Positions 1 to 64,000 of a stretch of DNA of 64,000 bases are shown one piece after another. The stretch is from positions 32,001 to 96,000 of the IMG/VR virus record IMGVR_UViG_3300047157_000162; one strand, given 5' to 3'. Each line of letters opens with the position of its first letter. Positions within the stretch are counted from its first letter, which is position 1. The notes beneath the pieces were generated by a model. It ran no database searches and was not told the DNA's origin. It was given only the letters and a program-made list of their open reading frames with translations. Source of the stretch: a virus. The position numbers and the translations under genes were made by a program.

Positions 1-227
1 TTACATGCAATATCAACTGCTAAACCTTTTGTGTGAGATGATTCAGGTGTACCTCCTACTTTAGCATTATGCTCTATAGTTCTGTAGCCTGAATTAATAA
101 CAATAGATTTACCATACTTTTTCCTAACAATATCAAGCATGTTAAGTAACTCTTCATTCATTAATTGACCACTACCTTGAACATCTGGTGAGTCAAACTC
201 TTCGTGCGTAAAGTATTTTAATTTCAT
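1..227 (-). CDS. Peptidase M15 family endolysin-like protein (partial, runs off window start)
   Basis: MKLKYFTHEEFDSPD...INSGYRT...SSHTKGLAVDI: SGYR and SxH...AxD motifs of M15 zinc peptidases; near-identical to 62119..62478. Confidence 0.85.
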   Translation of the reverse strand, partial: MKLKYFTHEEFDSPDVQGSGQLMNEELLNMLDIVRKKYGKSIVINSGYRTIEHNAKVGGTPESSHTKGLAVDIAC

Positions 228-238
228 ATATATAAATG

Positions 239-3200
239 TTAATTTAGTACTCTTCTCTTACTGCTTTTTCCTCTTACGTTCTTTCTACTTTTGGATTTTT
301 TAGATTTTTTAATACCTAACTGCCATTCAGACCATCCAGCTAGTAAAGCTACTCTCTGCGCTACAGATATATTTTCTTGAGTAGATGCTGTTACATTATT
401 TATTTTCTTAACAACTCTATCTAGAGGTACGTTTGTCGTAGCTGATATAACATTAGCTCCCGCTAAGTAAGCCGGGTTGTCTAAACTAAAACCTTTTTCT
501 TTTATTTCTTTTTCATCCCAAGAAAAAGACCTACCAGCGGCTTTTAATTTACTTATTTTAGAAGATATTGGTGGTGATAATTTTAATAACTCTGAAGCAG
601 CATTTTCGTACTTAGGATTATCTTTAGCACTCTCTTTAGCTAGTTTTATACCAGCGTTTTTAATCACAGTAAAAACCGCTCCACCTATACCCGTACCTCT
701 AAGTATTGAATCAAGCATACCGTTTGCGATACCAACTACTTTCTTTTCGTCTTCTTCTTCATCTTCTCCAAATGTTATAGCAAATAAAGCTTGCTGCAAC
801 GCATTAAATATTAAGTTTTGTGCTACACCATAATATATAATCTTAGATATATTTGTTTTAGCATCACCTCGACCATTCTTGAGATCACTAGCGGCTTTTT
901 TAATTAATCTAGCGTATTGCGCTGGTGTGTTAGCGAAAGCTAGTATAATACGCCCTAATGGACCCGCTTGTTGTTGACTTATTCTATCAGGTCTACTTGA
1001 CTGTTGAGATTCTTCTGCTATCTCTCTAAAGTCTCTTAAAGCTTCTCTTTCAGCTGCCATACTGCTTTTACCTTGTTTCATAAGAGATTTAACTCTATTT
1101 CTATAAAAAGTTGCACCACCAGATGCAATAGCAAAACTATCAGCTATTTGAGTTGGCGTAAATCCTAATTTTAATAGTTTGTTTATAACACCTCTAACAC
1201 CTCTTTCTTTAGCTATATCAGCAATATCAGCTTCATTAACATTCATCTTTAATCCATCACGTCTCTCGATTAAGAACTCAGAGTTAAATAGTTTTTTGAA
1301 GTCTGTCCAATATTGTTTTTGATTAGCAAAAGCTTTACCTGCAGCTAGTATATTATTGTCTCCAAAATTTATAAAGTTTACAGCAGACAATGTTTGTAAC
1401 ACGGCTGATCTAGTGTTAAAAAACATTATAGCACCAATACTACCTGTTAACCAGTCAGTTACTCTGGTTGTTAAAGAATCTACACCTGTAGATCTATTTC
1501 TACCAGTCTTCATTCTTTTTAATATATTCTCCATAGCCATACGATATTGTTTACCATATATAGCCTCTAGTTTATTTAAGTTTTTCTCTGAAAATATAAT
1601 ATCAACATTTTGTTGCCAAAGTTCTAAGTACTTTTTTCTTTTATTTGTATTTAAAGTTTCTAATAAATCAGTCGTTATGGTACCTGTATTCCAAGAGTCA
1701 GTAGGTGATATATAGCCAGTACCTTTGTTAAGTTTCATTATTTCTGTACCAAATACTTTTAGATCTGGGTTTGAGTCAACGTATTTAACTAAACTATCTA
1801 TATCGCTTTTGTCTAAACCAGGAACATCTTCACCTATTTGATTCCATATCCAAACACGAACAGCTTGCTCTTTAGTGAAAGAATCTCCAGGTATCTTCTT
1901 TTTTAAATCTTTTGGAACTATTTTAAGTTTCTTTTTTAACTCTCTAAAATCCCTACCTAAAGCATTTCTATCTCTAGATATGTTTTCCATAGCTCTAGCA
2001 AATGGGTTTAGTAAATTTTTCTTATACCAAGCCATTTGAGCGTCTCCTGTCCTACCCTTACCTAATGTAGCATATAACAAACCTACAAAATCTTCAGCTG
2101 AAGGTGGTATAAAGAATTTAAATCTACCTTTACTAGCTCCAACAGTCTCTGCTTTTACTCGCTTATATTCTTTATCAGAAGCTATACCAGACTTTTTCTC
2201 TAATATATCGTTAAAATCTTTATCTAAGTTTTGAATATTACTGAACTGTATACCAGCTTCTGATTGCTGATCATCTAAGCTTTTCATTTCATCTAAAACT
2301 TGATCCATAGTAAAATTACCTTTTAATCTTTTAGATTTAGGTAACGTGTCATTATTAGATTTAGACGCTTGCAGTGTTGACTTGTATAATTCTTTTATAC
2401 TTTTTACATTTTTACTTTCACTAAAATCAAGTATTGGTGTCAAAGATATATTAGCACCGTTATTTTCATTAGCATATTTGTATCTAGTAGGAAAACCTTT
2501 TTCGTCTGGATATATTAAATCAAGAGAATAATCACTTTTAGAATCGCCTTTCCTAGGACCATTCATTTTGTTTGTTTTGTTTACTATAGAGTCTTGATCC
2601 TTAGGTATAATAGCAACATCGAAGTTCTTCATTATTTTATCGAACATGCTGTTAAATTCAGCCTCTGTTTTACTATTGTATAAAGCTTTCATCAATTCAA
2701 CAGAAGTGTCCGAAGCTGTTTGAGAATGTTCGTACACGTAATCAGAGTCACTTAATCCGTTTACATACATTATCCACTTAGGTATAGCCGCTGTTCTAAT
2801 TAAGGAATCAGTATTACTATTCATCATAGTAAAAATCATAGGTATAAAAGTCTTGTCATTAGGATTTTTTTTGTTATACTTTATTAATGTTTTTAGTATT
2901 TTCTTTAATCCTTTTCTTTGATCTTTGGCTATGTTAATTCTTTCCTTTATTGTTTCAAAAAACTTACCAGAGTTAATACCTTCTGACGATTGTTTTTTAA
3001 GAACAGATAGCTTTATTTTTTTACTGTTACCATCTATATCTGTATACTCAACAAGTCTATCACCTTTTTCATGAGTTATTTGTTTTAATCCCTTTTTCTC
3101 TCTGTGTTCGTTATAAGACTTAAAAAAATCAGATCTTCCTTCGAAAGCGATATTTCTAACGTTTTTAAAATCTTCAGAGTAAACACTTTTGCCGTTAACT

Positions 3201-6200
3201 GTTTTCCATTTATAGTTGTAACCCTTGCTAGCTGTTGGTAATATGTACTTCACAAAATCATCTTCACTGAAGCTATCAAATACATCAAATATATCTTTTT
3301 TAAATTTATTTACTTTTTGCTCATCATTAAAGTCTACATTAGCCTCTTTATTAGTTGTAGCTTTATATGCGTTTGATATTTTACTAAATTGAATATCAGA
3401 TTTACCTGCTTGTATGTTCTGCTTTTGTACGTCGGTGACATTATCTAACTGCCTTATTTCTGTGTTAGTAGCTAGTTTACCGAACAGCATTGTTATAGCT
3501 TTTAGTCTTTGACCTATTTTTCTGTCATACTTATTAGCTTCACCTTTCTTAATACCTAAGTCTTCTAAAAACTGCTCGTATGTAAGATCTTTTTTAAGTT
3601 CTTTAATAACAACTTGAGATGTAACACCTTTACTTCTTTTACCGGTAGCTTCGTAAAAAGCTTTCATTAAGCTTGTAGGTATCTTTAAGCCTGTACCTTT
3701 AACACTCTTATAAGCTTGGGCATCTACAGTGGCTAACTCAGGAGCTACGTTGTTTGGTGGCATTAACTTAAACAAGTCAGGACCCATAGACTTTATTATG
3801 TCTTGTATTTTACTTGACTCTGATTTTATAATCATACCAACCTTAGCTTCAGGGTAGTATTTTTTAATACTTTCTATATTCTTATTATCTACTACAACGT
3901 CTTTAAAAGCTAAGTTATCTGCAGGATCTGTAACTTTTAATACGGGTATATCAAATATTTCTGCAGTAACTTCAGCTGCTAAATCTTTTAAATTACCAAA
4001 AGTAGATCCGTCTATAGTTGCTTTACCAGATTCAACCATACTTTTAACAGCATCCCTGTATTTTTTCTGTAAACCTAAATCTCTTATTAATTCTATAGGT
4101 TTTATCTTTCTAGACGGTTTTTTAGTAGTTTCTACAGACTTTGTATCTGTTGTCGATGCAACTTCAGCTACTGAACCTACTTCACCAGCTTTAACATCTA
4201 GACTTTTATCTGCTATTTTTCTAAACTTCTCGTAAGTTTGTTGAGCTTTTGGAGCTATATTATTATACACCCAAGTAGAAAACTTAGATTCATCTGGTTT
4301 ATAAGATTCAATTATCTTAGGTAAAAATTGTCTAAGATAATCTCTTACTTCGGTTCTATCTAAATCTCCTTTTCTAGTGTCATATTTTATAGCTTTTAAA
4401 GCCATCGTATCGAAAGACTCTACTAATTCAGACTCTGCAGCTGCTTTATCTTTTCTAGTAGTTTCTTTTGATTTTATAGTCTCAACTAAAGCCTCGTTAT
4501 CATAAGTCTTTTTAGTAGTTTCTTCTTTTTCTGCTTTTTCTTTTTTAACTACAGGTTTTTTTACAGGTGCTTTTTTAGCTTGTATTATTTTATATTGCAG
4601 GTTAGATCTTAAAGCATCAAACTCGTCTGGATCATATTCAAACTCGTTTTCATCTAGTGTTTCAAGCTCTTGCTCTAAAGACTGAATTTTCTCTTGATTA
4701 ACATTAGAAAAATCTGATTGTTTTGTTTTAGAAAAATCAGTAGTTACACCTAACTTAGGAGCAACAAACTGCTTAATGTCTTTGCTTATAGCGCCTTTTT
4801 CCGCAGACTTACTATACTCTCGCATAAAGTTGTAAACATCTTTACCGGTGTCAAAATTTAGTTTGCTAAAACCTAGTGATCTAAATAAAGGCATTAACAT
4901 GTCACCTATCTTGGTAAATAAAGTTTCATTATATTTTATCTCTTTATCAGCAATAGCGTCAGAAAAAACAGTTAGGTATTCTTTATTATAAGTATCTTTA
5001 TTAACAATACCGGTTTCCTTATCTGTGTATCTAGCCTCCATCATGCGCTCCATGAAGTCTAATTGATCTTTAGATAACTGATTTTTAAACTCTTCAACTA
5101 CAGCACCTTGTTGATCTGCATCACCTACAATTGCGTTTAGTATAGGGTGTAATGTTTCGTGAGCACCAACATTTAATTGATTTAATTCCACAAGTCTATC
5201 CTTGTTCATAAAAAACTCGCCATTAGCAAAAAACCCACCGCTGTTATCACTGTAATTAGTGTTGTTTATTTTATTTGTTTTTTCAGCTATTTTAGATTTA
5301 TCTAATTTTTTATCTATATTGTTTATCTCAAGCTCTCTAGCTTTTTTATTAAAATCTTCAGGGCTTAGAGCAGTACTTTTTATACCAATACTAGCAGCAT
5401 CCTTAGCAAAGCTTAATGTTTTTTCTTTTCTATCTTTTTTTATTTCTAGATCCTGCTCTTTATTTATAGCATCTAGTCTTTCTGATTGTGTACCTGTTAG
5501 GGCTTTGTCGTTTATTTCTTTTATTTGAGCTTCTAAGTCTGATTTTTCTTTTTGTAACTCAACAATTTTAATCTCTGCTTTTTCGCTAAGGTTTAACGAT
5601 TTTACTTTATTTACAGTTCCTTGAGTCTTTATAAAATTCTTTTTTATAGCATCACCTTCCTCTTTTGTTATCTCAGCTCTTTTCACTTGAGCATCAACTT
5701 TTTCGTCTAGTATTTTTCTAGAGTTTTTTATTTTAGATATTTTAATTTCTGCATCATCAGTTTTAGTCTCTGGCTTAAAAACATCTACTATGTTTCCATA
5801 CTCAGTTCTATTAATCTCTTTGTTAACTTTAATTCTATCTAGGTTTGTTTGAATATTCAAAGCTTGCTTACCTAAAGTTAAAGGAGCACTACCTAACCCA
5901 GCAACTGCTTCAAAACCAATTTCAGCAACATCCATTTCTTGGTCAGCAACATACCTTCCAGCTACTTCACCTAAACCACCACCAGCTATTTCAACACCAC
6001 CGGTAACGCCAGCAGCAACCATAGGTGCTCTTTTAAATCCAGCAGTTGCTAGTTTACCACCAACACCTTTAGCTATTCCTAATGTAGCCATTTCAACAGC
6101 AGCGATAGCTACACCTCTATTTAAAGCTCTATTTTTTAAATCGGCTAGTTTTTCTGGATCTTGAAGTATTTTCTTTATTTTATCTGGATCTAAACCTCCT

Positions 6201-7102
6201 GCTTCTTCTTGAAGCAATTCAGCAAAAGTTAAACCAGTTTCCATAGCTCCCATAGTACCAGCCATACCACCAGCAACAGCTCCACCTAATGTAGATACTC
6301 CTGGTAAAGGTATTGCAGAACCAGCAACAGCTCCTGTAGCAGCAGCAGCAGCACCAGCTGCCCTAACTTCATCAGAGCGTAATGAGCTTATTTGATTAGA
6401 AATAGAACTAACTAGCATTGTAGATAGCGTTGAAGGATTGTTAACAACACCTTTTATGAAACCCCAAAAACCACCACCTTCTTCTTCATATATTCTATTA
6501 AAATCTTGCATCTCTGCAGATCCTAAGTTTTTTCTAGCTATTTCTTTGTTTTTGTTTACGAAGTTTAAAACATCTTCGTCAGTAGCTTTATCACCAAGCT
6601 TATATAACTCATATGATGGATCTACTAATTCACCTTGTCTCCAACCTTCTTTAGCCGCTGTAGCTATATCGCTAAAAAAATCAACAAAACCTGTAGCTGA
6701 AAAAAAGCTTTCATCTTCTTCTAAAACATCTCTTTCAGCTAAATCTTTTTGATATTCTTTAAATTCTTTTTCACTTACTGGCTCCCCGTTTATCACAAAC
6801 GGATCCATTGATTGTGATTCCAAAGAAGTATCTACCGGCGCTAATTCCGTATCTTTTAGTGCAATTTCCCCTTCCTGCGACTCTGCAACTGCACTTGGTA
6901 CATCGTCTGTCGGAAAATCTTCTGCAGAAGAAAAACCAAACTGTGTATTAAATTCATCTATAGATTTAGTGTACTCTCCGTTGTCGTTCAAGGCTTTGTA
7001 AAGTACTTTTGACTTTTCTTCGTTTCCAAATTGTTCTTTAAAATCTTCAAAAGACCCAGTATAATCACCGGCTTCAAATAAACTATTATATAATTCTTCC
7101 AT
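239..7102 (-). CDS. Giant (2287 aa) polyvalent internal virion/ejection protein with HExxH zincin and sigma-like domains
   Basis: Long ORF at the end of the structural operon; Gly/Ala hydrophobic tract aa ~245-410; HETLH at aa 648; KFSTWVY sigma region-2-like segment; helical C-terminal domain. Confidence 0.75.
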   Translation of the reverse strand: MEELYNSLFEAGDYTGSFEDFKEQFGNEEKSKVLYKALNDNGEYTKSIDEFNTQFGFSSAEDFPTDDVPSAVAESQEGEIALKDTELAPVDTSLESQSMDPFVINGEPVSEKEFKEYQKDLAERDVLEEDESFFSATGFVDFFSDIATAAKEGWRQGELVDPSYELYKLGDKATDEDVLNFVNKNKEIARKNLGSAEMQDFNRIYEEEGGGFWGFIKGVVNNPSTLSTMLVSSISNQISSLRSDEVRAAGAAAAATGAVAGSAIPLPGVSTLGGAVAGGMAGTMGAMETGLTFAELLQEEAGGLDPDKIKKILQDPEKLADLKNRALNRGVAIAAVEMATLGIAKGVGGKLATAGFKRAPMVAAGVTGGVEIAGGGLGEVAGRYVADQEMDVAEIGFEAVAGLGSAPLTLGKQALNIQTNLDRIKVNKEINRTEYGNIVDVFKPETKTDDAEIKISKIKNSRKILDEKVDAQVKRAEITKEEGDAIKKNFIKTQGTVNKVKSLNLSEKAEIKIVELQKEKSDLEAQIKEINDKALTGTQSERLDAINKEQDLEIKKDRKEKTLSFAKDAASIGIKSTALSPEDFNKKARELEINNIDKKLDKSKIAEKTNKINNTNYSDNSGGFFANGEFFMNKDRLVELNQLNVGAHETLHPILNAIVGDADQQGAVVEEFKNQLSKDQLDFMERMMEARYTDKETGIVNKDTYNKEYLTVFSDAIADKEIKYNETLFTKIGDMLMPLFRSLGFSKLNFDTGKDVYNFMREYSKSAEKGAISKDIKQFVAPKLGVTTDFSKTKQSDFSNVNQEKIQSLEQELETLDENEFEYDPDEFDALRSNLQYKIIQAKKAPVKKPVVKKEKAEKEETTKKTYDNEALVETIKSKETTRKDKAAAESELVESFDTMALKAIKYDTRKGDLDRTEVRDYLRQFLPKIIESYKPDESKFSTWVYNNIAPKAQQTYEKFRKIADKSLDVKAGEVGSVAEVASTTDTKSVETTKKPSRKIKPIELIRDLGLQKKYRDAVKSMVESGKATIDGSTFGNLKDLAAEVTAEIFDIPVLKVTDPADNLAFKDVVVDNKNIESIKKYYPEAKVGMIIKSESSKIQDIIKSMGPDLFKLMPPNNVAPELATVDAQAYKSVKGTGLKIPTSLMKAFYEATGKRSKGVTSQVVIKELKKDLTYEQFLEDLGIKKGEANKYDRKIGQRLKAITMLFGKLATNTEIRQLDNVTDVQKQNIQAGKSDIQFSKISNAYKATTNKEANVDFNDEQKVNKFKKDIFDVFDSFSEDDFVKYILPTASKGYNYKWKTVNGKSVYSEDFKNVRNIAFEGRSDFFKSYNEHREKKGLKQITHEKGDRLVEYTDIDGNSKKIKLSVLKKQSSEGINSGKFFETIKERINIAKDQRKGLKKILKTLIKYNKKNPNDKTFIPMIFTMMNSNTDSLIRTAAIPKWIMYVNGLSDSDYVYEHSQTASDTSVELMKALYNSKTEAEFNSMFDKIMKNFDVAIIPKDQDSIVNKTNKMNGPRKGDSKSDYSLDLIYPDEKGFPTRYKYANENNGANISLTPILDFSESKNVKSIKELYKSTLQASKSNNDTLPKSKRLKGNFTMDQVLDEMKSLDDQQSEAGIQFSNIQNLDKDFNDILEKKSGIASDKEYKRVKAETVGASKGRFKFFIPPSAEDFVGLLYATLGKGRTGDAQMAWYKKNLLNPFARAMENISRDRNALGRDFRELKKKLKIVPKDLKKKIPGDSFTKEQAVRVWIWNQIGEDVPGLDKSDIDSLVKYVDSNPDLKVFGTEIMKLNKGTGYISPTDSWNTGTITTDLLETLNTNKRKKYLELWQQNVDIIFSEKNLNKLEAIYGKQYRMAMENILKRMKTGRNRSTGVDSLTTRVTDWLTGSIGAIMFFNTRSAVLQTLSAVNFINFGDNNILAAGKAFANQKQYWTDFKKLFNSEFLIERRDGLKMNVNEADIADIAKERGVRGVINKLLKLGFTPTQIADSFAIASGGATFYRNRVKSLMKQGKSSMAAEREALRDFREIAEESQQSSRPDRISQQQAGPLGRIILAFANTPAQYARLIKKAASDLKNGRGDAKTNISKIIYYGVAQNLIFNALQQALFAITFGEDEEEDEKKVVGIANGMLDSILRGTGIGGAVFTVIKNAGIKLAKESAKDNPKYENAASELLKLSPPISSKISKLKAAGRSFSWDEKEIKEKGFSLDNPAYLAGANVISATTNVPLDRVVKKINNVTASTQENISVAQRVALLAGWSEWQLGIKKSKKSKSRKNVRGKSSKRRVLN

Positions 7103-7127
7103 GTAATTCTATTTAATACTATTTATT

Positions 7128-8594
7128 TTATAAGTTATCGTACTTACCACCATTCTTTTTGCTAAGTATTTTTCTAATAGCTTCTAGCTTAGCATTTTTC
7201 TCAGATGAACTTCCTTCACCAGCTTTTATCATAGCTTTAGCGTATTGCATCATGCCATCTTTAGTGTCTAAGTCTATAGTTCTTTCTAAGTCTTCAAATT
7301 CACCAGCTTTTTGACCTGACTTTGTTGTAGTAAATATTTTAACTTTACCCATACCACCTTCTTCTGCTGGATCTTCAAATATAGTGCTAGTAATTTCTTC
7401 TACGCCTTGACCAAAGTTAACAGCTGCGTTAGGCAGTTTTCTTTCTCTAGCGTATCTTCTTAAATCATCTACAATTAATTTTGCAGATTCTCTACTACTA
7501 GCAGCTTTTTTATCAAAAGACGTTGGTTTATAATCGCTAGGTTTAGTTGTTCCAAAGTTTTTACTTGTATTGAACTTAGCGTTAGTATCTACAACATAGT
7601 TTAAATAAGCTTCTTGAATTTTAACTAAATCAGGATCAGGTATTAAATTACCTTCTTTATCTCTTTGCTGGGACCAAGAGCTTTTTTGCTCCATCTCCAT
7701 ATTACCTTTAGACAATACATCATTGTAAAAGGTTATTGCTTCGTTTGTTGGTAACCCAACTATAACGGCATTAACGTCTTCTTTAGCTTGCTTTTTAATG
7801 TATTCTTTATCTGGAAGTCTAGTGTAATAAATTGTCCCGTTTTCAGCTCTAAATTGTTTTGGCTCTGAGTTAGCATATACCATTGAAGTAACAGCATTTA
7901 AATCTAATTTATCTTCTAGTAATTTTTGAGTATCTGTTGTTTGTTTAGATAGGTTAGGTACGTAATCAGGTTGAGCTATACTACTCATGTCTTTGTTTAT
8001 AATACTACCAATTAGTTTGTCGTCTTCGTTATAAACGTCTATGTATACAACTGGTCCATCAGGTCCAGACATGTCATATCTAGCTTCTTTTCTACCAGGT
8101 GCGTCTTTAAAGCCATATAATATATCAAGTGCTTCTAAGTTCTCAGGTTTATTAGCTAAAGAAAAACCACCTTGATTACCCATAGGTATAGATCTTTTTT
8201 CTAAATATTCTTGCTGACCAGCCGAAGTATTTTGTAGTACGTCACCTATATGAGTACCTGCATATTGCATATTTCTTATAAAGTTCTTATCTTCTTGAGA
8301 TCTTTCGTTTGCAGGTATTTTATATATAGAGTTAAGTATATCTATTTGTTCGTTTAAACCATTAAAGTTTATTGACTTATTTTTAGACTGAGCTTGATAT
8401 ATAGATTGAGCAGCTGCTTCAGATCTTTTCTCAGCTTCTCTAATCATTATTTCATTTTTCCTAGCTCTTTCTTTATTATCAGCTGATATTTTATTTGCTA
8501 ATTTTTCAAATGAACTAGCTACAGACTGTTGCATTTGCCTAATGTACTGGCCTGATTGTCTATCTACAACCTGTTCTGGATTTCTATAACTCAT
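7128..8594 (-). CDS. Putative internal virion (ejection) protein
   Basis: 488-aa ORF between tail genes and the giant protein; coiled-coil N-terminus; assigned by synteny. Confidence 0.55.
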   Translation of the reverse strand: MSYRNPEQVVDRQSGQYIRQMQQSVASSFEKLANKISADNKERARKNEIMIREAEKRSEAAAQSIYQAQSKNKSINFNGLNEQIDILNSIYKIPANERSQEDKNFIRNMQYAGTHIGDVLQNTSAGQQEYLEKRSIPMGNQGGFSLANKPENLEALDILYGFKDAPGRKEARYDMSGPDGPVVYIDVYNEDDKLIGSIINKDMSSIAQPDYVPNLSKQTTDTQKLLEDKLDLNAVTSMVYANSEPKQFRAENGTIYYTRLPDKEYIKKQAKEDVNAVIVGLPTNEAITFYNDVLSKGNMEMEQKSSWSQQRDKEGNLIPDPDLVKIQEAYLNYVVDTNAKFNTSKNFGTTKPSDYKPTSFDKKAASSRESAKLIVDDLRRYARERKLPNAAVNFGQGVEEITSTIFEDPAEEGGMGKVKIFTTTKSGQKAGEFEDLERTIDLDTKDGMMQYAKAMIKAGEGSSSEKNAKLEAIRKILSKKNGGKYDNL

Positions 8595-8609
8595 GTTTTA
8601 TTTTTTTTA

Positions 8610-9411
8610 TTAACTTTCAAATGCTCCTCCTGCTACCGCTGATCCAAAAGTAGAAGCAAGTCCACCAATCATACCTGTCAAAGCACCTGTTCTATCAGCG
8701 CCTGCTTGTGCTTGTCTAGCTTCAGCTCCTGATATTTGAGCAGAAACTCTATCTAGTTGTTGCATTTCTCTTTCTTCTTTAGCTCCAAAAGTAAACGCAG
8801 CTCCTTGAGCTCTAGCTCCTTGAACTCTTTGACCTTCACTTATTTGAATACCTTGCAGTCTTTGTTGCTCAGCCATTTTTTGGTCTTGAAGTTGTTGCTC
8901 TCCTTGAGCTCTTAGTTTTTCGTTTTGAGCTTCTTGTTGTTCAATACTAGCTGATACACCTTTTTTACTTGATAAAGCTGCTTGAGCTAAAGCAGTTGCC
9001 CACCGGCACCAGCTCCAGTAGATCTTATAGTGTCTAAAGTATTAGCTAATGATATATCAGCTTGCTCTATTTCCATTTCAGCCGCTTGAGTAGCTACACT
9101 TAAGTTAGCATATGGATTAGTTAATTGACTACTAAGATCTTGAGCTAAACCAGCTTAAATTACTTACACCAGCGTAAGGATCGGTTATAGGTTGTCTACT
9201 AGTTTTCTAATGTACTTAATTTTCTATTAAGTTTTGCTTTTTTCTCTGCTAGCTTGCTCTTTTCTCTTCTTTTTAGCAGCTTCCACCGCCGAATAAGACC
9301 GCTATAATCTGAACACCTCCTGATATTAAAGCAACAGCCATAGCTGTTAAGGGTTCTAGCCATTTGAACATTGCCTTGTCCAAAGAAAAATATTTCTAAA
9401 AATTCTATCAT
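8610..9411 (-). CDS. Putative internal virion (pilot/ejection) protein, broken by several apparent sequencing frameshifts
   Basis: Fragments 9199..9411 and 8610..8876 joined by Ala/Gln-rich coding sequence; Gly-rich hydrophobic ends (GMIGGLASTFGSAVAGG). Confidence 0.5.
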
Positions 9412-9423
9412 GTTGTTTGTTTT

Positions 9424-10833
9424 TTATCTTCCATAAGTTGCAGCCTACTGCAAATAATTCTTTTAATCCACCTGGATCCGTTGTAGCATCTGTTTTCATA
9501 GTTACTGTAGCATAGTAGGCTTTTATACCTGTACTGCTAGGCCCCATTATTACCTGTCCAGCTATAGGTGTAGGTGAATTGTTTGGTATCGCTGCTACAT
9601 ATCTGTTTTGTTTTCTATCAAATCCTGCTCTATATTGGACATTATTATCTAAGTAAGCGCCTTCATCATAGCTATATATTTTAGTATAAGCGTTAGGAGT
9701 ACTAACATCTACTGTTGCCTGATTAACATTATTAGTCCAGTTGCCATTTAATTCGTCTGCACCGGTTTCATCAGAAACTAAAGATATAACTTCCCATCCA
9801 TTGCTACCTTCGTAATTAATTGTTTTAAAAGTTTTTATCTTGTAGGCTCTGGATTTAAAACAAACTTAACAGAAGCATCATTATTTACCCCGTAGAATTG
9901 ACCTCTTGGTATAGGATTATTGCTATTATCAGTTAAAGAGTAATGCTTATATCCAGAATCTAAATTAGTTGTATAAAATTGTCCCTGAGAGCCAAACATA
10001 AAACTAGGTTTATATGTGTAAAAACTATTCCATCCATTTATATTTTCACTAAATGACAATGTTTTATAGTCTCCATTTGATTGCTGTAAAGACATTGTAT
10101 AACTTTTATTATATATATCATAACCACCTATAATCTTACCTGTTGATGAAACTAAACCAGATTGATCTCTGAAAAAATCAACCATACCATAGTTAGATAT
10201 TTCGGTTATTCCATCCATAGATAATCTAAGTACAGCATTTCTATTTCTGTCAGCAAAGTACTTTTGATAACCATAAACAGCAAAAGATTCAGGATTTGTA
10301 GATATACCAAATTCACCGGCATAGGCTATTATTTGACCTATAACTAATTTAGCAGATGTTGTTATAGCACCGCCTTCAGCAGAGTATATAGCGTCTTTAT
10401 CTATTAAAGCTCTATTTACTTTTCTTTCTTGAAATATAATTAAGTTAGTATCTTCAGCATAAAGCTTTTGTATACTACCATTAATAGGATCTACACTCCT
10501 AGTTATTTCTTCTGCAACACTAAACTCATTAGTTCTATTTATACCTGTTCTTGAATTTAATACACCTGAATATATTAATGAATTTGAAAGCCTTGATTGA
10601 TTATCGTTATCTTCAACTAAATAAGCTTTAACCCCGTAATCAGTGGATGTATTATTGTAACCTCCCCTAATTCTAGATTCCTCAATATACCAGTCTTGAT
10701 CAGCGTCTTCTACTTGAGGAGCTGACCATGGTAACGATGTAATAGTATTATCCACCAAATCTTCATAAGGTACATCAGATATCTTTTTAACCGCGTAAGC
10801 GTTAAAGTATGGTACTTCAAGTGTTATAGACAT
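9424..10833 (-). CDS. Tail stabilisation/nozzle-like protein (frameshifts near 9835 and 9545)
   Basis: FGISTNPESFAVYGYQKYFADRNRNAVLRLSMDGITEIS motif; coding continues in shifted frames (KTFKTINYEGSNGW ... KELFAVG). Confidence 0.65.
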
Positions 10834-10840
10834 ATTGTAT

Positions 10841-10867
10841 TTATTACTTGTTTTTTAATTTTATTAC
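10841..10867 (-). promoter_or_regulatory. Class II promoter motif
   Basis: GTAATAA-N8-AACAAGTAATAA just upstream of ATG 10833. Confidence 0.55.
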
Positions 10868-13800
10868 GGTCCACAGCTGCTACCTGGGCCTTGCGAATAT
10901 ACAGCATCTCCAAATTTTACATGGAAAATTCCTGCATTAGTACTACCATTACAGTTAGCACCTGCCATTTTAGAAGCAATAACCCTGTATTCTCCAACAG
11001 CATCAAATTCCCAATAATCCTCAACAAAAGTAGGTCCGCTATTATCGATTGATATTCTTTTATATCCTATAGGTGATCCAAAAGTATTACCATTTGCTAA
11101 TTGAGCTGTAGCCCAAGAAGAACTACTTGTTGCTCTGTATTGAACTAAATAATCAACATATACATCATCACTTAAAACTGTTTCTCTTTGTAAGTAAGGT
11201 TTTATATACATTTTACCTTGTGTTAAAGCACCTGTTGTTTTAGGGTTAAAAGTAGATCTGTATTTAGCATTATATATTTTATTTGGAGGGTATGCCGTAT
11301 TAAATGGTGTCCCTGCATAAGTACCACTAACTTGCTCATTAGTTCCGTAAGCAAGGAATTGATATTCTATATTTTCATTACACTCAGCGTTCGTGCCTCC
11401 TTGTCTTCCCGCGCATATAGTTTGCGGTACCGGATCTGTACCAACAGTAAATGAAATAGTACACGTATTTGATAAGCCGAAGCCGTTAGCATCTGTAACT
11501 TTAACAATTATGCTATACACATTTTCGTTAACCAAAGTACCTGAGTTTGCCGTTAAAGCACCTGAAGAACTTATACTAAATCCATTTAATATAGCTTGAG
11601 CGTTGCTTGAATCTAGCTCAAAAATTAACTGACTTTCTTCGTTTCCACCTGCAACATTGCTTCCGTTTTCAGCTTCAAAGCTATAAATAGCAGTAGTTCC
11701 TGTAGTTATTCCTGTTAAAGTAAGAGGGCAACTAGCAGGTAAAATGAAAGAAGGTTGAACATTGGTAAGCGTTGCAGTGTATGTTGTATTATCAGTGTAT
11801 TCTTCTCCAGCAGTTGGTTCGTATACTGTTTGAAAAGTTAAATTATAAACATCATTTGAAGGATTACTAGTTGAACTTTCACTGTACCAGAAATATGATC
11901 CAGCGGCTGTTTTTAATTGGTACTCCGCATCTATATTTGAATAGACTAATTGAAATTGATTGGCTATATTGTTATTTTGTCCTACATCACTAGCTCTATA
12001 AGCTGATAATATAGCAGGTGAAGATGTAAACAAAGCATTATTTGTTATATTAACACCAGAACCATCTTTCCATATTATATTACTACCGCCTATTTGACTT
12101 CCAGGAGCAAGACTTTCTGGGAAAGAAGCAAAGTTATTTCCATCAATACCTATAATTCCTGAATATTGACTATTTATTATTTCATTCAAAACACCGACCT
12201 TACCCTGTAGTGAAGTTTCGTAGAATAATTCTAGAACTGACTCAAATGGTTTTGTTTCAGCTATTGATAAAAATGGCTGCATACTTACTATAAGTCCATT
12301 AGCTGTTGTTCTATCTCTGTCTGTTGTGTAAGCACCTATAGGGCCAGGATTAGTTGGTGTTATTCCAGTTTTAGGTGTTTTTCCATTTTGTGTAGTGCTT
12401 ATTTGCACTATAAAGGGGTTAGAATCTGAATCGTATAATGGCTGTAGCTTTGGTGCTTGCCCCCAAGGTATAGAACCAACAAACCTTGTAACTTCTTCAT
12501 TAGGTGTTACTGTAACGTCAGTAAATTGCACAGTAGCTCCGTATTCTCCCTCGGGAGCATCTGCAACAAAAGGAATAGCTGAAATTTCTAAATCTCTAAC
12601 TGTTGATATAGTAGTTACTCTTTGACTTAATAAATCTGGGTAATACTGTTTATTCCAAGGTGTAAATTTTTGAGGATATCCATAAGGTCTATTACCAGCT
12701 GTTGCATTTGTATTTATAGCTGGATTATTTACTCTTATAAAAAGAGTTTCACTACTACTATATTCTCTATCATTAGGCCCTACTTCGTTTAAATCTCTAG
12801 GTACTTTATTTATATTGTCACTAAGTAATACAGAGAAAGATGTTTTATCTTTTTCTGTTGAATTTAGTATAGGATAACCGTTTACAAAACCAGGCAGATA
12901 TACATTGTAGTATTCTTGCTCTTGTTGTTTAACAACTATTTTGTATGAATACCAACCTAAAGGATTATAAGCACTAGATGTAGGGTCACCATTGTATACC
13001 CCGGGCTGACCTCCTGTGTTTTCAGTACCTATAGCAGAATCTATCCTAACGCTTAAAGCATCACCTAGCCAATCTATAACCTTAGAGTTGTTTTCTTGTT
13101 GAGCATACGTTTTGTATGGTGCATATACGGTTGATCCACCTTCTTCATTTTCATTGTAGTCATGTGAAGATAATACAACATTTGATTGCCTACCGTATCT
13201 ATCAACCAATATAAAACCTACTTGATAAGTTCTGTTTTGTTTTAAAGTGTGAGCTGGATATTCTACTGTATTAGTACTATAAGCATCTCTATCTTTTACT
13301 ATAGCAGCATAAGGTATATTAGGTGGACTTGAATGTTTATCTATGTAATTACCATAAACAACCCTATTTCCTATAATTTCTTGTGACAATGCTTTCACAG
13401 GTACTTTGTCATATACCCTAGTAATGTCGTCGCCGGGAAGTGTTTTATATGGCTTACTAGAAGCATAGTTGTAAGGGTAGTAATAAGTGTCATTATCCCC
13501 GTGAACAGGATCATACCACTCTATATATTCTAAAGCGGTTGACTTGTTAGGCAGGTTTATTATATCTACAGTATTTAAAACCTTTACAGCTAGAGCATCA
13601 GACTCTTTATAAAGTATATCTATATCTTTTATTAAAAGATTATCTATGTTTTGTTGTAGCGTATTATAAGGAAGAGGTATTTTTAATAGTATATTTTGAA
13701 CATTGTTTTCAAACCATGCAATTATAGTTGATTTGTAAGCATCATCCATGTCCTCGGTTAAAGATTTTCCTCCTCCACCAAAGTTACTAAATTGTTTAGG

Positions 13801-15042
13801 TATAAATATAGGTTGTGTAAAAGGAGCCATTAAAGAATGTTCATTATCTTCAAACTTAAACCTGTAACTAAATCTAACAAATTTATCTTCTAAGAATTTA
13901 GAATTAGAGTCTTGTTGAGACCACAAAGGATCGTAGTCTTTATTAACACCTAGCTTAATAAAAGCAGATGCGGGTATCGGTAAATTTATAGGCGCATTAG
14001 ATAACGTAATTTGCCAATCCAGAGTGTCTCCCCCGAAACCTGTCGCTGTGGTTGCGCTTGTTATAGAGGTATTATTTGGTAGATAATTAACTGCGCCAGC
14101 TACATCAGTTATCACGACTAAATCACCTAATTTAGGTATAACAGATGCTTCTCCGTTTAAAGCCGGTAAAGTTACTTGATAAATAGTAGCAACACCGGTG
14201 CCTGATGTAGTAAAAGATTGTATCTTAATACCGTTAGAATTATATTCGTTTGTTTTGTTAGTAGCTGTTGACCTTGTTATAGATAATTTTTCACCAAGAC
14301 TAACAGTCACTGACTTTGATAAAGTTATTGTATTAGCTACTCCTCCTGGATTTACCGATACAACGTATACTCTATTGTCCCATCCACTAGGCACTGTTAT
14401 TGTTTCTAATGGAAACACTGCATCACCTGGATTTATACCAGTAGAGTCACTTACACTTACAGTACTAGATGTTACTGCAGATGACGCTGTAACAACAATT
14501 CTATCTATAGTTATAATAGGCTCACAAGGAGCATACTTAGCTACGGATATTTGATCTTCTTTTGTATAATGATTAGTATTTTTAGCTAGCGTTACGTTTA
14601 TTTTACGAGGTTGGTTTAAGTTATCTGTGAAAAATAAAAGATCTTCCACTAAGTTAACTCCAATTACTGGAAACGACTGATTAAAATTTAAAAAAGCACC
14701 ACTTACTAGTGTTTCTTTGTTATAATTACCAGATAAAGATAACTCGTATATATAATTATTTGAAGAACTGTTGTATGTTCCACTTGCATCATTGTGATCA
14801 GTTGCAAAAATAAACACCCTATTGTTAGATTCGTCTACATAAAAACCTATTATAATAGCTGAATTTTCTGTTTGTGATATTGATTTATTACCTAAAATAT
14901 TTTCAAATTCACCAACGGTAGAACCCTCTGATCTGCTTAAGCAAAGGTTAATAGCTTCTCTATATTCACCGTTAGGTAATATACGAGAGTCAAGATCTTG
15001 ATTCATCTTGCCTTTAAGAAATGTATTTTTAATTTCAGCCAT
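10864..15042 (-). CDS. Tail stabilisation protein (large tail component)
   Basis: N-terminus KMNQDLDSRILPNGEYREAIN and FSYRFKFEDNEHS, QEIIGNRVVYGNY motifs typical of Bacteroidetes podovirus tail proteins. Confidence 0.7.
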   Translation of the reverse strand: MAEIKNTFLKGKMNQDLDSRILPNGEYREAINLCLSRSEGSTVGEFENILGNKSISQTENSAIIIGFYVDESNNRVFIFATDHNDASGTYNSSSNNYIYELSLSGNYNKETLVSGAFLNFNQSFPVIGVNLVEDLLFFTDNLNQPRKINVTLAKNTNHYTKEDQISVAKYAPCEPIITIDRIVVTASSAVTSSTVSVSDSTGINPGDAVFPLETITVPSGWDNRVYVVSVNPGGVANTITLSKSVTVSLGEKLSITRSTATNKTNEYNSNGIKIQSFTTSGTGVATIYQVTLPALNGEASVIPKLGDLVVITDVAGAVNYLPNNTSITSATTATGFGGDTLDWQITLSNAPINLPIPASAFIKLGVNKDYDPLWSQQDSNSKFLEDKFVRFSYRFKFEDNEHSLMAPFTQPIFIPKQFSNFGGGGKSLTEDMDDAYKSTIIAWFENNVQNILLKIPLPYNTLQQNIDNLLIKDIDILYKESDALAVKVLNTVDIINLPNKSTALEYIEWYDPVHGDNDTYYYPYNYASSKPYKTLPGDDITRVYDKVPVKALSQEIIGNRVVYGNYIDKHSSPPNIPYAAIVKDRDAYSTNTVEYPAHTLKQNRTYQVGFILVDRYGRQSNVVLSSHDYNENEEGGSTVYAPYKTYAQQENNSKVIDWLGDALSVRIDSAIGTENTGGQPGVYNGDPTSSAYNPLGWYSYKIVVKQQEQEYYNVYLPGFVNGYPILNSTEKDKTSFSVLLSDNINKVPRDLNEVGPNDREYSSSETLFIRVNNPAINTNATAGNRPYGYPQKFTPWNKQYYPDLLSQRVTTISTVRDLEISAIPFVADAPEGEYGATVQFTDVTVTPNEEVTRFVGSIPWGQAPKLQPLYDSDSNPFIVQISTTQNGKTPKTGITPTNPGPIGAYTTDRDRTTANGLIVSMQPFLSIAETKPFESVLELFYETSLQGKVGVLNEIINSQYSGIIGIDGNNFASFPESLAPGSQIGGSNIIWKDGSGVNITNNALFTSSPAILSAYRASDVGQNNNIANQFQLVYSNIDAEYQLKTAAGSYFWYSESSTSNPSNDVYNLTFQTVYEPTAGEEYTDNTTYTATLTNVQPSFILPASCPLTLTGITTGTTAIYSFEAENGSNVAGGNEESQLIFELDSSNAQAILNGFSISSSGALTANSGTLVNENVYSIIVKVTDANGFGLSNTCTISFTVGTDPVPQTICAGRQGGTNAECNENIEYQFLAYGTNEQVSGTYAGTPFNTAYPPNKIYNAKYRSTFNPKTTGALTQGKMYIKPYLQRETVLSDDVYVDYLVQYRATSSSSWATAQLANGNTFGSPIGYKRISIDNSGPTFVEDYWEFDAVGEYRVIASKMAGANCNGSTNAGIFHVKFGDAVYSQGPGSSCGP

Positions 15043-15048
15043 TTAATT

Positions 15049-16251
15049 CTAGTGTTTTATCCATTTAGATTTACCTCTCATTACTTGAACTATTTCATCA
15101 AGTTTTATATTTGATAATCTTAATTTAGCATTTCTTAATTTAGCGCTTCTCTCTTGCTTTAATCTTCTAACTATATATTCAGGTTGGTTTATTCTAGAAG
15201 CTACGATAGCGTGGCTTATATGAGCATATAGAGCCTCTTCTGCTAACTTAGGAACTTGAGTGTCCATATCGTAAGCTAATCCGTCAGATATATACTCTAA
15301 AACTATAAGTGCACCAGCTAAATTACTCGAGAAAGACATCTTGCCTTCTCTGTGGTTTATAGTAAACCATCCGTTTACTTGAGCATACTGAGGATCTAAT
15401 CCGTAGTTTTGACCTAAAAGCTGTTCATCCCATCCCCAATTGTCATATCCTTCGTTATATAAATCTTCTACATTATCTTGATTTATCAAAGTATCATCTG
15501 CTGTTCGCCATCTTTCTTCTGTTATCGATGTTCCCTCAACGTTGTTACCAAAGTTATCTTGTGTTGGTACACCTTTAGAGTCTTGTATTGGGTTTTCAAA
15601 TGGGTTTGTAGTTAAATTGTTTGCAGGATATATAGGTCTTTTAACACCTAATTGATCTATCCAAGATACAGCTGTGTAGTTTACATAATCTTGCGGTATC
15701 ACAACACTTAATTCAGGGGGTATATTTAATTCTTGTGACTTTATACTTTTTAATGTATCATAGCTAAATTCCTGCATTCCACGTTTAGCGTGAAATATTA
15801 TATCAGTTCTTTTACAACTAGGTATTAATTTACCTGTTCCAACATAAGCTATTTGAAAGTTATTTATTACATCTTCTAAAGATATGTAACTGTAACTACC
15901 GTAATTTTCTTCAACAGTATTACCATAAGCATCTCTGTTTCCGTATTCACCACCGCTTAATATTTTTAATTGAACAACAATACTTGTATTAGCTGCTAAA
16001 TTACCTGTAAATGTTATTGTATTACCTGATACAGTATAAGCTGAAGTGTATTCTGTATATGTTAAAACACCGGCGTTTGCGGTGTATAACTTAAAATTAT
16101 TTAAAGCGTAGTTTTGCTGAAGAGGATCATAACTACCAAATACTAGTTCAGTATCAAATGTAGTTGTGAAGGCTTGCCCAGCACCAGCTGCAGATAAGAA
16201 CTTTTGTACACCTGCGTAATATTGCTGATTATTTTCTGTAATTAAGCCCAT
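15049..16251 (-). CDS. Tail tubular/adaptor structural protein
   Basis: 400-aa ORF; IPQDYVNYTAVSW and VLEYISDG motifs; position after capsid. Confidence 0.6.
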   Translation of the reverse strand: MGLITENNQQYYAGVQKFLSAAGAGQAFTTTFDTELVFGSYDPLQQNYALNNFKLYTANAGVLTYTEYTSAYTVSGNTITFTGNLAANTSIVVQLKILSGGEYGNRDAYGNTVEENYGSYSYISLEDVINNFQIAYVGTGKLIPSCKRTDIIFHAKRGMQEFSYDTLKSIKSQELNIPPELSVVIPQDYVNYTAVSWIDQLGVKRPIYPANNLTTNPFENPIQDSKGVPTQDNFGNNVEGTSITEERWRTADDTLINQDNVEDLYNEGYDNWGWDEQLLGQNYGLDPQYAQVNGWFTINHREGKMSFSSNLAGALIVLEYISDGLAYDMDTQVPKLAEEALYAHISHAIVASRINQPEYIVRRLKQERSAKLRNAKLRLSNIKLDEIVQVMRGKSKWIKH

Positions 16252-16257
16252 GTATTA

Positions 16258-16953
16258 TTAAGATTTTTCGTTTATGTCTTCTTGTTGTATTTTTTGAGCT
16301 GCTACTTGTATTATAGTAGGATCTTGTATTATAACACCTGAGTATAATAATATACCTGTAACAACATCAACTTGCTCAGATGGATGTAGTTCAAAGTTTA
16401 CTGAAGAACTAGCGTCATAGATATATTGCCCTAAGCTACCAACTGAATATCCCCAATTTATCATTGAAGGTTGTTTCAAGTAAGATACTTGAATATTAGA
16501 TGTTATGCTTGTTGGATATACACTTATTTTAGTGTCTTCGTATAAAAATACAGGTTGTTTTTTAGTTGGTGCAAGTAATGGTGCTTTCTTTATTTTGTAC
16601 CATTTGTTTCTTTCTACCATTTGAGCTTCAATAGTATCGTCGTAGATAACAGTACCTAGCCTATAAAAGTTTGGCAATGAAGCAGTTGTGAAGTGATCTA
16701 CTGAAAAAGTAGGTGTAGCTATTGTTTTAAATATATCTAGTTTTTCTTCTAGGTTTTTAACTCTGTTAGCATACTCGTTGTCATTTTCAGGTATACGTAA
16801 CTGTTGATTCAGATCACTCATATATTTTTCAAATATACCTTGCTGAACTTGATTACCTACTTTATTAAACTCGTCTGGAGTTATATAACCTCTTTGCTGT
16901 TGGTTAAGTATTAATAAGACAGTTTTATAAACTAAATCTACATTTATAGCCAT
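16258..16953 (-). CDS. Tail tubular protein A / head-tail adaptor-like
   Basis: 231 aa; ILNQQQRGYITPDEFN N-terminus, YLKQP motif; synteny. Confidence 0.6.
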   Translation of the reverse strand: MAINVDLVYKTVLLILNQQQRGYITPDEFNKVGNQVQQGIFEKYMSDLNQQLRIPENDNEYANRVKNLEEKLDIFKTIATPTFSVDHFTTASLPNFYRLGTVIYDDTIEAQMVERNKWYKIKKAPLLAPTKKQPVFLYEDTKISVYPTSITSNIQVSYLKQPSMINWGYSVGSLGQYIYDASSSVNFELHPSEQVDVVTGILLYSGVIIQDPTIIQVAAQKIQQEDINEKS

Positions 16954-17009
16954 TATTTATTTTTTTATTATAATACCAGCCAGCCACGTTAAGTGACCAG
17001 CTAATATTA

Positions 17010-17036
17010 ATATTACATGTTATTCTAAGTTTTTCT
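17010..17036 (-). promoter_or_regulatory. Class II promoter motif (variant upstream box)
   Basis: AGAAAAA-N8-AACATGTAATAT upstream of ATG 16953. Confidence 0.45.
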
Positions 17037-17863
17037 CTACTGACCTATAAACTTCTACGCCTTCATCGGTTTTAAAGTAAGCTGCCATTGCAGAGTATGG
17101 GATTTTCATCAAAAGGTACAGTCATTAACTTTCTACCGTTTGATCCCCAAGTAAATGTTCTTTGATCTTGTGACAATTTAATAATACCCATTTCGGAAGC
17201 TTTTATAGCTATGTTTCTTAATTGTACATTATCGTCATTTGCTAATTCCATAAACAAATCTGGTTGTCTTTTAGCAAACAATAATAGATCTCTCTTTAGT
17301 TCTTTAGTTGTCATGGTTGAAACTTTAGACCCTAACTCAACGCGAAGTATTGCTTCAGCATCATCAACATCCATAGTTCTTGCAGCCATCATTGCATCTA
17401 TTTGAACTTCTAAATCTTCTAATTCATCTTCGGCTATAGCTACTGGATTATGCTCGTAGTATTTATTACCTAATAATGGATGATATAAAGATAGTAATTT
17501 TTGTAAGTTTTGTTGTTCCTTTTTAACATAAAGAGCACCATCTTTAAACATTATATGCCCTAATGTTGCTTGACCGTTTTGTTCATCTATAAAAGGAGAG
17601 TTTTGATTGGTTGCATACCTAATCTCTCTTTGAATACCTTTTTCTTTATCAAAATATAACAAAGGATGTCTTGATGTATGTTTTGATGAAATTGTAAGAG
17701 TTAGAGGCGCTTGACCTATAACTATATACATTCTATCTTTTATTTCCCAACTTGGTTTTGCTGGTTCTTGTTTTTTTGGAGCAGTCATTACTTCTTGCTC
17801 TTGTACTATTTCTTTATTTGCTACAGGCTTTTTAGCTGTAGGCTTTTTTGCATTTGCTGCCAT
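17020..17863 (-). CDS. Conserved virion-associated protein downstream of capsid (frameshift near 17095)
   Basis: 263-aa ORF continues in shifted frame as YSAMAAYFKTDEG...KNLE* to stop at 17020. Confidence 0.6.
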
Positions 17864-17899
17864 AATATAATATAATAAAATTTTTAATAAGAGTAATAA

Positions 17900-17926
17900 T
17901 TACCCCTGTCAGTTCAACAAGGGTAA
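17900..17926 (-). terminator. Stem-loop after major capsid gene
   Basis: Near-perfect inverted repeat TTACCCCTGT...ACAAGGGTAA just downstream of the capsid stop. Confidence 0.45.
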
Positions 17927-17949
17927 CTACTACATTAATTTAATCGGTA

Positions 17950-19421
17950 CTAGTCTGTGAATAACACAAAGTTGTTAGCCGCTTGAGTCACTAAACATCT
18001 TTCAGATAAGAAGTGAACCTCCATAGCATCTAAATCAGAAGTAGCAGCGCCACCTACAGATCCAGTGATCCAGTTTTTCATTCTTCTATCATCAGCTTGA
18101 GAAGCTCTATATCTTACGTGTAAGAAAGGTCTTCTGATGTTAGTTCCTAATATTTGATCGTAAACTGTAGAAGTTCCAGCAGGTACTAATACTCCTTCGA
18201 TTCCAGCATCAGCAACACCTCCACGAGTAGAAGCATCGTTTAAGTATTTCCAGTCAGTTTTGTAGAAGTCATAAGAACCTCTTCTGAATCCAGAGAAACC
18301 TAAGTTCAATGCCATTTCTTCAGAATTTTCGAATACACCAAAAGAACTACCACCGTTGTAAGCAGCTGTTCCAGCTTGTTGTCCAACTCCAGCTAACATA
18401 TCATCAAAGTCTAGAGAAGTTTCTCTATTTAAGAATAACATGTTTTCTTCGATAGCTCCTTGAGTATCTAAGTTTTTAAGAATTGAATCAAACTGAGCTA
18501 AACCAGTTGCTGCAGTAAAGTCTACTAATACATTTCCACGGCTTTTAACAGCAGCGAAAAGACCTTCAGTACCTTTAGCGGTTGTAGTTGAACTTCCAGA
18601 TTTTAATTCACCTTCTACCATAGACATTTCTAAGTAGTCTTCAAAACGTAATCTTGTTTCAGATTCAGCTTTTAAGTACCATAAGAAACCTCCTTGACCA
18701 GACTCAGTAGCTACTTCAACCCATCCAATCTGAGCAGTGTCAGATCCGTTGATTGCATACTTGTCTTTAATGATAATAGGAGAGTTAGAATATTGAGTGA
18801 AAGAAGGTGTTACAGAAATTCTGTTAGCATCTCCAGTTCCTTTTCCGTACTCAGATCCATATACAAAGATTTTAAGATTTGGTGCACCAGTTACTAAATC
18901 AACATCAGTTCCACGTTTTGATCTACTGCTTCTTGAGTATAAGGTGCTACAGTTAATTCACCAGCTGCTAAAGAGCTACCAGGAGTTGCTCCAGAAGCAA
19001 CAACGTAACAGTTTAATTCTGCCCCATTTGCTGGATTCATCACTACAATTGTAGAACCAGGAGATACAACATTTTGAATAAGAGTTGCTCCAGATCCTCC
19101 AACAGGAATAGTTAAAGTAGAAACTTTAGATGGAGTTGTACCTGTTACAGCGGCTGTTACATTCTCGTAAGAGATGTGTAATCTATTTTGCTCAGACCAT
19201 ACTACTTGATCAGAAGTCATTGGCATTTCAGCTCCTACCATTCTTAAGAAACCACCTAAGGTTCTGTTTCCATAACGCTCTACTTCAGCTTCATAGATTT
19301 CTGGTAAGTACTGTTGTGCGAAATCATTCGTACCATCAGTAAAGTTTAAATAATTGCCTTCTAAGGCTTGCTTTTTTTGCGTTGGGATTAAGCTTCCAAA
19401 CGCTGGGCTTACATTTGCCAT
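17950..19421 (-). CDS. Major capsid protein (one frameshift near 18913)
   Basis: MANVSPAFG...QQYLPEIYEAEVERYGNRT and ...FRRGSYDFYKTDWKYLND...HFLSERCL join with one added G (NGGTDVDLVTGAPNLKIFVYGSEYGKG); follows scaffold. Confidence 0.8.
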
Positions 19422-19436
19422 AATTTTTTAATTTTT

Positions 19437-20564
19437 TTAGTTAAATTTTTTTGTTTTAATTCTAAGTTTAGAAGAATCATAACCGCTTATTGACTTAACT
19501 TTTATTCCGTTCACAAACTCACTAGAGCTAGTTTGCCTTGGCTCTGTACTTGGATTTTTAGAATTGCTAACTATTTCTTTAGTAGCATCTGTTCTTCCTT
19601 GTTCATAAAAATGATTAATAATCTTGTCAGCATTTGAAGCGATATAAATAGCTTTGTGATAACCTTTCGTGTCTTTTATATTACCGCTTTCGTCAAGAAA
19701 CTTTCCTACGAAATTGTTAATGCTTGATTGGTTCTCTGCAACTTTATTAGGATCTTGTAAACCATATCTAAACTTCTTTTTACCTACATTGAAGTCAAAA
19801 CCTTTGAATTCATTAGTAAAGTAATCATTTGTTTTTGATTTAAAGTCCGAATGCTGTTGCTCAGCTATCTTCTGATCTTCTTGATATCGGTTGAAAAACT
19901 CTGTTGCTTTTTGTTGTTCCTGAGTAACGCCGGGTCTCAACTTGATTTCGTCGTAATATTTACTCTTGGTTTTTTCCAAAAAGCTTTTAGCTTTTCCAAC
20001 TTCTTCTTTAAACGCAATTTTCTTTTTGCGTATATCTCTTTCCTCATCTATGTCTTCATCATAATCGTAGTCTTCTAATAGTAGGCTAACGTCATCTGAT
20101 TCTAAATAAGGTTTTGTTTGTTTGTAATATTCTTTTAATAGTGTTTTATCATCAACACTTGAGTAGTCTGCGTTTAATCTAACGTAGTCTTCCACTGATC
20201 CACCTGTCTCTTCCATAAAAGTAACAAGCTTATCTATGTTTTCCGGTAGCACTCTTTGTTCAGCTACTGGCTGAGGTTGTTGTTCAATAACTTTTTCAGG
20301 CTCTTGAGTAGGCTCTTCATCTACAATTTCTATAATACCATCTTGTGCCGTATTCTCTGGTGTATCGTTAACAACCACTACAGGTTCCTCTGTTACATCT
20401 TCTTTTACCTCTGGTATTACTACCTTAGCAACTTCTTCAGCTACTGGTTCTTTTACTTCATCTATGTTAACCTTTATAGGTTCATTAGATTGATTGCCTA
20501 ATTTTTTAGGACTTGTTTTCTTGGATTTAATTTTAAAATCCCCTTCTTGTTTTACTTCTGACAT
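19437..20564 (-). CDS. Capsid scaffolding protein
   Basis: Acidic low-complexity N-half, coiled coil, HFYEQG motif; between portal and capsid. Confidence 0.65.
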   Translation of the reverse strand: MSEVKQEGDFKIKSKKTSPKKLGNQSNEPIKVNIDEVKEPVAEEVAKVVIPEVKEDVTEEPVVVVNDTPENTAQDGIIEIVDEEPTQEPEKVIEQQPQPVAEQRVLPENIDKLVTFMEETGGSVEDYVRLNADYSSVDDKTLLKEYYKQTKPYLESDDVSLLLEDYDYDEDIDEERDIRKKKIAFKEEVGKAKSFLEKTKSKYYDEIKLRPGVTQEQQKATEFFNRYQEDQKIAEQQHSDFKSKTNDYFTNEFKGFDFNVGKKKFRYGLQDPNKVAENQSSINNFVGKFLDESGNIKDTKGYHKAIYIASNADKIINHFYEQGRTDATKEIVSNSKNPSTEPRQTSSSEFVNGIKVKSISGYDSSKLRIKTKKFN

Positions 20565-20594
20565 AATATAATATAATTAAATAATTGTTTAGTA

Positions 20595-23004
20595 TCACCT
20601 AGGCTCGAACTGTTCTAGTCCAAAACCACCTAGATTATCATTACCAGCGGATTCAAAATCCGTAGGTAGCAAATCATTTTGTCTTTGATTTATTAACTCT
20701 GATTGTTGTGTTCCTTGTATTCTAACTCTTTTATCTTTTCTATCTTCTGTAGCAGCTTCTTTCTGCTTTTGAACATCAGCTTGAGCTTTAGCTAATTGAA
20801 GCTGGTAGTTAAACTCTTCAGCCATTAACTCTCTTTTTATTTGAGCTTCAGTTTGCATTCTTTGTATTTCAAACTGCGACTTAGCTTGCTCTATGCTTAC
20901 CTTCTCTTGAGTGAGTGCTTGTTGTTTTTGTACTTCAGCCATAGCGGCTTTTTCCGCAGACTCTGCATTTGCTTGTGCTTGTGCTTGAATATTAGCTTGT
21001 TGCTGTTCTTGTTCTCTTTTTATTTTTTGACTTTTGTCTCATCTTTAAGAACTGATTAGCTAGCTTTATGTTCTTAATATCTCTAATATCTATAGCGTCA
21101 GATAAAGCAATTGCTTGTGTTTGTAAAGCAACTTGTATGTTTTGTTCTAATAAAGCTTTTTCTTCATCCTCTGGTTCTAGTTCTAAGTAAATACCAAAAT
21201 CATGAAGCTGCAAATTAATTAATTCTTCTAGAGTTTTTGTATTAAACGTGCTTATAGCGTTTGTCAAAGCATTTTCAGTTAAAGGGTTTTCAATAACATC
21301 AGCTACTTTTAAACTTATATTTTCACAAGTTCTAACTGTTAAGTATAACAAAGAATCTAATACATGCTTAGTTGCAATATTAGAAGCGTTAGCAGCCATT
21401 TTTTGCAAACCTAGCAATGAATCTTTATTTGGAGCGCTACCATCTCTAGCTTCGTTTAATCCGGTCACGTCCCTTATCATTTGTAAATAGTACTGATATG
21501 TACCTATTAAACTTTGTATTTTTGCTTGACCGCTTGAAGATGATAATTCTTGTACAGGCACTTTACCTCTATTCAATTCACCATCTTGTGTAAGTGATCT
21601 ACCTACAACAGAACCTGTTTGAAAATACATGTTTAATGCTTCAGCTGGATTGTATGTTGTGCCATTACCCAAGTCGACTTCTGCTAAACCATCCATATCT
21701 AAGAATACACCATCTGGTACTATTCTAGACATCACTTGTTGTAATTTAAGGTGCGTTATTTGGATCATATCAGCAAAGCTAGTAATTTTACTAACTATAG
21801 ACTCTATACGTCCCTTATACATTCTAGGTGCTGATATACAGTAATTCATCATTACTTTTGTAGTATCAGCTGTTGGTCTAGTCATATTTTCAGCCAACTT
21901 CCATTCTAGCATCATATTTGTACCTAGTACTTTTGCCCCAGTGTATAAAACTTCTATTGTTCTAGATATTCTTTCAAAGTTATCGTTAACTGGTGGATTA
22001 AATGTGTCAGGCTTTTCTAAAGTTTTTTCTAACCCTTGATCTGTTTTCTTTATTTTAAATACCTGATCTGAGTATGTTTTGTATTCAAAGTATAAAACTT
22101 GAATAGTATTTTCATCGTAATTACCCCAGTTTGTTACATACTGAGAATTACCAGGCATATCCTGTATCTTTTCCAACTCTGATGCCGATAATGATGGAAA
22201 TTGTTTTTTAAGTTCTGCTAAAGATATAGATTTCACCTCACCTACATAATATATATCTTCAAAGTTTGGATCTTCTGTATATGAATAAATCATATTAGCA
22301 GGGTCAACATAGTCAGTAACTATACCCTCTGACTTATTAAATGATGTTTTAACAGCTCCAATACCTATAGTTGTTAAATCGTGTGCTAAACGTTTTTTCG
22401 TCTCATTGTACTTGTTAAATGAAAGAACATTGTTTATAACCTCTTCTTCAGCTATCTCCACGTTCTGCTTGTAAGTCATCTGCATATGTATATCAAGCTC
22501 TTCCTTGCTTTGAGGTAAAGCTTCTAAGTCACCTGTCATAGAAAAGTCCATGCCTAAGTTTTGCTGTATGTTTTGTAGAGCTTCTTTAGTATTCATGTCT
22601 CTCTCAACAGCTGCAGCGTAATCAGTTCTACTTTTAACAGAAAAAGGATCTTGAGCAAATGCACTTATTTCATAAGTTTTATTTGACATTCCATTTACAA
22701 CAATGTCAACAAATTTTGATATAACTGGTATTGGTTTCCAATCTAAATTAAGATAAGATAAATCGCCATTTATAGACAACTCATCTTTGTACTTTTGTAT
22801 TGATTGCTCTCCTCTAGCATATAATCGTAGTGAGTGAAAGCTATTCCAATTATTTAAGTATCTATTACCGTTACCTCTTCCTTGATTGAACCATTCTTGT
22901 TCAATAGCTCTAGAGACTTGCAAGCCGTAATCGTAACTAGCTTTTACTTCGTCGCTAACAACCTGGTTAGGGAAAGAACTATCGGTATTTGTTTGTATTT
23001 TCAT
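20595..23004 (-). CDS. Portal protein (frameshift near 21025)
   Basis: 670-aa ORF directly after terminase; reads into the Q/A-rich coiled-coil tail 20595..20942 after one indel; IRDVTGLNEARDGS motif. Confidence 0.8.
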
Positions 23005-25215
23005 TTATCTTAATATTTTAGACGTAGAACCTCTATTGTCATATCTTTTAATTCCTAAATCGTAAACCTTTTTTTGCACTGGACTGACCGGTGAATATAA
23101 GTTTTTGTTACAAGCCATTATTGCTAACCCTGAACTTATAGAAGCATCATGCTTTGTTCTATTGTTTATATTGAATTTGCCCCAGTCTTCTAATGTTCTT
23201 TGAAAGTACATATCTCCATAACCAGCTTCTGTTCGTCCAACACAAGTTTCTATATATGATTCTATAGCTGCAGCGTGTGCCTGCTTTATATCTTCACTGG
23301 AGTTTGGTATACCACCTATTTCTCTTTCAGTTACAGATAATTTGTTTAATCTTTTATCAGGTCTGTTCATTGAGAAGCCTCTATAACCTCTTCTTTTAAA
23401 ATGATACAGTAATCTAGGTTTATTATTTTCCGCAAGTAATGGCATACCGTAAAATATGCAAGCCATCAATACATCTTCAAAAAATATCTCAGCAGTTTGA
23501 GGTCTAGCTATATATTCTAAAAAGAATCTATTAGGCGGAACATCTTCCATACTAAACTTAGTTAAACCGTGCAAAGCTCCGTTAGAACCTCTTTTATCAA
23601 CCGTACCTGATATATCATAACTGTCACACCCAAAAGCGCCACAGTGTTCGTTACCTGGATATTTTGTATTACCTTTTACTATAACTCTATTTTGCATTTG
23701 TACAGGTGGTACCCAACTAACGTTGAACCTACCGTTTTTATTTGGTACAAATATCACCTTAGTGTCTTTTATACCGTTCTCCCACATAAAACTTCCAGTG
23801 GTTATTATCGATGTATTTCTAAGGTCTTCGTTATAATCTATTTGTTCGTATATCTTTGTTAAGTTAAACAGAGATTGTTTTGCTTCATCCCTAAAAGCGT
23901 GTTGCTCTGTTCTTGGAAACTGACGGTAGTATTCGTTTAAACCATCTTGATCTCCTTTTAATCCTTCAACTTCATTGTTCCAGTATTCAATTACACCTTG
24001 TCTTATAGGTGATCCGTCAGGACCTTCAACTGGTTTTTTTGGCGTTTCAAATACAGGAAATCCATAAGAATCAATGTATCCCTCGTAGTTCCATTCCATA
24101 GGAATGAACAAGCTATAGAGTCCCGAACGAGTCTGTCCATTTGCATTTCTTTTTGTTGCGTCGGAGTCATAGTATAGTTTTTTAAAGTTCTCACCACCTT
24201 TGTCTAAAGCATTTGATGTACTACCCATCATACACTTACCTATAATTTTTGAACCTAATCTCAAACAAGTTTTTGTAACTCTCCAGTTATTTAATATGTT
24301 TGTAGGTCTTTCCCATTTACCACTTTCATCGTGGACTAATAGTTTTAATTTTTCCCCGTCGTACGAGTTGTCTCCGGTGTTTTTCCAGTCGATCGTGGTA
24401 TCGAGACCGGTAATTTCTTGTAGCTTTTCATTGGTATCAAGCTTTTTTCTCGTAAATTTAGAGGCCGGGACTCTGTACGCGAGCTCCGTTTTTGGCCTGT
24501 CCATACCGTCCTGGATTGGTTTGAAGAAGAACGGGTAATTAACTGAGATGGGTACAACTTTATCTGTAAACATCTTTTTTGCATCTGGACCAGACTTTGA
24601 TAAAATGCCGAATCTGGAGTCTGTTGATATTGTAGCTTGATTAACCGTTTCGCCTGAGGCCATGAAAGAAAACCCTGACCGTCTGTTCTTAAGATAGCAC
24701 ATTCCGTAACAACGAACATCTGATTTACAAGCTTCCCAGAATATAAAGAATAATCTGTTTGACTCCCTAAAGTCTGCTGCCCCAACATCAATTTTGGACC
24801 ACTGCAAGTACATGTAGTGAGTACCAGTAATATAAGAAGGCTTGTCTTTATTAAAAAACCAAAAACCTTCTTCACGCCTTTTAAATTCTGTATCAATATA
24901 GTCATACCACTTTTCTTTAAATTGTGAAGGGTATTCGTCCCAATCAAATACCGATTTTATCTTTGAAAGCTCTTTTGGGTATTCCGTGTGTTTCCACTTG
25001 TCTCCTTCAAATTTAATAACATCATCTTTCTTTGGCAATGCTATTTTTACTCCTTGTATTTCGTAAACCTCTCCTATCTGCCCGGTCTTACTGATTACAA
25101 CTACGTCGTATTCTTCGTTATAACCGTACTCCCATTTCTTATACCTGTTTAACCTTTTTAATATCTTAGGTTTGATATAGTCTTTTAATACTGCTACTAA
25201 GGTTTGTTCGTACAT
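23005..25215 (-). CDS. terL: Terminase large subunit
   Basis: Walker A LKNRRSGFS, Walker B LLVHDESGK, MGST coupling motif, nuclease GCDSYD and HDASISSG. Confidence 0.9.
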   Translation of the reverse strand: MYEQTLVAVLKDYIKPKILKRLNRYKKWEYGYNEEYDVVVISKTGQIGEVYEIQGVKIALPKKDDVIKFEGDKWKHTEYPKELSKIKSVFDWDEYPSQFKEKWYDYIDTEFKRREEGFWFFNKDKPSYITGTHYMYLQWSKIDVGAADFRESNRLFFIFWEACKSDVRCYGMCYLKNRRSGFSFMASGETVNQATISTDSRFGILSKSGPDAKKMFTDKVVPISVNYPFFFKPIQDGMDRPKTELAYRVPASKFTRKKLDTNEKLQEITGLDTTIDWKNTGDNSYDGEKLKLLVHDESGKWERPTNILNNWRVTKTCLRLGSKIIGKCMMGSTSNALDKGGENFKKLYYDSDATKRNANGQTRSGLYSLFIPMEWNYEGYIDSYGFPVFETPKKPVEGPDGSPIRQGVIEYWNNEVEGLKGDQDGLNEYYRQFPRTEQHAFRDEAKQSLFNLTKIYEQIDYNEDLRNTSIITTGSFMWENGIKDTKVIFVPNKNGRFNVSWVPPVQMQNRVIVKGNTKYPGNEHCGAFGCDSYDISGTVDKRGSNGALHGLTKFSMEDVPPNRFFLEYIARPQTAEIFFEDVLMACIFYGMPLLAENNKPRLLYHFKRRGYRGFSMNRPDKRLNKLSVTEREIGGIPNSSEDIKQAHAAAIESYIETCVGRTEAGYGDMYFQRTLEDWGKFNINNRTKHDASISSGLAIMACNKNLYSPVSPVQKKVYDLGIKRYDNRGSTSKILR

Positions 25216-25490
25216 TATCTAGATCTTCCTTCTGCAAAACCTTTAAAAGCTTTTTCTTCCTTAGCTTCTTTTGGGTTTTCATTTAATCTTTCATCCTCCT
25301 CTTCTATTCTAGCAAGTATTTCAAAAGCATCGAATATAGCTAATTTTTTAGTTGCGGCAGCATTTTTAAGTCTGTCAGCTGATAAATCATCTTCTGAGTC
25401 AACGATCTTTTCTTCTGCCACTTTAATTAACTCCTTAACTGCTTTTTGCCCAGCTAGGATTATATTCTTCTTGGTTTCTTTTGTATTCAT
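25215..25490 (-). CDS. Putative terminase small subunit
   Basis: 91-aa helical ORF overlapping the terL start; ends GFAEGRSR. Confidence 0.55.
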   Translation of the reverse strand: MNTKETKKNIILAGQKAVKELIKVAEEKIVDSEDDLSADRLKNAAATKKLAIFDAFEILARIEEEDERLNENPKEAKEEKAFKGFAEGRSR

Positions 25491-26040
25491 ACTTAATTAC
25501 AATATCATTAGATTTCATACAATAAACTCTTTGATCGTCTATTATAAAATCCCATTCACTGCCGGGTGTAAACCCTACTGTGTCCCCTGGATTGATATTA
25601 AGCGCTTTTAAAGAACTATTACCTATTTTTAATATACCAATAAGGTCTTGCTCTTTTTGTGATCTTAAAGTGTCTTTGTTTTTTAAAGGCATTACAAAGC
25701 ATCTGTCTCCAAATGATTTCCAATCCCCTGTATTTTTATACAAATATATTTGATCTGCCGAACAAAAGTGTAAGTCATCTTTAAAATGAGATCTACTTCT
25801 TTTCTTATTACCTCGGATATCATAAAAAACTCTAAATACATTATGATGTATTACTATGATATCGCCTTTTTTTATACTTGTTTTAAAAGCTTTTGGTGTT
25901 TCAACAACTATAGCTAAATTGTTTACAGACTTAAAGTCTTCAATTTTAGTGTTTAGTATTAATGTAACGTCGCCTAGCTTTACCTTGTTATCGTATCTAT
26001 CGCCAATAGGTTTGACGATAAAATCGTATAGACTTCTCAT
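25435..26040 (-). CDS. Tandem GroES-fold (double Cpn10-like) protein
   Basis: Two GroES-like halves: IVKPIGDRY...AIVVETP...IKKGDIIV and FGDRCFVMP...INPGDTVGF...IDDQRVYCMKSNDIV. Confidence 0.55.
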   Translation of the reverse strand: MRSLYDFIVKPIGDRYDNKVKLGDVTLILNTKIEDFKSVNNLAIVVETPKAFKTSIKKGDIIVIHHNVFRVFYDIRGNKKRSRSHFKDDLHFCSADQIYLYKNTGDWKSFGDRCFVMPLKNKDTLRSQKEQDLIGILKIGNSSLKALNINPGDTVGFTPGSEWDFIIDDQRVYCMKSNDIVIKYEYKRNQEEYNPSWAKSS

Positions 26041-26268
26041 TTAATATTCTAAATCATACTCAACGGATATTGCCATGTTAGAATTAAACTTCTTCCATGG
26101 CATCACCTCATTTCCTTTCTTTATGTAAATACTGTAAGAATTAGATTGTGTGTCATGTAGTATGCAATCTATAGTATGTCCACCATAAACGTTTTGCCCT
26201 ACTGAATAGTGCATAGCGTCATTCTTATAGTCAGAACCTATACTTATTTTTCTTACAACAGAACTCAT
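26041..26268 (-). CDS. Hypothetical protein
   Basis: 75-aa ORF tightly packed in the operon. Confidence 0.6.
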   Translation of the reverse strand: MSSVVRKISIGSDYKNDAMHYSVGQNVYGGHTIDCILHDTQSNSYSIYIKKGNEVMPWKKFNSNMAISVEYDLEY

Positions 26269-26528
26269 TATTCCGCTATCTCAAGAGTTTTTGTTTCTTC
26301 TTCTTGCTTAGCTTCTTCATAAGTACCATCAGCTAAGTTTACAGTGATGTCACCATACTCTTCTCTGATTTCAGCCTTAATACCATCTAATTCTTTTACA
26401 GCTTCAAAATGTGCTGATAGGTATTCTGCTTTTCTTGCCTCTAAAAATCCTACTTCTGTAAGTATAGAGTTCATTTTTCCTGTTGCGTCTTTAATAGACT
26501 TTAATTGTTCATCTGTTAATTTTCCCAT
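26268..26528 (-). CDS. Hypothetical coiled-coil protein
   Basis: 86 aa, ends EYGDITVNLADGTY; follows class II promoter motif. Confidence 0.6.
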   Translation of the reverse strand: MGKLTDEQLKSIKDATGKMNSILTEVGFLEARKAEYLSAHFEAVKELDGIKAEIREEYGDITVNLADGTYEEAKQEEETKTLEIAE

Positions 26529-26561
26529 TTTATTTAATTTAATTGGTTACTGTTATTACTA

Positions 26562-26587
26562 TTATTACTTGTTTTTAATCTTTTTAC
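26562..26587 (-). promoter_or_regulatory. Class II promoter motif
   Basis: GTAAAAA-N7-AACAAGTAATAA upstream of the terminase/portal operon. Confidence 0.55.
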
Positions 26588-26985
26588 TTTTTAAATAAAG
26601 GTCCTAGCTTATCTACTATTTTCTCACCACTTCTACCAATTACATAACCTCCAATACCTATTTCTAGTAATTGCCAAAACTCAGGCTCTAAAACAGGTGT
26701 TACAAGTCTTGTAGATAACTGTGATATAAACTTAGTGTATATGATTATAAAACCAAATGAAAGCATTAGTATTGGTCTCCAGCTTCTCTGCAACCAATTA
26801 CCCTTAGCTTCTGCTACAATAATCTCAGTTTGCATTTTTTGAAGCTCTAATTGGGCATCTTGTAATACTTTAAATATTTCATTTCTAGCATTTAACCTTT
26901 CTTCTTCGCTGGTAAATAAGCTATCAACTACATCACCAACTTGTTTAAAGACTTTAGTACTGAAAAATTCTAATATCTTTTTCAC
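26584..26985 (-). CDS. Holin (3TM family)
   Basis: WLQRSWRPILMLSFGFIII and LLEIGIGGYVIGRSGEK motifs of 3TM holins. Confidence 0.75.
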   Translation of the reverse strand: MKKILEFFSTKVFKQVGDVVDSLFTSEEERLNARNEIFKVLQDAQLELQKMQTEIIVAEAKGNWLQRSWRPILMLSFGFIIIYTKFISQLSTRLVTPVLEPEFWQLLEIGIGGYVIGRSGEKIVDKLGPLFKK

Positions 26986-26989
26986 TTTT

Positions 26990-27721
26990 TTAAGAATTAC
27001 CTTTACGTTTAGCTCTTTTAGCTAGTCTTTCTGATTTAGCTGTTAATTGAGCTCTATAAGAAGGATTTTTAGATTTTTTTGCTTTTGCTGAAGCTGCTTC
27101 AGATTTAGATTTAGCTTTGTTAGCTCTCATCTGTGATTTAGATACACCTGCTGCTTTATCTGCTTTCTTTCTTTTTCTTATAGCTTTTCTAGAGTTGTCT
27201 TTAGGCGCGGTTTTTACAGTAGGTTTTTTACTAACATTTACATCAGAAGCTTTAGGTGCTTCAATTGTCCTTTCTATCTTCTTAGCTTTTGGCGCTTGTA
27301 TTGTTTTAGCTTTTGCTCTAGTTCTTGGCGGGGTTTTAGTGTTTGAAGTAGTTGTTTTTCTTTTCTTAACCTCTTCAACTGCTTTTTTACCAGTAACAAA
27401 ATCAGTTCCAGATTTTCCAAAACCTGTATCGAATTCAATATTTTGCTTTGGTCCTTGTATAGGTTTAGAAGGGTCTATTGGTGCAGGAGTTGTTTTTTTA
27501 ACTGTACTTAATCTACCTTGAGCAGATTTGTATTTATTTTCTGCAAGATAATTTCTAACTCTAGAATGTTCTTTTGGATTATAACTACTGTAGTCTGATA
27601 CTATTTTAGTATCTTTCTCAGGGCTGTACTTAGATTTATTACCTCTATTGTTAGCATAAGGATTTTTTGGGTCAAAATTAAGCGGTGACTCTGATATGAA
27701 TTTTTTTATTTTAAATGCCAT
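26990..27721 (-). CDS. Highly basic Lys/Arg/Ala-rich protein (possible DNA-condensing internal protein)
   Basis: 243 aa, very K/R-rich C-half. Confidence 0.55.
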   Translation of the reverse strand: MAFKIKKFISESPLNFDPKNPYANNRGNKSKYSPEKDTKIVSDYSSYNPKEHSRVRNYLAENKYKSAQGRLSTVKKTTPAPIDPSKPIQGPKQNIEFDTGFGKSGTDFVTGKKAVEEVKKRKTTTSNTKTPPRTRAKAKTIQAPKAKKIERTIEAPKASDVNVSKKPTVKTAPKDNSRKAIRKRKKADKAAGVSKSQMRANKAKSKSEAASAKAKKSKNPSYRAQLTAKSERLAKRAKRKGNS

Positions 27722-27726
27722 GATTT

Positions 27727-28044
27727 TTATTTATTTTTTGTTTTTGTATATGCTTCTTTTTCCCAGGGTAAGTTTTTAGCTCCTTCCTGCATTTTAGCTC
27801 TTGAATATTTTTTACCTTTCCAGTAAACATTGTTATCGTCGTAATCTAAATCACCACGTTTCATTTGGTCTATGTGCACCATTTCATGAGATATAACATG
27901 CTCTCTTTTGTTTGGATCTAGGTCTTTACTTATAATTATAGTACCATTGTTATTAGCTTTACCTAAAACACCTTGCTCCATATCTACGCTGTAAATAGGA
28001 GTGTTATCACAATTATAAGGTGGGTTGTTTAGTTTAAAAGCCAT
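27727..28044 (-). CDS. Small zincin metallopeptidase
   Basis: HVISHEMVHIDQ HExxH plus downstream PWEKEAY glutamate. Confidence 0.7.
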   Translation of the reverse strand: MAFKLNNPPYNCDNTPIYSVDMEQGVLGKANNNGTIIISKDLDPNKREHVISHEMVHIDQMKRGDLDYDDNNVYWKGKKYSRAKMQEGAKNLPWEKEAYTKTKNK

Positions 28045-28057
28045 ACAAAAACTTATA

Positions 28058-28156
28058 TTAGCAGTTGCAATGTTTAGACATCCAAGAACCCTTCATAGCT
28101 AATGGGCTTTTGCTTTTACATCCTTTTTTATCTAATGGACTTCCGTAATTTGCCAT
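28058..28156 (-). CDS. Basic microprotein (32 aa)
   Basis: MANYGSPLDKKGCKSKSPLAMKGSWMSKHCNC*, in operon with A-rich leader. Confidence 0.45.
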   Translation of the reverse strand: MANYGSPLDKKGCKSKSPLAMKGSWMSKHCNC

Positions 28157-28224
28157 TGATTCTTTACTTTCGTTTTTTGGTTTTTTGTTGTAATTTTTCA
28201 TTGTTATGTTTATTTATTAATTGT

Positions 28225-28515
28225 TTAAAACCTACTACAGCACCATCTTTTTCTAGCTGCTTTACCTCTCTCACCTTTCCAGCTTTTTGATCTAGAGCAA
28301 AATGCTTTTTGTCTTTTATAAGCTTTAGTTCCAGGTTTTACATCACATTTAGTAACAGCTGTTTTAAGTTTACTACCTGGGTTTTGCTTTCTATATTTTT
28401 TAACACCAGCGGCTGTCATACCAGCTCCTTCGCTAGTTGTTCTAAAATTTCTTCCTTTACCTTTTGTTGTTTTTCTAACTCTAAGTAGAGGAGATTCTCT
28501 TTGAACATAAGCCAT
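28225..28515 (-). CDS. Small basic protein
   Basis: 96 aa, AFCSRS...RKRWCC motif. Confidence 0.6.
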   Translation of the reverse strand: MAYVQRESPLLRVRKTTKGKGRNFRTTSEGAGMTAAGVKKYRKQNPGSKLKTAVTKCDVKPGTKAYKRQKAFCSRSKSWKGERGKAARKRWCCSRF

Positions 28516-28518
28516 ATC

Positions 28519-28665
28519 TTATTCTTTTAATTTAACCCACTTAGATAACGTATAACCTATAGTTACCAGTAGTAATAATATCTTTAAGTATACTTCTATA
28601 TTAGTCATAGTTACTGCCATTGTGGCAAGGTTTATTGCGTATAATTTTACATCCTGAGCTAGCAT
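28519..28665 (-). CDS. Small membrane protein (holin/antiholin-like)
   Basis: MLAQDVKLYAINLATMAVTMTNIEVYLKILLLLVTIGYTLSKWVKLKE*. Confidence 0.5.
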   Translation of the reverse strand: MLAQDVKLYAINLATMAVTMTNIEVYLKILLLLVTIGYTLSKWVKLKE

Positions 28666-28671
28666 AGCTTA

Positions 28672-28848
28672 CTATTTAGCTCGTTGTGTGATAGGTCCTT
28701 TCATAGAGCTACACCCGCAGTGTGCTTTAGAAATTTCCATTCCGTATTTACCTGAACTAGATCCTTTACCTTTTGGTAGTGCGTCTAAATCTAATGGTCC
28801 ATCCCATATAGCGTTTTGACCTGATGCTTTTTTATTAATGTTATCCAT
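28672..28848 (-). CDS. Hypothetical small protein
   Basis: MDNINKKASGQNAIWDGPLD...KGPITQRAK*. Confidence 0.5.
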   Translation of the reverse strand: MDNINKKASGQNAIWDGPLDLDALPKGKGSSSGKYGMEISKAHCGCSSMKGPITQRAK

Positions 28849-28866
28849 ATCTTTATTTTTTTTATT

Positions 28867-29133
28867 TTATTTTTTATACCCTTCAACTCTAGCCTTTATA
28901 ACATCAGCTCTAGTAATTTCACCATCTCCATTTTGATCTTCAAAATATAAAGGTGTTATTTCTCTTTGTGGCATGCTTTTAGCTCTTTGATCTGGTGTTC
29001 CAAATACATACTGAGCGTTTGCAGCTTGATTTGGATTAAACACAGGTTTAGCATTCCCCATCTCATTTGAAGGTACAGGCGCTCCCGGATTTTGGAATAT
29101 TGGTTGACCCAATAAGTTTTCATCTTGTTTCAT
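28867..29133 (-). CDS. Small protein with EF-hand-like loop
   Basis: DQNGDGEITRADV. Confidence 0.55.
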   Translation of the reverse strand: MKQDENLLGQPIFQNPGAPVPSNEMGNAKPVFNPNQAANAQYVFGTPDQRAKSMPQREITPLYFEDQNGDGEITRADVIKARVEGYKK

Positions 29134-29560
29134 CTTTATTGACGTTTTTTATAGACACACTTAATACTTTATCTGTATAAGTATCTCCTTTCATTATTCT
29201 GTTTCTACTACTCGTAGGTATATCATCTTGACCTAGCATTATTCTATAAATTCTATTTATAAGTTGCTTGCCCTTGAATGATACTTTATATATATGATAC
29301 TTTTGAGTAGTTCTATTTCTTTTTCGCCAAACAGAAATCCAGTCTTCCTTCAATAATTTATTCCATCTTCTATTATCCCAACTGTATGAAAACGTACCTG
29401 TTTTAAAATCTTGCTTAGTAAACATGTCTAAACAATCTAAATAAATTAATAGTTCTAGATCAGCGTCGTTTAAGTCATTATTTCTACATGCCCATTTTCG
29501 TATGATTCTGTAGTGTTTCAATAACCCTAACTTTTTAACATCACTAGCATCTATTCTCAT
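29120..29560 (-). CDS. Putative winged-helix DNA-binding protein
   Basis: LNDADLELLIYL...KLLKEDWISVW...YKVSFKGKQLI resembles MarR-type wHTH. Confidence 0.5.
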   Translation of the reverse strand: MRIDASDVKKLGLLKHYRIIRKWACRNNDLNDADLELLIYLDCLDMFTKQDFKTGTFSYSWDNRRWNKLLKEDWISVWRKRNRTTQKYHIYKVSFKGKQLINRIYRIMLGQDDIPTSSRNRIMKGDTYTDKVLSVSIKNVNKDETR

Positions 29561-29823
29561 AAAACTACAACTATATCTTGCATTTTTATAACTTGATACG
29601 GATCACCTTCTATTTCTATTGTGTGACCAGCGTGTCTATCGTAGTAAATTAAATCACCTTCATTTAGACCTGCTTTGGTTGCTTCTTCTCCAGGAGATAT
29701 TACAGATGCTTTAATGTATCTTATATCTTCCCTTTGTTTTTCGGCAAGAAGTAAACCGCCTTTAGTAGCGGCCACTCCTTCTTTTTGTTTCTTTATTATT
29801 AAGTTTCTACCTATCGCCTTCAT
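29557..29823 (-). CDS. groES: Co-chaperonin GroES
   Basis: MKAIGRNLIIK...TKGGLLL mobile loop...GDLIYYD...IEGDPYQVIKMQDIVVVL. Confidence 0.9.
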   Translation of the reverse strand: MKAIGRNLIIKKQKEGVAATKGGLLLAEKQREDIRYIKASVISPGEEATKAGLNEGDLIYYDRHAGHTIEIEGDPYQVIKMQDIVVVL

Positions 29824-31360
29824 TTGCTCTTAAATTATTAATTACACAATCAGTTGATAATATTGTAGTAGCTACAGATGCAGCGTTTCTTAATGCACTT
29901 TTGGTTACCATTAACGGATCAATTATACCGTGTTTAACCATATCTACAGGTTCTCCTGTTATTGCATTCAAACCAACACCTTTATCTTGTGGCTGTGACG
30001 CTGTGATACCTGCATTTTCTAATATTGTAAAGTAAGGGGCTTTTATAGCTTTTAATAAAACTTCTTCACCTAATCCTTCACTTTTAATATATGTTGAAGC
30101 ATTTAATAATGCAACGCCTCCGCCTGGTACAATACCTTCTTTTACGGCTGCTTTTGTTGCACAGATAGCATCTTCAACTCTATCAGTTTTTTCTTTTAAC
30201 TCTACTTCAGAGTTTGCACCAACTTTAACCACCGCAATTTTAGCGGTTAACATGGATAATCTTTTTTCAAGCTTTATAACCTCCCAGCTTTTTAGCGTGT
30301 TATTTGTAAGCTTTTCTTTTATACTACGTATTACATCCTTTATTTTTTCGGATGCCTCAGAGACCGTTATAACAGTGTCCTCGTGTGAGGTAACACTTTT
30401 TAAACAAGATCCTAAATACTCTACGTCAATTGAATCAAGGTCATCACCTAAATCTTCGTTGACTATTGTAGCGCCAGTTAGTAAAGAAAGATCTTCAAGT
30501 ACTTCTCGTTTGCTAATACCATAAGTAGGAGCATTGATTACATTTACTTTTAGATTACCTTTCTTTTTATTGGTGGCCAGAGTTGATAAAACACCTTGTT
30601 CTAAATCGCCTATAATAAGCAAAGGTTTATTGTTTTTTATTACGTACTCCAGCACTTTTTGTATATCTCTTATAGTATTAACTGGGGATTCCATAATTAA
30701 TACTAGTGGATTTTCTAATTCCGCTGTTTTTGTTTGTTCGTTTGTAATGAAATGAGAGTTTGTTAAACCTTTGTCGTAAGGTACACCTTCAATTAATTCA
30801 GAAACAGTTTTACCGTCACCGGCAGTTTCCATCATTACAATACCTGTGTTATCTACAGATCTAAACGCATCAGCTATAATAGAACCTAATTCATTGTCGT
30901 TGTTAACGGATATAGAAGCTATATTATCTAGCATGTCTCCTTTCACGTCAACCGCTAGCTTTTCTAAATACTTAATTACTTTTTCAACTGCAGAATTTAT
31001 ACCATCTTTTATTTCTCTGGCATTTTTCTTTTCTGAAACAGCATAAGCTTCTTTTAATATAGCGTGAGCTAAAACAGTTGCGGTAGTTGTACCGTCACCT
31101 GCTTCTTGAACAGTTTTTCTAGCAGCTTCCTTTAACAATGTAGATCCCATGTTTTCAACTGGATCAAACAATATTATAGAATCAGCTACAGTAACACCGT
31201 CTTTTGTTATCACGGGTTTACCCGTACCGTCTTCTAGCATCACGCATTTACCGCCAGCTCCTAATGTAGAGCTGACAGCATTTGCTAACTTTTCTATTCC
31301 TTTAAATACTTGATCTCTAGCATCGTCACCAAAGTTCAAGTTTTTGACAATTCCGTTCAT
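29807..31360 (-). CDS. groEL: Chaperonin GroEL
   Basis: ITKDGVTVA, AGDGTTTATVLA, DRVEDA, GIVPGGG, GIIDP; no GGM tail. Confidence 0.97.
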   Translation of the reverse strand: MNGIVKNLNFGDDARDQVFKGIEKLANAVSSTLGAGGKCVMLEDGTGKPVITKDGVTVADSIILFDPVENMGSTLLKEAARKTVQEAGDGTTTATVLAHAILKEAYAVSEKKNAREIKDGINSAVEKVIKYLEKLAVDVKGDMLDNIASISVNNDNELGSIIADAFRSVDNTGIVMMETAGDGKTVSELIEGVPYDKGLTNSHFITNEQTKTAELENPLVLIMESPVNTIRDIQKVLEYVIKNNKPLLIIGDLEQGVLSTLATNKKKGNLKVNVINAPTYGISKREVLEDLSLLTGATIVNEDLGDDLDSIDVEYLGSCLKSVTSHEDTVITVSEASEKIKDVIRSIKEKLTNNTLKSWEVIKLEKRLSMLTAKIAVVKVGANSEVELKEKTDRVEDAICATKAAVKEGIVPGGGVALLNASTYIKSEGLGEEVLLKAIKAPYFTILENAGITASQPQDKGVGLNAITGEPVDMVKHGIIDPLMVTKSALRNAASVATTILSTDCVINNLRANEGDR

Positions 31361-31411
31361 ATTTAATTTAATTTGATTTGATTTAATTCACCTTTTTCAG
31401 GTATACGAGTA

Positions 31412-31438
31412 TTATTACTCGTTTTCTTCGATTTTTAC
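31412..31438 (-). promoter_or_regulatory. Class II promoter motif
   Basis: GTAAAAA-N8-AACGAGTAATAA upstream of groEL. Confidence 0.6.
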
Positions 31439-31442
31439 CTAA

Positions 31443-31840
31443 TTAATCTTCAGTCTCAGGCTCTTGCGGCTCTTCAACCTCAGGTGTTGGTGGTACAGGC
31501 TCTCCGATAGTTAGTGTAACACTTGTAGGTGTAATCAAACTATCTATTTGACTTTGTATGCTTGCTTCAATGCTAGCAACTTGTTCGTCACCCATTGCTC
31601 CTTTAGTCCAAGCAACTACTTCATCATTTGTTAATTGATCAAACGGTATGAATTCTGTTATCTGACTTGTGTCTAGAGTTTGTGTTCCAATGTTTGTAGC
31701 TGAGTAAGCTTTTCCTTCAGAATCTACCTCATCTGAGGTACACCTGTTACAATCCAGTGCACATTGTACACTACATCCGCTTCGTTGTTTTGTTCTGGGT
31801 AGCAATCTACTGTTTTGCAATTCCAATTGTAAGTTGTCAT
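31443..31840 (-). CDS. Tail-associated small protein (frameshift near 31740)
   Basis: True start MTTYNWNCKTVDCYPEQNNEADVVYNVHW at 31840 joins FIPFDQLTNDEVVAW. Confidence 0.6.
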
Positions 31841-31874
31841 AATTTTTGTTTTTAATTTTGGTTTATTTATTTAT

Positions 31875-32762
31875 TTATTTATTGAAAACTGTTGCACTGT
31901 TAAACATTTCAGACATATTAATCACATTACTCACATCCCAATTTCCTATAGCCGCATTGAAAGAGACTGCACTTTTAAACATACTGCTCATATAAACAAC
32001 GCTGCTAACATCCCATCCGGTAATATCGTTATTAAAAGAAGTGGAGTTCATAAACATTGATGACATATTAGTCACACTACTCACATCCCAGGAATCAATA
32101 TCTTGGTTAAAAGCTGATGTTCCACTATTAGGTAATCTAAACATACTACCCATATCTGTTACGCTACTCACGTCCCAGTCACTTAGCGGCTGATTAAAAG
32201 AGGTTGCACCATAAAACATTGATCTCATATATGTCACATTACTCACATCCCAGCTTTCAATATCTTGATTGAAAGAGGTTGCAACATAAAACATAAGACC
32301 AGTATTCCAAGCGTTACCTAAATCCCAAGAACCAATATTTTGATTGAAAGCAGACGCTCCCTTAAACATACCTTGAAACACCGTGCCGTTACCTGTATTC
32401 CAAGAACTAATATCAGCATTAAAAGTATTTTTATTTTCAAAGGCATAGCTAAAATCTGTTACTCTACTCACATCCCAATTTGGCATAGTGCCGAAAGGTG
32501 TTACGTTGTAAAGACCCGTAACAGGCTCTTGAGCTAAGCAAGTAGCTATAATTGAATTAAAATTAGCATCTGTTATATATAAAGTTCCTCCAGCATCATA
32601 GTTTCTAAATTGAAGTAAATTACTTTCATCACCTGGCCCGTAGTTAGAATCAAACTTGCCTAATATAGCGTCATCAAATGAATCAACTAAATCATCTGTT
32701 GTTGGATTGACAGTCGAGACAACATCTTGCAATGAAAAAGTAGTTGTATTTGGTACTGCCAT
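31875..32762 (-). CDS. DUF285/BspA-like repeat protein
   Basis: About 8 repeats of FNQDIxxWDVSxVTxMxSMF. Confidence 0.85.
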
Positions 32763-35700
32763 TATTTTTCTAGTTTTTCTAATCTTGCCTCCAATTCTGC
32801 AATTTTAGCAATTAATAAATCTATATAAGCAACAGACTTAAATCCTTGGCTGTCTTCTCTTACAAACTCAGGGTTGGTTTTTTCTAGCTCTTGCGCTATA
32901 ACACCATATCTCTTCTGTCCTTTTTCTGTTTTTAATTCAAAAGTTTTCCAATCTGCTTCAACTTTATTATCACATACTTTTTCAACATTTTCTTTTAGTC
33001 TTTCATCAGATGATAGTATAAAGTTTGCAGCTGTCACAGTAGATGTAAATCTACCGTCACCAGTCACATCTAATTTGTATGATGGATTTGTTTGGCTTAT
33101 ACCAACACTGCCAGAATTAGGGTTTAGTATTATATCAGCACTGTTAGAACATGTTACTTTAAATGCACCTGTGCCTACTTGGTTTAATTCTGTACTAGCA
33201 TTTTGACCACTATAACGTATTATTCTAAACCCAAACTGACCAGCAGGCATTACTTCTCCATTAAAATCCATGTAAGATAAGCCATCCGCTGTTCTTCCTC
33301 TACCAAGTTGTATTGTATTTGCACCTGAAGAGTTATATCCTAAATATAAAACCGGTCCAGACGTTCCTGTATTAGTTATTATTTGCTTACCAAATACTTG
33401 GAAATTTTCAGTTCTACCTGAAATTCCAGCGCTGGAATTTATTATAACTTTTCCATCTCCTTGAACTAAAAACTTAGATACATCATCATTATTGGATACT
33501 AAAAAAGAATCATCACTTGAACCATTACCTGCTTTAATTTTAACACCGCTTCCTACTCCGCCGTCAACCTCTAATGGATACCCTGGACTAGTTGTCCCTA
33601 TACCTACGTTGCCAGAACTGTCTATTGACATTTTTACATCAGTACCGCCACTTCCTTTAATAATATCTAACCCATAAGAATTTGTTCCAGATGTAGGATT
33701 TGAAGCCAACCTCCAAGTCGCACCGCTCACAATATCAACATAAGAGACAGCGGTTCCTGCTGTATTAATGGCTTGTATATTACCTTCAACATCTAATTTT
33801 TCACTTGGTGTCTTTCCAATACCTACATCACCTGTAAAAGTTGCGTTACCATCAGCTCCTATAGTTAATCTTGTTGTAGGTGAAGAAGAACCATCAGAAG
33901 TAGTATTAAATAATAATTTTCCAGGCATGTCATTTGTCCCGGGAGTTCCGTCTACATAAGCGTCTATACTTGCAAGTCTTTTATAAGCAGCACCATCGTA
34001 ACCATAAAAGCCTAAGACTGCAATTCTTTCATTAGCTTGTACTACTGTAGGTGATGCTCCTGTACCGCTAGATTTTCCTAATCCTAAAAATGAAAAATTA
34101 CCAGCTGTATCATTATGTGTAAAGATTTGAGCAGAAGCAAAAAGATCATTTTCAACATTTAAATCTCCTGTTCCATAATTAGTATTATAAGAAGGAGTTG
34201 TAGTTCCAACATTAAGAGTTTCCCCAATATTAACATCTCCTGCAACTTGTAGCTTAGCTGTTGGGCTAGTAGTCCCGATCCCAACATTGCCGCCTGATAA
34301 AATACGCATTCTTTCACCTCCGTTAGTATTAAAAAGAATATTTTTACCAGCATCTTCAGTGTACAGTTTTAAATCACCATCTGTTTTAATTGTAGCGGTA
34401 CCTGTACCTACGTTTCTAAATAGTATTTCTTTTGAACCATTTGCAGCACTATCTAAACGGAAGCTATTTCCTGTTCCAAATACCTCCAACTTAGCTCCAG
34501 GATTAGTTGTACCAATACACCTAAGTTTATGATAAAATACTCCGTCACCGTTTGTTCTTAGCTCAAGTGCAGCATCCCCAAAATCATTATAGTTCAATCC
34601 TGCGCCAGCAGCAGTACCATCGTTATCTACATAGAATTTTATATTTTGAGGCGCTGAGTGTATTGTTTGGTTTCCAGGTTGCTTTAGATTGTAAAAATAT
34701 TAAAGAATTTTCAAAAGATGCTGTTCCTGATGTTACACCAGCTGCAGTCATCTGCAAGCCCAGCACCTATAGCTGATGCTGTATTTACAGCATCATTTTT
34801 TACTTGTATAAATACCCTTCCGTCTACACTGTTGCCATCGTTGCTTACCATTAAAGGTATAGCTGGTTGAGAAGTAAGACCTACTGCAGATGTCAATCCA
34901 ACTTCAAGCTCATGCGAAGGGCTTGCCGTCGCAATCCCGACGTTTCCTGCAAAATAGTTTTTACTATTAACATCTACTTGTGATATACCGTACTTATTGA
35001 GTATTGTACCGTTATTAGTTGGTGTTTTTAAGTATAAGCCATGATACTCTTTTAAGTGGCTTCCAGAATCTACCTCAGCTGTTCCGTAAAAAGAGTAAGC
35101 TCTATCATCAAGATTAACAGAATTAGATCCTTCCATTTCTATTCTACCCTCAACACCTATATATTGCATATCAGCGTTGTTGACAGTTACATTTCCTGAC
35201 AGCTTTCCAATTCCTTGAACTCCCCTTGCAACGTAACCATAATCACCTAGTTTGTCTGCAACACCAACAAGACCAGTTGCAAAACTATTAGCTCCTCCAC
35301 TTACGCGTTGTGTAAATAAACCAGCAACAGGGTATATATTGTTAGTAGAAACATTTCCATTGTGTAATACTTCAACTGTATTTGGATTTGTATTTGTTTT
35401 AGTGGATATATCATATATATCTAACTTAGCCCCTGGACTAGTCGTACCAATCCCTACGTTACCAGCAGAGGTAATACGCATTCTTTCTGTATTGGATGTT
35501 AAAGATATTATATCCGCTGTGTTGACCTTAAGTTTTATATCTTTATTTTGACCATTATCACCTAAATAAACAGCACTATCAAACCATCCAACTTTAGCTC
35601 TATCATTAAACTTTATGGAAGCAGTGTCACCAATAGCATTATTATTAGTATCTATGTAAACAACCACATCATCCGTGGAACCTTTCACGTGTAGTGGTCC

Positions 35701-36907
35701 ACTAGGGCTAGTTGTTCCAATTCCAACGTTACCTGAGGAGTCTATACGCATTTTTTCTACACCACTTGTTAAAAATCTATGATACCCGCCAGTGTTATAG
35801 CCCATATAACCATAAGTACCACCTCCAAAAATCTTATAATTAGCGTCAGCAGTCCCAAAGAATAAATTACCTTGGTTTGAGGCCGTTTTTAGATACAAAT
35901 CACCTGTCAAAGGATAACTTGCCCCAGCTGAAAGTGGTAAGTAAGGGCCACCGGGTAAAGTTTTTGTTGTAGTAACAATTTCAGCCCAGTCATTCCAAGT
36001 TCCGCTGTATCTACTTCTATAATACATACCTGTATTATTGGTAGAGTAAGGAATAGCAAACTGCGTCATATTACCATCATTATCATAGCTACCATATTCC
36101 CAAGAAAATGGGTGGTAATATTCATTGCCAGCAGGTCCGTTAGTTGCGTTACCTCTTAACAACGTGTGACCATTACCAGACCTAGCATTTGTGCTATCGT
36201 TCCAGTCTAGAGTTCCGCTAGTTGTTAGTGCTCCAAAACCTCCGTATATTTGCCCATTAATAAAAGCTTTTCCATCCACATGTAGTTTCTCTACAGGACT
36301 AGTCGTCCCAATCCCGACGTTACCGCCGTTGAAATATGAGTCTCCATTTGTATCTATTTTAACCTTTTGAACTTCATCTCCGTCATACATTCCAAGATTA
36401 GCTGCATTACCACTTTGTCCAACTTTAAAATTAAAACGCTGCTCTCCATTATCAGCTCTAAATCTAATGTGCTTATCAATATCACCATTTCCCGTAGCTG
36501 AGTTTGTTAAGATATCTAGTCTAGCTGTAGGACTATCAGTACCTATACCGACGTTGCCTGAGGATTGTACGTTAAACAAGTTGCCTGCAGTTCCACCAAA
36601 AGATGTTACATTAACAAGGTTTGCTGTTTGCCCATTTTTTGAAAGGATTGATAAAGGTATATGTGATGTGGCTGAAGGATTAATTTCTAAAACTCCAGTT
36701 CCATTAAACCCGTAGCTGCTATTAATTTGAAATCCGTTATCACTAATTGCTCCACCGCCTCCTGATATTACAAGTTTAGCCCCAGGAGCAGTCGTCCCGA
36801 TACCGACATTGCCGTTGTTTAGTATACGTATTCTATCACTACTACCTGTTTGAAAACTTAATTGTTGAGCTGATTGATTTGCTTGAATATGTTTTTCCTA
36901 ATCCCAT
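32762..36907 (-). CDS. Tail fibre 2 with GNVGIGT repeats and C-terminal S74 intramolecular chaperone (several frameshifts)
   Basis: About 11 GxVGIGTxxP repeats; [10 protein letters not shown]...[10 protein letters not shown]...[12 protein letters not shown]; start MGLGKTYS at 36907 abuts the upstream stop. Confidence 0.75.
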
Positions 36908-39900
36908 TTAGTATGTATTTCTTACTATGTTAACCCATTCGTATGTTGAACTACCTGTTTGCATACACATGTCTGCGTAGCTTGCATCTTCTGCTGTTAC
37001 TTCTATTACTGATACGTTGTCTATTGAGCCGCTTCTATGTACTCTATGTATGTTCCATTAGCACTCCTTATACTGCCTACAGAAACATTCCCACTTCCTA
37101 GCTCTATCCTGACAGAACCACTAACGTAGTTTGATATAGTGTAAACCACCTCGTATATCTTACCTGACACCAATCCCGTATTTATTTGAAAAGCTGTTGA
37201 AGTTGTTGAGGAACCGTTAAGAGAACCTCCGCTAATTGTCCACCCTGCCCCTTTATTCCAATCACTATCAGTATCAAAACCACCATTAGTAATTAACTCT
37301 TCTCCATCAACCTCTACATATTCTGTATCAGTTCTATATCTCATTGTACCTACTTTATCTGCTGAAGCTGTATCTGTATCATCAGCCATTTGTATACTAC
37401 CAGCAACTGTTAAATTAGCTGTAGTAGTTGATGTGGATTTTAACTCCATTGTATATGTACTAGAAGCACCGCCATGATACAATTTACCCCATCTTAGTCG
37501 TGAATCTGTAGAGCCATTAAACACACAGTTTATTTGACCAACCATATGAGTAGCATCGGTACCATAGGCAAAAGTTATTGATTTGCTTTCACCAGCAGTC
37601 CAATTTCCATCTATATCAATTGCTCTAGTTTCTCCGCCGCTTGTAGAACCTATGTTTAATTGTGCTAGATTATTTGGAGGAGTAGTATTGTTAATTATTA
37701 CTTTTCCATCAACCACTAACTTTTCAGAAGGACTAGTCGTCCCGATACCTACGTTACCATTTGGTATTATAATATTATTGTAAGTAGCATTACCAATACT
37801 AAGAGTTCTATTAGTTATAGTCGTGCTTGGCGATTGTAACAATATTGTATTATTTCTATTGTCACGAATCATATATTGGGAATCGATACCTACTGAACCA
37901 CCAGATACTTGAAGCTTATTTAAAGGACTAGTAGTCCCGATACCTACGTTGCCGCCTAAAGGTTGTAATGATAAAGGTTTTAAATTATTACTTCCATCAT
38001 CCTGTATAGATTGTATGTAGCCGTAATTATAACCATTAGAGCCTATCCAATTTGAAATAGCACCTCCGTTATTTATTCTCGCAGCGGGTGTTGATGATGT
38101 AGAAATAGTAGATGTATCTACAGGTCCTTCTACAAATAATCTAGCAGTAATAGATGATGATCTACCAATCCCAACGTTGCCGTCTGAGTCTATAGTCATT
38201 TTACTATCTGATAAAGTAGCATCACTATCTCCAAGAGTGTTATTGTTCAAGAAATGCATTTTACCAATACCCCAGCTAGTTTCTCTTTCAAAAACTAAAC
38301 CTGCTTTTACAGCGGCGTTTGTTGCGATATATCCAGATAACCCAATACCTGTAAATTCTCCTACAGCATTTCCAGCACCTGCTACTATAGCAAATTCATC
38401 TCCACTCGAGTAACTTGCTAGCTTGTAATTAGGACTAGTCGTTCCAATACCGACGTTGCCTGCATTAAAAAGCGTTCTTCCTGTATCACCTTCAAATACA
38501 GCCATTTCAACACCGTCATTAGGCATTATTTTAAAATGACCTCCTACTGTTAGTAATCTAGTATACTTTGTATCGTCTTTTATTCTTATTTCAGATATTC
38601 CATCTGTAGACTCAAAAGTAGCTAAAATATTATCGCTTGAATAAACATGCAATGGATTACTAGGACTAGTCGTGCCAATCCCAACGTTACCGTTATTATC
38701 AATCAAAACATCTCTTTCTCCATTCGCACCACCTAAACCAAGAGGGCCAGTAGTGTTTCGAAGATAACCATAACTTGAGCCTTCTAAAAGAATAAGAGAG
38801 TCACCTGTGTCTGCTCTTTTTAGTCTTATCCCAGCACCTGATGAGGCGTTTTCAATATCTAAGTTATAGTTTGGGCTAGTCGTTCCAATTCCAACTTTGC
38901 CAGCTGAGTCAATACGCATTCTTTCAGAACTATTAGTATATAACCTCATTGCTGAAGTTGTATCTTGAAACAAAATTCCTTCATCAGCAGTTATTGTTCC
39001 ATTTCCTACCCAACCTGCATTATTATTAGTAGCTATAAGCAATCCATTATAAGTTGATTCACTTGTTTTAAAAGATGCTATTGTTTGATTTCCAGTTAGT
39101 AATGTTTCAACATCTAATTTAGCCCCAGGACTAGTTGTCCCGATCCCTACGTTGCCGGAATTATTTATGTACATGTCATAATTAGTAGCGCTTGAACCAC
39201 TAAGCATTACACCTCCATCACTATCTGTATTGTATATTTTTAGATCTCCATTTCTAATGTACTGTATAACACCTTGCTCTGCGGCTGATTTTTCAAATAC
39301 CAAGGTTGGATTTACACCGCCTGCTCCAGAAGTTAATTTTACAAAGTTCTTAGTTCCGTCTGTGGTAGATATTTCTAGTAAAGAGTCCGGACTAGTTGTA
39401 CCGATACCTACGTTACCTGTATTTATATAACTATTTGAACCAGCTCTACTATCAAATCTAATGTCGCCATTGTCCCCTAAAAGATTGAAATCAGTACCTG
39501 TACCTGTAGGGTTAAGGTACGCCTTTTCTACATTCGTGCCTTCACTCCATCCCTGTATTCCATCTACATCTAGTAACCTGCTAGGACTAGTCGTCCCGAT
39601 ACCCATACGTTCATTTGGCTCATCTATGTAAACTGTATCAGACACTATAGTATTTCCATCACCTACCCATATTCTACCTTCTGGTAAGTTAGGCACGTCG
39701 TTTGTACGCATTATAGCCGATACAACAAAATTACCGTCAGATGAAGTACTCACTCTGCCTACTTGACCAACGTTTTGTATTAAGTTTGTAGATCCAGTTG
39801 GCTTTGTTGTAGTTAGTGATGAACCTGAGCTACCACCTGCTTTAACATATATTGTGTCATTTTCAGTTGTAGTTTGACCGTCTATAGGTGTCGTAACTAG

Positions 39901-40257
39901 GTTTCTAAGCTTACCAGCTGTTACAGCAGTACCTTCACCGTTGTCTAGTAAATCTTGCTCTAGTAGACCAACGCAAGGCATTTTACTTGAGTCACTAGCA
40001 TCGCATAGACCAACTTCAAGCCTAGCGGAAGCACCAACTGAGCCTATTATGTACACAGGGTCTCCTTTAACCAAAGCGGTTCCTTCGCCGTTTTTAACAA
40101 GAATTGAAACCCTTTCAGCAGAACCAGAGACTAAAGTGCTTTGATCTACCCAAGCAGTACCCGTTACCGTCGAAGACAATAACTGATTAACTGTACCTGG
40201 TGAACCACTAGCGTCTTCTAGACCCGCCTGTACTTCTATATTACTTTTAAACTTCAT
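36908..40257 (-). CDS. Tail fibre 1 with GNVGIGT repeats (frameshift/deletion near 37030)
   Basis: 9 GxVGIG repeats; shifted frame gives SIDNVSVIEV...SYADMCMQTGSSTYEWVNIVRNTY* ending at 36908. Confidence 0.75.
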
Positions 40258-40276
40258 GTACTAATTTTTATTATTA

Positions 40277-41632
40277 CTACCCTATCTTCTGTACCAAAAC
40301 TCTAACGCTATTAGTTGGTGTTGCGGCAAATGTAATTGTTGCTTCAGAGGTAGATCCTCTTTCAACATCTGCGTAAACAGTTTCATCGGTTGTTACATCA
40401 TAAAGCTGTATAATAACATCTTTAGTTCCTAAGCTATGAGTTATGGTTGCCGTATCTGTTATTGTTACCGCATATGTGTTTGAAGAATTTGTATCTGTGT
40501 TTGTTACAGTTGCCGTACCTGATGCATAAGCAACACTTATTCCAGTACCGGCATTTACATTACCAATACCTACCGTTGTAAGATCCGCAAGGTCAATGTT
40601 ATTTTGTACTGTTGTCCATTCTGCTAATGTGGTTGGTGCATTATTGTTAGCTATAAGCACATCACCTACCCTTACTTGCTCTGTGAAGAATAAACCATCT
40701 ACTGTAACCGTATATGTCCATCCAGTTTTAATAGCTGAACTCGGTGAAGAATCTAAGTCTGGTGTATTTGTTGCCGCATCATATCCACCTTGATAGCTTA
40801 ATGCTCCTGTTACTGCTTGATCAACATAGTGCTTTGAAGCCGCGTCTGTATCAGCTGACGGTACTTGTGGTATTGTTAACTGACCAGCAACACTTGATTG
40901 TCCGGTTCCAGACACTGTTAATTCGCCTGCTAGATCTATACTATCATCTAAATTTACTGTTACCGTATCGGTTGCACCTACAACTGTGGTTATATTAGTA
41001 CCTCCGGCTATGTCTAAAGTATTTCCGCTATCTATTGTTTGATCAGTTCCTGAATCAGCTGTTACACTAAATGTATAAGCTTCAGCGGAGGGCATTGTAA
41101 CTGTTTTAACATTTAAAGCAGTTACGTGACCTGTTGTATTTGTTGTTACAGAATCTACAACTGTAAATGTACCTGCGTAACCAGGAGAGCCTGTAGATGT
41201 TGTATCTGTTCTAGTTGTTAAATCATGATTAACAATAGGTACTGGCCCTGTTTGATCTGTTACATTTATATAAGTACCTCCTTGTACTTCAGTTACATCT
41301 CCAAAAGGAATTGTTGCCCATGTATTATCTTTAGTTAAAAACCTAGACGCTGAAGTTGAAGTGCCATCAACCGCTGATAAGTCTACAGTATACGCTCTTT
41401 TTATCGATGTTCCTCCATTAGTCAGACTTACAAATGTACCGTTTGCAAAATCAGTTTGAACTAAACTAACCCAAGTGTCGGTTGCATTGGAATAGTACTT
41501 AGCTATTGTATCGCTACTGTCAAAGTATATTTGAGCCGCTGCAGCTGTTGGTGCCGTACCGGTGATATGTAGCTTAGCGTTTTGTAATTGATTATCGCTA
41601 AGATTAATGTTATTTAAAAAAGGTATTGCCAT
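40277..41632 (-). CDS. Tail/tail-fibre structural protein
   Basis: Thr-rich beta protein; DAASKHYVD, YQGGYDAATNTP, ITHSLGTKDVIIQLYD motifs. Confidence 0.65.
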   Translation of the reverse strand: MAIPFLNNINLSDNQLQNAKLHITGTAPTAAAAQIYFDSSDTIAKYYSNATDTWVSLVQTDFANGTFVSLTNGGTSIKRAYTVDLSAVDGTSTSASRFLTKDNTWATIPFGDVTEVQGGTYINVTDQTGPVPIVNHDLTTRTDTTSTGSPGYAGTFTVVDSVTTNTTGHVTALNVKTVTMPSAEAYTFSVTADSGTDQTIDSGNTLDIAGGTNITTVVGATDTVTVNLDDSIDLAGELTVSGTGQSSVAGQLTIPQVPSADTDAASKHYVDQAVTGALSYQGGYDAATNTPDLDSSPSSAIKTGWTYTVTVDGLFFTEQVRVGDVLIANNNAPTTLAEWTTVQNNIDLADLTTVGIGNVNAGTGISVAYASGTATVTNTDTNSSNTYAVTITDTATITHSLGTKDVIIQLYDVTTDETVYADVERGSTSEATITFAATPTNSVRVLVQKIG

Positions 41633-41634
41633 AA

Positions 41635-42493
41635 TTAGTTCATATATGCTTTGCCTGATTCAGCAGAAGCGAAGGTTATTGTTAAATTGTTTTCATCGAT
41701 GTATACTATATCTCCGTAACCTTTCTGCCCGGTGGACAAAACCATAGTTACAGAAGGAAACTTATCTAGGTTATGCTGAACAGTCCACGTTGCACTAGCA
41801 GATGCTTGTACAAATGTATATGTTTCGTTCGCTCTAGCCCAAACGTTATCTCCTCGTAGGAATTTAGTATTATCAGGCGTACCAGTAGCTGACAATGATG
41901 CTGTAATTTCTACGTTACCCGTTGTAGGCGTTGTAGGTGTCATATCTATAAACGTCAGTATCAGATGTATCAACACTGTCAACACCTGTAGCACCGAGTT
42001 CTAAATAAAAGTTTACAAGAGTATAATAGTGATCCATATCTATAGATCCATTACCTCCTAAATATTCTAATGTTAATGTATAAAAGTTAGTTGTACCAAT
42101 TTGCGTGTACCCTCTCATTATATAATGCCCAAATGAACCCTTACCGGCTACATCTTGGAACATTACTTGCTCATCTATTAAATACTCTAAGAAAGGTGAA
42201 ACAATCTGACCAGATAGGTCCATGTTTGATATTACTATAGACGTAATGCTTGACCAAGGTGTGTCATCACCGCTTCCGGCTGCAAAAGCAAAAGTACCTG
42301 CTTTAAAAGAAGGGTCTTGTACAAACTGATAGTTCATCTGACCGGCAATTGCCACCTTACCGTTTATATTCAGGTAGTCCGCTACTGCTTTAGCCGTATA
42401 CTGCTTCGTTTGTCTATTGACGGAGTCAGTTCCTACCCAAGCATCTGTATCAGTTATAGTCTGATCGTAAGGATATGAATATATTATTGCCAT
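41635..42493 (-). CDS. Tail structural protein (frameshift near 41955)
   Basis: ORFs 41915..42493 and 41635..41994 join; FLRGDNVW, WTVQHNLDKFPSV motifs. Confidence 0.6.
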
Positions 42494-42495
42494 GT

Positions 42496-42762
42496 TTATC
42501 TTTTATTTTGTTTTCTTTCGGCTTTAGTACCGTCTTTTTTACTCTTACTCTGCGTTCCACCTCTGTTATGAGACGATGTAACACATCTTTTAGTATTATG
42601 GTCATAATCGTGTCCTTTAGGACAATCCTTTCTTTGACTCTCAGCCTTAAATCTCCTTCTCCTGTCGGTCATAGCGTACTTCTTGTCCCTGATTGCTTTA
42701 GCCTTCGCTGCTGCTGGACTTAATTTTTGCTTCGGTCCGCCTTTTCTTCTTGGTTTTGCCAT
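42496..42762 (-). CDS. Small basic protein with HNH-like motif
   Basis: DYDH...SSHNRG; first gene of the left arm. Confidence 0.55.
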   Translation of the reverse strand: MAKPRRKGGPKQKLSPAAAKAKAIRDKKYAMTDRRRRFKAESQRKDCPKGHDYDHNTKRCVTSSHNRGGTQSKSKKDGTKAERKQNKR

Positions 42763-42786
42763 AATATTGTTTTCGTATACATTATA

Positions 42787-42813
42787 TACTTACATGTTAT
42801 ACCTAAATTTTAC
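42787..42813 (-). promoter_or_regulatory. Class II promoter motif
   Basis: GTAAAAT-N8-AACATGTAAGTA upstream of first left-arm gene. Confidence 0.55.
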
Positions 42814-42825
42814 AATATCATAAAC

Positions 42826-42869
42826 GCGACGATAGCCTCTTATTAATATATATAACTAGCTAATGTCAC
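42826..42869. promoter_or_regulatory. Spaced inverted-repeat site, copy 1
   Basis: GCGACGATAGC-N22-GCTAATGTCAC. Confidence 0.7.
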
Positions 42870-42963
42870 ACTTACTGAAATAAAAAAACGTTGCAAATAG
42901 AGAGTGATGGGGTTGCACCTTTACATTACCTCAACAATCCTATAAGAAAACGCGTTTCAAATT

Positions 42964-43140
42964 AGGGGCCCCCGGCCTTTTTTTCGGCTTTGGCGCACGG
43001 TTTCGGCTTTTCGGTGCGGTTTACGGTGCAGGTTCAGGCTTATGCTATCGGGTCTGGTACTGCGGTGCGGCTTACTGGCATCTGGATCCTGGATGTTCGG
43101 CTTACGGTTGCGGTTCGGCTACGGCTTACGGCTTGCCGTT
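42964..43140. repeat. GC-rich, G/T-skewed CGG-unit tract at the strand switch (candidate genome end/packaging region)
   Basis: GGGGCCCC palindrome then about 20 short CGG/CTGG/CAGG units; composition unlike the rest of the window. Confidence 0.5.
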
Positions 43141-43374
43141 TGTATAGCATTTGTACAAGACGAATACGATGGAGATCCGATAATATAAGTGAATCTAAAA
43201 TAAATATAAGATATGAAACCAAAGTAACCAGAATAGACAAAGATCTACGACAGATACCCAGGACAGGTTGACCAGATCAAAGCCTACATCGAGAATGAAA
43301 ACAGACTACGACCAGGATCAATTCCTTGAAGAAGATATACTTGAAGACATACTAACTAAATTAGATATAATATA

Positions 43375-43512
43375 ATGTACAGATCAGAAATCAGAACCAG
43401 ACCAGATGGAACCAGCTACGTGCAATGTATCTGGATCGGAGACCAGACCAAAGGATCAGACCAGGGAACAGCAACTGACCTCAGCCCAGCTCAAGGCTTG
43501 GAACACGACTGA
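43375..43512 (+). CDS. Early microprotein (45 aa)
   Basis: MYRSEIRTRPDGTSYVQCIWIGDQ...LEHD*. Confidence 0.4.
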   Translation: MYRSEIRTRPDGTSYVQCIWIGDQTKGSDQGTATDLSPAQGLEHD

Positions 43513-43743
43513 GTAATGCTCAGGACCGGAGGCGCAGCCGAAGGCTGTATAGCACGTATAGCATACTGCGTATAGCATTTTGACAGAGTGAACACGATCT
43601 CATTTCGATAATATAAGTGAATAACAAATTAAGTAAAATGTTTGAAATTAGAAAATAATAAAAATAACAAACTAAATACGAAGACTATTCGATAATATAA
43701 GTGAATAACAAATAAAATAATAATAACTAAATAAATTTAAATT

Positions 43744-44082
43744 ATGTCAAATCAAGAATTAATTACAAACGCGATCGCAAACATGTCAAACGAAGAAAAA
43801 GCAACAATCTTCCCTCCGATCACAAGAGCCAACTTCGTAGTCCGTAAATCATGGCTCGGCCGAAATCAAATCATAACTTTCAACACGAAAGCGACCAAGA
43901 CAAAGCCAAGTGTCAAAGTAACGTACAATCACGATGAAGTACTGGAACTAATGTTGCCGAAACTAAACATCATGCCATGTTGGATCAAACGTGGATACTG
44001 GTCACAGTCGACAGACATGCCGGCTAACACGAGACATCTGTCAGATCGTGTAACAATTGAAACTGAGGCTACTGAAAAGTAG
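43744..44082 (+). CDS. Early hypothetical protein
   Basis: 112 aa after two tandem class I promoters; ends in an 11-bp GAAA-loop hairpin (44063-44088). Confidence 0.7.
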   Translation: MSNQELITNAIANMSNEEKATIFPPITRANFVVRKSWLGRNQIITFNTKATKTKPSVKVTYNHDEVLELMLPKLNIMPCWIKRGYWSQSTDMPANTRHLSDRVTIETEATEK

Positions 44083-44152
44083 TCTTAGGATCAACCCCTG
44101 ACAACACAAACACGAGTAACAAACGATAATATTAACAAATAAAACAAAAATT

Positions 44153-44248
44153 ATGTATTCAAATTGCTGCGGCTCAGAAGCGAGCTATCTATCAGACGAG
44201 TTATGTGGACAGTGCCTGGAATGGGCAGAGTTCGATGACGAAGAGTAA
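44153..44248 (+). CDS. Zn-ribbon microprotein (31 aa)
   Basis: MYSNCCGSEASYLSDELCGQCLEWAEFDDEE* directly after promoter 44100. Confidence 0.6.
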   Translation: MYSNCCGSEASYLSDELCGQCLEWAEFDDEE

Positions 44249-44257
44249 ACAAAAAAC

Positions 44258-44302
44258 GTGACAATAGCCTACTATTATATTAATATAACAAGCTAACGTC
44301 AC
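44258..44302. promoter_or_regulatory. Spaced inverted-repeat site, copy 2
   Basis: GTGACAATAGC-N23-GCTAACGTCAC. Confidence 0.7.
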
Positions 44303-44434
44303 ACTTTTTAACCTTACCGCTTCGGAAGTTCCGTTGCGAGGCTTGGCCTGGGTATTTTGCTATACACCGGAAGAGTAGACTCCGCCCTACGCGACGTTTA
44401 AATGCTATACATCACCCAATATGCTACGATCTTA

Positions 44435-44527
44435 AGTGAAAATCACCTAAAAACCTCCACTTTGTAGGCAAATTAACTAAAAAACACTCTATTTGTAGTG
44501 AAATTACCTACTTTTACTCAATAAGAG
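44435..44527. repeat. Three degenerate ~31-bp tandem repeats
   Basis: AGTGAAAATCACCTAAAAACCTCCACTTTGT / AGGCAAATTAACTAAAAAACACTCTATTTGT / AGTGAAATTACCTACTTTTACTCAATAAGAG. Confidence 0.5.
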
Positions 44528-44637
44528 AGGTAGTGTAATACTTTCTACTACTATTTTTACTCACTAATATTTTTACACCTTTACAAAACAAATACGATCA
44601 CCTAACGATAATATATGTGAATTTAAAAATAATACTT

Positions 44638-44844
44638 ATGAAACCAAAAAATGTTGAATTTATTGAAGAATTTATAGAAATACTAGGTGGCGACAATTTT
44701 TTCCTATGCGACCTGATCGATCAAGATCAACTATTTACTATGCAAGGTGAGTTAGCCCAACTAATATGTGATCACGCTAACAACGGAACTTCAGTGGCAA
44801 GACATTTAGTACCATTATTACCTAACACATTTAAAGTAGAATAA
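44638..44844 (+). CDS. Early hypothetical protein
   Basis: ATG 44638 after promoter 44582. Confidence 0.6.
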   Translation: MKPKNVEFIEEFIEILGGDNFFLCDLIDQDQLFTMQGELAQLICDHANNGTSVARHLVPLLPNTFKVE

Positions 44845-44942
44845 TATGAAAGAATATCACGGATTTAATAGCGAACAAGAGTATGAAGAGTATGCACAGT
44901 TAATGTGGTTAATAAATAATAATAAAGAACAAGATTGTAGGT

Positions 44943-45146
44943 ATGAATTTCATGCAAGGTAACGACTACGAATACTTTAAAAAATTGTGGTGCGAAAACA
45001 ACGAACATTTACTACAATTTTATAGAGAAATGTTATATACTTTTCCAATAGAGTGTAATAGTGTGAATACAATAGAATTTATTAACAAGTGTATGTGGGC
45101 GTTTCATTCAACCTCAGTGTTATACGATGAATACGGAAGCAAATAA
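44943..45146 (+). CDS. Early hypothetical protein
   Basis: 67-aa ORF in co-oriented array. Confidence 0.55.
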   Translation: MNFMQGNDYEYFKKLWCENNEHLLQFYREMLYTFPIECNSVNTIEFINKCMWAFHSTSVLYDEYGSK

Positions 45147-45170
45147 GAACTAAAATAAAAAAGTAATACT

Positions 45171-45392
45171 ATGATGACAATGAAAGAAGTGTGTGCATAC
45201 GTCGCACAAAAGAGAAAAGCGGATGCTATACAACACCGCAAAACGGTAACCCAGGGTGAATATTGTTCAGGGTTGACAGCGAAAGAATACCGAAAAGTGA
45301 AAACTAAAGGTAAAGGATCGGGTAGTAAAGGTAGATCATTCTCCCACACTAAATTGTGGAATCACTACAACCAACCAGTGACTACAAACTAA
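45171..45392 (+). CDS. Early hypothetical protein (basic)
   Basis: 73 aa; stop lies inside promoter 45383. Confidence 0.55.
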   Translation: MMTMKEVCAYVAQKRKADAIQHRKTVTQGEYCSGLTAKEYRKVKTKGKGSGSKGRSFSHTKLWNHYNQPVTTN

Positions 45393-45538
45393 ATACGATC
45401 ACCTATTGATAATATATACGAAATTAAAACAATAATAATGAGAAATTTTAAACACAAAGTACTATTTGTACTAAAGCGAGCAAACAGAGTATTAACCGAT
45501 CTTGGCACCGCAGCGGCCTGGGCAATAAGAAATTAACT

Positions 45539-45793
45539 ATGGAATTATGTGAAAATATAACCGTGAACGGTTGGGATTTTGAACTAGTAGAAAACGATGT
45601 AGATGATATATTCTACCAATGTAGAGGCGAAGTAATGTACGACGACGAACACGATGAAATGCCAGAACCAAGTCTTTGGCGAGCAGCACAAAAATTAGTA
45701 GATATACTAGTGAATGACGGCTTAAGAGTATACGCTGGTCACTCTGAAAAGGGCTGGGTAGAAGTAACAATAAATGTAAATAATGGAGCATAG
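45539..45793 (+). CDS. Early hypothetical protein (acidic)
   Basis: 84-aa ORF. Confidence 0.6.
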   Translation: MELCENITVNGWDFELVENDVDDIFYQCRGEVMYDDEHDEMPEPSLWRAAQKLVDILVNDGLRVYAGHSEKGWVEVTINVNNGA

Positions 45794-46037
45794 AGGTTAT
45801 TCATATAAAGAAATTCAAGTAACAAATTGGCGAGATGTCACGTCAACAATGTACCAATGCAATGACGTTGATCTACTCAAACACACAGATGTAAGCGTGT
45901 TTACAAAGTTCACTGAAAAGCGAATGCAAGAAGCGATCGACTACTATATAGATAACGTAGAGTACCATAAAAACTTAAAAACATTAACCGAAAAAGCGGT
46001 AAAAGATTTTTACAAACTGAATACGATTAAAGATTGA
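45783..46037 (+). CDS. Early hypothetical protein
   Basis: 84 aa; reads through promoter 46011. Confidence 0.6.
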   Translation: MEHRGYSYKEIQVTNWRDVTSTMYQCNDVDLLKHTDVSVFTKFTEKRMQEAIDYYIDNVEYHKNLKTLTEKAVKDFYKLNTIKD

Positions 46038-46065
46038 TAATATATACGAATCTAAAACTAATATA

Positions 46066-46248
46066 ATGAAAAATACAATTAAATTTATCCACTCAAAACA
46101 AATAGTATTAAACGGTAAAGTATATAAACCATATCTTGTCGGTGAGTTACCATCAACGTTCGGTTTTATCTACAACGAAGATAAAGATCAAGAAGGTATA
46201 ACTGAGTGGTTCAACTACAAAGGATTAACTTACTTAAAAAAACAATAA
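46066..46248 (+). CDS. Early hypothetical protein
   Basis: 60 aa after promoter 46011. Confidence 0.6.
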   Translation: MKNTIKFIHSKQIVLNGKVYKPYLVGELPSTFGFIYNEDKDQEGITEWFNYKGLTYLKKQ

Positions 46249-46358
46249 TATGAAGTTAGCAGCGGATCTACTACAAGAATTATCAATGTACATCAACCTC
46301 AACTATGAAGATGATTGGTACTTACAAGAAAAAGTAAATGAATTAAAAACTAGAATAT

Positions 46359-46550
46359 ATGAGCAATAAAAGAAACTTATACGAAATAGCGGAGAGCGTC
46401 GCTGACATAACTCTCGAACTAATGGAAGACAGTATTGACTGGCAACTAGGCGATTATCCCGCCGACGGTGACGACTACAATGCTATACACCAACAAGTAA
46501 TGCAACGTGCGATCGAAATAATGTACAAACAAAACACGATCACCCAATGA
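46359..46550 (+). CDS. Early hypothetical protein
   Basis: 63 aa; ends inside promoter 46524. Confidence 0.55.
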   Translation: MSNKRNLYEIAESVADITLELMEDSIDWQLGDYPADGDDYNAIHQQVMQRAIEIMYKQNTITQ

Positions 46551-46651
46551 TAATATAAATGTAATACGGAAGCAAACATCGGTGGACCGGCCGGTATATC
46601 TAATGATGAAAATGAGTTAGACGCCGATCACGCTTCCTTATAAAACTAAAT

Positions 46652-46725
46652 GGCGCGGTGGAGAAGTTGGTTATCTCGCGAGTCTCATAAACTCGAGGTC
46701 GAAGGTTCGAATCCTTCCTGCGCAC
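46652..46725 (+). tRNA. tRNA with CAT anticodon (Met, initiator-like)
   Basis: Cloverleaf: GGCGCGG/CTGCGCA acceptor, GAGA/TCTC D-stem, CGAGT-CTCATAA-ACTCG anticodon arm, GAAGG-TTCGAAT-CCTTC T-arm; no encoded CCA. Confidence 0.9.
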
Positions 46726-46745
46726 CTAATTTAAAATTAAATAAA

Positions 46746-46949
46746 ATGAGTAAAACAAAATTTAACGGATTTGAAAAGTATTTCATCCAAACAGCGTTGA
46801 GACACGCTATCGAAGAAGCAGAAACAGATGTACTAGCTACTGAATCTGAAGGTAAAAGATCATATATGCACCCGGTTATTTCACCTATGGTAGGTAATGA
46901 GATCATTGATAAAGTAAATAGTATGACACTTAAAAAATACCAAGATTAA
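46746..46949 (+). CDS. Early hypothetical protein
   Basis: MSKTKFNGFEKYFIQTAL... (the ORF-track start at 46650 overlaps the tRNA). Confidence 0.55.
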   Translation: MSKTKFNGFEKYFIQTALRHAIEEAETDVLATESEGKRSYMHPVISPMVGNEIIDKVNSMTLKKYQD

Positions 46950-47007
46950 TTACAAACTAAACACGACTACCGATCGATAATATATATGAATTTAAAATAC
47001 AAATAAC

Positions 47008-47241
47008 ATGAGCAATTTACTACAATCAATTAAACCTAAGTACATTAAACTTATTAATCAAAGTGATTACAAGTTTACGTCAACAAGAATTATTGCTAAA
47101 CTAGAAAGCAGTAAGTTTTACGGTGAGCTAACTATAAGCGAGATCAGAGATATCTACGATATGTGTAATATAAATGCACTCAGAGTATCAGCGTGGGACT
47201 ACAGGTTTGGCGATAACATTTTAATAGATAGCGATGACTAA
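47008..47241 (+). CDS. Early hypothetical protein
   Basis: 77 aa after promoter 46951. Confidence 0.6.
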   Translation: MSNLLQSIKPKYIKLINQSDYKFTSTRIIAKLESSKFYGELTISEIRDIYDMCNINALRVSAWDYRFGDNILIDSDD

Positions 47242-47449
47242 ACAAGAACTACAACAACGAGCAAGCGACAAAGCTTTCGCTAAAATGTCTATGCTCTTGA
47301 TTACGATCGAGCAAAACAAAGAAGATATACGTACAGGTAACTACGGAGGTGTTACATCACACGAGATGGATATAGTATTAAACAGTAATAAAATAGAATT
47401 AAAGGTGTGGCAATACATCACTAAATTAATAGAAACAGATGAAGAATAA
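47234..47449 (+). CDS. Early hypothetical protein
   Basis: 71 aa, overlapping neighbours. Confidence 0.6.
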   Translation: MTKQELQQRASDKAFAKMSMLLITIEQNKEDIRTGNYGGVTSHEMDIVLNSNKIELKVWQYITKLIETDEE

Positions 47450-48098
47450 ATATATAACCGATGAGTTAATAACTCAGAGAATGTCCGAGAAAGGTTGGAT
47501 CGAAGGATGCGACGACGAGCATGCTAGAAACCAAGTACTTGCACACTATGATTGTGAAATAACAGATCAATGGCAAAACCCTGACTTCAGTATATATGAA
47601 GAGTCAACCGCTGATGGTTACTCTGTATGGATAGCGACAGATGATGACAAGCATATAAACGTAAGTGAAGATGTTTATTATTACGAGAACGAGCTAACAG
47701 ATGTTGTTTATGATGCTATACATGACTACAATAATATATACTGTGATAACTATGACTTTATTGAAGATGCTATCACTAGGCACTACGAAGATCTATTATG
47801 TAAAATGGAAGACGAAATTATAGATGAGTTACTTAATGAAGGTTATAACCATAAAATAGTTAACCCTATAAACACGCTACAATATATAGAAATGATCTCT
47901 CAAGATTGTAGTTTTTTAGACGGTAGCTCAAGAGCTATAAATCTAACAGTAGATGAAGACTATAGGTACTTAAACTATGCTAGTCAAATAATTAAAGACA
48001 GAGCCAGGTATGAGATTGTAGCTAATCATTATGGTCTAACTATCGAAAGAGCTGTTAAAGGTGAAGTAATATTTAAAGAATTAAAAAATGAAAACTAA
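47439..48098 (+). CDS. Early acidic protein
   Basis: 219 aa, strongly D/E-rich. Confidence 0.65.
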   Translation: MKNKYITDELITQRMSEKGWIEGCDDEHARNQVLAHYDCEITDQWQNPDFSIYEESTADGYSVWIATDDDKHINVSEDVYYYENELTDVVYDAIHDYNNIYCDNYDFIEDAITRHYEDLLCKMEDEIIDELLNEGYNHKIVNPINTLQYIEMISQDCSFLDGSSRAINLTVDEDYRYLNYASQIIKDRARYEIVANHYGLTIERAVKGEVIFKELKNEN

Positions 48099-48351
48099 AA
48101 AACAAACAGTACCTAAATGGTTTAAAGGAACCATATATGGTGAAGGTGAAACAGTAACCAATCCGTTCAGTGGCGAATGCTATACACTCAACGGCCTCGA
48201 GCTCTCAATGTACGATTATATTATGGGTAGCCAATATATATTTGAAGTAGCACCTAAAACAGTTACACCTAAACAAGTTAGCGAGTTTCAAAAAGCGTTG
48301 AACTGGTTTCGTAAAAATAATGTTGAAGCATATATGGTGTTGCTTGATTAA
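48088..48351 (+). CDS. Early hypothetical protein
   Basis: 87 aa, ends EAYMVLLD. Confidence 0.65.
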   Translation: MKTKKQTVPKWFKGTIYGEGETVTNPFSGECYTLNGLELSMYDYIMGSQYIFEVAPKTVTPKQVSEFQKALNWFRKNNVEAYMVLLD

Positions 48352-48398
48352 TACAAACTAAACACGATCGCTGATCGATAATATAATAAACAAAAACT

Positions 48399-49004
48399 AT
48401 GAACTTATTAACACAAAATACTAAACTTAAAAAAACATCAAAAGAACTCGGGCTCCGGGTCTTTAACTTCGGTATTCCTGCCTACAAATCTGCTAGCGGG
48501 AAACTGACGTGCCCAATGGCTGACAGTTGTGTTAAATTCTGTTATGCCAAGAAAGGAGCCTACATCTGGAGTAACGTAAAACCTGCGTTTGAAAAGCGTT
48601 ATCAACTCAGCAAGACTGACATGTTTGTTGATGCTATGAACGCTGAAATACGTAAGAAGAAACCTGATTACGTCAGAGTCCATGATAGCGGCGATTATTA
48701 TTCTCGCGCATATCTAAAAAAGTGGATCGACATTGCTAATAGCAATCCTAACGTACGGTTTTACAGTTACACCAATATGATTGATATGATGTTAAAAACC
48801 TCATTACCAAGTAATTACGATATAATATTCAGTGACTCTGGAAAACAAAAACATTTAATAGATGAGACAAAACATAGACACACTAAAATTTTCTCAAGCC
48901 ATGCTGATCTTGATAGGGCTTCGTATACTGATGCCAGCTCTATTGATTTAATGGCAACTAAGTGGTTCAATAAAACAAATAAAGTAGGATTAGTATTTCA
49001 TTAA
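48399..49004 (+). CDS. GP88-family (radical-SAM-like) protein
   Basis: LTCPMADSCVKFCYA and VRVHDSGDY, FYSYT motifs. Confidence 0.7.
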   Translation: MNLLTQNTKLKKTSKELGLRVFNFGIPAYKSASGKLTCPMADSCVKFCYAKKGAYIWSNVKPAFEKRYQLSKTDMFVDAMNAEIRKKKPDYVRVHDSGDYYSRAYLKKWIDIANSNPNVRFYSYTNMIDMMLKTSLPSNYDIIFSDSGKQKHLIDETKHRHTKIFSSHADLDRASYTDASSIDLMATKWFNKTNKVGLVFH

Positions 49005-49129
49005 TGATAGCAATAATAATATGGATAATAGCGTATCTTTTATGTTTAACAATACTATTATACATAGAAGATATTACAGACTGAACACGATCAAACAAAG
49101 ATAATATAATAAACAAAAACAAAAAACTT

Positions 49130-49351
49130 ATGAACAATTTTGAAAAATTTAGATCTGACAATTCGTCAACAATTTCAACAGGTAGATATTATACCGAAAA
49201 CAAAACGCTTGTATTAATATACGAAAACGGTGGTGTATACGAGTACGAAGACGTACCATTATTTTATTGGCGTGGATTAATGAACGCTGAATCTAAAGGT
49301 AAATTTATTAACACTAACATTAAAAGATTATTTAAATTCACTAAAAGATAA
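49130..49351 (+). CDS. KTSC domain protein
   Basis: SSTISTGRYYTENKTLVLIYENGGVYEYEDVP...LMNAESKGKFINTNIK. Confidence 0.85.
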   Translation: MNNFEKFRSDNSSTISTGRYYTENKTLVLIYENGGVYEYEDVPLFYWRGLMNAESKGKFINTNIKRLFKFTKR

Positions 49352-49354
49352 TAA

Positions 49355-49639
49355 ATGACAGAGAAAGATATTACTAAAATAGCCGAGCTAACTGCTAAAA
49401 TTATTATAGATCATTTAGAAGCAAAGCAAGACGAATGGAATCAAGACTTCCAAGTATCAATGGAGAATATTAAACAAGACGGCTTTGGTAATATGCGTAT
49501 GATGTCTGAGCAAGAAATAATACACATGCAGATAGACGAACTACAGCAAGAGTTAGACAAAGCAGTTGAGGATGAAAACTTCACATTAGCTAGTAAAATA
49601 AATAATAAAATTATTAACCTAAATAAAAAATTAAAGTAA
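49355..49639 (+). CDS. Small protein with C-terminal UVR (UvrB/C) coiled-coil motif
   Basis: IDELQQELDKAVEDENFTLASKINNKI. Confidence 0.65.
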   Translation: MTEKDITKIAELTAKIIIDHLEAKQDEWNQDFQVSMENIKQDGFGNMRMMSEQEIIHMQIDELQQELDKAVEDENFTLASKINNKIINLNKKLK

Positions 49640-50133
49640 TGAATATATTTTATCTATCTCACGATCCTGTGCAAGCAGCTAAGTATCAATACAATAAACA
49701 CGTTGTAAAAATGATACTTGAAACCGCACAACTATTATGTACAGCTCATCACGAGTTAGGTACTAATATTGATATACCATATAAAGCTACGCATAAAAAC
49801 CATCCGTCAGCTATATGGGTTAGATCCTCTGCCGAAGCATATATGTGGGCATACGAACATATGTTAGCTCTTGGTAAAGAATATACAAAACGTTACGGTA
49901 AAGAACATCTTACAATCGCTAAATGCCGCGATGTGCTATACACTTTGCCTAACGGTATATCTGATAAAGCTTTCGAGCAGCCACCGCAATGTATGCCTGA
50001 CGAATATAAAGTCAACGGCAATAGCGTACTTGGCTACTGGAATTATTATGAAAACGAAAAACACACAGTAAAAAACAAAAATGAGCAGAAAATTATACGT
50101 CCACACAACATCAACGAATTATGCGAACATTAA
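49639..50133 (+). CDS. Pyrimidine-dimer DNA glycosylase (DenV-like) family protein
   Basis: MNIFYL...KHVVKMILETAQLL...YKATHKNHPSAIW. Confidence 0.7.
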   Translation: MNIFYLSHDPVQAAKYQYNKHVVKMILETAQLLCTAHHELGTNIDIPYKATHKNHPSAIWVRSSAEAYMWAYEHMLALGKEYTKRYGKEHLTIAKCRDVLYTLPNGISDKAFEQPPQCMPDEYKVNGNSVLGYWNYYENEKHTVKNKNEQKIIRPHNINELCEH

Positions 50134-50342
50134 TACAAAAATTCAAAAAGAACAGAAGAAAAGCAAAACACGTGAAGTTTCTTCACTTAAAGATAGCAGA
50201 GCTACACGGTGAAATAATTGCTGAATCTTTTAAAGGTGAATTTCAATTTAATAAAGGTATAACTGTTATATACAGTAATGTAGAAAATAAAGCAAAGCTT
50301 TTAAAAAAGTATAACAGAAGATTAAAATTAATAGTGTACTAG
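50121..50342 (+). CDS. Hypothetical protein
   Basis: 73-aa basic ORF. Confidence 0.5.
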   Translation: MRTLIQKFKKNRRKAKHVKFLHLKIAELHGEIIAESFKGEFQFNKGITVIYSNVENKAKLLKKYNRRLKLIVY

Positions 50343-50343
50343 T

Positions 50344-50387
50344 GTGACGATAGCTAGTATATAATAATAGTAAGAGGCTAATGTCAC
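50344..50387. promoter_or_regulatory. Spaced inverted-repeat site, copy 3, overlapping start codon of HTH gene
   Basis: GTGACGATAGC-N22-GCTAATGTCAC; ATG 50381 lies in the right arm. Confidence 0.7.
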
Positions 50388-51001
50388 AGTACGAAAGAAA
50401 TACAAGATATTTAGAGTTGCATCGTATAATATACAGACGTGATCCAGTAAATGATTTACCTACAGAAACTTTTGATTGGGGTAAGTTTTATGAAAATGGA
50501 ACGCATGAATGTTATACTTTGTTTAACTCTAAAGCTAAAATAAATACATATAAGAGCCTTAAGTGGCATATGTATGTATTATGGTACTTGAATCCACAAT
50601 TGGATCAAGACTCGTTTAGCGCATTGATTGAGTATATATGTGACAAAACTAAAGGCTTCGTAACATTTAATGTATCTGAGCAACTATTACAAACTATGTT
50701 ATACGATGTTTCACTTATGGATTTGGAAAAACCACCTCCTAATAAACTACGTAAGATAATATTTAAAGATAGTTCAGGTTTGGATATGCGACAAAAGCTT
50801 ACTATAGTAGGTCAAATGATAGGTAGAAACAAAATTTCATCAAGTGAAATATATGACGCTATGCTATTAATAAACCATGACAATCAAAAAATAACTATAA
50901 GTAAGTTAGCTGAGTCTTTAAATTGTTCTACAAGAACTATACACAGAAATATGAATAATGAACTTAAAAAAGAAAAATCACTTTTAAATAAAGAATTTTA
51001 A
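50381..51001 (+). CDS. DNA-binding protein with C-terminal HTH (regulator or Rep-like initiator)
   Basis: KITISKLAESLNCSTRTIHRNM. Confidence 0.65.
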   Translation: MSQYERNTRYLELHRIIYRRDPVNDLPTETFDWGKFYENGTHECYTLFNSKAKINTYKSLKWHMYVLWYLNPQLDQDSFSALIEYICDKTKGFVTFNVSEQLLQTMLYDVSLMDLEKPPPNKLRKIIFKDSSGLDMRQKLTIVGQMIGRNKISSSEIYDAMLLINHDNQKITISKLAESLNCSTRTIHRNMNNELKKEKSLLNKEF

Positions 51002-51044
51002 AATTACAGAACGGACACGATGAGTGCACGATAATATATATGAT

Positions 51045-51803
51045 ATGAAAAAATACAATATACAAAACTATATAAGGTATAAAGAAGATCTAAAAAGATC
51101 TATGCCTGAAGGTTTGTTTTGGGATGAATATACAAGAGATCAACTTATAGTAAAGTTTATACCATTAGTTGAGAACTTAGCTAGAAAGTTTTCTACATCT
51201 GATCAAGCATCAGGTGTATTAAGCATCAACGATCTGATACAATGCGGTTGTGAAGGATTAGTTAAGGCTGTTGACCGATTAGACTGGACTGTTTTACACG
51301 AGTCTGAGGACGTTGAAAAAACATTGAAGTCATTCTTAAGCAAACGAATCAAAGGAGCTATTAGAAGACGTATAGATATATGTAGGGGTAACATTAGAAT
51401 ACCAGAACATAAGCTAAACGAAATACGTAAAAATCCTGATGATAAAAAAGCGGTTGCTTTGTTTTTCAATTCAGTGTTTTTAAGTATAGACACGGCTAGA
51501 AGCGATGAAGATGAAGGTGAATCTTGGAGTGAATCAATACCTGATAAGTCTGAACCTTATAACATTCACTTAATGAATGCTTACTTGAAAAGTCTAATGA
51601 AAAAACATTTAGACGCAAGAGAGTATGAAGTATTGAGGCTGTCTTATGGTTTAGATTGTGATAAGCACTCAGCAAAAGAGATTGCAGAGATATTAGATAT
51701 CAAAGGTAAGCGCTATTATGTGACTGTTTCAGAGTTAAAAAAGCAAGCAGTGCAAACGCTAATAGATAACGTAGATCACTCGCAAGTGCTTGATTACCTT
51801 TAA
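51045..51803 (+). CDS. Phage RNA polymerase sigma factor (sigma70 family, group 3-like)
   Basis: Region 2 LIVKFIPLVENLARKF...DLIQCGCEGLVKAVDR...RIKGAIRR, IRIP, region 4 LDAREYEVLRLSYGL...AKEIAEIL. Confidence 0.9.
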   Translation: MKKYNIQNYIRYKEDLKRSMPEGLFWDEYTRDQLIVKFIPLVENLARKFSTSDQASGVLSINDLIQCGCEGLVKAVDRLDWTVLHESEDVEKTLKSFLSKRIKGAIRRRIDICRGNIRIPEHKLNEIRKNPDDKKAVALFFNSVFLSIDTARSDEDEGESWSESIPDKSEPYNIHLMNAYLKSLMKKHLDAREYEVLRLSYGLDCDKHSAKEIAEILDIKGKRYYVTVSELKKQAVQTLIDNVDHSQVLDYL

Positions 51804-51822
51804 TTTAAGTCAATAGAGTAAA

Positions 51823-51849
51823 GTAAAAAGAATACTAAATACGTAATTA
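51823..51849 (+). promoter_or_regulatory. Class II promoter motif
   Basis: GTAAAAA-N8-AATACGTAATTA upstream of ERF/replication operon. Confidence 0.55.
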
Positions 51850-51856
51850 TATTAAT

Positions 51857-52408
51857 ATGGAAACACAAACATTAAACCAAAAACTAGCGTCAATTCAAAC
51901 GCGGTTTAAATCAAAAAAGAGTAGGTTCAATTCTTTTGGTAGATACAATTTCAGATCTGCTGAAGATATATTAGAAGCTACTAAACCTTTTTTATTAGAA
52001 TTAGGTGTATCAGTAACGGTTAATGAATCGTTAATAGCTACCGATCCTTTTCCAATAATGGAATCGAAAGCTACGATAACAGACGGAACTGATGCTATAC
52101 ATGCAACTGCTGTAGTCGGCGTTGACCTTGATCAAAAAGGTATGCAAATGCCTCAAAAATTCGGTAGCTCATCCAGTTATGGAAAAAAATACTCATTAGG
52201 TAATTTATTCTTAATTGATGATACAGCAGACAGCGATGCTACAAATGCACACGGTAAAGCACCAAAAGCAAAAAACACATTAACCTCAGAAAAAGATCCA
52301 GCTTATCCAAAAGCGGTTGAGTTTATTAAAAAAGGAGGTAAGTTAGATGCTATAAAAGCTAAATACAATATCTCTAAAGAGATAGAAACAAAATTAACAA
52401 CACTATAG
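51857..52408 (+). CDS. erf: ERF-family ssDNA annealing protein
   Basis: FGRYNFRSAEDILEA and QKFGSSSSYGKKYSLGNLFLIDD. Confidence 0.85.
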   Translation: METQTLNQKLASIQTRFKSKKSRFNSFGRYNFRSAEDILEATKPFLLELGVSVTVNESLIATDPFPIMESKATITDGTDAIHATAVVGVDLDQKGMQMPQKFGSSSSYGKKYSLGNLFLIDDTADSDATNAHGKAPKAKNTLTSEKDPAYPKAVEFIKKGGKLDAIKAKYNISKEIETKLTTL

Positions 52409-52409
52409 T

Positions 52410-53150
52410 ATGGAAGATTTTAACAAGAGTGAGGTATTAGAAAGACTTAGAAGCGACGAAGATTACTACGGTGACTTTGGAAAACAGTTTAGAAGTAATT
52501 CAGATATCTCGACGTTGTTAACAAATCCTCTTGCGCTAGGCGCTCCACAAAAACCAAATATTAATTTCTTGATTGGTGGTTATTTTCATACAGCAATACT
52601 TGAGCCAGAAAAGCTTAAAAAGTATAGGATAATTGAATCAACAACTAGAAATACAAAAGCGTACAGAGAGATTTCAGGTGGAGAAATGTGTTTGTTACAA
52701 CATGAAGTAGACAACCTAGAATTATTAATCGATACTATGAACTCAAATGATGTTTGTAAAAGTTTAATAAACGGTGTCAATGTTGAATACGAACAACCTG
52801 GAATTAAAAAGATTGAAGGATTATGGTGGAAAGGTAAAGCAGATATTGTTAATCACGATGATCAATTAGTAATTGATTTGAAAACAACAGGTGATATAAC
52901 TAAATTCAGAAGCTCAGCTTTCCGTTACAATTACGACAGTCAAGCGTACATATATCGTAAGCTATTCGGTTATGACTTGGTATTTATTGCAATAGATAAA
53001 AAAACAAGACAGCTAGGTATCTTCGATTGTTCTGAATCTTTCTATGAAAGCGGTAAGGAAAAAGTACAACAAGCAGTAGAGCAATGGAAATTGTTTTACG
53101 AAAATCCGGATTTCGATCCAAAAAATTATTTTATTAATCAAACACTTTAA
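52410..53150 (+). CDS. PD-(D/E)XK exonuclease (exonuclease VIII/DUF3799-like)
   Basis: GGYFHTAILEP, KGKADI, VIDLKTT, YNYDSQAYIY. Confidence 0.8.
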   Translation: MEDFNKSEVLERLRSDEDYYGDFGKQFRSNSDISTLLTNPLALGAPQKPNINFLIGGYFHTAILEPEKLKKYRIIESTTRNTKAYREISGGEMCLLQHEVDNLELLIDTMNSNDVCKSLINGVNVEYEQPGIKKIEGLWWKGKADIVNHDDQLVIDLKTTGDITKFRSSAFRYNYDSQAYIYRKLFGYDLVFIAIDKKTRQLGIFDCSESFYESGKEKVQQAVEQWKLFYENPDFDPKNYFINQTL

Positions 53151-53154
53151 TCAA

Positions 53155-53322
53155 ATGGCAAGAAGTAAAAAAAGAGTATGCACAGTAACAGGTATGAGAA
53201 CAAATGAATCTAACTTTTACAGAAACCAAACACATGTAAAAGCAGTAGATAATCTACGGAGAACAACTGGTGCAAACAAAGAACAATTAACAAGAATGTT
53301 TAATCAATTAAATACATACTAA
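53155..53322 (+). CDS. Hypothetical protein (55 aa)
   Basis: MARSKKRVCTVTGMRTNESNFY... Confidence 0.5.
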   Translation: MARSKKRVCTVTGMRTNESNFYRNQTHVKAVDNLRRTTGANKEQLTRMFNQLNTY

Positions 53323-53326
53323 AATT

Positions 53327-53644
53327 ATGGCTAGCATTATCAAAGCAAATATTAATTTAAACGAGATCCCTAAGGATAAAATATACAAAGGGAAAAAAGG
53401 ATCTTATTTACCAATCACTATCACTATCAATGATGAAGTTGATCAGTTTGGTAATCAAGGCCCAGTAGTAGTAGAACAATCAAAAGAAGAGCGCGAAGCA
53501 AAAGTAGCTAAAGTTTATTTAGGTAATGTCAAAGTCGTATGGACTAATGGCGATAACGTTGCAGCAGCTCCTAGAACAGATCAACCTCAGCAAGCGGCAC
53601 CTGCTCAATCGTTTGCTCCTCAAGAAGATGATCTACCGTTTTAA
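53327..53644 (+). CDS. Single-stranded DNA-binding protein-like
   Basis: Beta-rich body with Q/P/A linker and acidic tail EDDLPF. Confidence 0.7.
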   Translation: MASIIKANINLNEIPKDKIYKGKKGSYLPITITINDEVDQFGNQGPVVVEQSKEEREAKVAKVYLGNVKVVWTNGDNVAAAPRTDQPQQAAPAQSFAPQEDDLPF

Positions 53645-53751
53645 TGTATAAGAATAACGGAGAAACAGCGTGTCAAATATGTCATGCTGGTATGACTATA
53701 GAGGATTTTGAATTTTGTGACATATGTCCTCATTGTAGAGACGAAGAATAA
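53644..53751 (+). CDS. Zn-finger microprotein (35 aa)
   Basis: CQIC...CDICPHC. Confidence 0.45.
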   Translation: MYKNNGETACQICHAGMTIEDFEFCDICPHCRDEE

Positions 53752-53772
53752 TTAAATTAAATTAAATAACCT

Positions 53773-55488
53773 ATGCAAATAGAGACTACAGAGATCAATG
53801 GATTTGCGATTGACACGTTCAATCAGCATGGTCTAGAGCAAGGGAAGAAGCAGGGTGTATGCCCTGTTTGTTCTCATACTAGAAAACCTGCGAATAAGAA
53901 AGCGAAGTGTGCTTCTTATGACTGGGAACGGGGTCTCGGTACTTGTCACAATTGTAATACATCATTTCAACTTCATACTTACAAGCGTAAGGGTAAAGCT
54001 GAAAAAGTGTATATTAAACCTGAACCTATTGTTGTTGAGCAACCAAGCACTAAGGTTGAAGAATGGTTTAAAACAAGAGGTATTTCACAACAGACTCTCA
54101 TTGATTTAAAAATTAGTGAGGGTCCTGAGTGGATGCCACAGACCGGTAAAACCGAGAATGTAATAAAGTTCAATTATTTTATGGGCGGCGAATTAACTAA
54201 TGTTAAATACCGTGATGGAAGAAAGAACTTTAAATTATATAAGGGTGCTGAGAAAGTATTTTATAATATAGATAGTATTGTAGGATATGAATATTGTGTT
54301 ATAGTAGAGGGTGAAATGGATGTGTTAGCATTGCATGAAGCAGGTATTACAAACGCTATATCAGTTCCCAATGGAGCAACACTTAACTCCAATAACTTAG
54401 ACTACTTAGATAGTTGTATTGATTACTTTGAAGATAAAGAAAAGATTATATTAGCTGTAGACTCTGACGAAGCTGGACAAGCATTACAAACAGAGTTAAT
54501 TAGAAGGCTAGGATCTGAAGTTTGTTTTCTATCAACATTTGAAGATTGTAAAGATGCAAATGAATACCTACAAAAATATGGAGCAGACAAACTCACAGCT
54601 AGAATTACAGGAGCAAAACCAGTACCGCTTGAAAATGTTACTACTTTCAGAGACATCGAAGATGAGATTACTGACTTTGTTAGGAATGGTTTCAAAAAAG
54701 GATTTCAAGTTGGTCTTCCAAACTTTGATGATATCTTTTCAACTTATACCGGTCAATTTATTACTGTCACTGGTATTCCTTCTTCCGGTAAAAGTGATTT
54801 TGTCGACCAAATGGTTGTCGGTTATAATGCAAACTATGGCTGGAAAACAGCTTTCGCTTCGCCTGAGAATGTACCTACCTATCTGCACGCTCACAAATTA
54901 ATGCGTAAGACTTGGCAAGGTATGCCAACAAGAGATGATATCGGCGGCGATAAGTGGAATCAAATAGCTGATCACTGTAATAGTAATTACTTTCATATAG
55001 ATATGGAACGCTACACATTAGAGTCTGTTTTAAAGAAAGCGGCTGAACTTGTTAAGCGTAAAGGTATTAAATGCTTAGTAATAGATCCTTTTAATAAGGT
55101 TAGAGATGTAGATTGTAAGACGGAAGATGTTAATAGATACACTATGGAATACTTAAGCAAGATAGAAATCTTTGCTAAAAAGTTTGATGTACTTGTATTT
55201 ATTGTAGCTCATCCTACTAAAATGTATAAAGACAAAGACGGCAAGATTGAAGAGCCTACTATGTATAACATTAAAGGAGGTGGTGAATGGTACGATGCTT
55301 CTTATCACGGGCTATTAGTTCATAGAGATTATGAAGCTAAGACTGTTAAGTGTAAAGTTCTTAAGGTTAAGTTTCAAAACTTAGGAGAGAATGGTGCTGA
55401 AGCACATTTTAAATGGGAACCAAAGTCAGGTTGCTTTATACCTCACGAGCCATTAGATATAGGTGGTGAAAAAATGCCCTGGGAATAA
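53773..55488 (+). CDS. T7 gp4/Twinkle-like primase-helicase
   Basis: Zn finger CPVC...CHNC, TOPRIM VEGEMD and DSDEAG, Walker A GIPSSGKS, VIDP, VAHP. Confidence 0.92.
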   Translation: MQIETTEINGFAIDTFNQHGLEQGKKQGVCPVCSHTRKPANKKAKCASYDWERGLGTCHNCNTSFQLHTYKRKGKAEKVYIKPEPIVVEQPSTKVEEWFKTRGISQQTLIDLKISEGPEWMPQTGKTENVIKFNYFMGGELTNVKYRDGRKNFKLYKGAEKVFYNIDSIVGYEYCVIVEGEMDVLALHEAGITNAISVPNGATLNSNNLDYLDSCIDYFEDKEKIILAVDSDEAGQALQTELIRRLGSEVCFLSTFEDCKDANEYLQKYGADKLTARITGAKPVPLENVTTFRDIEDEITDFVRNGFKKGFQVGLPNFDDIFSTYTGQFITVTGIPSSGKSDFVDQMVVGYNANYGWKTAFASPENVPTYLHAHKLMRKTWQGMPTRDDIGGDKWNQIADHCNSNYFHIDMERYTLESVLKKAAELVKRKGIKCLVIDPFNKVRDVDCKTEDVNRYTMEYLSKIEIFAKKFDVLVFIVAHPTKMYKDKDGKIEEPTMYNIKGGGEWYDASYHGLLVHRDYEAKTVKCKVLKVKFQNLGENGAEAHFKWEPKSGCFIPHEPLDIGGEKMPWE

Positions 55489-55743
55489 ATGGGTAGTGGT
55501 AATAAAAAGAAAGCAGTTAATATGGGTAGCCCACCTCATAAAGAGGAACAGTGGGAAGCATATAGATGGTGCGTTAGAAATAATATATGTATATCAGCAA
55601 AAGCTAAAAACAATTCTGAATGGTATATAGATATAGTTAACAACGGTAACACCCATACAAGCCCTGAGACTTATGGTAAAAACGATATATGGACAAAAAT
55701 ATTTGAATACTCAAAATATTATTATGATAAACATAGAAAATGA
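55489..55743 (+). CDS. Hypothetical protein
   Basis: 84-aa ORF abutting helicase. Confidence 0.55.
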   Translation: MGSGNKKKAVNMGSPPHKEEQWEAYRWCVRNNICISAKAKNNSEWYIDIVNNGNTHTSPETYGKNDIWTKIFEYSKYYYDKHRK

Positions 55744-56556
55744 ATACAAAGGATTATTATCAGAAATACTCGACAAAGGAGTGGATAAATCAGATCGAAC
55801 AGGGACTGGGACGAAGTCTGTCTTCGGAAGAACGATTAGACACGATATGTCACTGGGCTTCCCTATACTCACAGGAAAGAAGATAAGTTTTAATGCAGCA
55901 AAAACGGAATTGCTTTGGATATTAAAGGTAGAACTGATCTTAAGTATTTAGAAGATAACGGTGTTAAATACTGGAGACCGGATTATGAACGCTCAGGTAG
56001 AACAGATGAAACATTAGGTCCTGTATATGGAAAACAGTGGCGTGATTTTAACGGCGTAGATCAACTAAAAAATCTTGTGTATAGCATTATAACAAACCCT
56101 GACTCAAGACGTCTTATGGTTAGCGCATGGGCTCCACATGAGATGAATGATATGGTACTTCCTCCGTGTCATTATGCTTTTCAAGTTTATATTAACGACG
56201 GTGTTATGGATTTAATGTGGCAACAAAGATCCGCTGATGTGTTTTTAGGTTTACCTTACGATATTACAATGTATGGTTTATTATTGGAAATGTTAGCTAA
56301 AGGTGCTGGTTTAAAAGCCGGTCAACTTATTGGTCAACTCGGTGATTGTCATTTATACAATAACCATTTAGAGCAAGCAAGGGAGTATAGAAGAAGATCT
56401 AAGCGCAAGCTTCCTGAATTAGATCTTAACTCTGGTATAAAATTAATTGAGTTTAATGACTCCTCTGAGTTATTTATACCAAATAAAGACAATATAAATC
56501 TAAAAAACTACAATCCTTATCCTGCAATCAAGGCAGAGCTGAGTGTTGGTAAATAA
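55724..56556 (+). CDS. thyA: Thymidylate synthase (frameshift near 55918)
   Basis: DRTGTGTKSVFG, GFPILTGKK, LGPVYGKQWR, LPPCH, QRSADVFLGLP, GDCHLY. Confidence 0.93.
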
Positions 56557-56563
56557 AAACAAT

Positions 56564-57361
56564 ATGACATATTATTTATACCATATTCCAGGTAAAAAAA
56601 TAGGAATAACACGTAATCTTAAAGATAGAGTTACGCGGCAACAAGGTTATACCGCAGACGAATACGAAGTTCTACTTACTAGCGATGATATAGATTATAT
56701 ATCTGACAAGGAAATAGAACTTCAAAAGTCTTATGGGTATAAAGTCGACAGACAAAAATATAATTTTTTAACTAAAAAATCAAATCGAATGAAATTAAAC
56801 CCTACAGACCAAACAACTACATTTCCAGTGCCTGTTTATAAATTAAGAGGTAACTTAATGGATAATATAGGCTTAAAGTGGGAGACACCTCAAGGTTATA
56901 AATTTGAAATAACTAAAGAAAATATAAATTGGATATTATTAAATGTTAAAACCTCTATGTATAACAACAATAGATGCTACATATATAATAAAGCTTTTAA
57001 TAGATATCTTAATGAATCTACAGATACAACAAATTCTACATATCCAGAAAAGTTATATTCTTATCAAGATCAATTTGAATTAATAAGAGAATGGGCTAGT
57101 GATAAAGGTATATATAGATCAGGCGATTCTAAAACTCAGTATATCAAACTAATGGAAGAAGCAGGAGAATTAGCTCAAGCTATATTAAAAAACGATGAAC
57201 CTGAAGTGATCGATGCTATTGGTGATATGGTTGTAGTATTAACTAATTTAGCTAAACTAAGAGGGCACAATATAGAAGACTGTATTAGCAGTGCTTACAA
57301 CGTTATAGCTAAACGGAAAGGCGAAATGATAAACGGAACATTTGTAAAACAAACCCTATGA
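56564..57361 (+). CDS. MazG-like NTP pyrophosphohydrolase with N-terminal GIY-YIG-like extension
   Basis: C-term KLMEEAGELA...DAIGDMVVVL; N-term YYLYHIPGKKIGITRNLKDR. Confidence 0.75.
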   Translation: MTYYLYHIPGKKIGITRNLKDRVTRQQGYTADEYEVLLTSDDIDYISDKEIELQKSYGYKVDRQKYNFLTKKSNRMKLNPTDQTTTFPVPVYKLRGNLMDNIGLKWETPQGYKFEITKENINWILLNVKTSMYNNNRCYIYNKAFNRYLNESTDTTNSTYPEKLYSYQDQFELIREWASDKGIYRSGDSKTQYIKLMEEAGELAQAILKNDEPEVIDAIGDMVVVLTNLAKLRGHNIEDCISSAYNVIAKRKGEMINGTFVKQTL

Positions 57362-57483
57362 TAACAAAAACTGAAACAAGATTACAAAAAACTAAAGAAC
57401 GGATTAGTAAGAAACCTATTAACAAACATCTTAGCTGGAGAAACAAAAGAGTAACTGGCTTTGATAAAAACTAAAATGATTAT

Positions 57484-57747
57484 ATGAATAAGCAAGAAAT
57501 AGAATTTAGAGATCCAGTTGTTCAAAGAGTTGTACAAAAATTTGTATCAAGATCAGACATAGGCTTTGCTAAGTACGGTGTAACATTAGAACAAGATCCG
57601 TCTAAAATGTTTGAATGGTTAAATCATTTACAAGAAGAGCTTATGGATGCTGTGTTGTATTTACAAAAAGCTAAAGAAGTTTATACTACTAATCTTCAAG
57701 AAGACTTGCTAAGTGATTTAGATGTAGATTATGAAAAAATTATTTAA
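57484..57747 (+). CDS. Small all-alpha protein, possible NTP pyrophosphatase-like
   Basis: RSDIGFAKYGVTL...HLQEELMDAVLY. Confidence 0.55.
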   Translation: MNKQEIEFRDPVVQRVVQKFVSRSDIGFAKYGVTLEQDPSKMFEWLNHLQEELMDAVLYLQKAKEVYTTNLQEDLLSDLDVDYEKII

Positions 57748-58189
57748 AAGAAAAAGCGGAAAGCGTGGACCAGTAAGAGCAAAGAAGGTGTCATATGATG
57801 GTATCAACTTTGCTTCGGGTCTTGAGAAATATATGTACATAGCTTTAAGAAAAGCAAAGATAAAAGCTAAGTACGAAGGAGAGACATTTGTTTTATTAAA
57901 TGGTTTTCATTTTGAAAATGAAGTTTATGAGAGACAAGCTAATGGTAAAGGTGATTATAAAAATAGAGGGTGCAAACGTATTTTACCTATTAAGTATACA
58001 CCTGATTTTATTGGCGAAGATTTTATAATTGAAACTAAAGGTAGAGCAAATGAATCATTTCCTATGAGATGGAAGTTGTTTAAGCAGCTTATAGTAAGGC
58101 AATTCCCAAATGTAACATTATACAAACCACAAAATCAAAAAGAATGCGACAAGACCGTAGAGTTAATCCTTTCGAAGCAAAGAGGATAG
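57731..58189 (+). CDS. T7 endonuclease I-like junction resolvase
   Basis: FASGLE, YTPDF, IIETKG. Confidence 0.85.
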   Translation: MKKLFKRKSGKRGPVRAKKVSYDGINFASGLEKYMYIALRKAKIKAKYEGETFVLLNGFHFENEVYERQANGKGDYKNRGCKRILPIKYTPDFIGEDFIIETKGRANESFPMRWKLFKQLIVRQFPNVTLYKPQNQKECDKTVELILSKQRG

Positions 58190-58629
58190 CAAGACAAAAA
58201 TACGCAGAGCGCCAGATTGACAAGTTTGTTAAATGGAGCTGGGAAGCTAAAGGCAAAGTAAGATCAATAGATATAGAACAATTACATAAAAGACATAATA
58301 TAATATGTACATGAAAGAAGACGAAAACGAAACAGCGTGGGTTATAGAAATAGGGTTTTATCCTGGAGTACTATTTGGATTTAGATCTTATATAGAAGAG
58401 GATATTGCTATACACGTTTTGTATCTACCATTTTTTGATATAGCTTTAAAAATATTCAAATAGTGGATGATAATTTAGAAAGCGTAGTGGCTGCAGTAGG
58501 CTTATTTATAGACAACGTATTGCATGATATGAAGAATGTATCTAAGTCTACAACAAAGCCTGTTATATTGGCTCATATAGATGCCTGGAAGAACGAATTA
58601 GAAACAATAAAACAATTTACAAAAACATA

Positions 58630-59583
58630 ATGGGATTATTTGATAAAAGAATACCTTATAAGCCTTTTGAGTACCCTGAGTATTATACTGAGGGTTGGTT
58701 AAAACAAGCTCAAGCTTTTTGGTTGCATACAGAAATATCAATGCAAAGCGATGTTAAAGACTGGAAAGAAAAATTAAATGAAAAAGAAAAAAACTTAGTA
58801 GGTAATATACTATTAGGTTTTGCTCAAACCGAATGTGCAGTATCTGATTACTGGACGCAAAAAGTAGTTGGTTGGTTTCCTAAGCATGAGATACAACAAA
58901 TGGCAATGATGTTTGGATCGCAAGAAACTATACATGCAGTTGCTTATAGCTACTTAAATGAAACTTTAAAACTAGAAGATTATGAAGCGTTTTTACACGA
59001 GCCTGCTACAGCAGAAAGATTTGATAATCTTGTATCTTATAGTGGGACTAATTCAATTGGTATTGCTAAGTCTCTCGCTGTATTTTCTGCATTTGCCGAA
59101 GGAGTTTCTTTATATTCTGCCTTTGCAGTACTTTATTCTTTTCAGCTTAGAAATTTGCTTAAAGGTATTGGGCAACAAATGAAGTGGTCAGTAAGAGATG
59201 AATCATTGCACAGTAAAATGGGTTGTACTTTATTTCGTCATATGTGCGAAGAAGACAATCAATTACTGAGCTTATGTCGAGAAGATATAATAAAAGCTGC
59301 AGAAACAATGGTTAATCTTGAAGTTAAATATATTGACAAAATGTTTGAAATGGGTGATATAGAAGGTATATCATCTAATGATCTAAAACACTTTATAAAG
59401 AAAAGAACAAATGAAAAACTTGTGGAACTCGGTTACGTTGACCTTGGAAACTATTTCGCGTATGACGACAAAGCAGCGTCTAATCTTGATTGGTTTTACC
59501 ATCTTACCGGGGGCGTCACTCATACTCGCTATTAGGCCGACTGATTATTCAAAAGCGGGAGAAAATGAAGATATATGTGGTAA
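58630..59583 (+). CDS. nrdB: Ribonucleotide reductase class Ia beta subunit (garbled 3' end)
   Basis: AFWLHTEI, QETIHAVAYS, AEGVSLYSAF, RDESLH; tail RPTDYSK in shifted frame. Confidence 0.92.
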
Positions 59584-59794
59584 TAATCTAATAAGCCAAA
59601 GAAATTTTAGAACTGAACGGACAGATTATTAGGCAAAAGGCTGCTTGGAAACGTTTAGCAACTAGAATAGGAATATGGGAGGATCGCTGCTATGACTATA
59701 GACATGTAGTAGTAATACGAGCTCTAAAAACAATGGAATCTAGTAGCTTTAAACAAATGGGCTATTGCCTGGATAATACACTCAATAACATAAT

Positions 59795-61507
59795 GTGAAT
59801 AATTGGAAAAAAGGAGAAGATTACCCTGCGTGGGGTAATAACGACGTATACAAGAAGACAATATCCGGGGGATATTTATACGACGGAGAAACGCCTAGAG
59901 AGGCATACCAAAGAGTCGCTAAAACAGTTGCTCGTAGGTTATATAAACCAGAGATGGCTGAAACGTTTTTTAATTATATCTGGAATGGTTGGCTTTGCCT
60001 TGCTTCTCCAGTGCTTTCCAATACTGGTACAGATCGTGGTCTTCCTATTAGTTGCTTTGGTATCGATGTTGCTGACTCTATACAAGACATAGGAAGTAAA
60101 AATTTAGAGATGATGCTACTCGCTAAGCACGGCGGTGGAGTTGGTATCGGTGTAAATCAAATTAGACCCGCTGGCGCTAGAATAACAGGTAATGGAACAT
60201 CAGATGGAGTCGTACCTTTCTGCAAGATATATGACTCAACAATTCTTGCAACTAATCAAGGGAGTGTCCGTCGTGGAGCTGCCTCAGTTAATATCAACAT
60301 TGAACATGGCGACTTCGAGGACTGGCTTGAAATCAGGGAACCTAAAGGAGATGTTAACAGACAATCGCTTAACCTTCATCAGTGCGCAATTGTTGGTGAT
60401 AAGTTTATGCGAAAGCTTGAACAAGGAGATAAAGAAGCAAGATCTAGATGGGGTAAATTACTTAGAAAACGAAAAGGAACTGGAGAACCGTATATTATGT
60501 TTAAAGGAAATGTTAACAAAGCAAATCCAGAAGCATATAAAGAAAACGGATTAAAAGTACATATGACTAACATATGTTCAGAAATTACATTACACACAGA
60601 TGAAAACCATAGTTTTGTATGTTGTTTATCATCATTAAACTTAGCAAAATATGAAGAATGGAAAGACACTAATCTTATATATGACGCCACTTTCTTTCTT
60701 GATGGAGTTATGGAGGAATTTATTCAAAGAGCCAAGGGACTTCGCGGGTTTGAAAATGCTGTTCGGTCTGCGCAGAAAGGGAGAGCATTGGGACTTGGTG
60801 TACTCGGATGGCACACCTATCTCCAAGAAAATGGTATTCCTTTCGAAGGTTTACTATCTCAGTTTGAAACTAGGAAAATATTTTCGCAAATTAAAATTGA
60901 AAGTGAAAGAGCCTCAAGAGACTTGGCAGAAATTTACGGCGAGCCTTTATGGTGTGTTGGGACAGGTATGCGTAATACTCATCTCCGTGCTATTGCTCCT
61001 ACTGTTTCTAATAGCAAGCTTAGCGGTAATGTTTCTCCTGGTGTTGAGCCGTGGGCTGCGAATGTTTTTACAGAGCAGAGTGCAAAGGGGACTTTCATTA
61101 GGAAAAACCCGACGTTAGTTAAACTATTAAAGAAACATAAACTAAATACAAATGAAACGTGGAATAAAATACTGGCTGACGGAGGTAGCATACAGGATAT
61201 CGATGCTTTGGATAATATCACTATGGGCCATGACATTCCAGTTAAAGAAGTTTTTAAAACTTTTAAAGAGATTAATCAACTAGAATTAGTTAATCAAGCT
61301 GGTCTTAGACAACAATATGTAGATCAGTCAGTTAGTTTAAACTTAGCTTTTCCTTCTGAAGCTACACCTAAGTGGTTGAACAAAGTTCATTTTGAAGCTT
61401 GGAAGAAAGGTGTTAAAACCTTATATTATACTAGAACAGAATCTGTTTTACGTGGTGATATAGCTCAGCAAGCTATGAATGAAGATTGTTTAGCTTGTGA
61501 TGGCTAA
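59795..61507 (+). CDS. nrdA: Ribonucleotide reductase class Ia alpha subunit (no ATP cone visible)
   Basis: SPVLSN, ISCF, TNICSEI, CCLSSLN, AIAPT, DQSVSLN, KTLYY, C-terminal CLACDG. Confidence 0.95.
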   Translation: MNNWKKGEDYPAWGNNDVYKKTISGGYLYDGETPREAYQRVAKTVARRLYKPEMAETFFNYIWNGWLCLASPVLSNTGTDRGLPISCFGIDVADSIQDIGSKNLEMMLLAKHGGGVGIGVNQIRPAGARITGNGTSDGVVPFCKIYDSTILATNQGSVRRGAASVNINIEHGDFEDWLEIREPKGDVNRQSLNLHQCAIVGDKFMRKLEQGDKEARSRWGKLLRKRKGTGEPYIMFKGNVNKANPEAYKENGLKVHMTNICSEITLHTDENHSFVCCLSSLNLAKYEEWKDTNLIYDATFFLDGVMEEFIQRAKGLRGFENAVRSAQKGRALGLGVLGWHTYLQENGIPFEGLLSQFETRKIFSQIKIESERASRDLAEIYGEPLWCVGTGMRNTHLRAIAPTVSNSKLSGNVSPGVEPWAANVFTEQSAKGTFIRKNPTLVKLLKKHKLNTNETWNKILADGGSIQDIDALDNITMGHDIPVKEVFKTFKEINQLELVNQAGLRQQYVDQSVSLNLAFPSEATPKWLNKVHFEAWKKGVKTLYYTRTESVLRGDIAQQAMNEDCLACDG

Positions 61508-61580
61508 AGGCTAAAAGTTATGACTTTTTTATACATATAATAATTAATATGTATAAATAATTAAATAATCTATACATATT

Positions 61581-61613
61581 AAAAAAGGGGCCTCATTATG
61601 AGACCCCTCTTTT
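61581..61613. terminator. Bidirectional intrinsic terminator between converging arms
   Basis: AAAAAAGGGGCCTCA-TTA-TGAGACCCCTCTTTT. Confidence 0.75.
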
Positions 61614-61687
61614 ATAGGAATTGTATGGTACGCCTGATAATCTTTTCTATTATAGGAATTGCAGGTATGGTACGCCTGATAATCTTT
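61613..61687. repeat. Two ~35-bp direct repeats
   Basis: TATAGGAATTG(CAGG)TATGGTACGCCTGATAATCTTT twice. Confidence 0.8.
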
Positions 61688-61701
61688 ACTCCTATTTACT
61701 T

Positions 61702-61971
61702 TTATTTATTTCTTTTTATATTGGATGCTCTTTTACCCATTCCAACTCTTTTCTTTTCAGCTACAGCTTTTTTCTTTTCAGCTGAAGACATTTCACTCCA
61801 AGTCTTAACAGTTTCACCGCTAATCCTTTTACTAGGTCTACACTTCTTAGTGTTTTTATTTTTAGTAGATCCACAAGGGTTACCTTTTTCGTCAGTCCAT
61901 TTTTCTTTAAACCAACGCTTAAGGTTTGCACCTTCTTTTGTTTTTCTAACAAACAACGGTGACTGTCTCAT
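61702..61971 (-). CDS. Small basic protein
   Basis: LKRWFKEKWTD...CG...KCRP...KTWSEMS. Confidence 0.65.
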   Translation of the reverse strand: MRQSPLFVRKTKEGANLKRWFKEKWTDEKGNPCGSTKNKNTKKCRPSKRISGETVKTWSEMSSAEKKKAVAEKKRVGMGKRASNIKRNK

Positions 61972-62108
61972 TATTTTTTACCTTTATTTTTTCTACACTT
62001 AGCTATTGCTCCACTTGCATACGCTGAAGGAAATACTTTGTATTGCTTCTTTACCTTATGGTAACATGCGTCTTTTAATTGGAATGGTGATCCTTTTGTT
62101 AGTTTCAT
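61971..62108 (-). CDS. Small basic protein (45 aa)
   Basis: MKLTKGSPFQLKDACYHKVKKQYKVFPSAYASGAIAKCRK... Confidence 0.6.
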   Translation of the reverse strand: MKLTKGSPFQLKDACYHKVKKQYKVFPSAYASGAIAKCRKNKGKK

Positions 62109-62118
62109 AATTTTATTT

Positions 62119-62478
62119 TTAATAAGTCCATAATACGTTTTGTGCTTTATCTTTATCTATATCAGCGTGAATAAAAGTCTTAGCAATGCCAATTCTTTTA
62201 AATCCAACTTCTCTTAATATACCTTCTAATTTAAATCTGTCAGTAGAATTATTACATGCAATATCAACTGCTAAACCTTTTGTATGAGATGATTCAGGAG
62301 TGCCACCTACTTTAGCGTTATGTTTTACAGTTCTGTAACCTGAGTTAATAACAATAGATTTACCGTATTTTTTTCTAACAACATCAAGCATGTTAAGTAA
62401 TTCTTCATTCATTAATTGACCACTACCTTGAACATCTGGTGAATCAAACTCTTCGTATGTAAAGTATTTTAGTTTCAT
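62119..62478 (-). CDS. Peptidase M15 family endolysin-like protein
   Basis: SGYR, SSHTKGLAVDI, FIHAD. Confidence 0.88.
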   Translation of the reverse strand: MKLKYFTYEEFDSPDVQGSGQLMNEELLNMLDVVRKKYGKSIVINSGYRTVKHNAKVGGTPESSHTKGLAVDIACNNSTDRFKLEGILREVGFKRIGIAKTFIHADIDKDKAQNVLWTY

Positions 62479-64000
62479 TATTTAATGTTTTTTTCTTTAG
62501 CCATTTTTTCTAAATACTTCTTTTGTAAAGTAATAGTTTTATATCTAAAAAAGGTTTCTTTTTCTTTCTTATTTAAAGCATAGAAACTCTTTTCTAAAAA
62601 GCTTTCTTTTTAGCTTTTTTTCTTAGCTCTAGTTGCTTTTGCTTTTTCTTTACCTTCTTCTTTTCTTCTAGCTTTAGCTTCTGTTTTTATAAGTTCGTGC
62701 TCTTCATTCTCTGCGCCAACATCCCAAGATCTCCAACCTAAAGCAAGAGCTACTCTTTGCCAAACGGTGTTTCTATAATCTAACGCTTCAGTTAAAGCAT
62801 TCACTTCTGTAACAGCTCTGTCTAAAGGTAGGTTTGTAAGACCTTCAGTTACCGCGCCTAATACTTTATATGAAGGACTTAAATTAAATTTACCGTCTAT
62901 AGTAACATCCCATCCTCTTTTTTCAATAACATCTTTTTCAAATTTTTTGTTTGAATAGCGCTGTAAACTTTTCTACCTTTTGATCCAATAGAGGGAATTA
63001 TATTAAAAAAAGCTAGTATTGTATATGCATGATCAGCCATAAATCCCTTTTCTTCTTGCTTATTATACTCCATGGCAAGGTTTTTAATCATAGATATACC
63101 AGCACCGGGTAAACCAAATCCTCCTTTTAAAGTAGTATCTATCATACCATTTATTATTCTACCCTGCTTTGTGCTATACACTTTTCCATACTTCTCTAAT
63201 TGCTCTTCTTCAGTAAGCTCATCATCTTCTTCTTCAAATCCAGGTATTAAAGCAAATAAGGCGTTCTGCAATGCAGAGAATATAATGTTTTGAACAGTAC
63301 CATAATATATAATTTTACTAAAATTAGAAAAATTACTTTGGGCTAGCGTTAAGCCAGGAGTTCGTCTTCTGTTTTTTATATCTAAAGCAGCTTTCTTTAT
63401 AGACCTATTTAACTGTATAGGCGTATTTTGAAATGCTAAAAGCATTCTACCAACAATACTTGCTTGATCAGATGATATTAAAGCGGGATCACCAGACTGC
63501 TGAGTCTCTTCAGATATTTGACTAAAATCTTTAAAAGCCATTTCCTCTGCTTGCTCTTTAGTGTATAAAGCTTCACCGTCTTCATTTACTTTTTTCAGGT
63601 AAGATTTTATTCTATTTCTATAAAATGTAGCGCCACCTGCTGCAATAGCAAAACTATCTGCCATTTGCGTTGGGGTAAATCCAATTTTTAGCAAATAACT
63701 CAACGCGGCTGTTGCCTTATTCTTAGATCCTTTAACTGCTCTTGCAATCTCAGCTTCATTGACGTCGCTTTTTAAACCAGCTCTTCTTTGTTTAAGCTTA
63801 GACGAATTAAATAATGTTGCAAAATCAGACCAGTATTGTTTTTGATTAGCAAATGCTGCCGCTGCTTTCAAAGGGTTATTATCTGACCAATTAATAAAGT
63901 TTACTGTTGACAATGTTTGTAGTAATGCTGATCTCCTATTGAAAAACATTATCGCTCCAATAGAATTGTTAATCCAGGTATTCCACCTATTGGTATTATC
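62478..64000 (-). CDS. C-terminal part of a diverged homologue of the giant virion protein (partial, frameshifts near 62940 and 62610)
   Basis: MFFNRRSALLQTLS...GFTPTQMADSFAIAAGGATFYRNR...LAFQNTP aligns to aa ~1895-2287 of 239..7102. Confidence 0.8.

Follow-up and report, generated by a model that had tools for sequence, protein, structure and literature searches.

A giant gene at the end of the late operon

The window analysed here is a stretch of 64,000 nucleotides (positions 32,001 to 96,000) of the IMG/VR virus record IMGVR_UViG_3300047157_000162. Its late, virion-related operon ends in a giant gene, P0001, and the features of this gene, together with those of an early region on the opposite strand, are collected in Table 1. 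The genes located upstream of P0001 on the same strand match the PHROG terminase and portal families and five families of 'virion structural protein'. The initial annotation had described P0001 as encoded with ejection-type virion proteins; what stands of this claim is the setting, namely, an operon of terminase, portal and virion structural genes of which P0001 is the last. We consider P0001 to be a probable internal virion protein of the ejection, polyvalent type, which would be packaged in the particle.

Table 1. Coordinates of the features discussed in the text, numbered from the first nucleotide of the window
Feature	Position	Strand	Residues and remarks	Source
Giant ORF P0001, 2,287 aa	239..7102	−	Last gene of the late/virion operon	ORF list and translation
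HETLH zincin-type motif	5147..5161	−	aa 648-652; conserved Glu at aa 708	
Sigma-2-like domain	4187..4516	−	aa ~863-972; all-helical; regions 2.1-2.4; KFSTWVY at aa 940-946	
Acidic/polar linker, predicted disordered	4109..4186	−	aa ~973-998	
Compact alpha/beta domain	3386..4108	−	aa ~999-1239; fold without known match	
'Region 4.2-like' string DLAAEVTAEIFDIPVLKV	3932..3985	−	aa 1040-1057; two short helices within the alpha/beta domain	
C-terminal ~640 aa of P0001	323..2230	−	aa ~1625-2260; most conserved part	
12 early promoter-like copies, core AYACGA-N9-GATAATAT	43153..51052	+		Motif family D1
Free-standing phage sigma gene (sigma-2 and sigma-4)	51024..51803	+		Pfam; PF04542 six-frame match

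Besides glycine/alanine-rich hydrophobic segments, P0001 contains a region (aa 133-536) matching phrog_32588 in the PHROGs search, and 85% or more of the aligned relatives retain the residues of its zincin-type motif (H648, E649, H652 and E708). A Pfam search of P0001 matched no peptidase family and neither MuF nor any other known anchor domain. The C-terminal part, with a mean conservation of 0.4-0.7 per 50-aa bin and 43-66% identity in all 13 related near-complete genomes, is a candidate for an anchor with a structural or packaging role; it had no match in Pfam, NCBIfam or, as a 647-aa query, among PDB sequences, and PDB sequence searches with two other large virion proteins yielded nothing relevant. 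Residues 1250-1600 are unconserved and keep no acidic motif, and a DIDGN string at aa ~1354 is likewise not conserved. A search for the polymerase family PF00940, run without a working positive control, gave no match, and vRNAP_dom produced a weak Pfam match to P0001 (E 0.73). Neither megablast nor tblastn with P0001 and its C-terminus detected a match in 50,697 phage records, including the cultured phages among them, whereas in the same collection the terminase matches 87 records, from phages of Flavobacterium, Cellulophaga, Tenacibaculum and Maribacter.

A divergent sigma domain 2 embedded in P0001

The strings on which the initial annotation had based an ECF-sigma-like domain are all present, with YDNEAL starting at aa 867 (nt 4487-4504) and KFSTWVY where Table 1 places it. 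In the predicted structure (AlphaFold model 1, pLDDT 90-97), the helices of regions 2.1-2.4 follow each other in canonical order, and all 50 of the Foldseek matches listed for this model correspond to sigma factors or to polymerase complexes that contain one, with weak E-values (0.016-0.94, none at or below 0.001). The sigma-2 fold expected by the annotation is thus predicted. The closest structures in a VIA search of 48,161 chains (rows 1-26) are all sigma entries, with unrelated folds appearing from rank 27, and 27 of the 30 named language-model neighbours in the ESM Atlas belong to Sigma70_r2 clusters, with 134 of 256 features shared compared to typically 170 for true family members. Profile-profile comparison of the family with 31 sigma factors using hhalign aligned 82 columns in the correct register of regions 2.1-2.4 (P 2.4e-4).

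Plain sequence searches give a far fainter signal. The Pfam, PHROGs and NCBIfam searches of the whole of P0001 returned nothing bearing on sigma, no Sigma70 family of Pfam matched P0001 or its aa 800-1240 at E ≤ 10, and the domain lies below every Pfam threshold, the curated cut-off of Sigma70_r2 (PF04542) being 24 bits. Among 30 relatives, Sigma70_r2 and YidB are the only families that recur, the former in three proteins with a best E of 0.035. When the entire record was translated in six frames and searched with PF04542, matches appeared only in its two free-standing sigma genes. The family was aligned from 29 of 30 representatives (alignment A1, P0084 left out), and the adjoining alpha/beta domain from 25 of 26 members (A2, P0120 left out); a profile search of PDB sequences with A1 found no sigma, the rows for A1 and A2 being chance matches (E 1.3-6.2). 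Using hhalign, the 'PLAAYIN' subfamily alone reached P 0.095-0.35, and a comparison with a profile built from 120 nearly identical phage sigmas, too narrow a template (Neff 1.7), gave a probability of 0.07% (E 0.7). Pfam itself makes no call of Sigma70_r2, whereas profile-profile comparison does recover the family.

Within the family, one subfamily keeps the pattern D-x-I-x-x-G-x-x-G-[IL]-[LM]-x-x-[IV]-x-x-[YF], which we take to resemble region 2.2 of sigma-70, and the aromatic residue of a [YWF]-[IVLM]-x motif, presumably aligned with E. coli Y430, is kept in all 15 sigma-2-like domains compared, while the remainder of this helix varies freely. Overall, the predicted structure and the profile comparison support the view that aa ~863-972 are a real, very divergent homologue of domain 2 of the sigma-70 family.

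The region downstream of this domain is of a different nature. Since model 1 was poor in its C-terminal half (pLDDT 50-70), aa 975-1250 were modelled separately (model 2). The linker has pLDDT below 50 (model-1 residues 109-131 and model-2 residues 6-19) and leads into the alpha/beta domain, which was modelled confidently (pTM 0.81) and, having no known fold, is of interest in itself. The string DLAAEVTAEIFDIPVLKV, read in the initial annotation as region 4.2, corresponds to model-2 residues 66-83 (pLDDT blocks of 92-97; helices H69-75 and H80-84) and is thus part of this compact domain. None of the tests found a likeness to sigma-4: no Sigma70_r4 or Sigma70_r4_2 match was detected with Pfam in 26 members at E ≤ 1, the domain has no Pfam or PDB match, the ESM Atlas gave no usable match, and no sigma rows occur in the Foldseek and VIA lists, where absence does not exclude a fold. 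In ECF (group 4) factors, a helix-turn-helix sigma-4 domain (regions 4.1-4.2) lies about 100 aa beyond sigma-2. With no sigma-4 found, P0001 does not appear to be a complete sigma factor, and the ECF-sigma-like assignment is supported for the domain-2 fold but not for the two-domain ECF architecture.

In sigma factors, domain 2 attaches to the beta' clamp helices and, through regions 2.3/2.4, melts and reads the -10 element. In a complex model restricted to the domain and a fragment of a stand-in host subunit (aa 240-350 of Mesonia beta'), the domain was placed on the clamp helices, as foreseen in the annotation, with a score of 0.69 compared to 0.01 for the best of three controls. The contacts of the three runs overlap by 57% or more, and the partner has a pLDDT of 79 or higher. 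When the method was calibrated, 58 of 80 solved complexes attained the mark, as did 2 of 110 mismatched pairs. The predicted contacts connect residues 289-316 of beta' with residues 27-34 and 57-69 of the module, which correspond to regions 2.1 and 2.2; the predicted interface thus involves the canonical face of regions 2.1/2.2 and, on the side of beta', the coiled-coil tip. The score may reflect only a likeness to, or the prediction model's memory of, solved sigma-beta' structures.

Distribution of the domain and of the early promoters

The module is held by 133 representative clusters (50% identity), nearly all of them proteins of 2,000-3,600 aa; this large family resides in abundant uncultured marine podoviruses of Flavobacteriia, and more than 120 IMG/VR records bear the early motif. 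For comparison at the genome level, we assembled from 80 listed loci a panel of 13 related near-complete genomes, defined as records of at least ~50 kb with at least two exact copies of the early motif; shorter records and those with a single copy fall outside the panel. A1 matches lie inside the giant ORF in 11 of these 13 genomes, and the other two match an iterated profile (3.4e-9 and a weak 3.6e-4), which supports the sigma-2-like domain being a near-constant part of such giant proteins. The alpha/beta domain adjoins it C-terminally in most relatives and is replaced in some, and, with two exceptions, the 11 A1 matches stop short of profile position ~207. The sequences of the sigma-2-like domains are strikingly variable, with a median identity of 18% (range 10-83%) among 15 giant proteins.

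The record contains a second genome unit (unit B), which at first appeared to lack the module, given that the A1 and A2 HMMs matched a single ORF and blastp was null. This view was overturned for the sigma-2-like part: the iterated profile detects a divergent copy (5.7e-10), and phmmer links the tail of the unit B N-ORF to family members P0109 and P0105. The A2 profile found nothing in unit B, and Pfam found no sigma match in the unit B domain or in five full-length relatives. Because unit B carries this divergent copy, the argument that one genome has the promoters but no module falls. A complete genome, MW202828.1 (60,850 bp), encodes a 3,859-aa giant protein barely related to P0001, and neither the module nor the early motif was detected in it; it represents one distant data point.

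The 12 early promoter copies reported in the initial annotation were confirmed, all on the plus strand, and the last one (51004-51052) abuts the free-standing phage sigma gene (Sigma70_r2, 5e-5; Sigma70_r4, 1.8e-4), bearing out the statement that this gene lies behind an early promoter. The motif matches 12 times in the unit of the window, seven times in the other unit and once in the control. The same core is present in all 13 panel genomes, in 5-14 copies each, and the free-standing sigma of these genomes is 53-73% identical to that of the window. The base just 5' of GATAATAT is lineage-dependent and partly tracks the domain subtype. In our view, the motif departs from the housekeeping consensus of the Bacteroidota.

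One would expect a subunit that confers specificity to stay conserved along with its promoter; hence the low identity of the sigma-2-like domains argues against their reading these promoters. The expected covariation of domain and motif is seen, in part, at the base 5' of GATAATAT, whereas the core is constant and the domain divergent. Accordingly, the central proposal of the annotation, a virion-delivered sigma that reads the early promoters, fares poorly, and we doubt that sequence-specific recognition of the conserved early promoters falls to the sigma-2-like domain.

Possible functions and comparison with known systems

The fold, conservation and architecture of the domain were observed, and from them we infer packaging, ejection, polymerase binding and its consequence. 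The most likely role of the domain, to which we give an even chance, would be that of a virion-delivered handle on the host RNA polymerase. A divergent copy of sigma domain 2 in a protein of the virion gene block suggests that the phage may grip the host transcription machine on entry. Under this scenario, P0001 would be packed in the capsid and ejected together with the DNA, carrying as cargo the sigma-2-like domain joined through the disordered linker to the ~240-aa alpha/beta domain; the former, which cleavage at the conserved AG..QFS borders (AGKS..QFS at aa 1232-1241 and AGIQFS at aa 1616-1622) might release, would then bind the clamp helices of the host core polymerase and either act as a competitor of the host sigma or keep the polymerase near the genome as it enters.

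A more specific role, in which ejected P0001 supplies a sigma function that targets the host core polymerase to the 12 early promoters of class I ahead of all phage protein synthesis, appears quite unlikely. It would fit the sigma-2 fold and predicted docking, the presumed departure of the motif from the housekeeping consensus, the failure to detect a phage polymerase (with the PF00940 null lacking a positive control), and the aromatic residue kept in all 15 domains, which presumably matches Y430. Motif and domain also co-occur in both units of the record, in the genome G003 and in 12-13 of the 13 relatives, MW202828.1, the sole complete relative without the motif, is also without a detectable module, and one promoter base partly follows domain subtype. 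However, shared descent confounds this co-occurrence, neither sigma-4 nor another recognized DNA-binding domain was found, and the identical core in 13 of 13 relatives is hard to match with a would-be reading helix that differs greatly among them, within domains as dissimilar as described above, when the free-standing sigma of the same genomes is well conserved. Early transcription may also come from a cryptic virion polymerase that resides in one of the other large proteins. We also regard as improbable a minimal injected sigma, in which the sigma-2-like domain and the alpha/beta domain, the latter standing in for sigma-4, would be ejected, perhaps be released by the zincin at the AG..QFS borders, and load host core polymerase on the early promoters. 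If true, immediate-early transcription would be independent of sigma-A and would drive DNA entry, with no virion polymerase involved. The early promoters would, in this arrangement, form a same-strand row at the entering end of the genome.

Somewhat less improbable, though still on the unlikely side, is the recruitment of the sigma-2 fold for a job unrelated to the host polymerase, be it binding of phage DNA or a virion protein during packaging or ejection, or a decoy for host defence. The very fast evolution of the domain is consistent with conflict-type or merely structural cargo, and, given that the clamp helices are conserved, docking alone does not account for it; the marginal plain HMM signal for sigma, the replacement of the alpha/beta partner in some relatives and its null in unit B, and the fact that only two A1 matches reach position ~207 point in the same direction. 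Against such a job speak the canonical face used in the predicted interface and the pattern of one subfamily that resembles region 2.2 of sigma-70. Finally, a generic four- or five-helix bundle resembling sigma-2 by chance would agree with the absence of a Foldseek match at E ≤ 0.001 and with the negative Pfam and PDB sequence searches, but it is very unlikely, because structure, language-model features and profile-profile comparison independently agree on family and register, and unrelated folds start only at VIA rank 27.

To our knowledge, early transcription of phages relies on the host holoenzyme, on an injected RNA polymerase or on injected enzymes that modify the host polymerase. A whole polymerase is injected by N4, crAss-like and phiKZ-like phages, and T4 Alt is an injected polymerase modifier. 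If borne out, a sigma domain within a virion protein would represent a fourth route of early takeover and a new type of cargo for polyvalent proteins. The fold is that of sigma-70 domain 2 (PF04542), as in S. aureus SigB (8x6g_H), region 2 of E. coli sigmaE (2mao) and domain 2 of M. tuberculosis SigA (4x8k_A). Unlike these free factors, the domain of P0001 occupies aa 863-972 within a late protein of 2,287 residues, has no recognizable sigma-3 or sigma-4 behind it, escapes all Pfam thresholds and diverges much more rapidly than the free sigma of the phage itself. The late sigma T4 gp55 (presumably chain F of PDB 7d7d) consists essentially of one sigma-2-like domain and needs gp33 and the sliding clamp; gp55 is free and newly made, whereas the sigma-2-like domain of P0001 is part of a presumed virion protein. 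In N4-like and crAss-like phages, immediate-early transcription is provided for by virion RNA polymerases, which are likewise giant internal proteins of the particle and have a single-subunit or two-barrel polymerase domain with a conserved catalytic Asp motif, but no polymerase domain was found in P0001, considering the PF00940 null without positive control, the vRNAP_dom E-value and the unconserved DIDGN string. Phage SU10 has a free ECF sigma represented by one peptide in the particle proteome, which does not amount to a claim of packaging, and a literature search covering the main texts of a limited collection retrieved no account of a virion protein that contains a sigma domain. Polyvalent proteins of phages and conjugative elements are a further close counterpart, with cargo domains that are presumed to enter the cell together with the DNA; the word 'sigma' is absent from the main text of that study, and P0001 shares with these proteins, as described there, a giant multi-domain sequence, a location in the virion gene block, a zincin-type motif and swappable cargo domains (Iyer et al., 2017; PMC5512222).

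Locus and build of the giant protein

Self-comparison of the 129,537-base IMG/VR virus record, of which the window covers bases 32001-96000, revealed two related genome units of ~62-64 kb each, arranged head to tail and with matching segments 69-99% identical; the giant ORF lies within the first of these. Rather than a single genome, the record probably represents two co-occurring strains that were assembled together. Its first ~800 bases recur as a third copy at the record end. Upstream of the giant ORF, on the same strand, are the terminase and portal genes and five more genes whose products have PHROG matches under the label 'virion structural protein' (matches were obtained for 8 of the 10 proteins scanned). 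Genes for replication and nucleotide metabolism occupy the opposite arm, together with a free-standing sigma gene (Sigma70_r2 at 5e-5, Sigma70_r4 at 1.8e-4). By terminase, the closest cultured phages are podoviruses, with 68 records for Flavobacterium, 15 for Cellulophaga, 2 for Tenacibaculum and 1 for Maribacter; the giant protein has no matching record in the phage collection searched. Contigs 79-95% identical to the phage's ribonucleotide reductase (L015-L031) were found in metagenome bins labelled Flavobacteriales and Bacteroidetes, but also Aliivibrio, Nitrosomonadales, Nitrospirae, Woesearchaeota and Desulfobacteraceae, and most likely are phage contigs mis-binned into MAGs.

Coordinates of features of the giant protein and its surroundings (window positions unless a locus is named)
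Feature	Nucleotides (strand)	Residues	Remark
Giant ORF	239..7102 (-)		2,287 codons
Glycine/alanine-rich hydrophobic stretches		~248-382
HExxH		648-652	conserved, with Glu 708
YDNEAL	4487-4504	from 867	start of quoted segment
KFSTWVY		940-946
Alpha/beta domain		~999-1239	single compact domain in model
DLAAEVTAEIFDIPVLKV	3932-3985	1040-1057	proposed region 4.2
AGKSDIQFSK	3380-3409 (-)	1232-1241	domain border, conserved in relatives
Unconserved stretch		1250-1600
AGIQFSN	2237-2257 (-)	1616-1622	domain border, conserved in relatives
Very conserved C-terminal ~640 aa	323-2230 (-)	~1625-2260	many near-invariant motifs
Short direct repeats	42983-43130 (+)		families D7 and D13
Early promoter-like copies	43153-51052 (+)		12 copies, all on this strand
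Free-standing sigma gene	51024-51803 (+)
5'-open ORF	62897..64000
Giant ORFs of the second genome unit	L008 (G000:C1:94500-102600), 4005..7781 and 398..4072 (-)

In its build, with the sigma-2-like domain set among the features tabulated above, the giant protein resembles a polyvalent or ejection protein. The C-terminal region, by far its best-conserved part, is without a match in Pfam, NCBIfam or PDB sequences. In the AG..QFS strings at the domain borders, A, G and F are kept at at least 60% across relatives and the final S up to at least 85%; these strings could be cleavage sites and, together with the HExxH motif, would fit processing of the protein into pieces. An exhaustive phmmer search with aa 845-1240 recovered 133 representative clusters at E <= 1e-3 (69 at <= 1e-10), nearly all of the 133 being proteins of 2,000-3,600 aa. 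Local iteration delimited a conserved module at aa ~866-1070, with which aa 975-1250 are contiguously conserved in 99 of the 133 representatives.

The giant gene of the second genome unit is split into two overlapping ORFs (1,258 and 1,224 aa), the break falling directly after the sigma-2-like domain, and the part downstream is unrelated to the alpha/beta domain. By position, the 5'-open ORF of the window seems to correspond to the 3' portion of the second of these ORFs. The giant protein of the related record G018 was also matched in two separate frames (1,337 and 737 aa). Frameshift, assembly error and genuine splitting are alternative explanations for both cases.

The sigma-2-like domain and its neighbour

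The initial annotation described an ECF-sigma-like domain, with regions 2 and 4.2, embedded in the giant protein. All the strings that it quoted are present in the ORF, and positions 3925-4504 do correspond to aa 867-1059. Sequence-to-family searches made no sigma assignment: no Sigma70 family was found in Pfam at E <= 10, either with the whole protein or with aa 800-1240, and the only rows at this threshold were VG15 (0.12 and 0.021), YidB, vRNAP_dom (0.73) and DUF6594. A six-frame search of the whole record with PF04542 matched two free sigma genes and nothing else, and a 30-relative profile found no sigma among PDB sequences. Sigma70_r2 matched 3 of the 30 relatives (best E 0.035).

The AlphaFold2 model of the N-terminal part, built from a 30-row alignment, reaches pLDDT 90-97 for model residues 11-100 and contains five helices (model residues 9-107, i.e. 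aa 869-967). When compared by VIA-align with 48,161 representative PDB chains, rows 1-26 were all sigma entries, including SigI6, SigK, pro-sigmaK, SigW, WhiG, SigC, sigma-32 and sigma-28, with the first unrelated row at rank 27. Foldseek returned nothing at E <= 0.001; all 50 rows listed (E 0.016-0.94) were sigma factors or sigma-containing polymerase complexes, as judged by entry rather than per chain. In the ESM Atlas feature search, Sigma70_r2 clusters made up 27 of the 30 named matches (score 0.94), the 134 of 256 shared features being under the count typical of true members. Two Flavobacteriia genomes supplied 30 sigma genes, which were combined with the phage sigma as a template; to it, hhalign aligned the N-domain profile over 82 columns in the correct 2.1-2.4 register (P 2.4e-4, probability 43.5%); against a narrow phage-sigma profile the probability was 0.07%, and with one subfamily alone P was 0.095-0.35. 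When the fold, feature and profile-profile results are weighed together with the weaker ones, the segment is very probably homologous to sigma-2, and pure chance resemblance, with which the negative Pfam and PDB sequence searches would agree, appears highly improbable. The modelled domain does not appear specifically ECF-like; factors of groups 1, 3 and 4 all occur among its top structural rows. The likeness to region 2 was borne out by structure, ESM Atlas and hhalign, and the ECF type was not.

The proposed region 4.2, and a sigma-4 in general, found no support. Because the C-terminal half of the first model was poor (pLDDT 50-70), aa 975-1250 were modelled separately from a second alignment, yielding a confident model (mean pLDDT 84.4, pTM 0.81) in which DLAAEVTAEIFDIPVLKV forms two short helices (H69-75 and H80-84) within the alpha/beta domain. 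Sigma70_r4 was absent from all 26 members scanned with Pfam, and the best PDB match in Foldseek had an E of 1.2; an absent row in a structure listing is still compatible with a hidden helix-turn-helix. In BFVD, a fragment of another giant protein, likewise from an uncultured virus, is the sole structural relative (E 7.5e-5, TM 0.58). The fold of the domain seems to be new.

Early promoter-like motifs, predicted polymerase docking and possible roles

The 12 early promoter-like copies (core AYACGA-N9-GATAATAT) are real, and the last one abuts the free-standing sigma gene, which the initial annotation had placed behind one of them. Short G+C-rich direct repeats (units of ~13-18 nt) cluster between the late and early arms, directly ahead of the first copy. 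With one mismatch allowed, the motif occurs 19 times in forward orientation in the record, 7 times in unit A and 12 times in unit B, the second genome unit, versus 1 control match, and at least 120 motif-bearing stretches were found in an IMG/VR scan. Among 13 records of ~50-71 kb each (G007-G019), picked for at least two exact copies, every one carries 5-14 copies on one strand (controls, 0-1) and the C-terminal part of the giant protein at 43-66% identity; 12 of them encode the free-standing sigma at 53-73% identity. An in-frame stop (TAA or TAG) lies inside the sigma match in 4 of these 12 genomes (4 of 13 listed matches; G008, G012, G014 and G016), which may merely be a stop before the start codon. 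The sigma-2-like profile matched inside the giant ORF in 11 of the 13 records, and the remaining two matched an iterated profile (3.4e-9, and a weak domain E of 3.6e-4). The giant gene of unit B likewise has a divergent sigma-2-like domain and is without the alpha/beta domain. The sigma-2-like domain is thus nearly universal among these phages.

The initial annotation proposed that the domain, as an injected sigma factor, reads the early promoters. A specificity subunit should stay conserved with its promoter, as the free-standing sigma does, yet the 15 sigma-2-like domains share a median pairwise identity of 18% (range 10-83%, 105 pairs), the helix that would read the -10 element differs widely, and nothing is invariant except for an aromatic residue within a [YWF]-[IVLM]-x motif. 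This low identity, despite a motif present in 13 of 13 relatives, is the main argument against such a mechanism. The base directly 5' of GATAATAT, fixed within a genome and lineage-specific (G, T, C or A) across the panel and the window, partly tracks the domain subtype, in a manner not separable from shared descent, which is a caveat to this argument. Promoter reading by the giant protein is improbable.

When the domain (alignment residues 1-112) was folded together with a beta' fragment (aa 240-350) from Mesonia profundi, a marine flavobacterium serving as stand-in host, the score was 0.69 in three runs, whereas the highest-scoring of three controls reached 0.01; at least 57% of contacts agreed between runs, and partner pLDDT was at least 79. 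In the calibration of the method, 58 of 80 solved complexes attained the mark for this score, as did 2 of 110 mismatched pairs. The predicted contacts join beta' 289-316, the coiled-coil tip, to module residues 27-34 and 57-69 (aa 887-894 and 917-929), on the region 2.1/2.2 face. Because many sigma-beta' complexes have already been solved, the score should be read as likeness rather than binding, and the beta' partner comes from a stand-in host. A sigma-2 fold with a non-polymerase role, less compatible with the placement of the contacts, is rather unlikely. The best reading, to which we give about even chances, is that of a sigma-2 module that would be delivered in the virion as part of the giant protein and dock on the clamp helices of the host polymerase, either in competition with host sigma or so as to keep the polymerase at the incoming DNA.

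Comparison with described phage systems

In the full texts searched, we found no virion protein described as containing a sigma domain; supplementary domain tables might hold some. The main text of a polyvalent-protein survey is without the word 'sigma' (PMC5512222). A jumbo-phage survey, in the part consulted, mentions only free phage sigmas (PMC7824862), and the particle proteome of phage SU10, as far as consulted, includes one peptide of a free sigma (PMC4281155).
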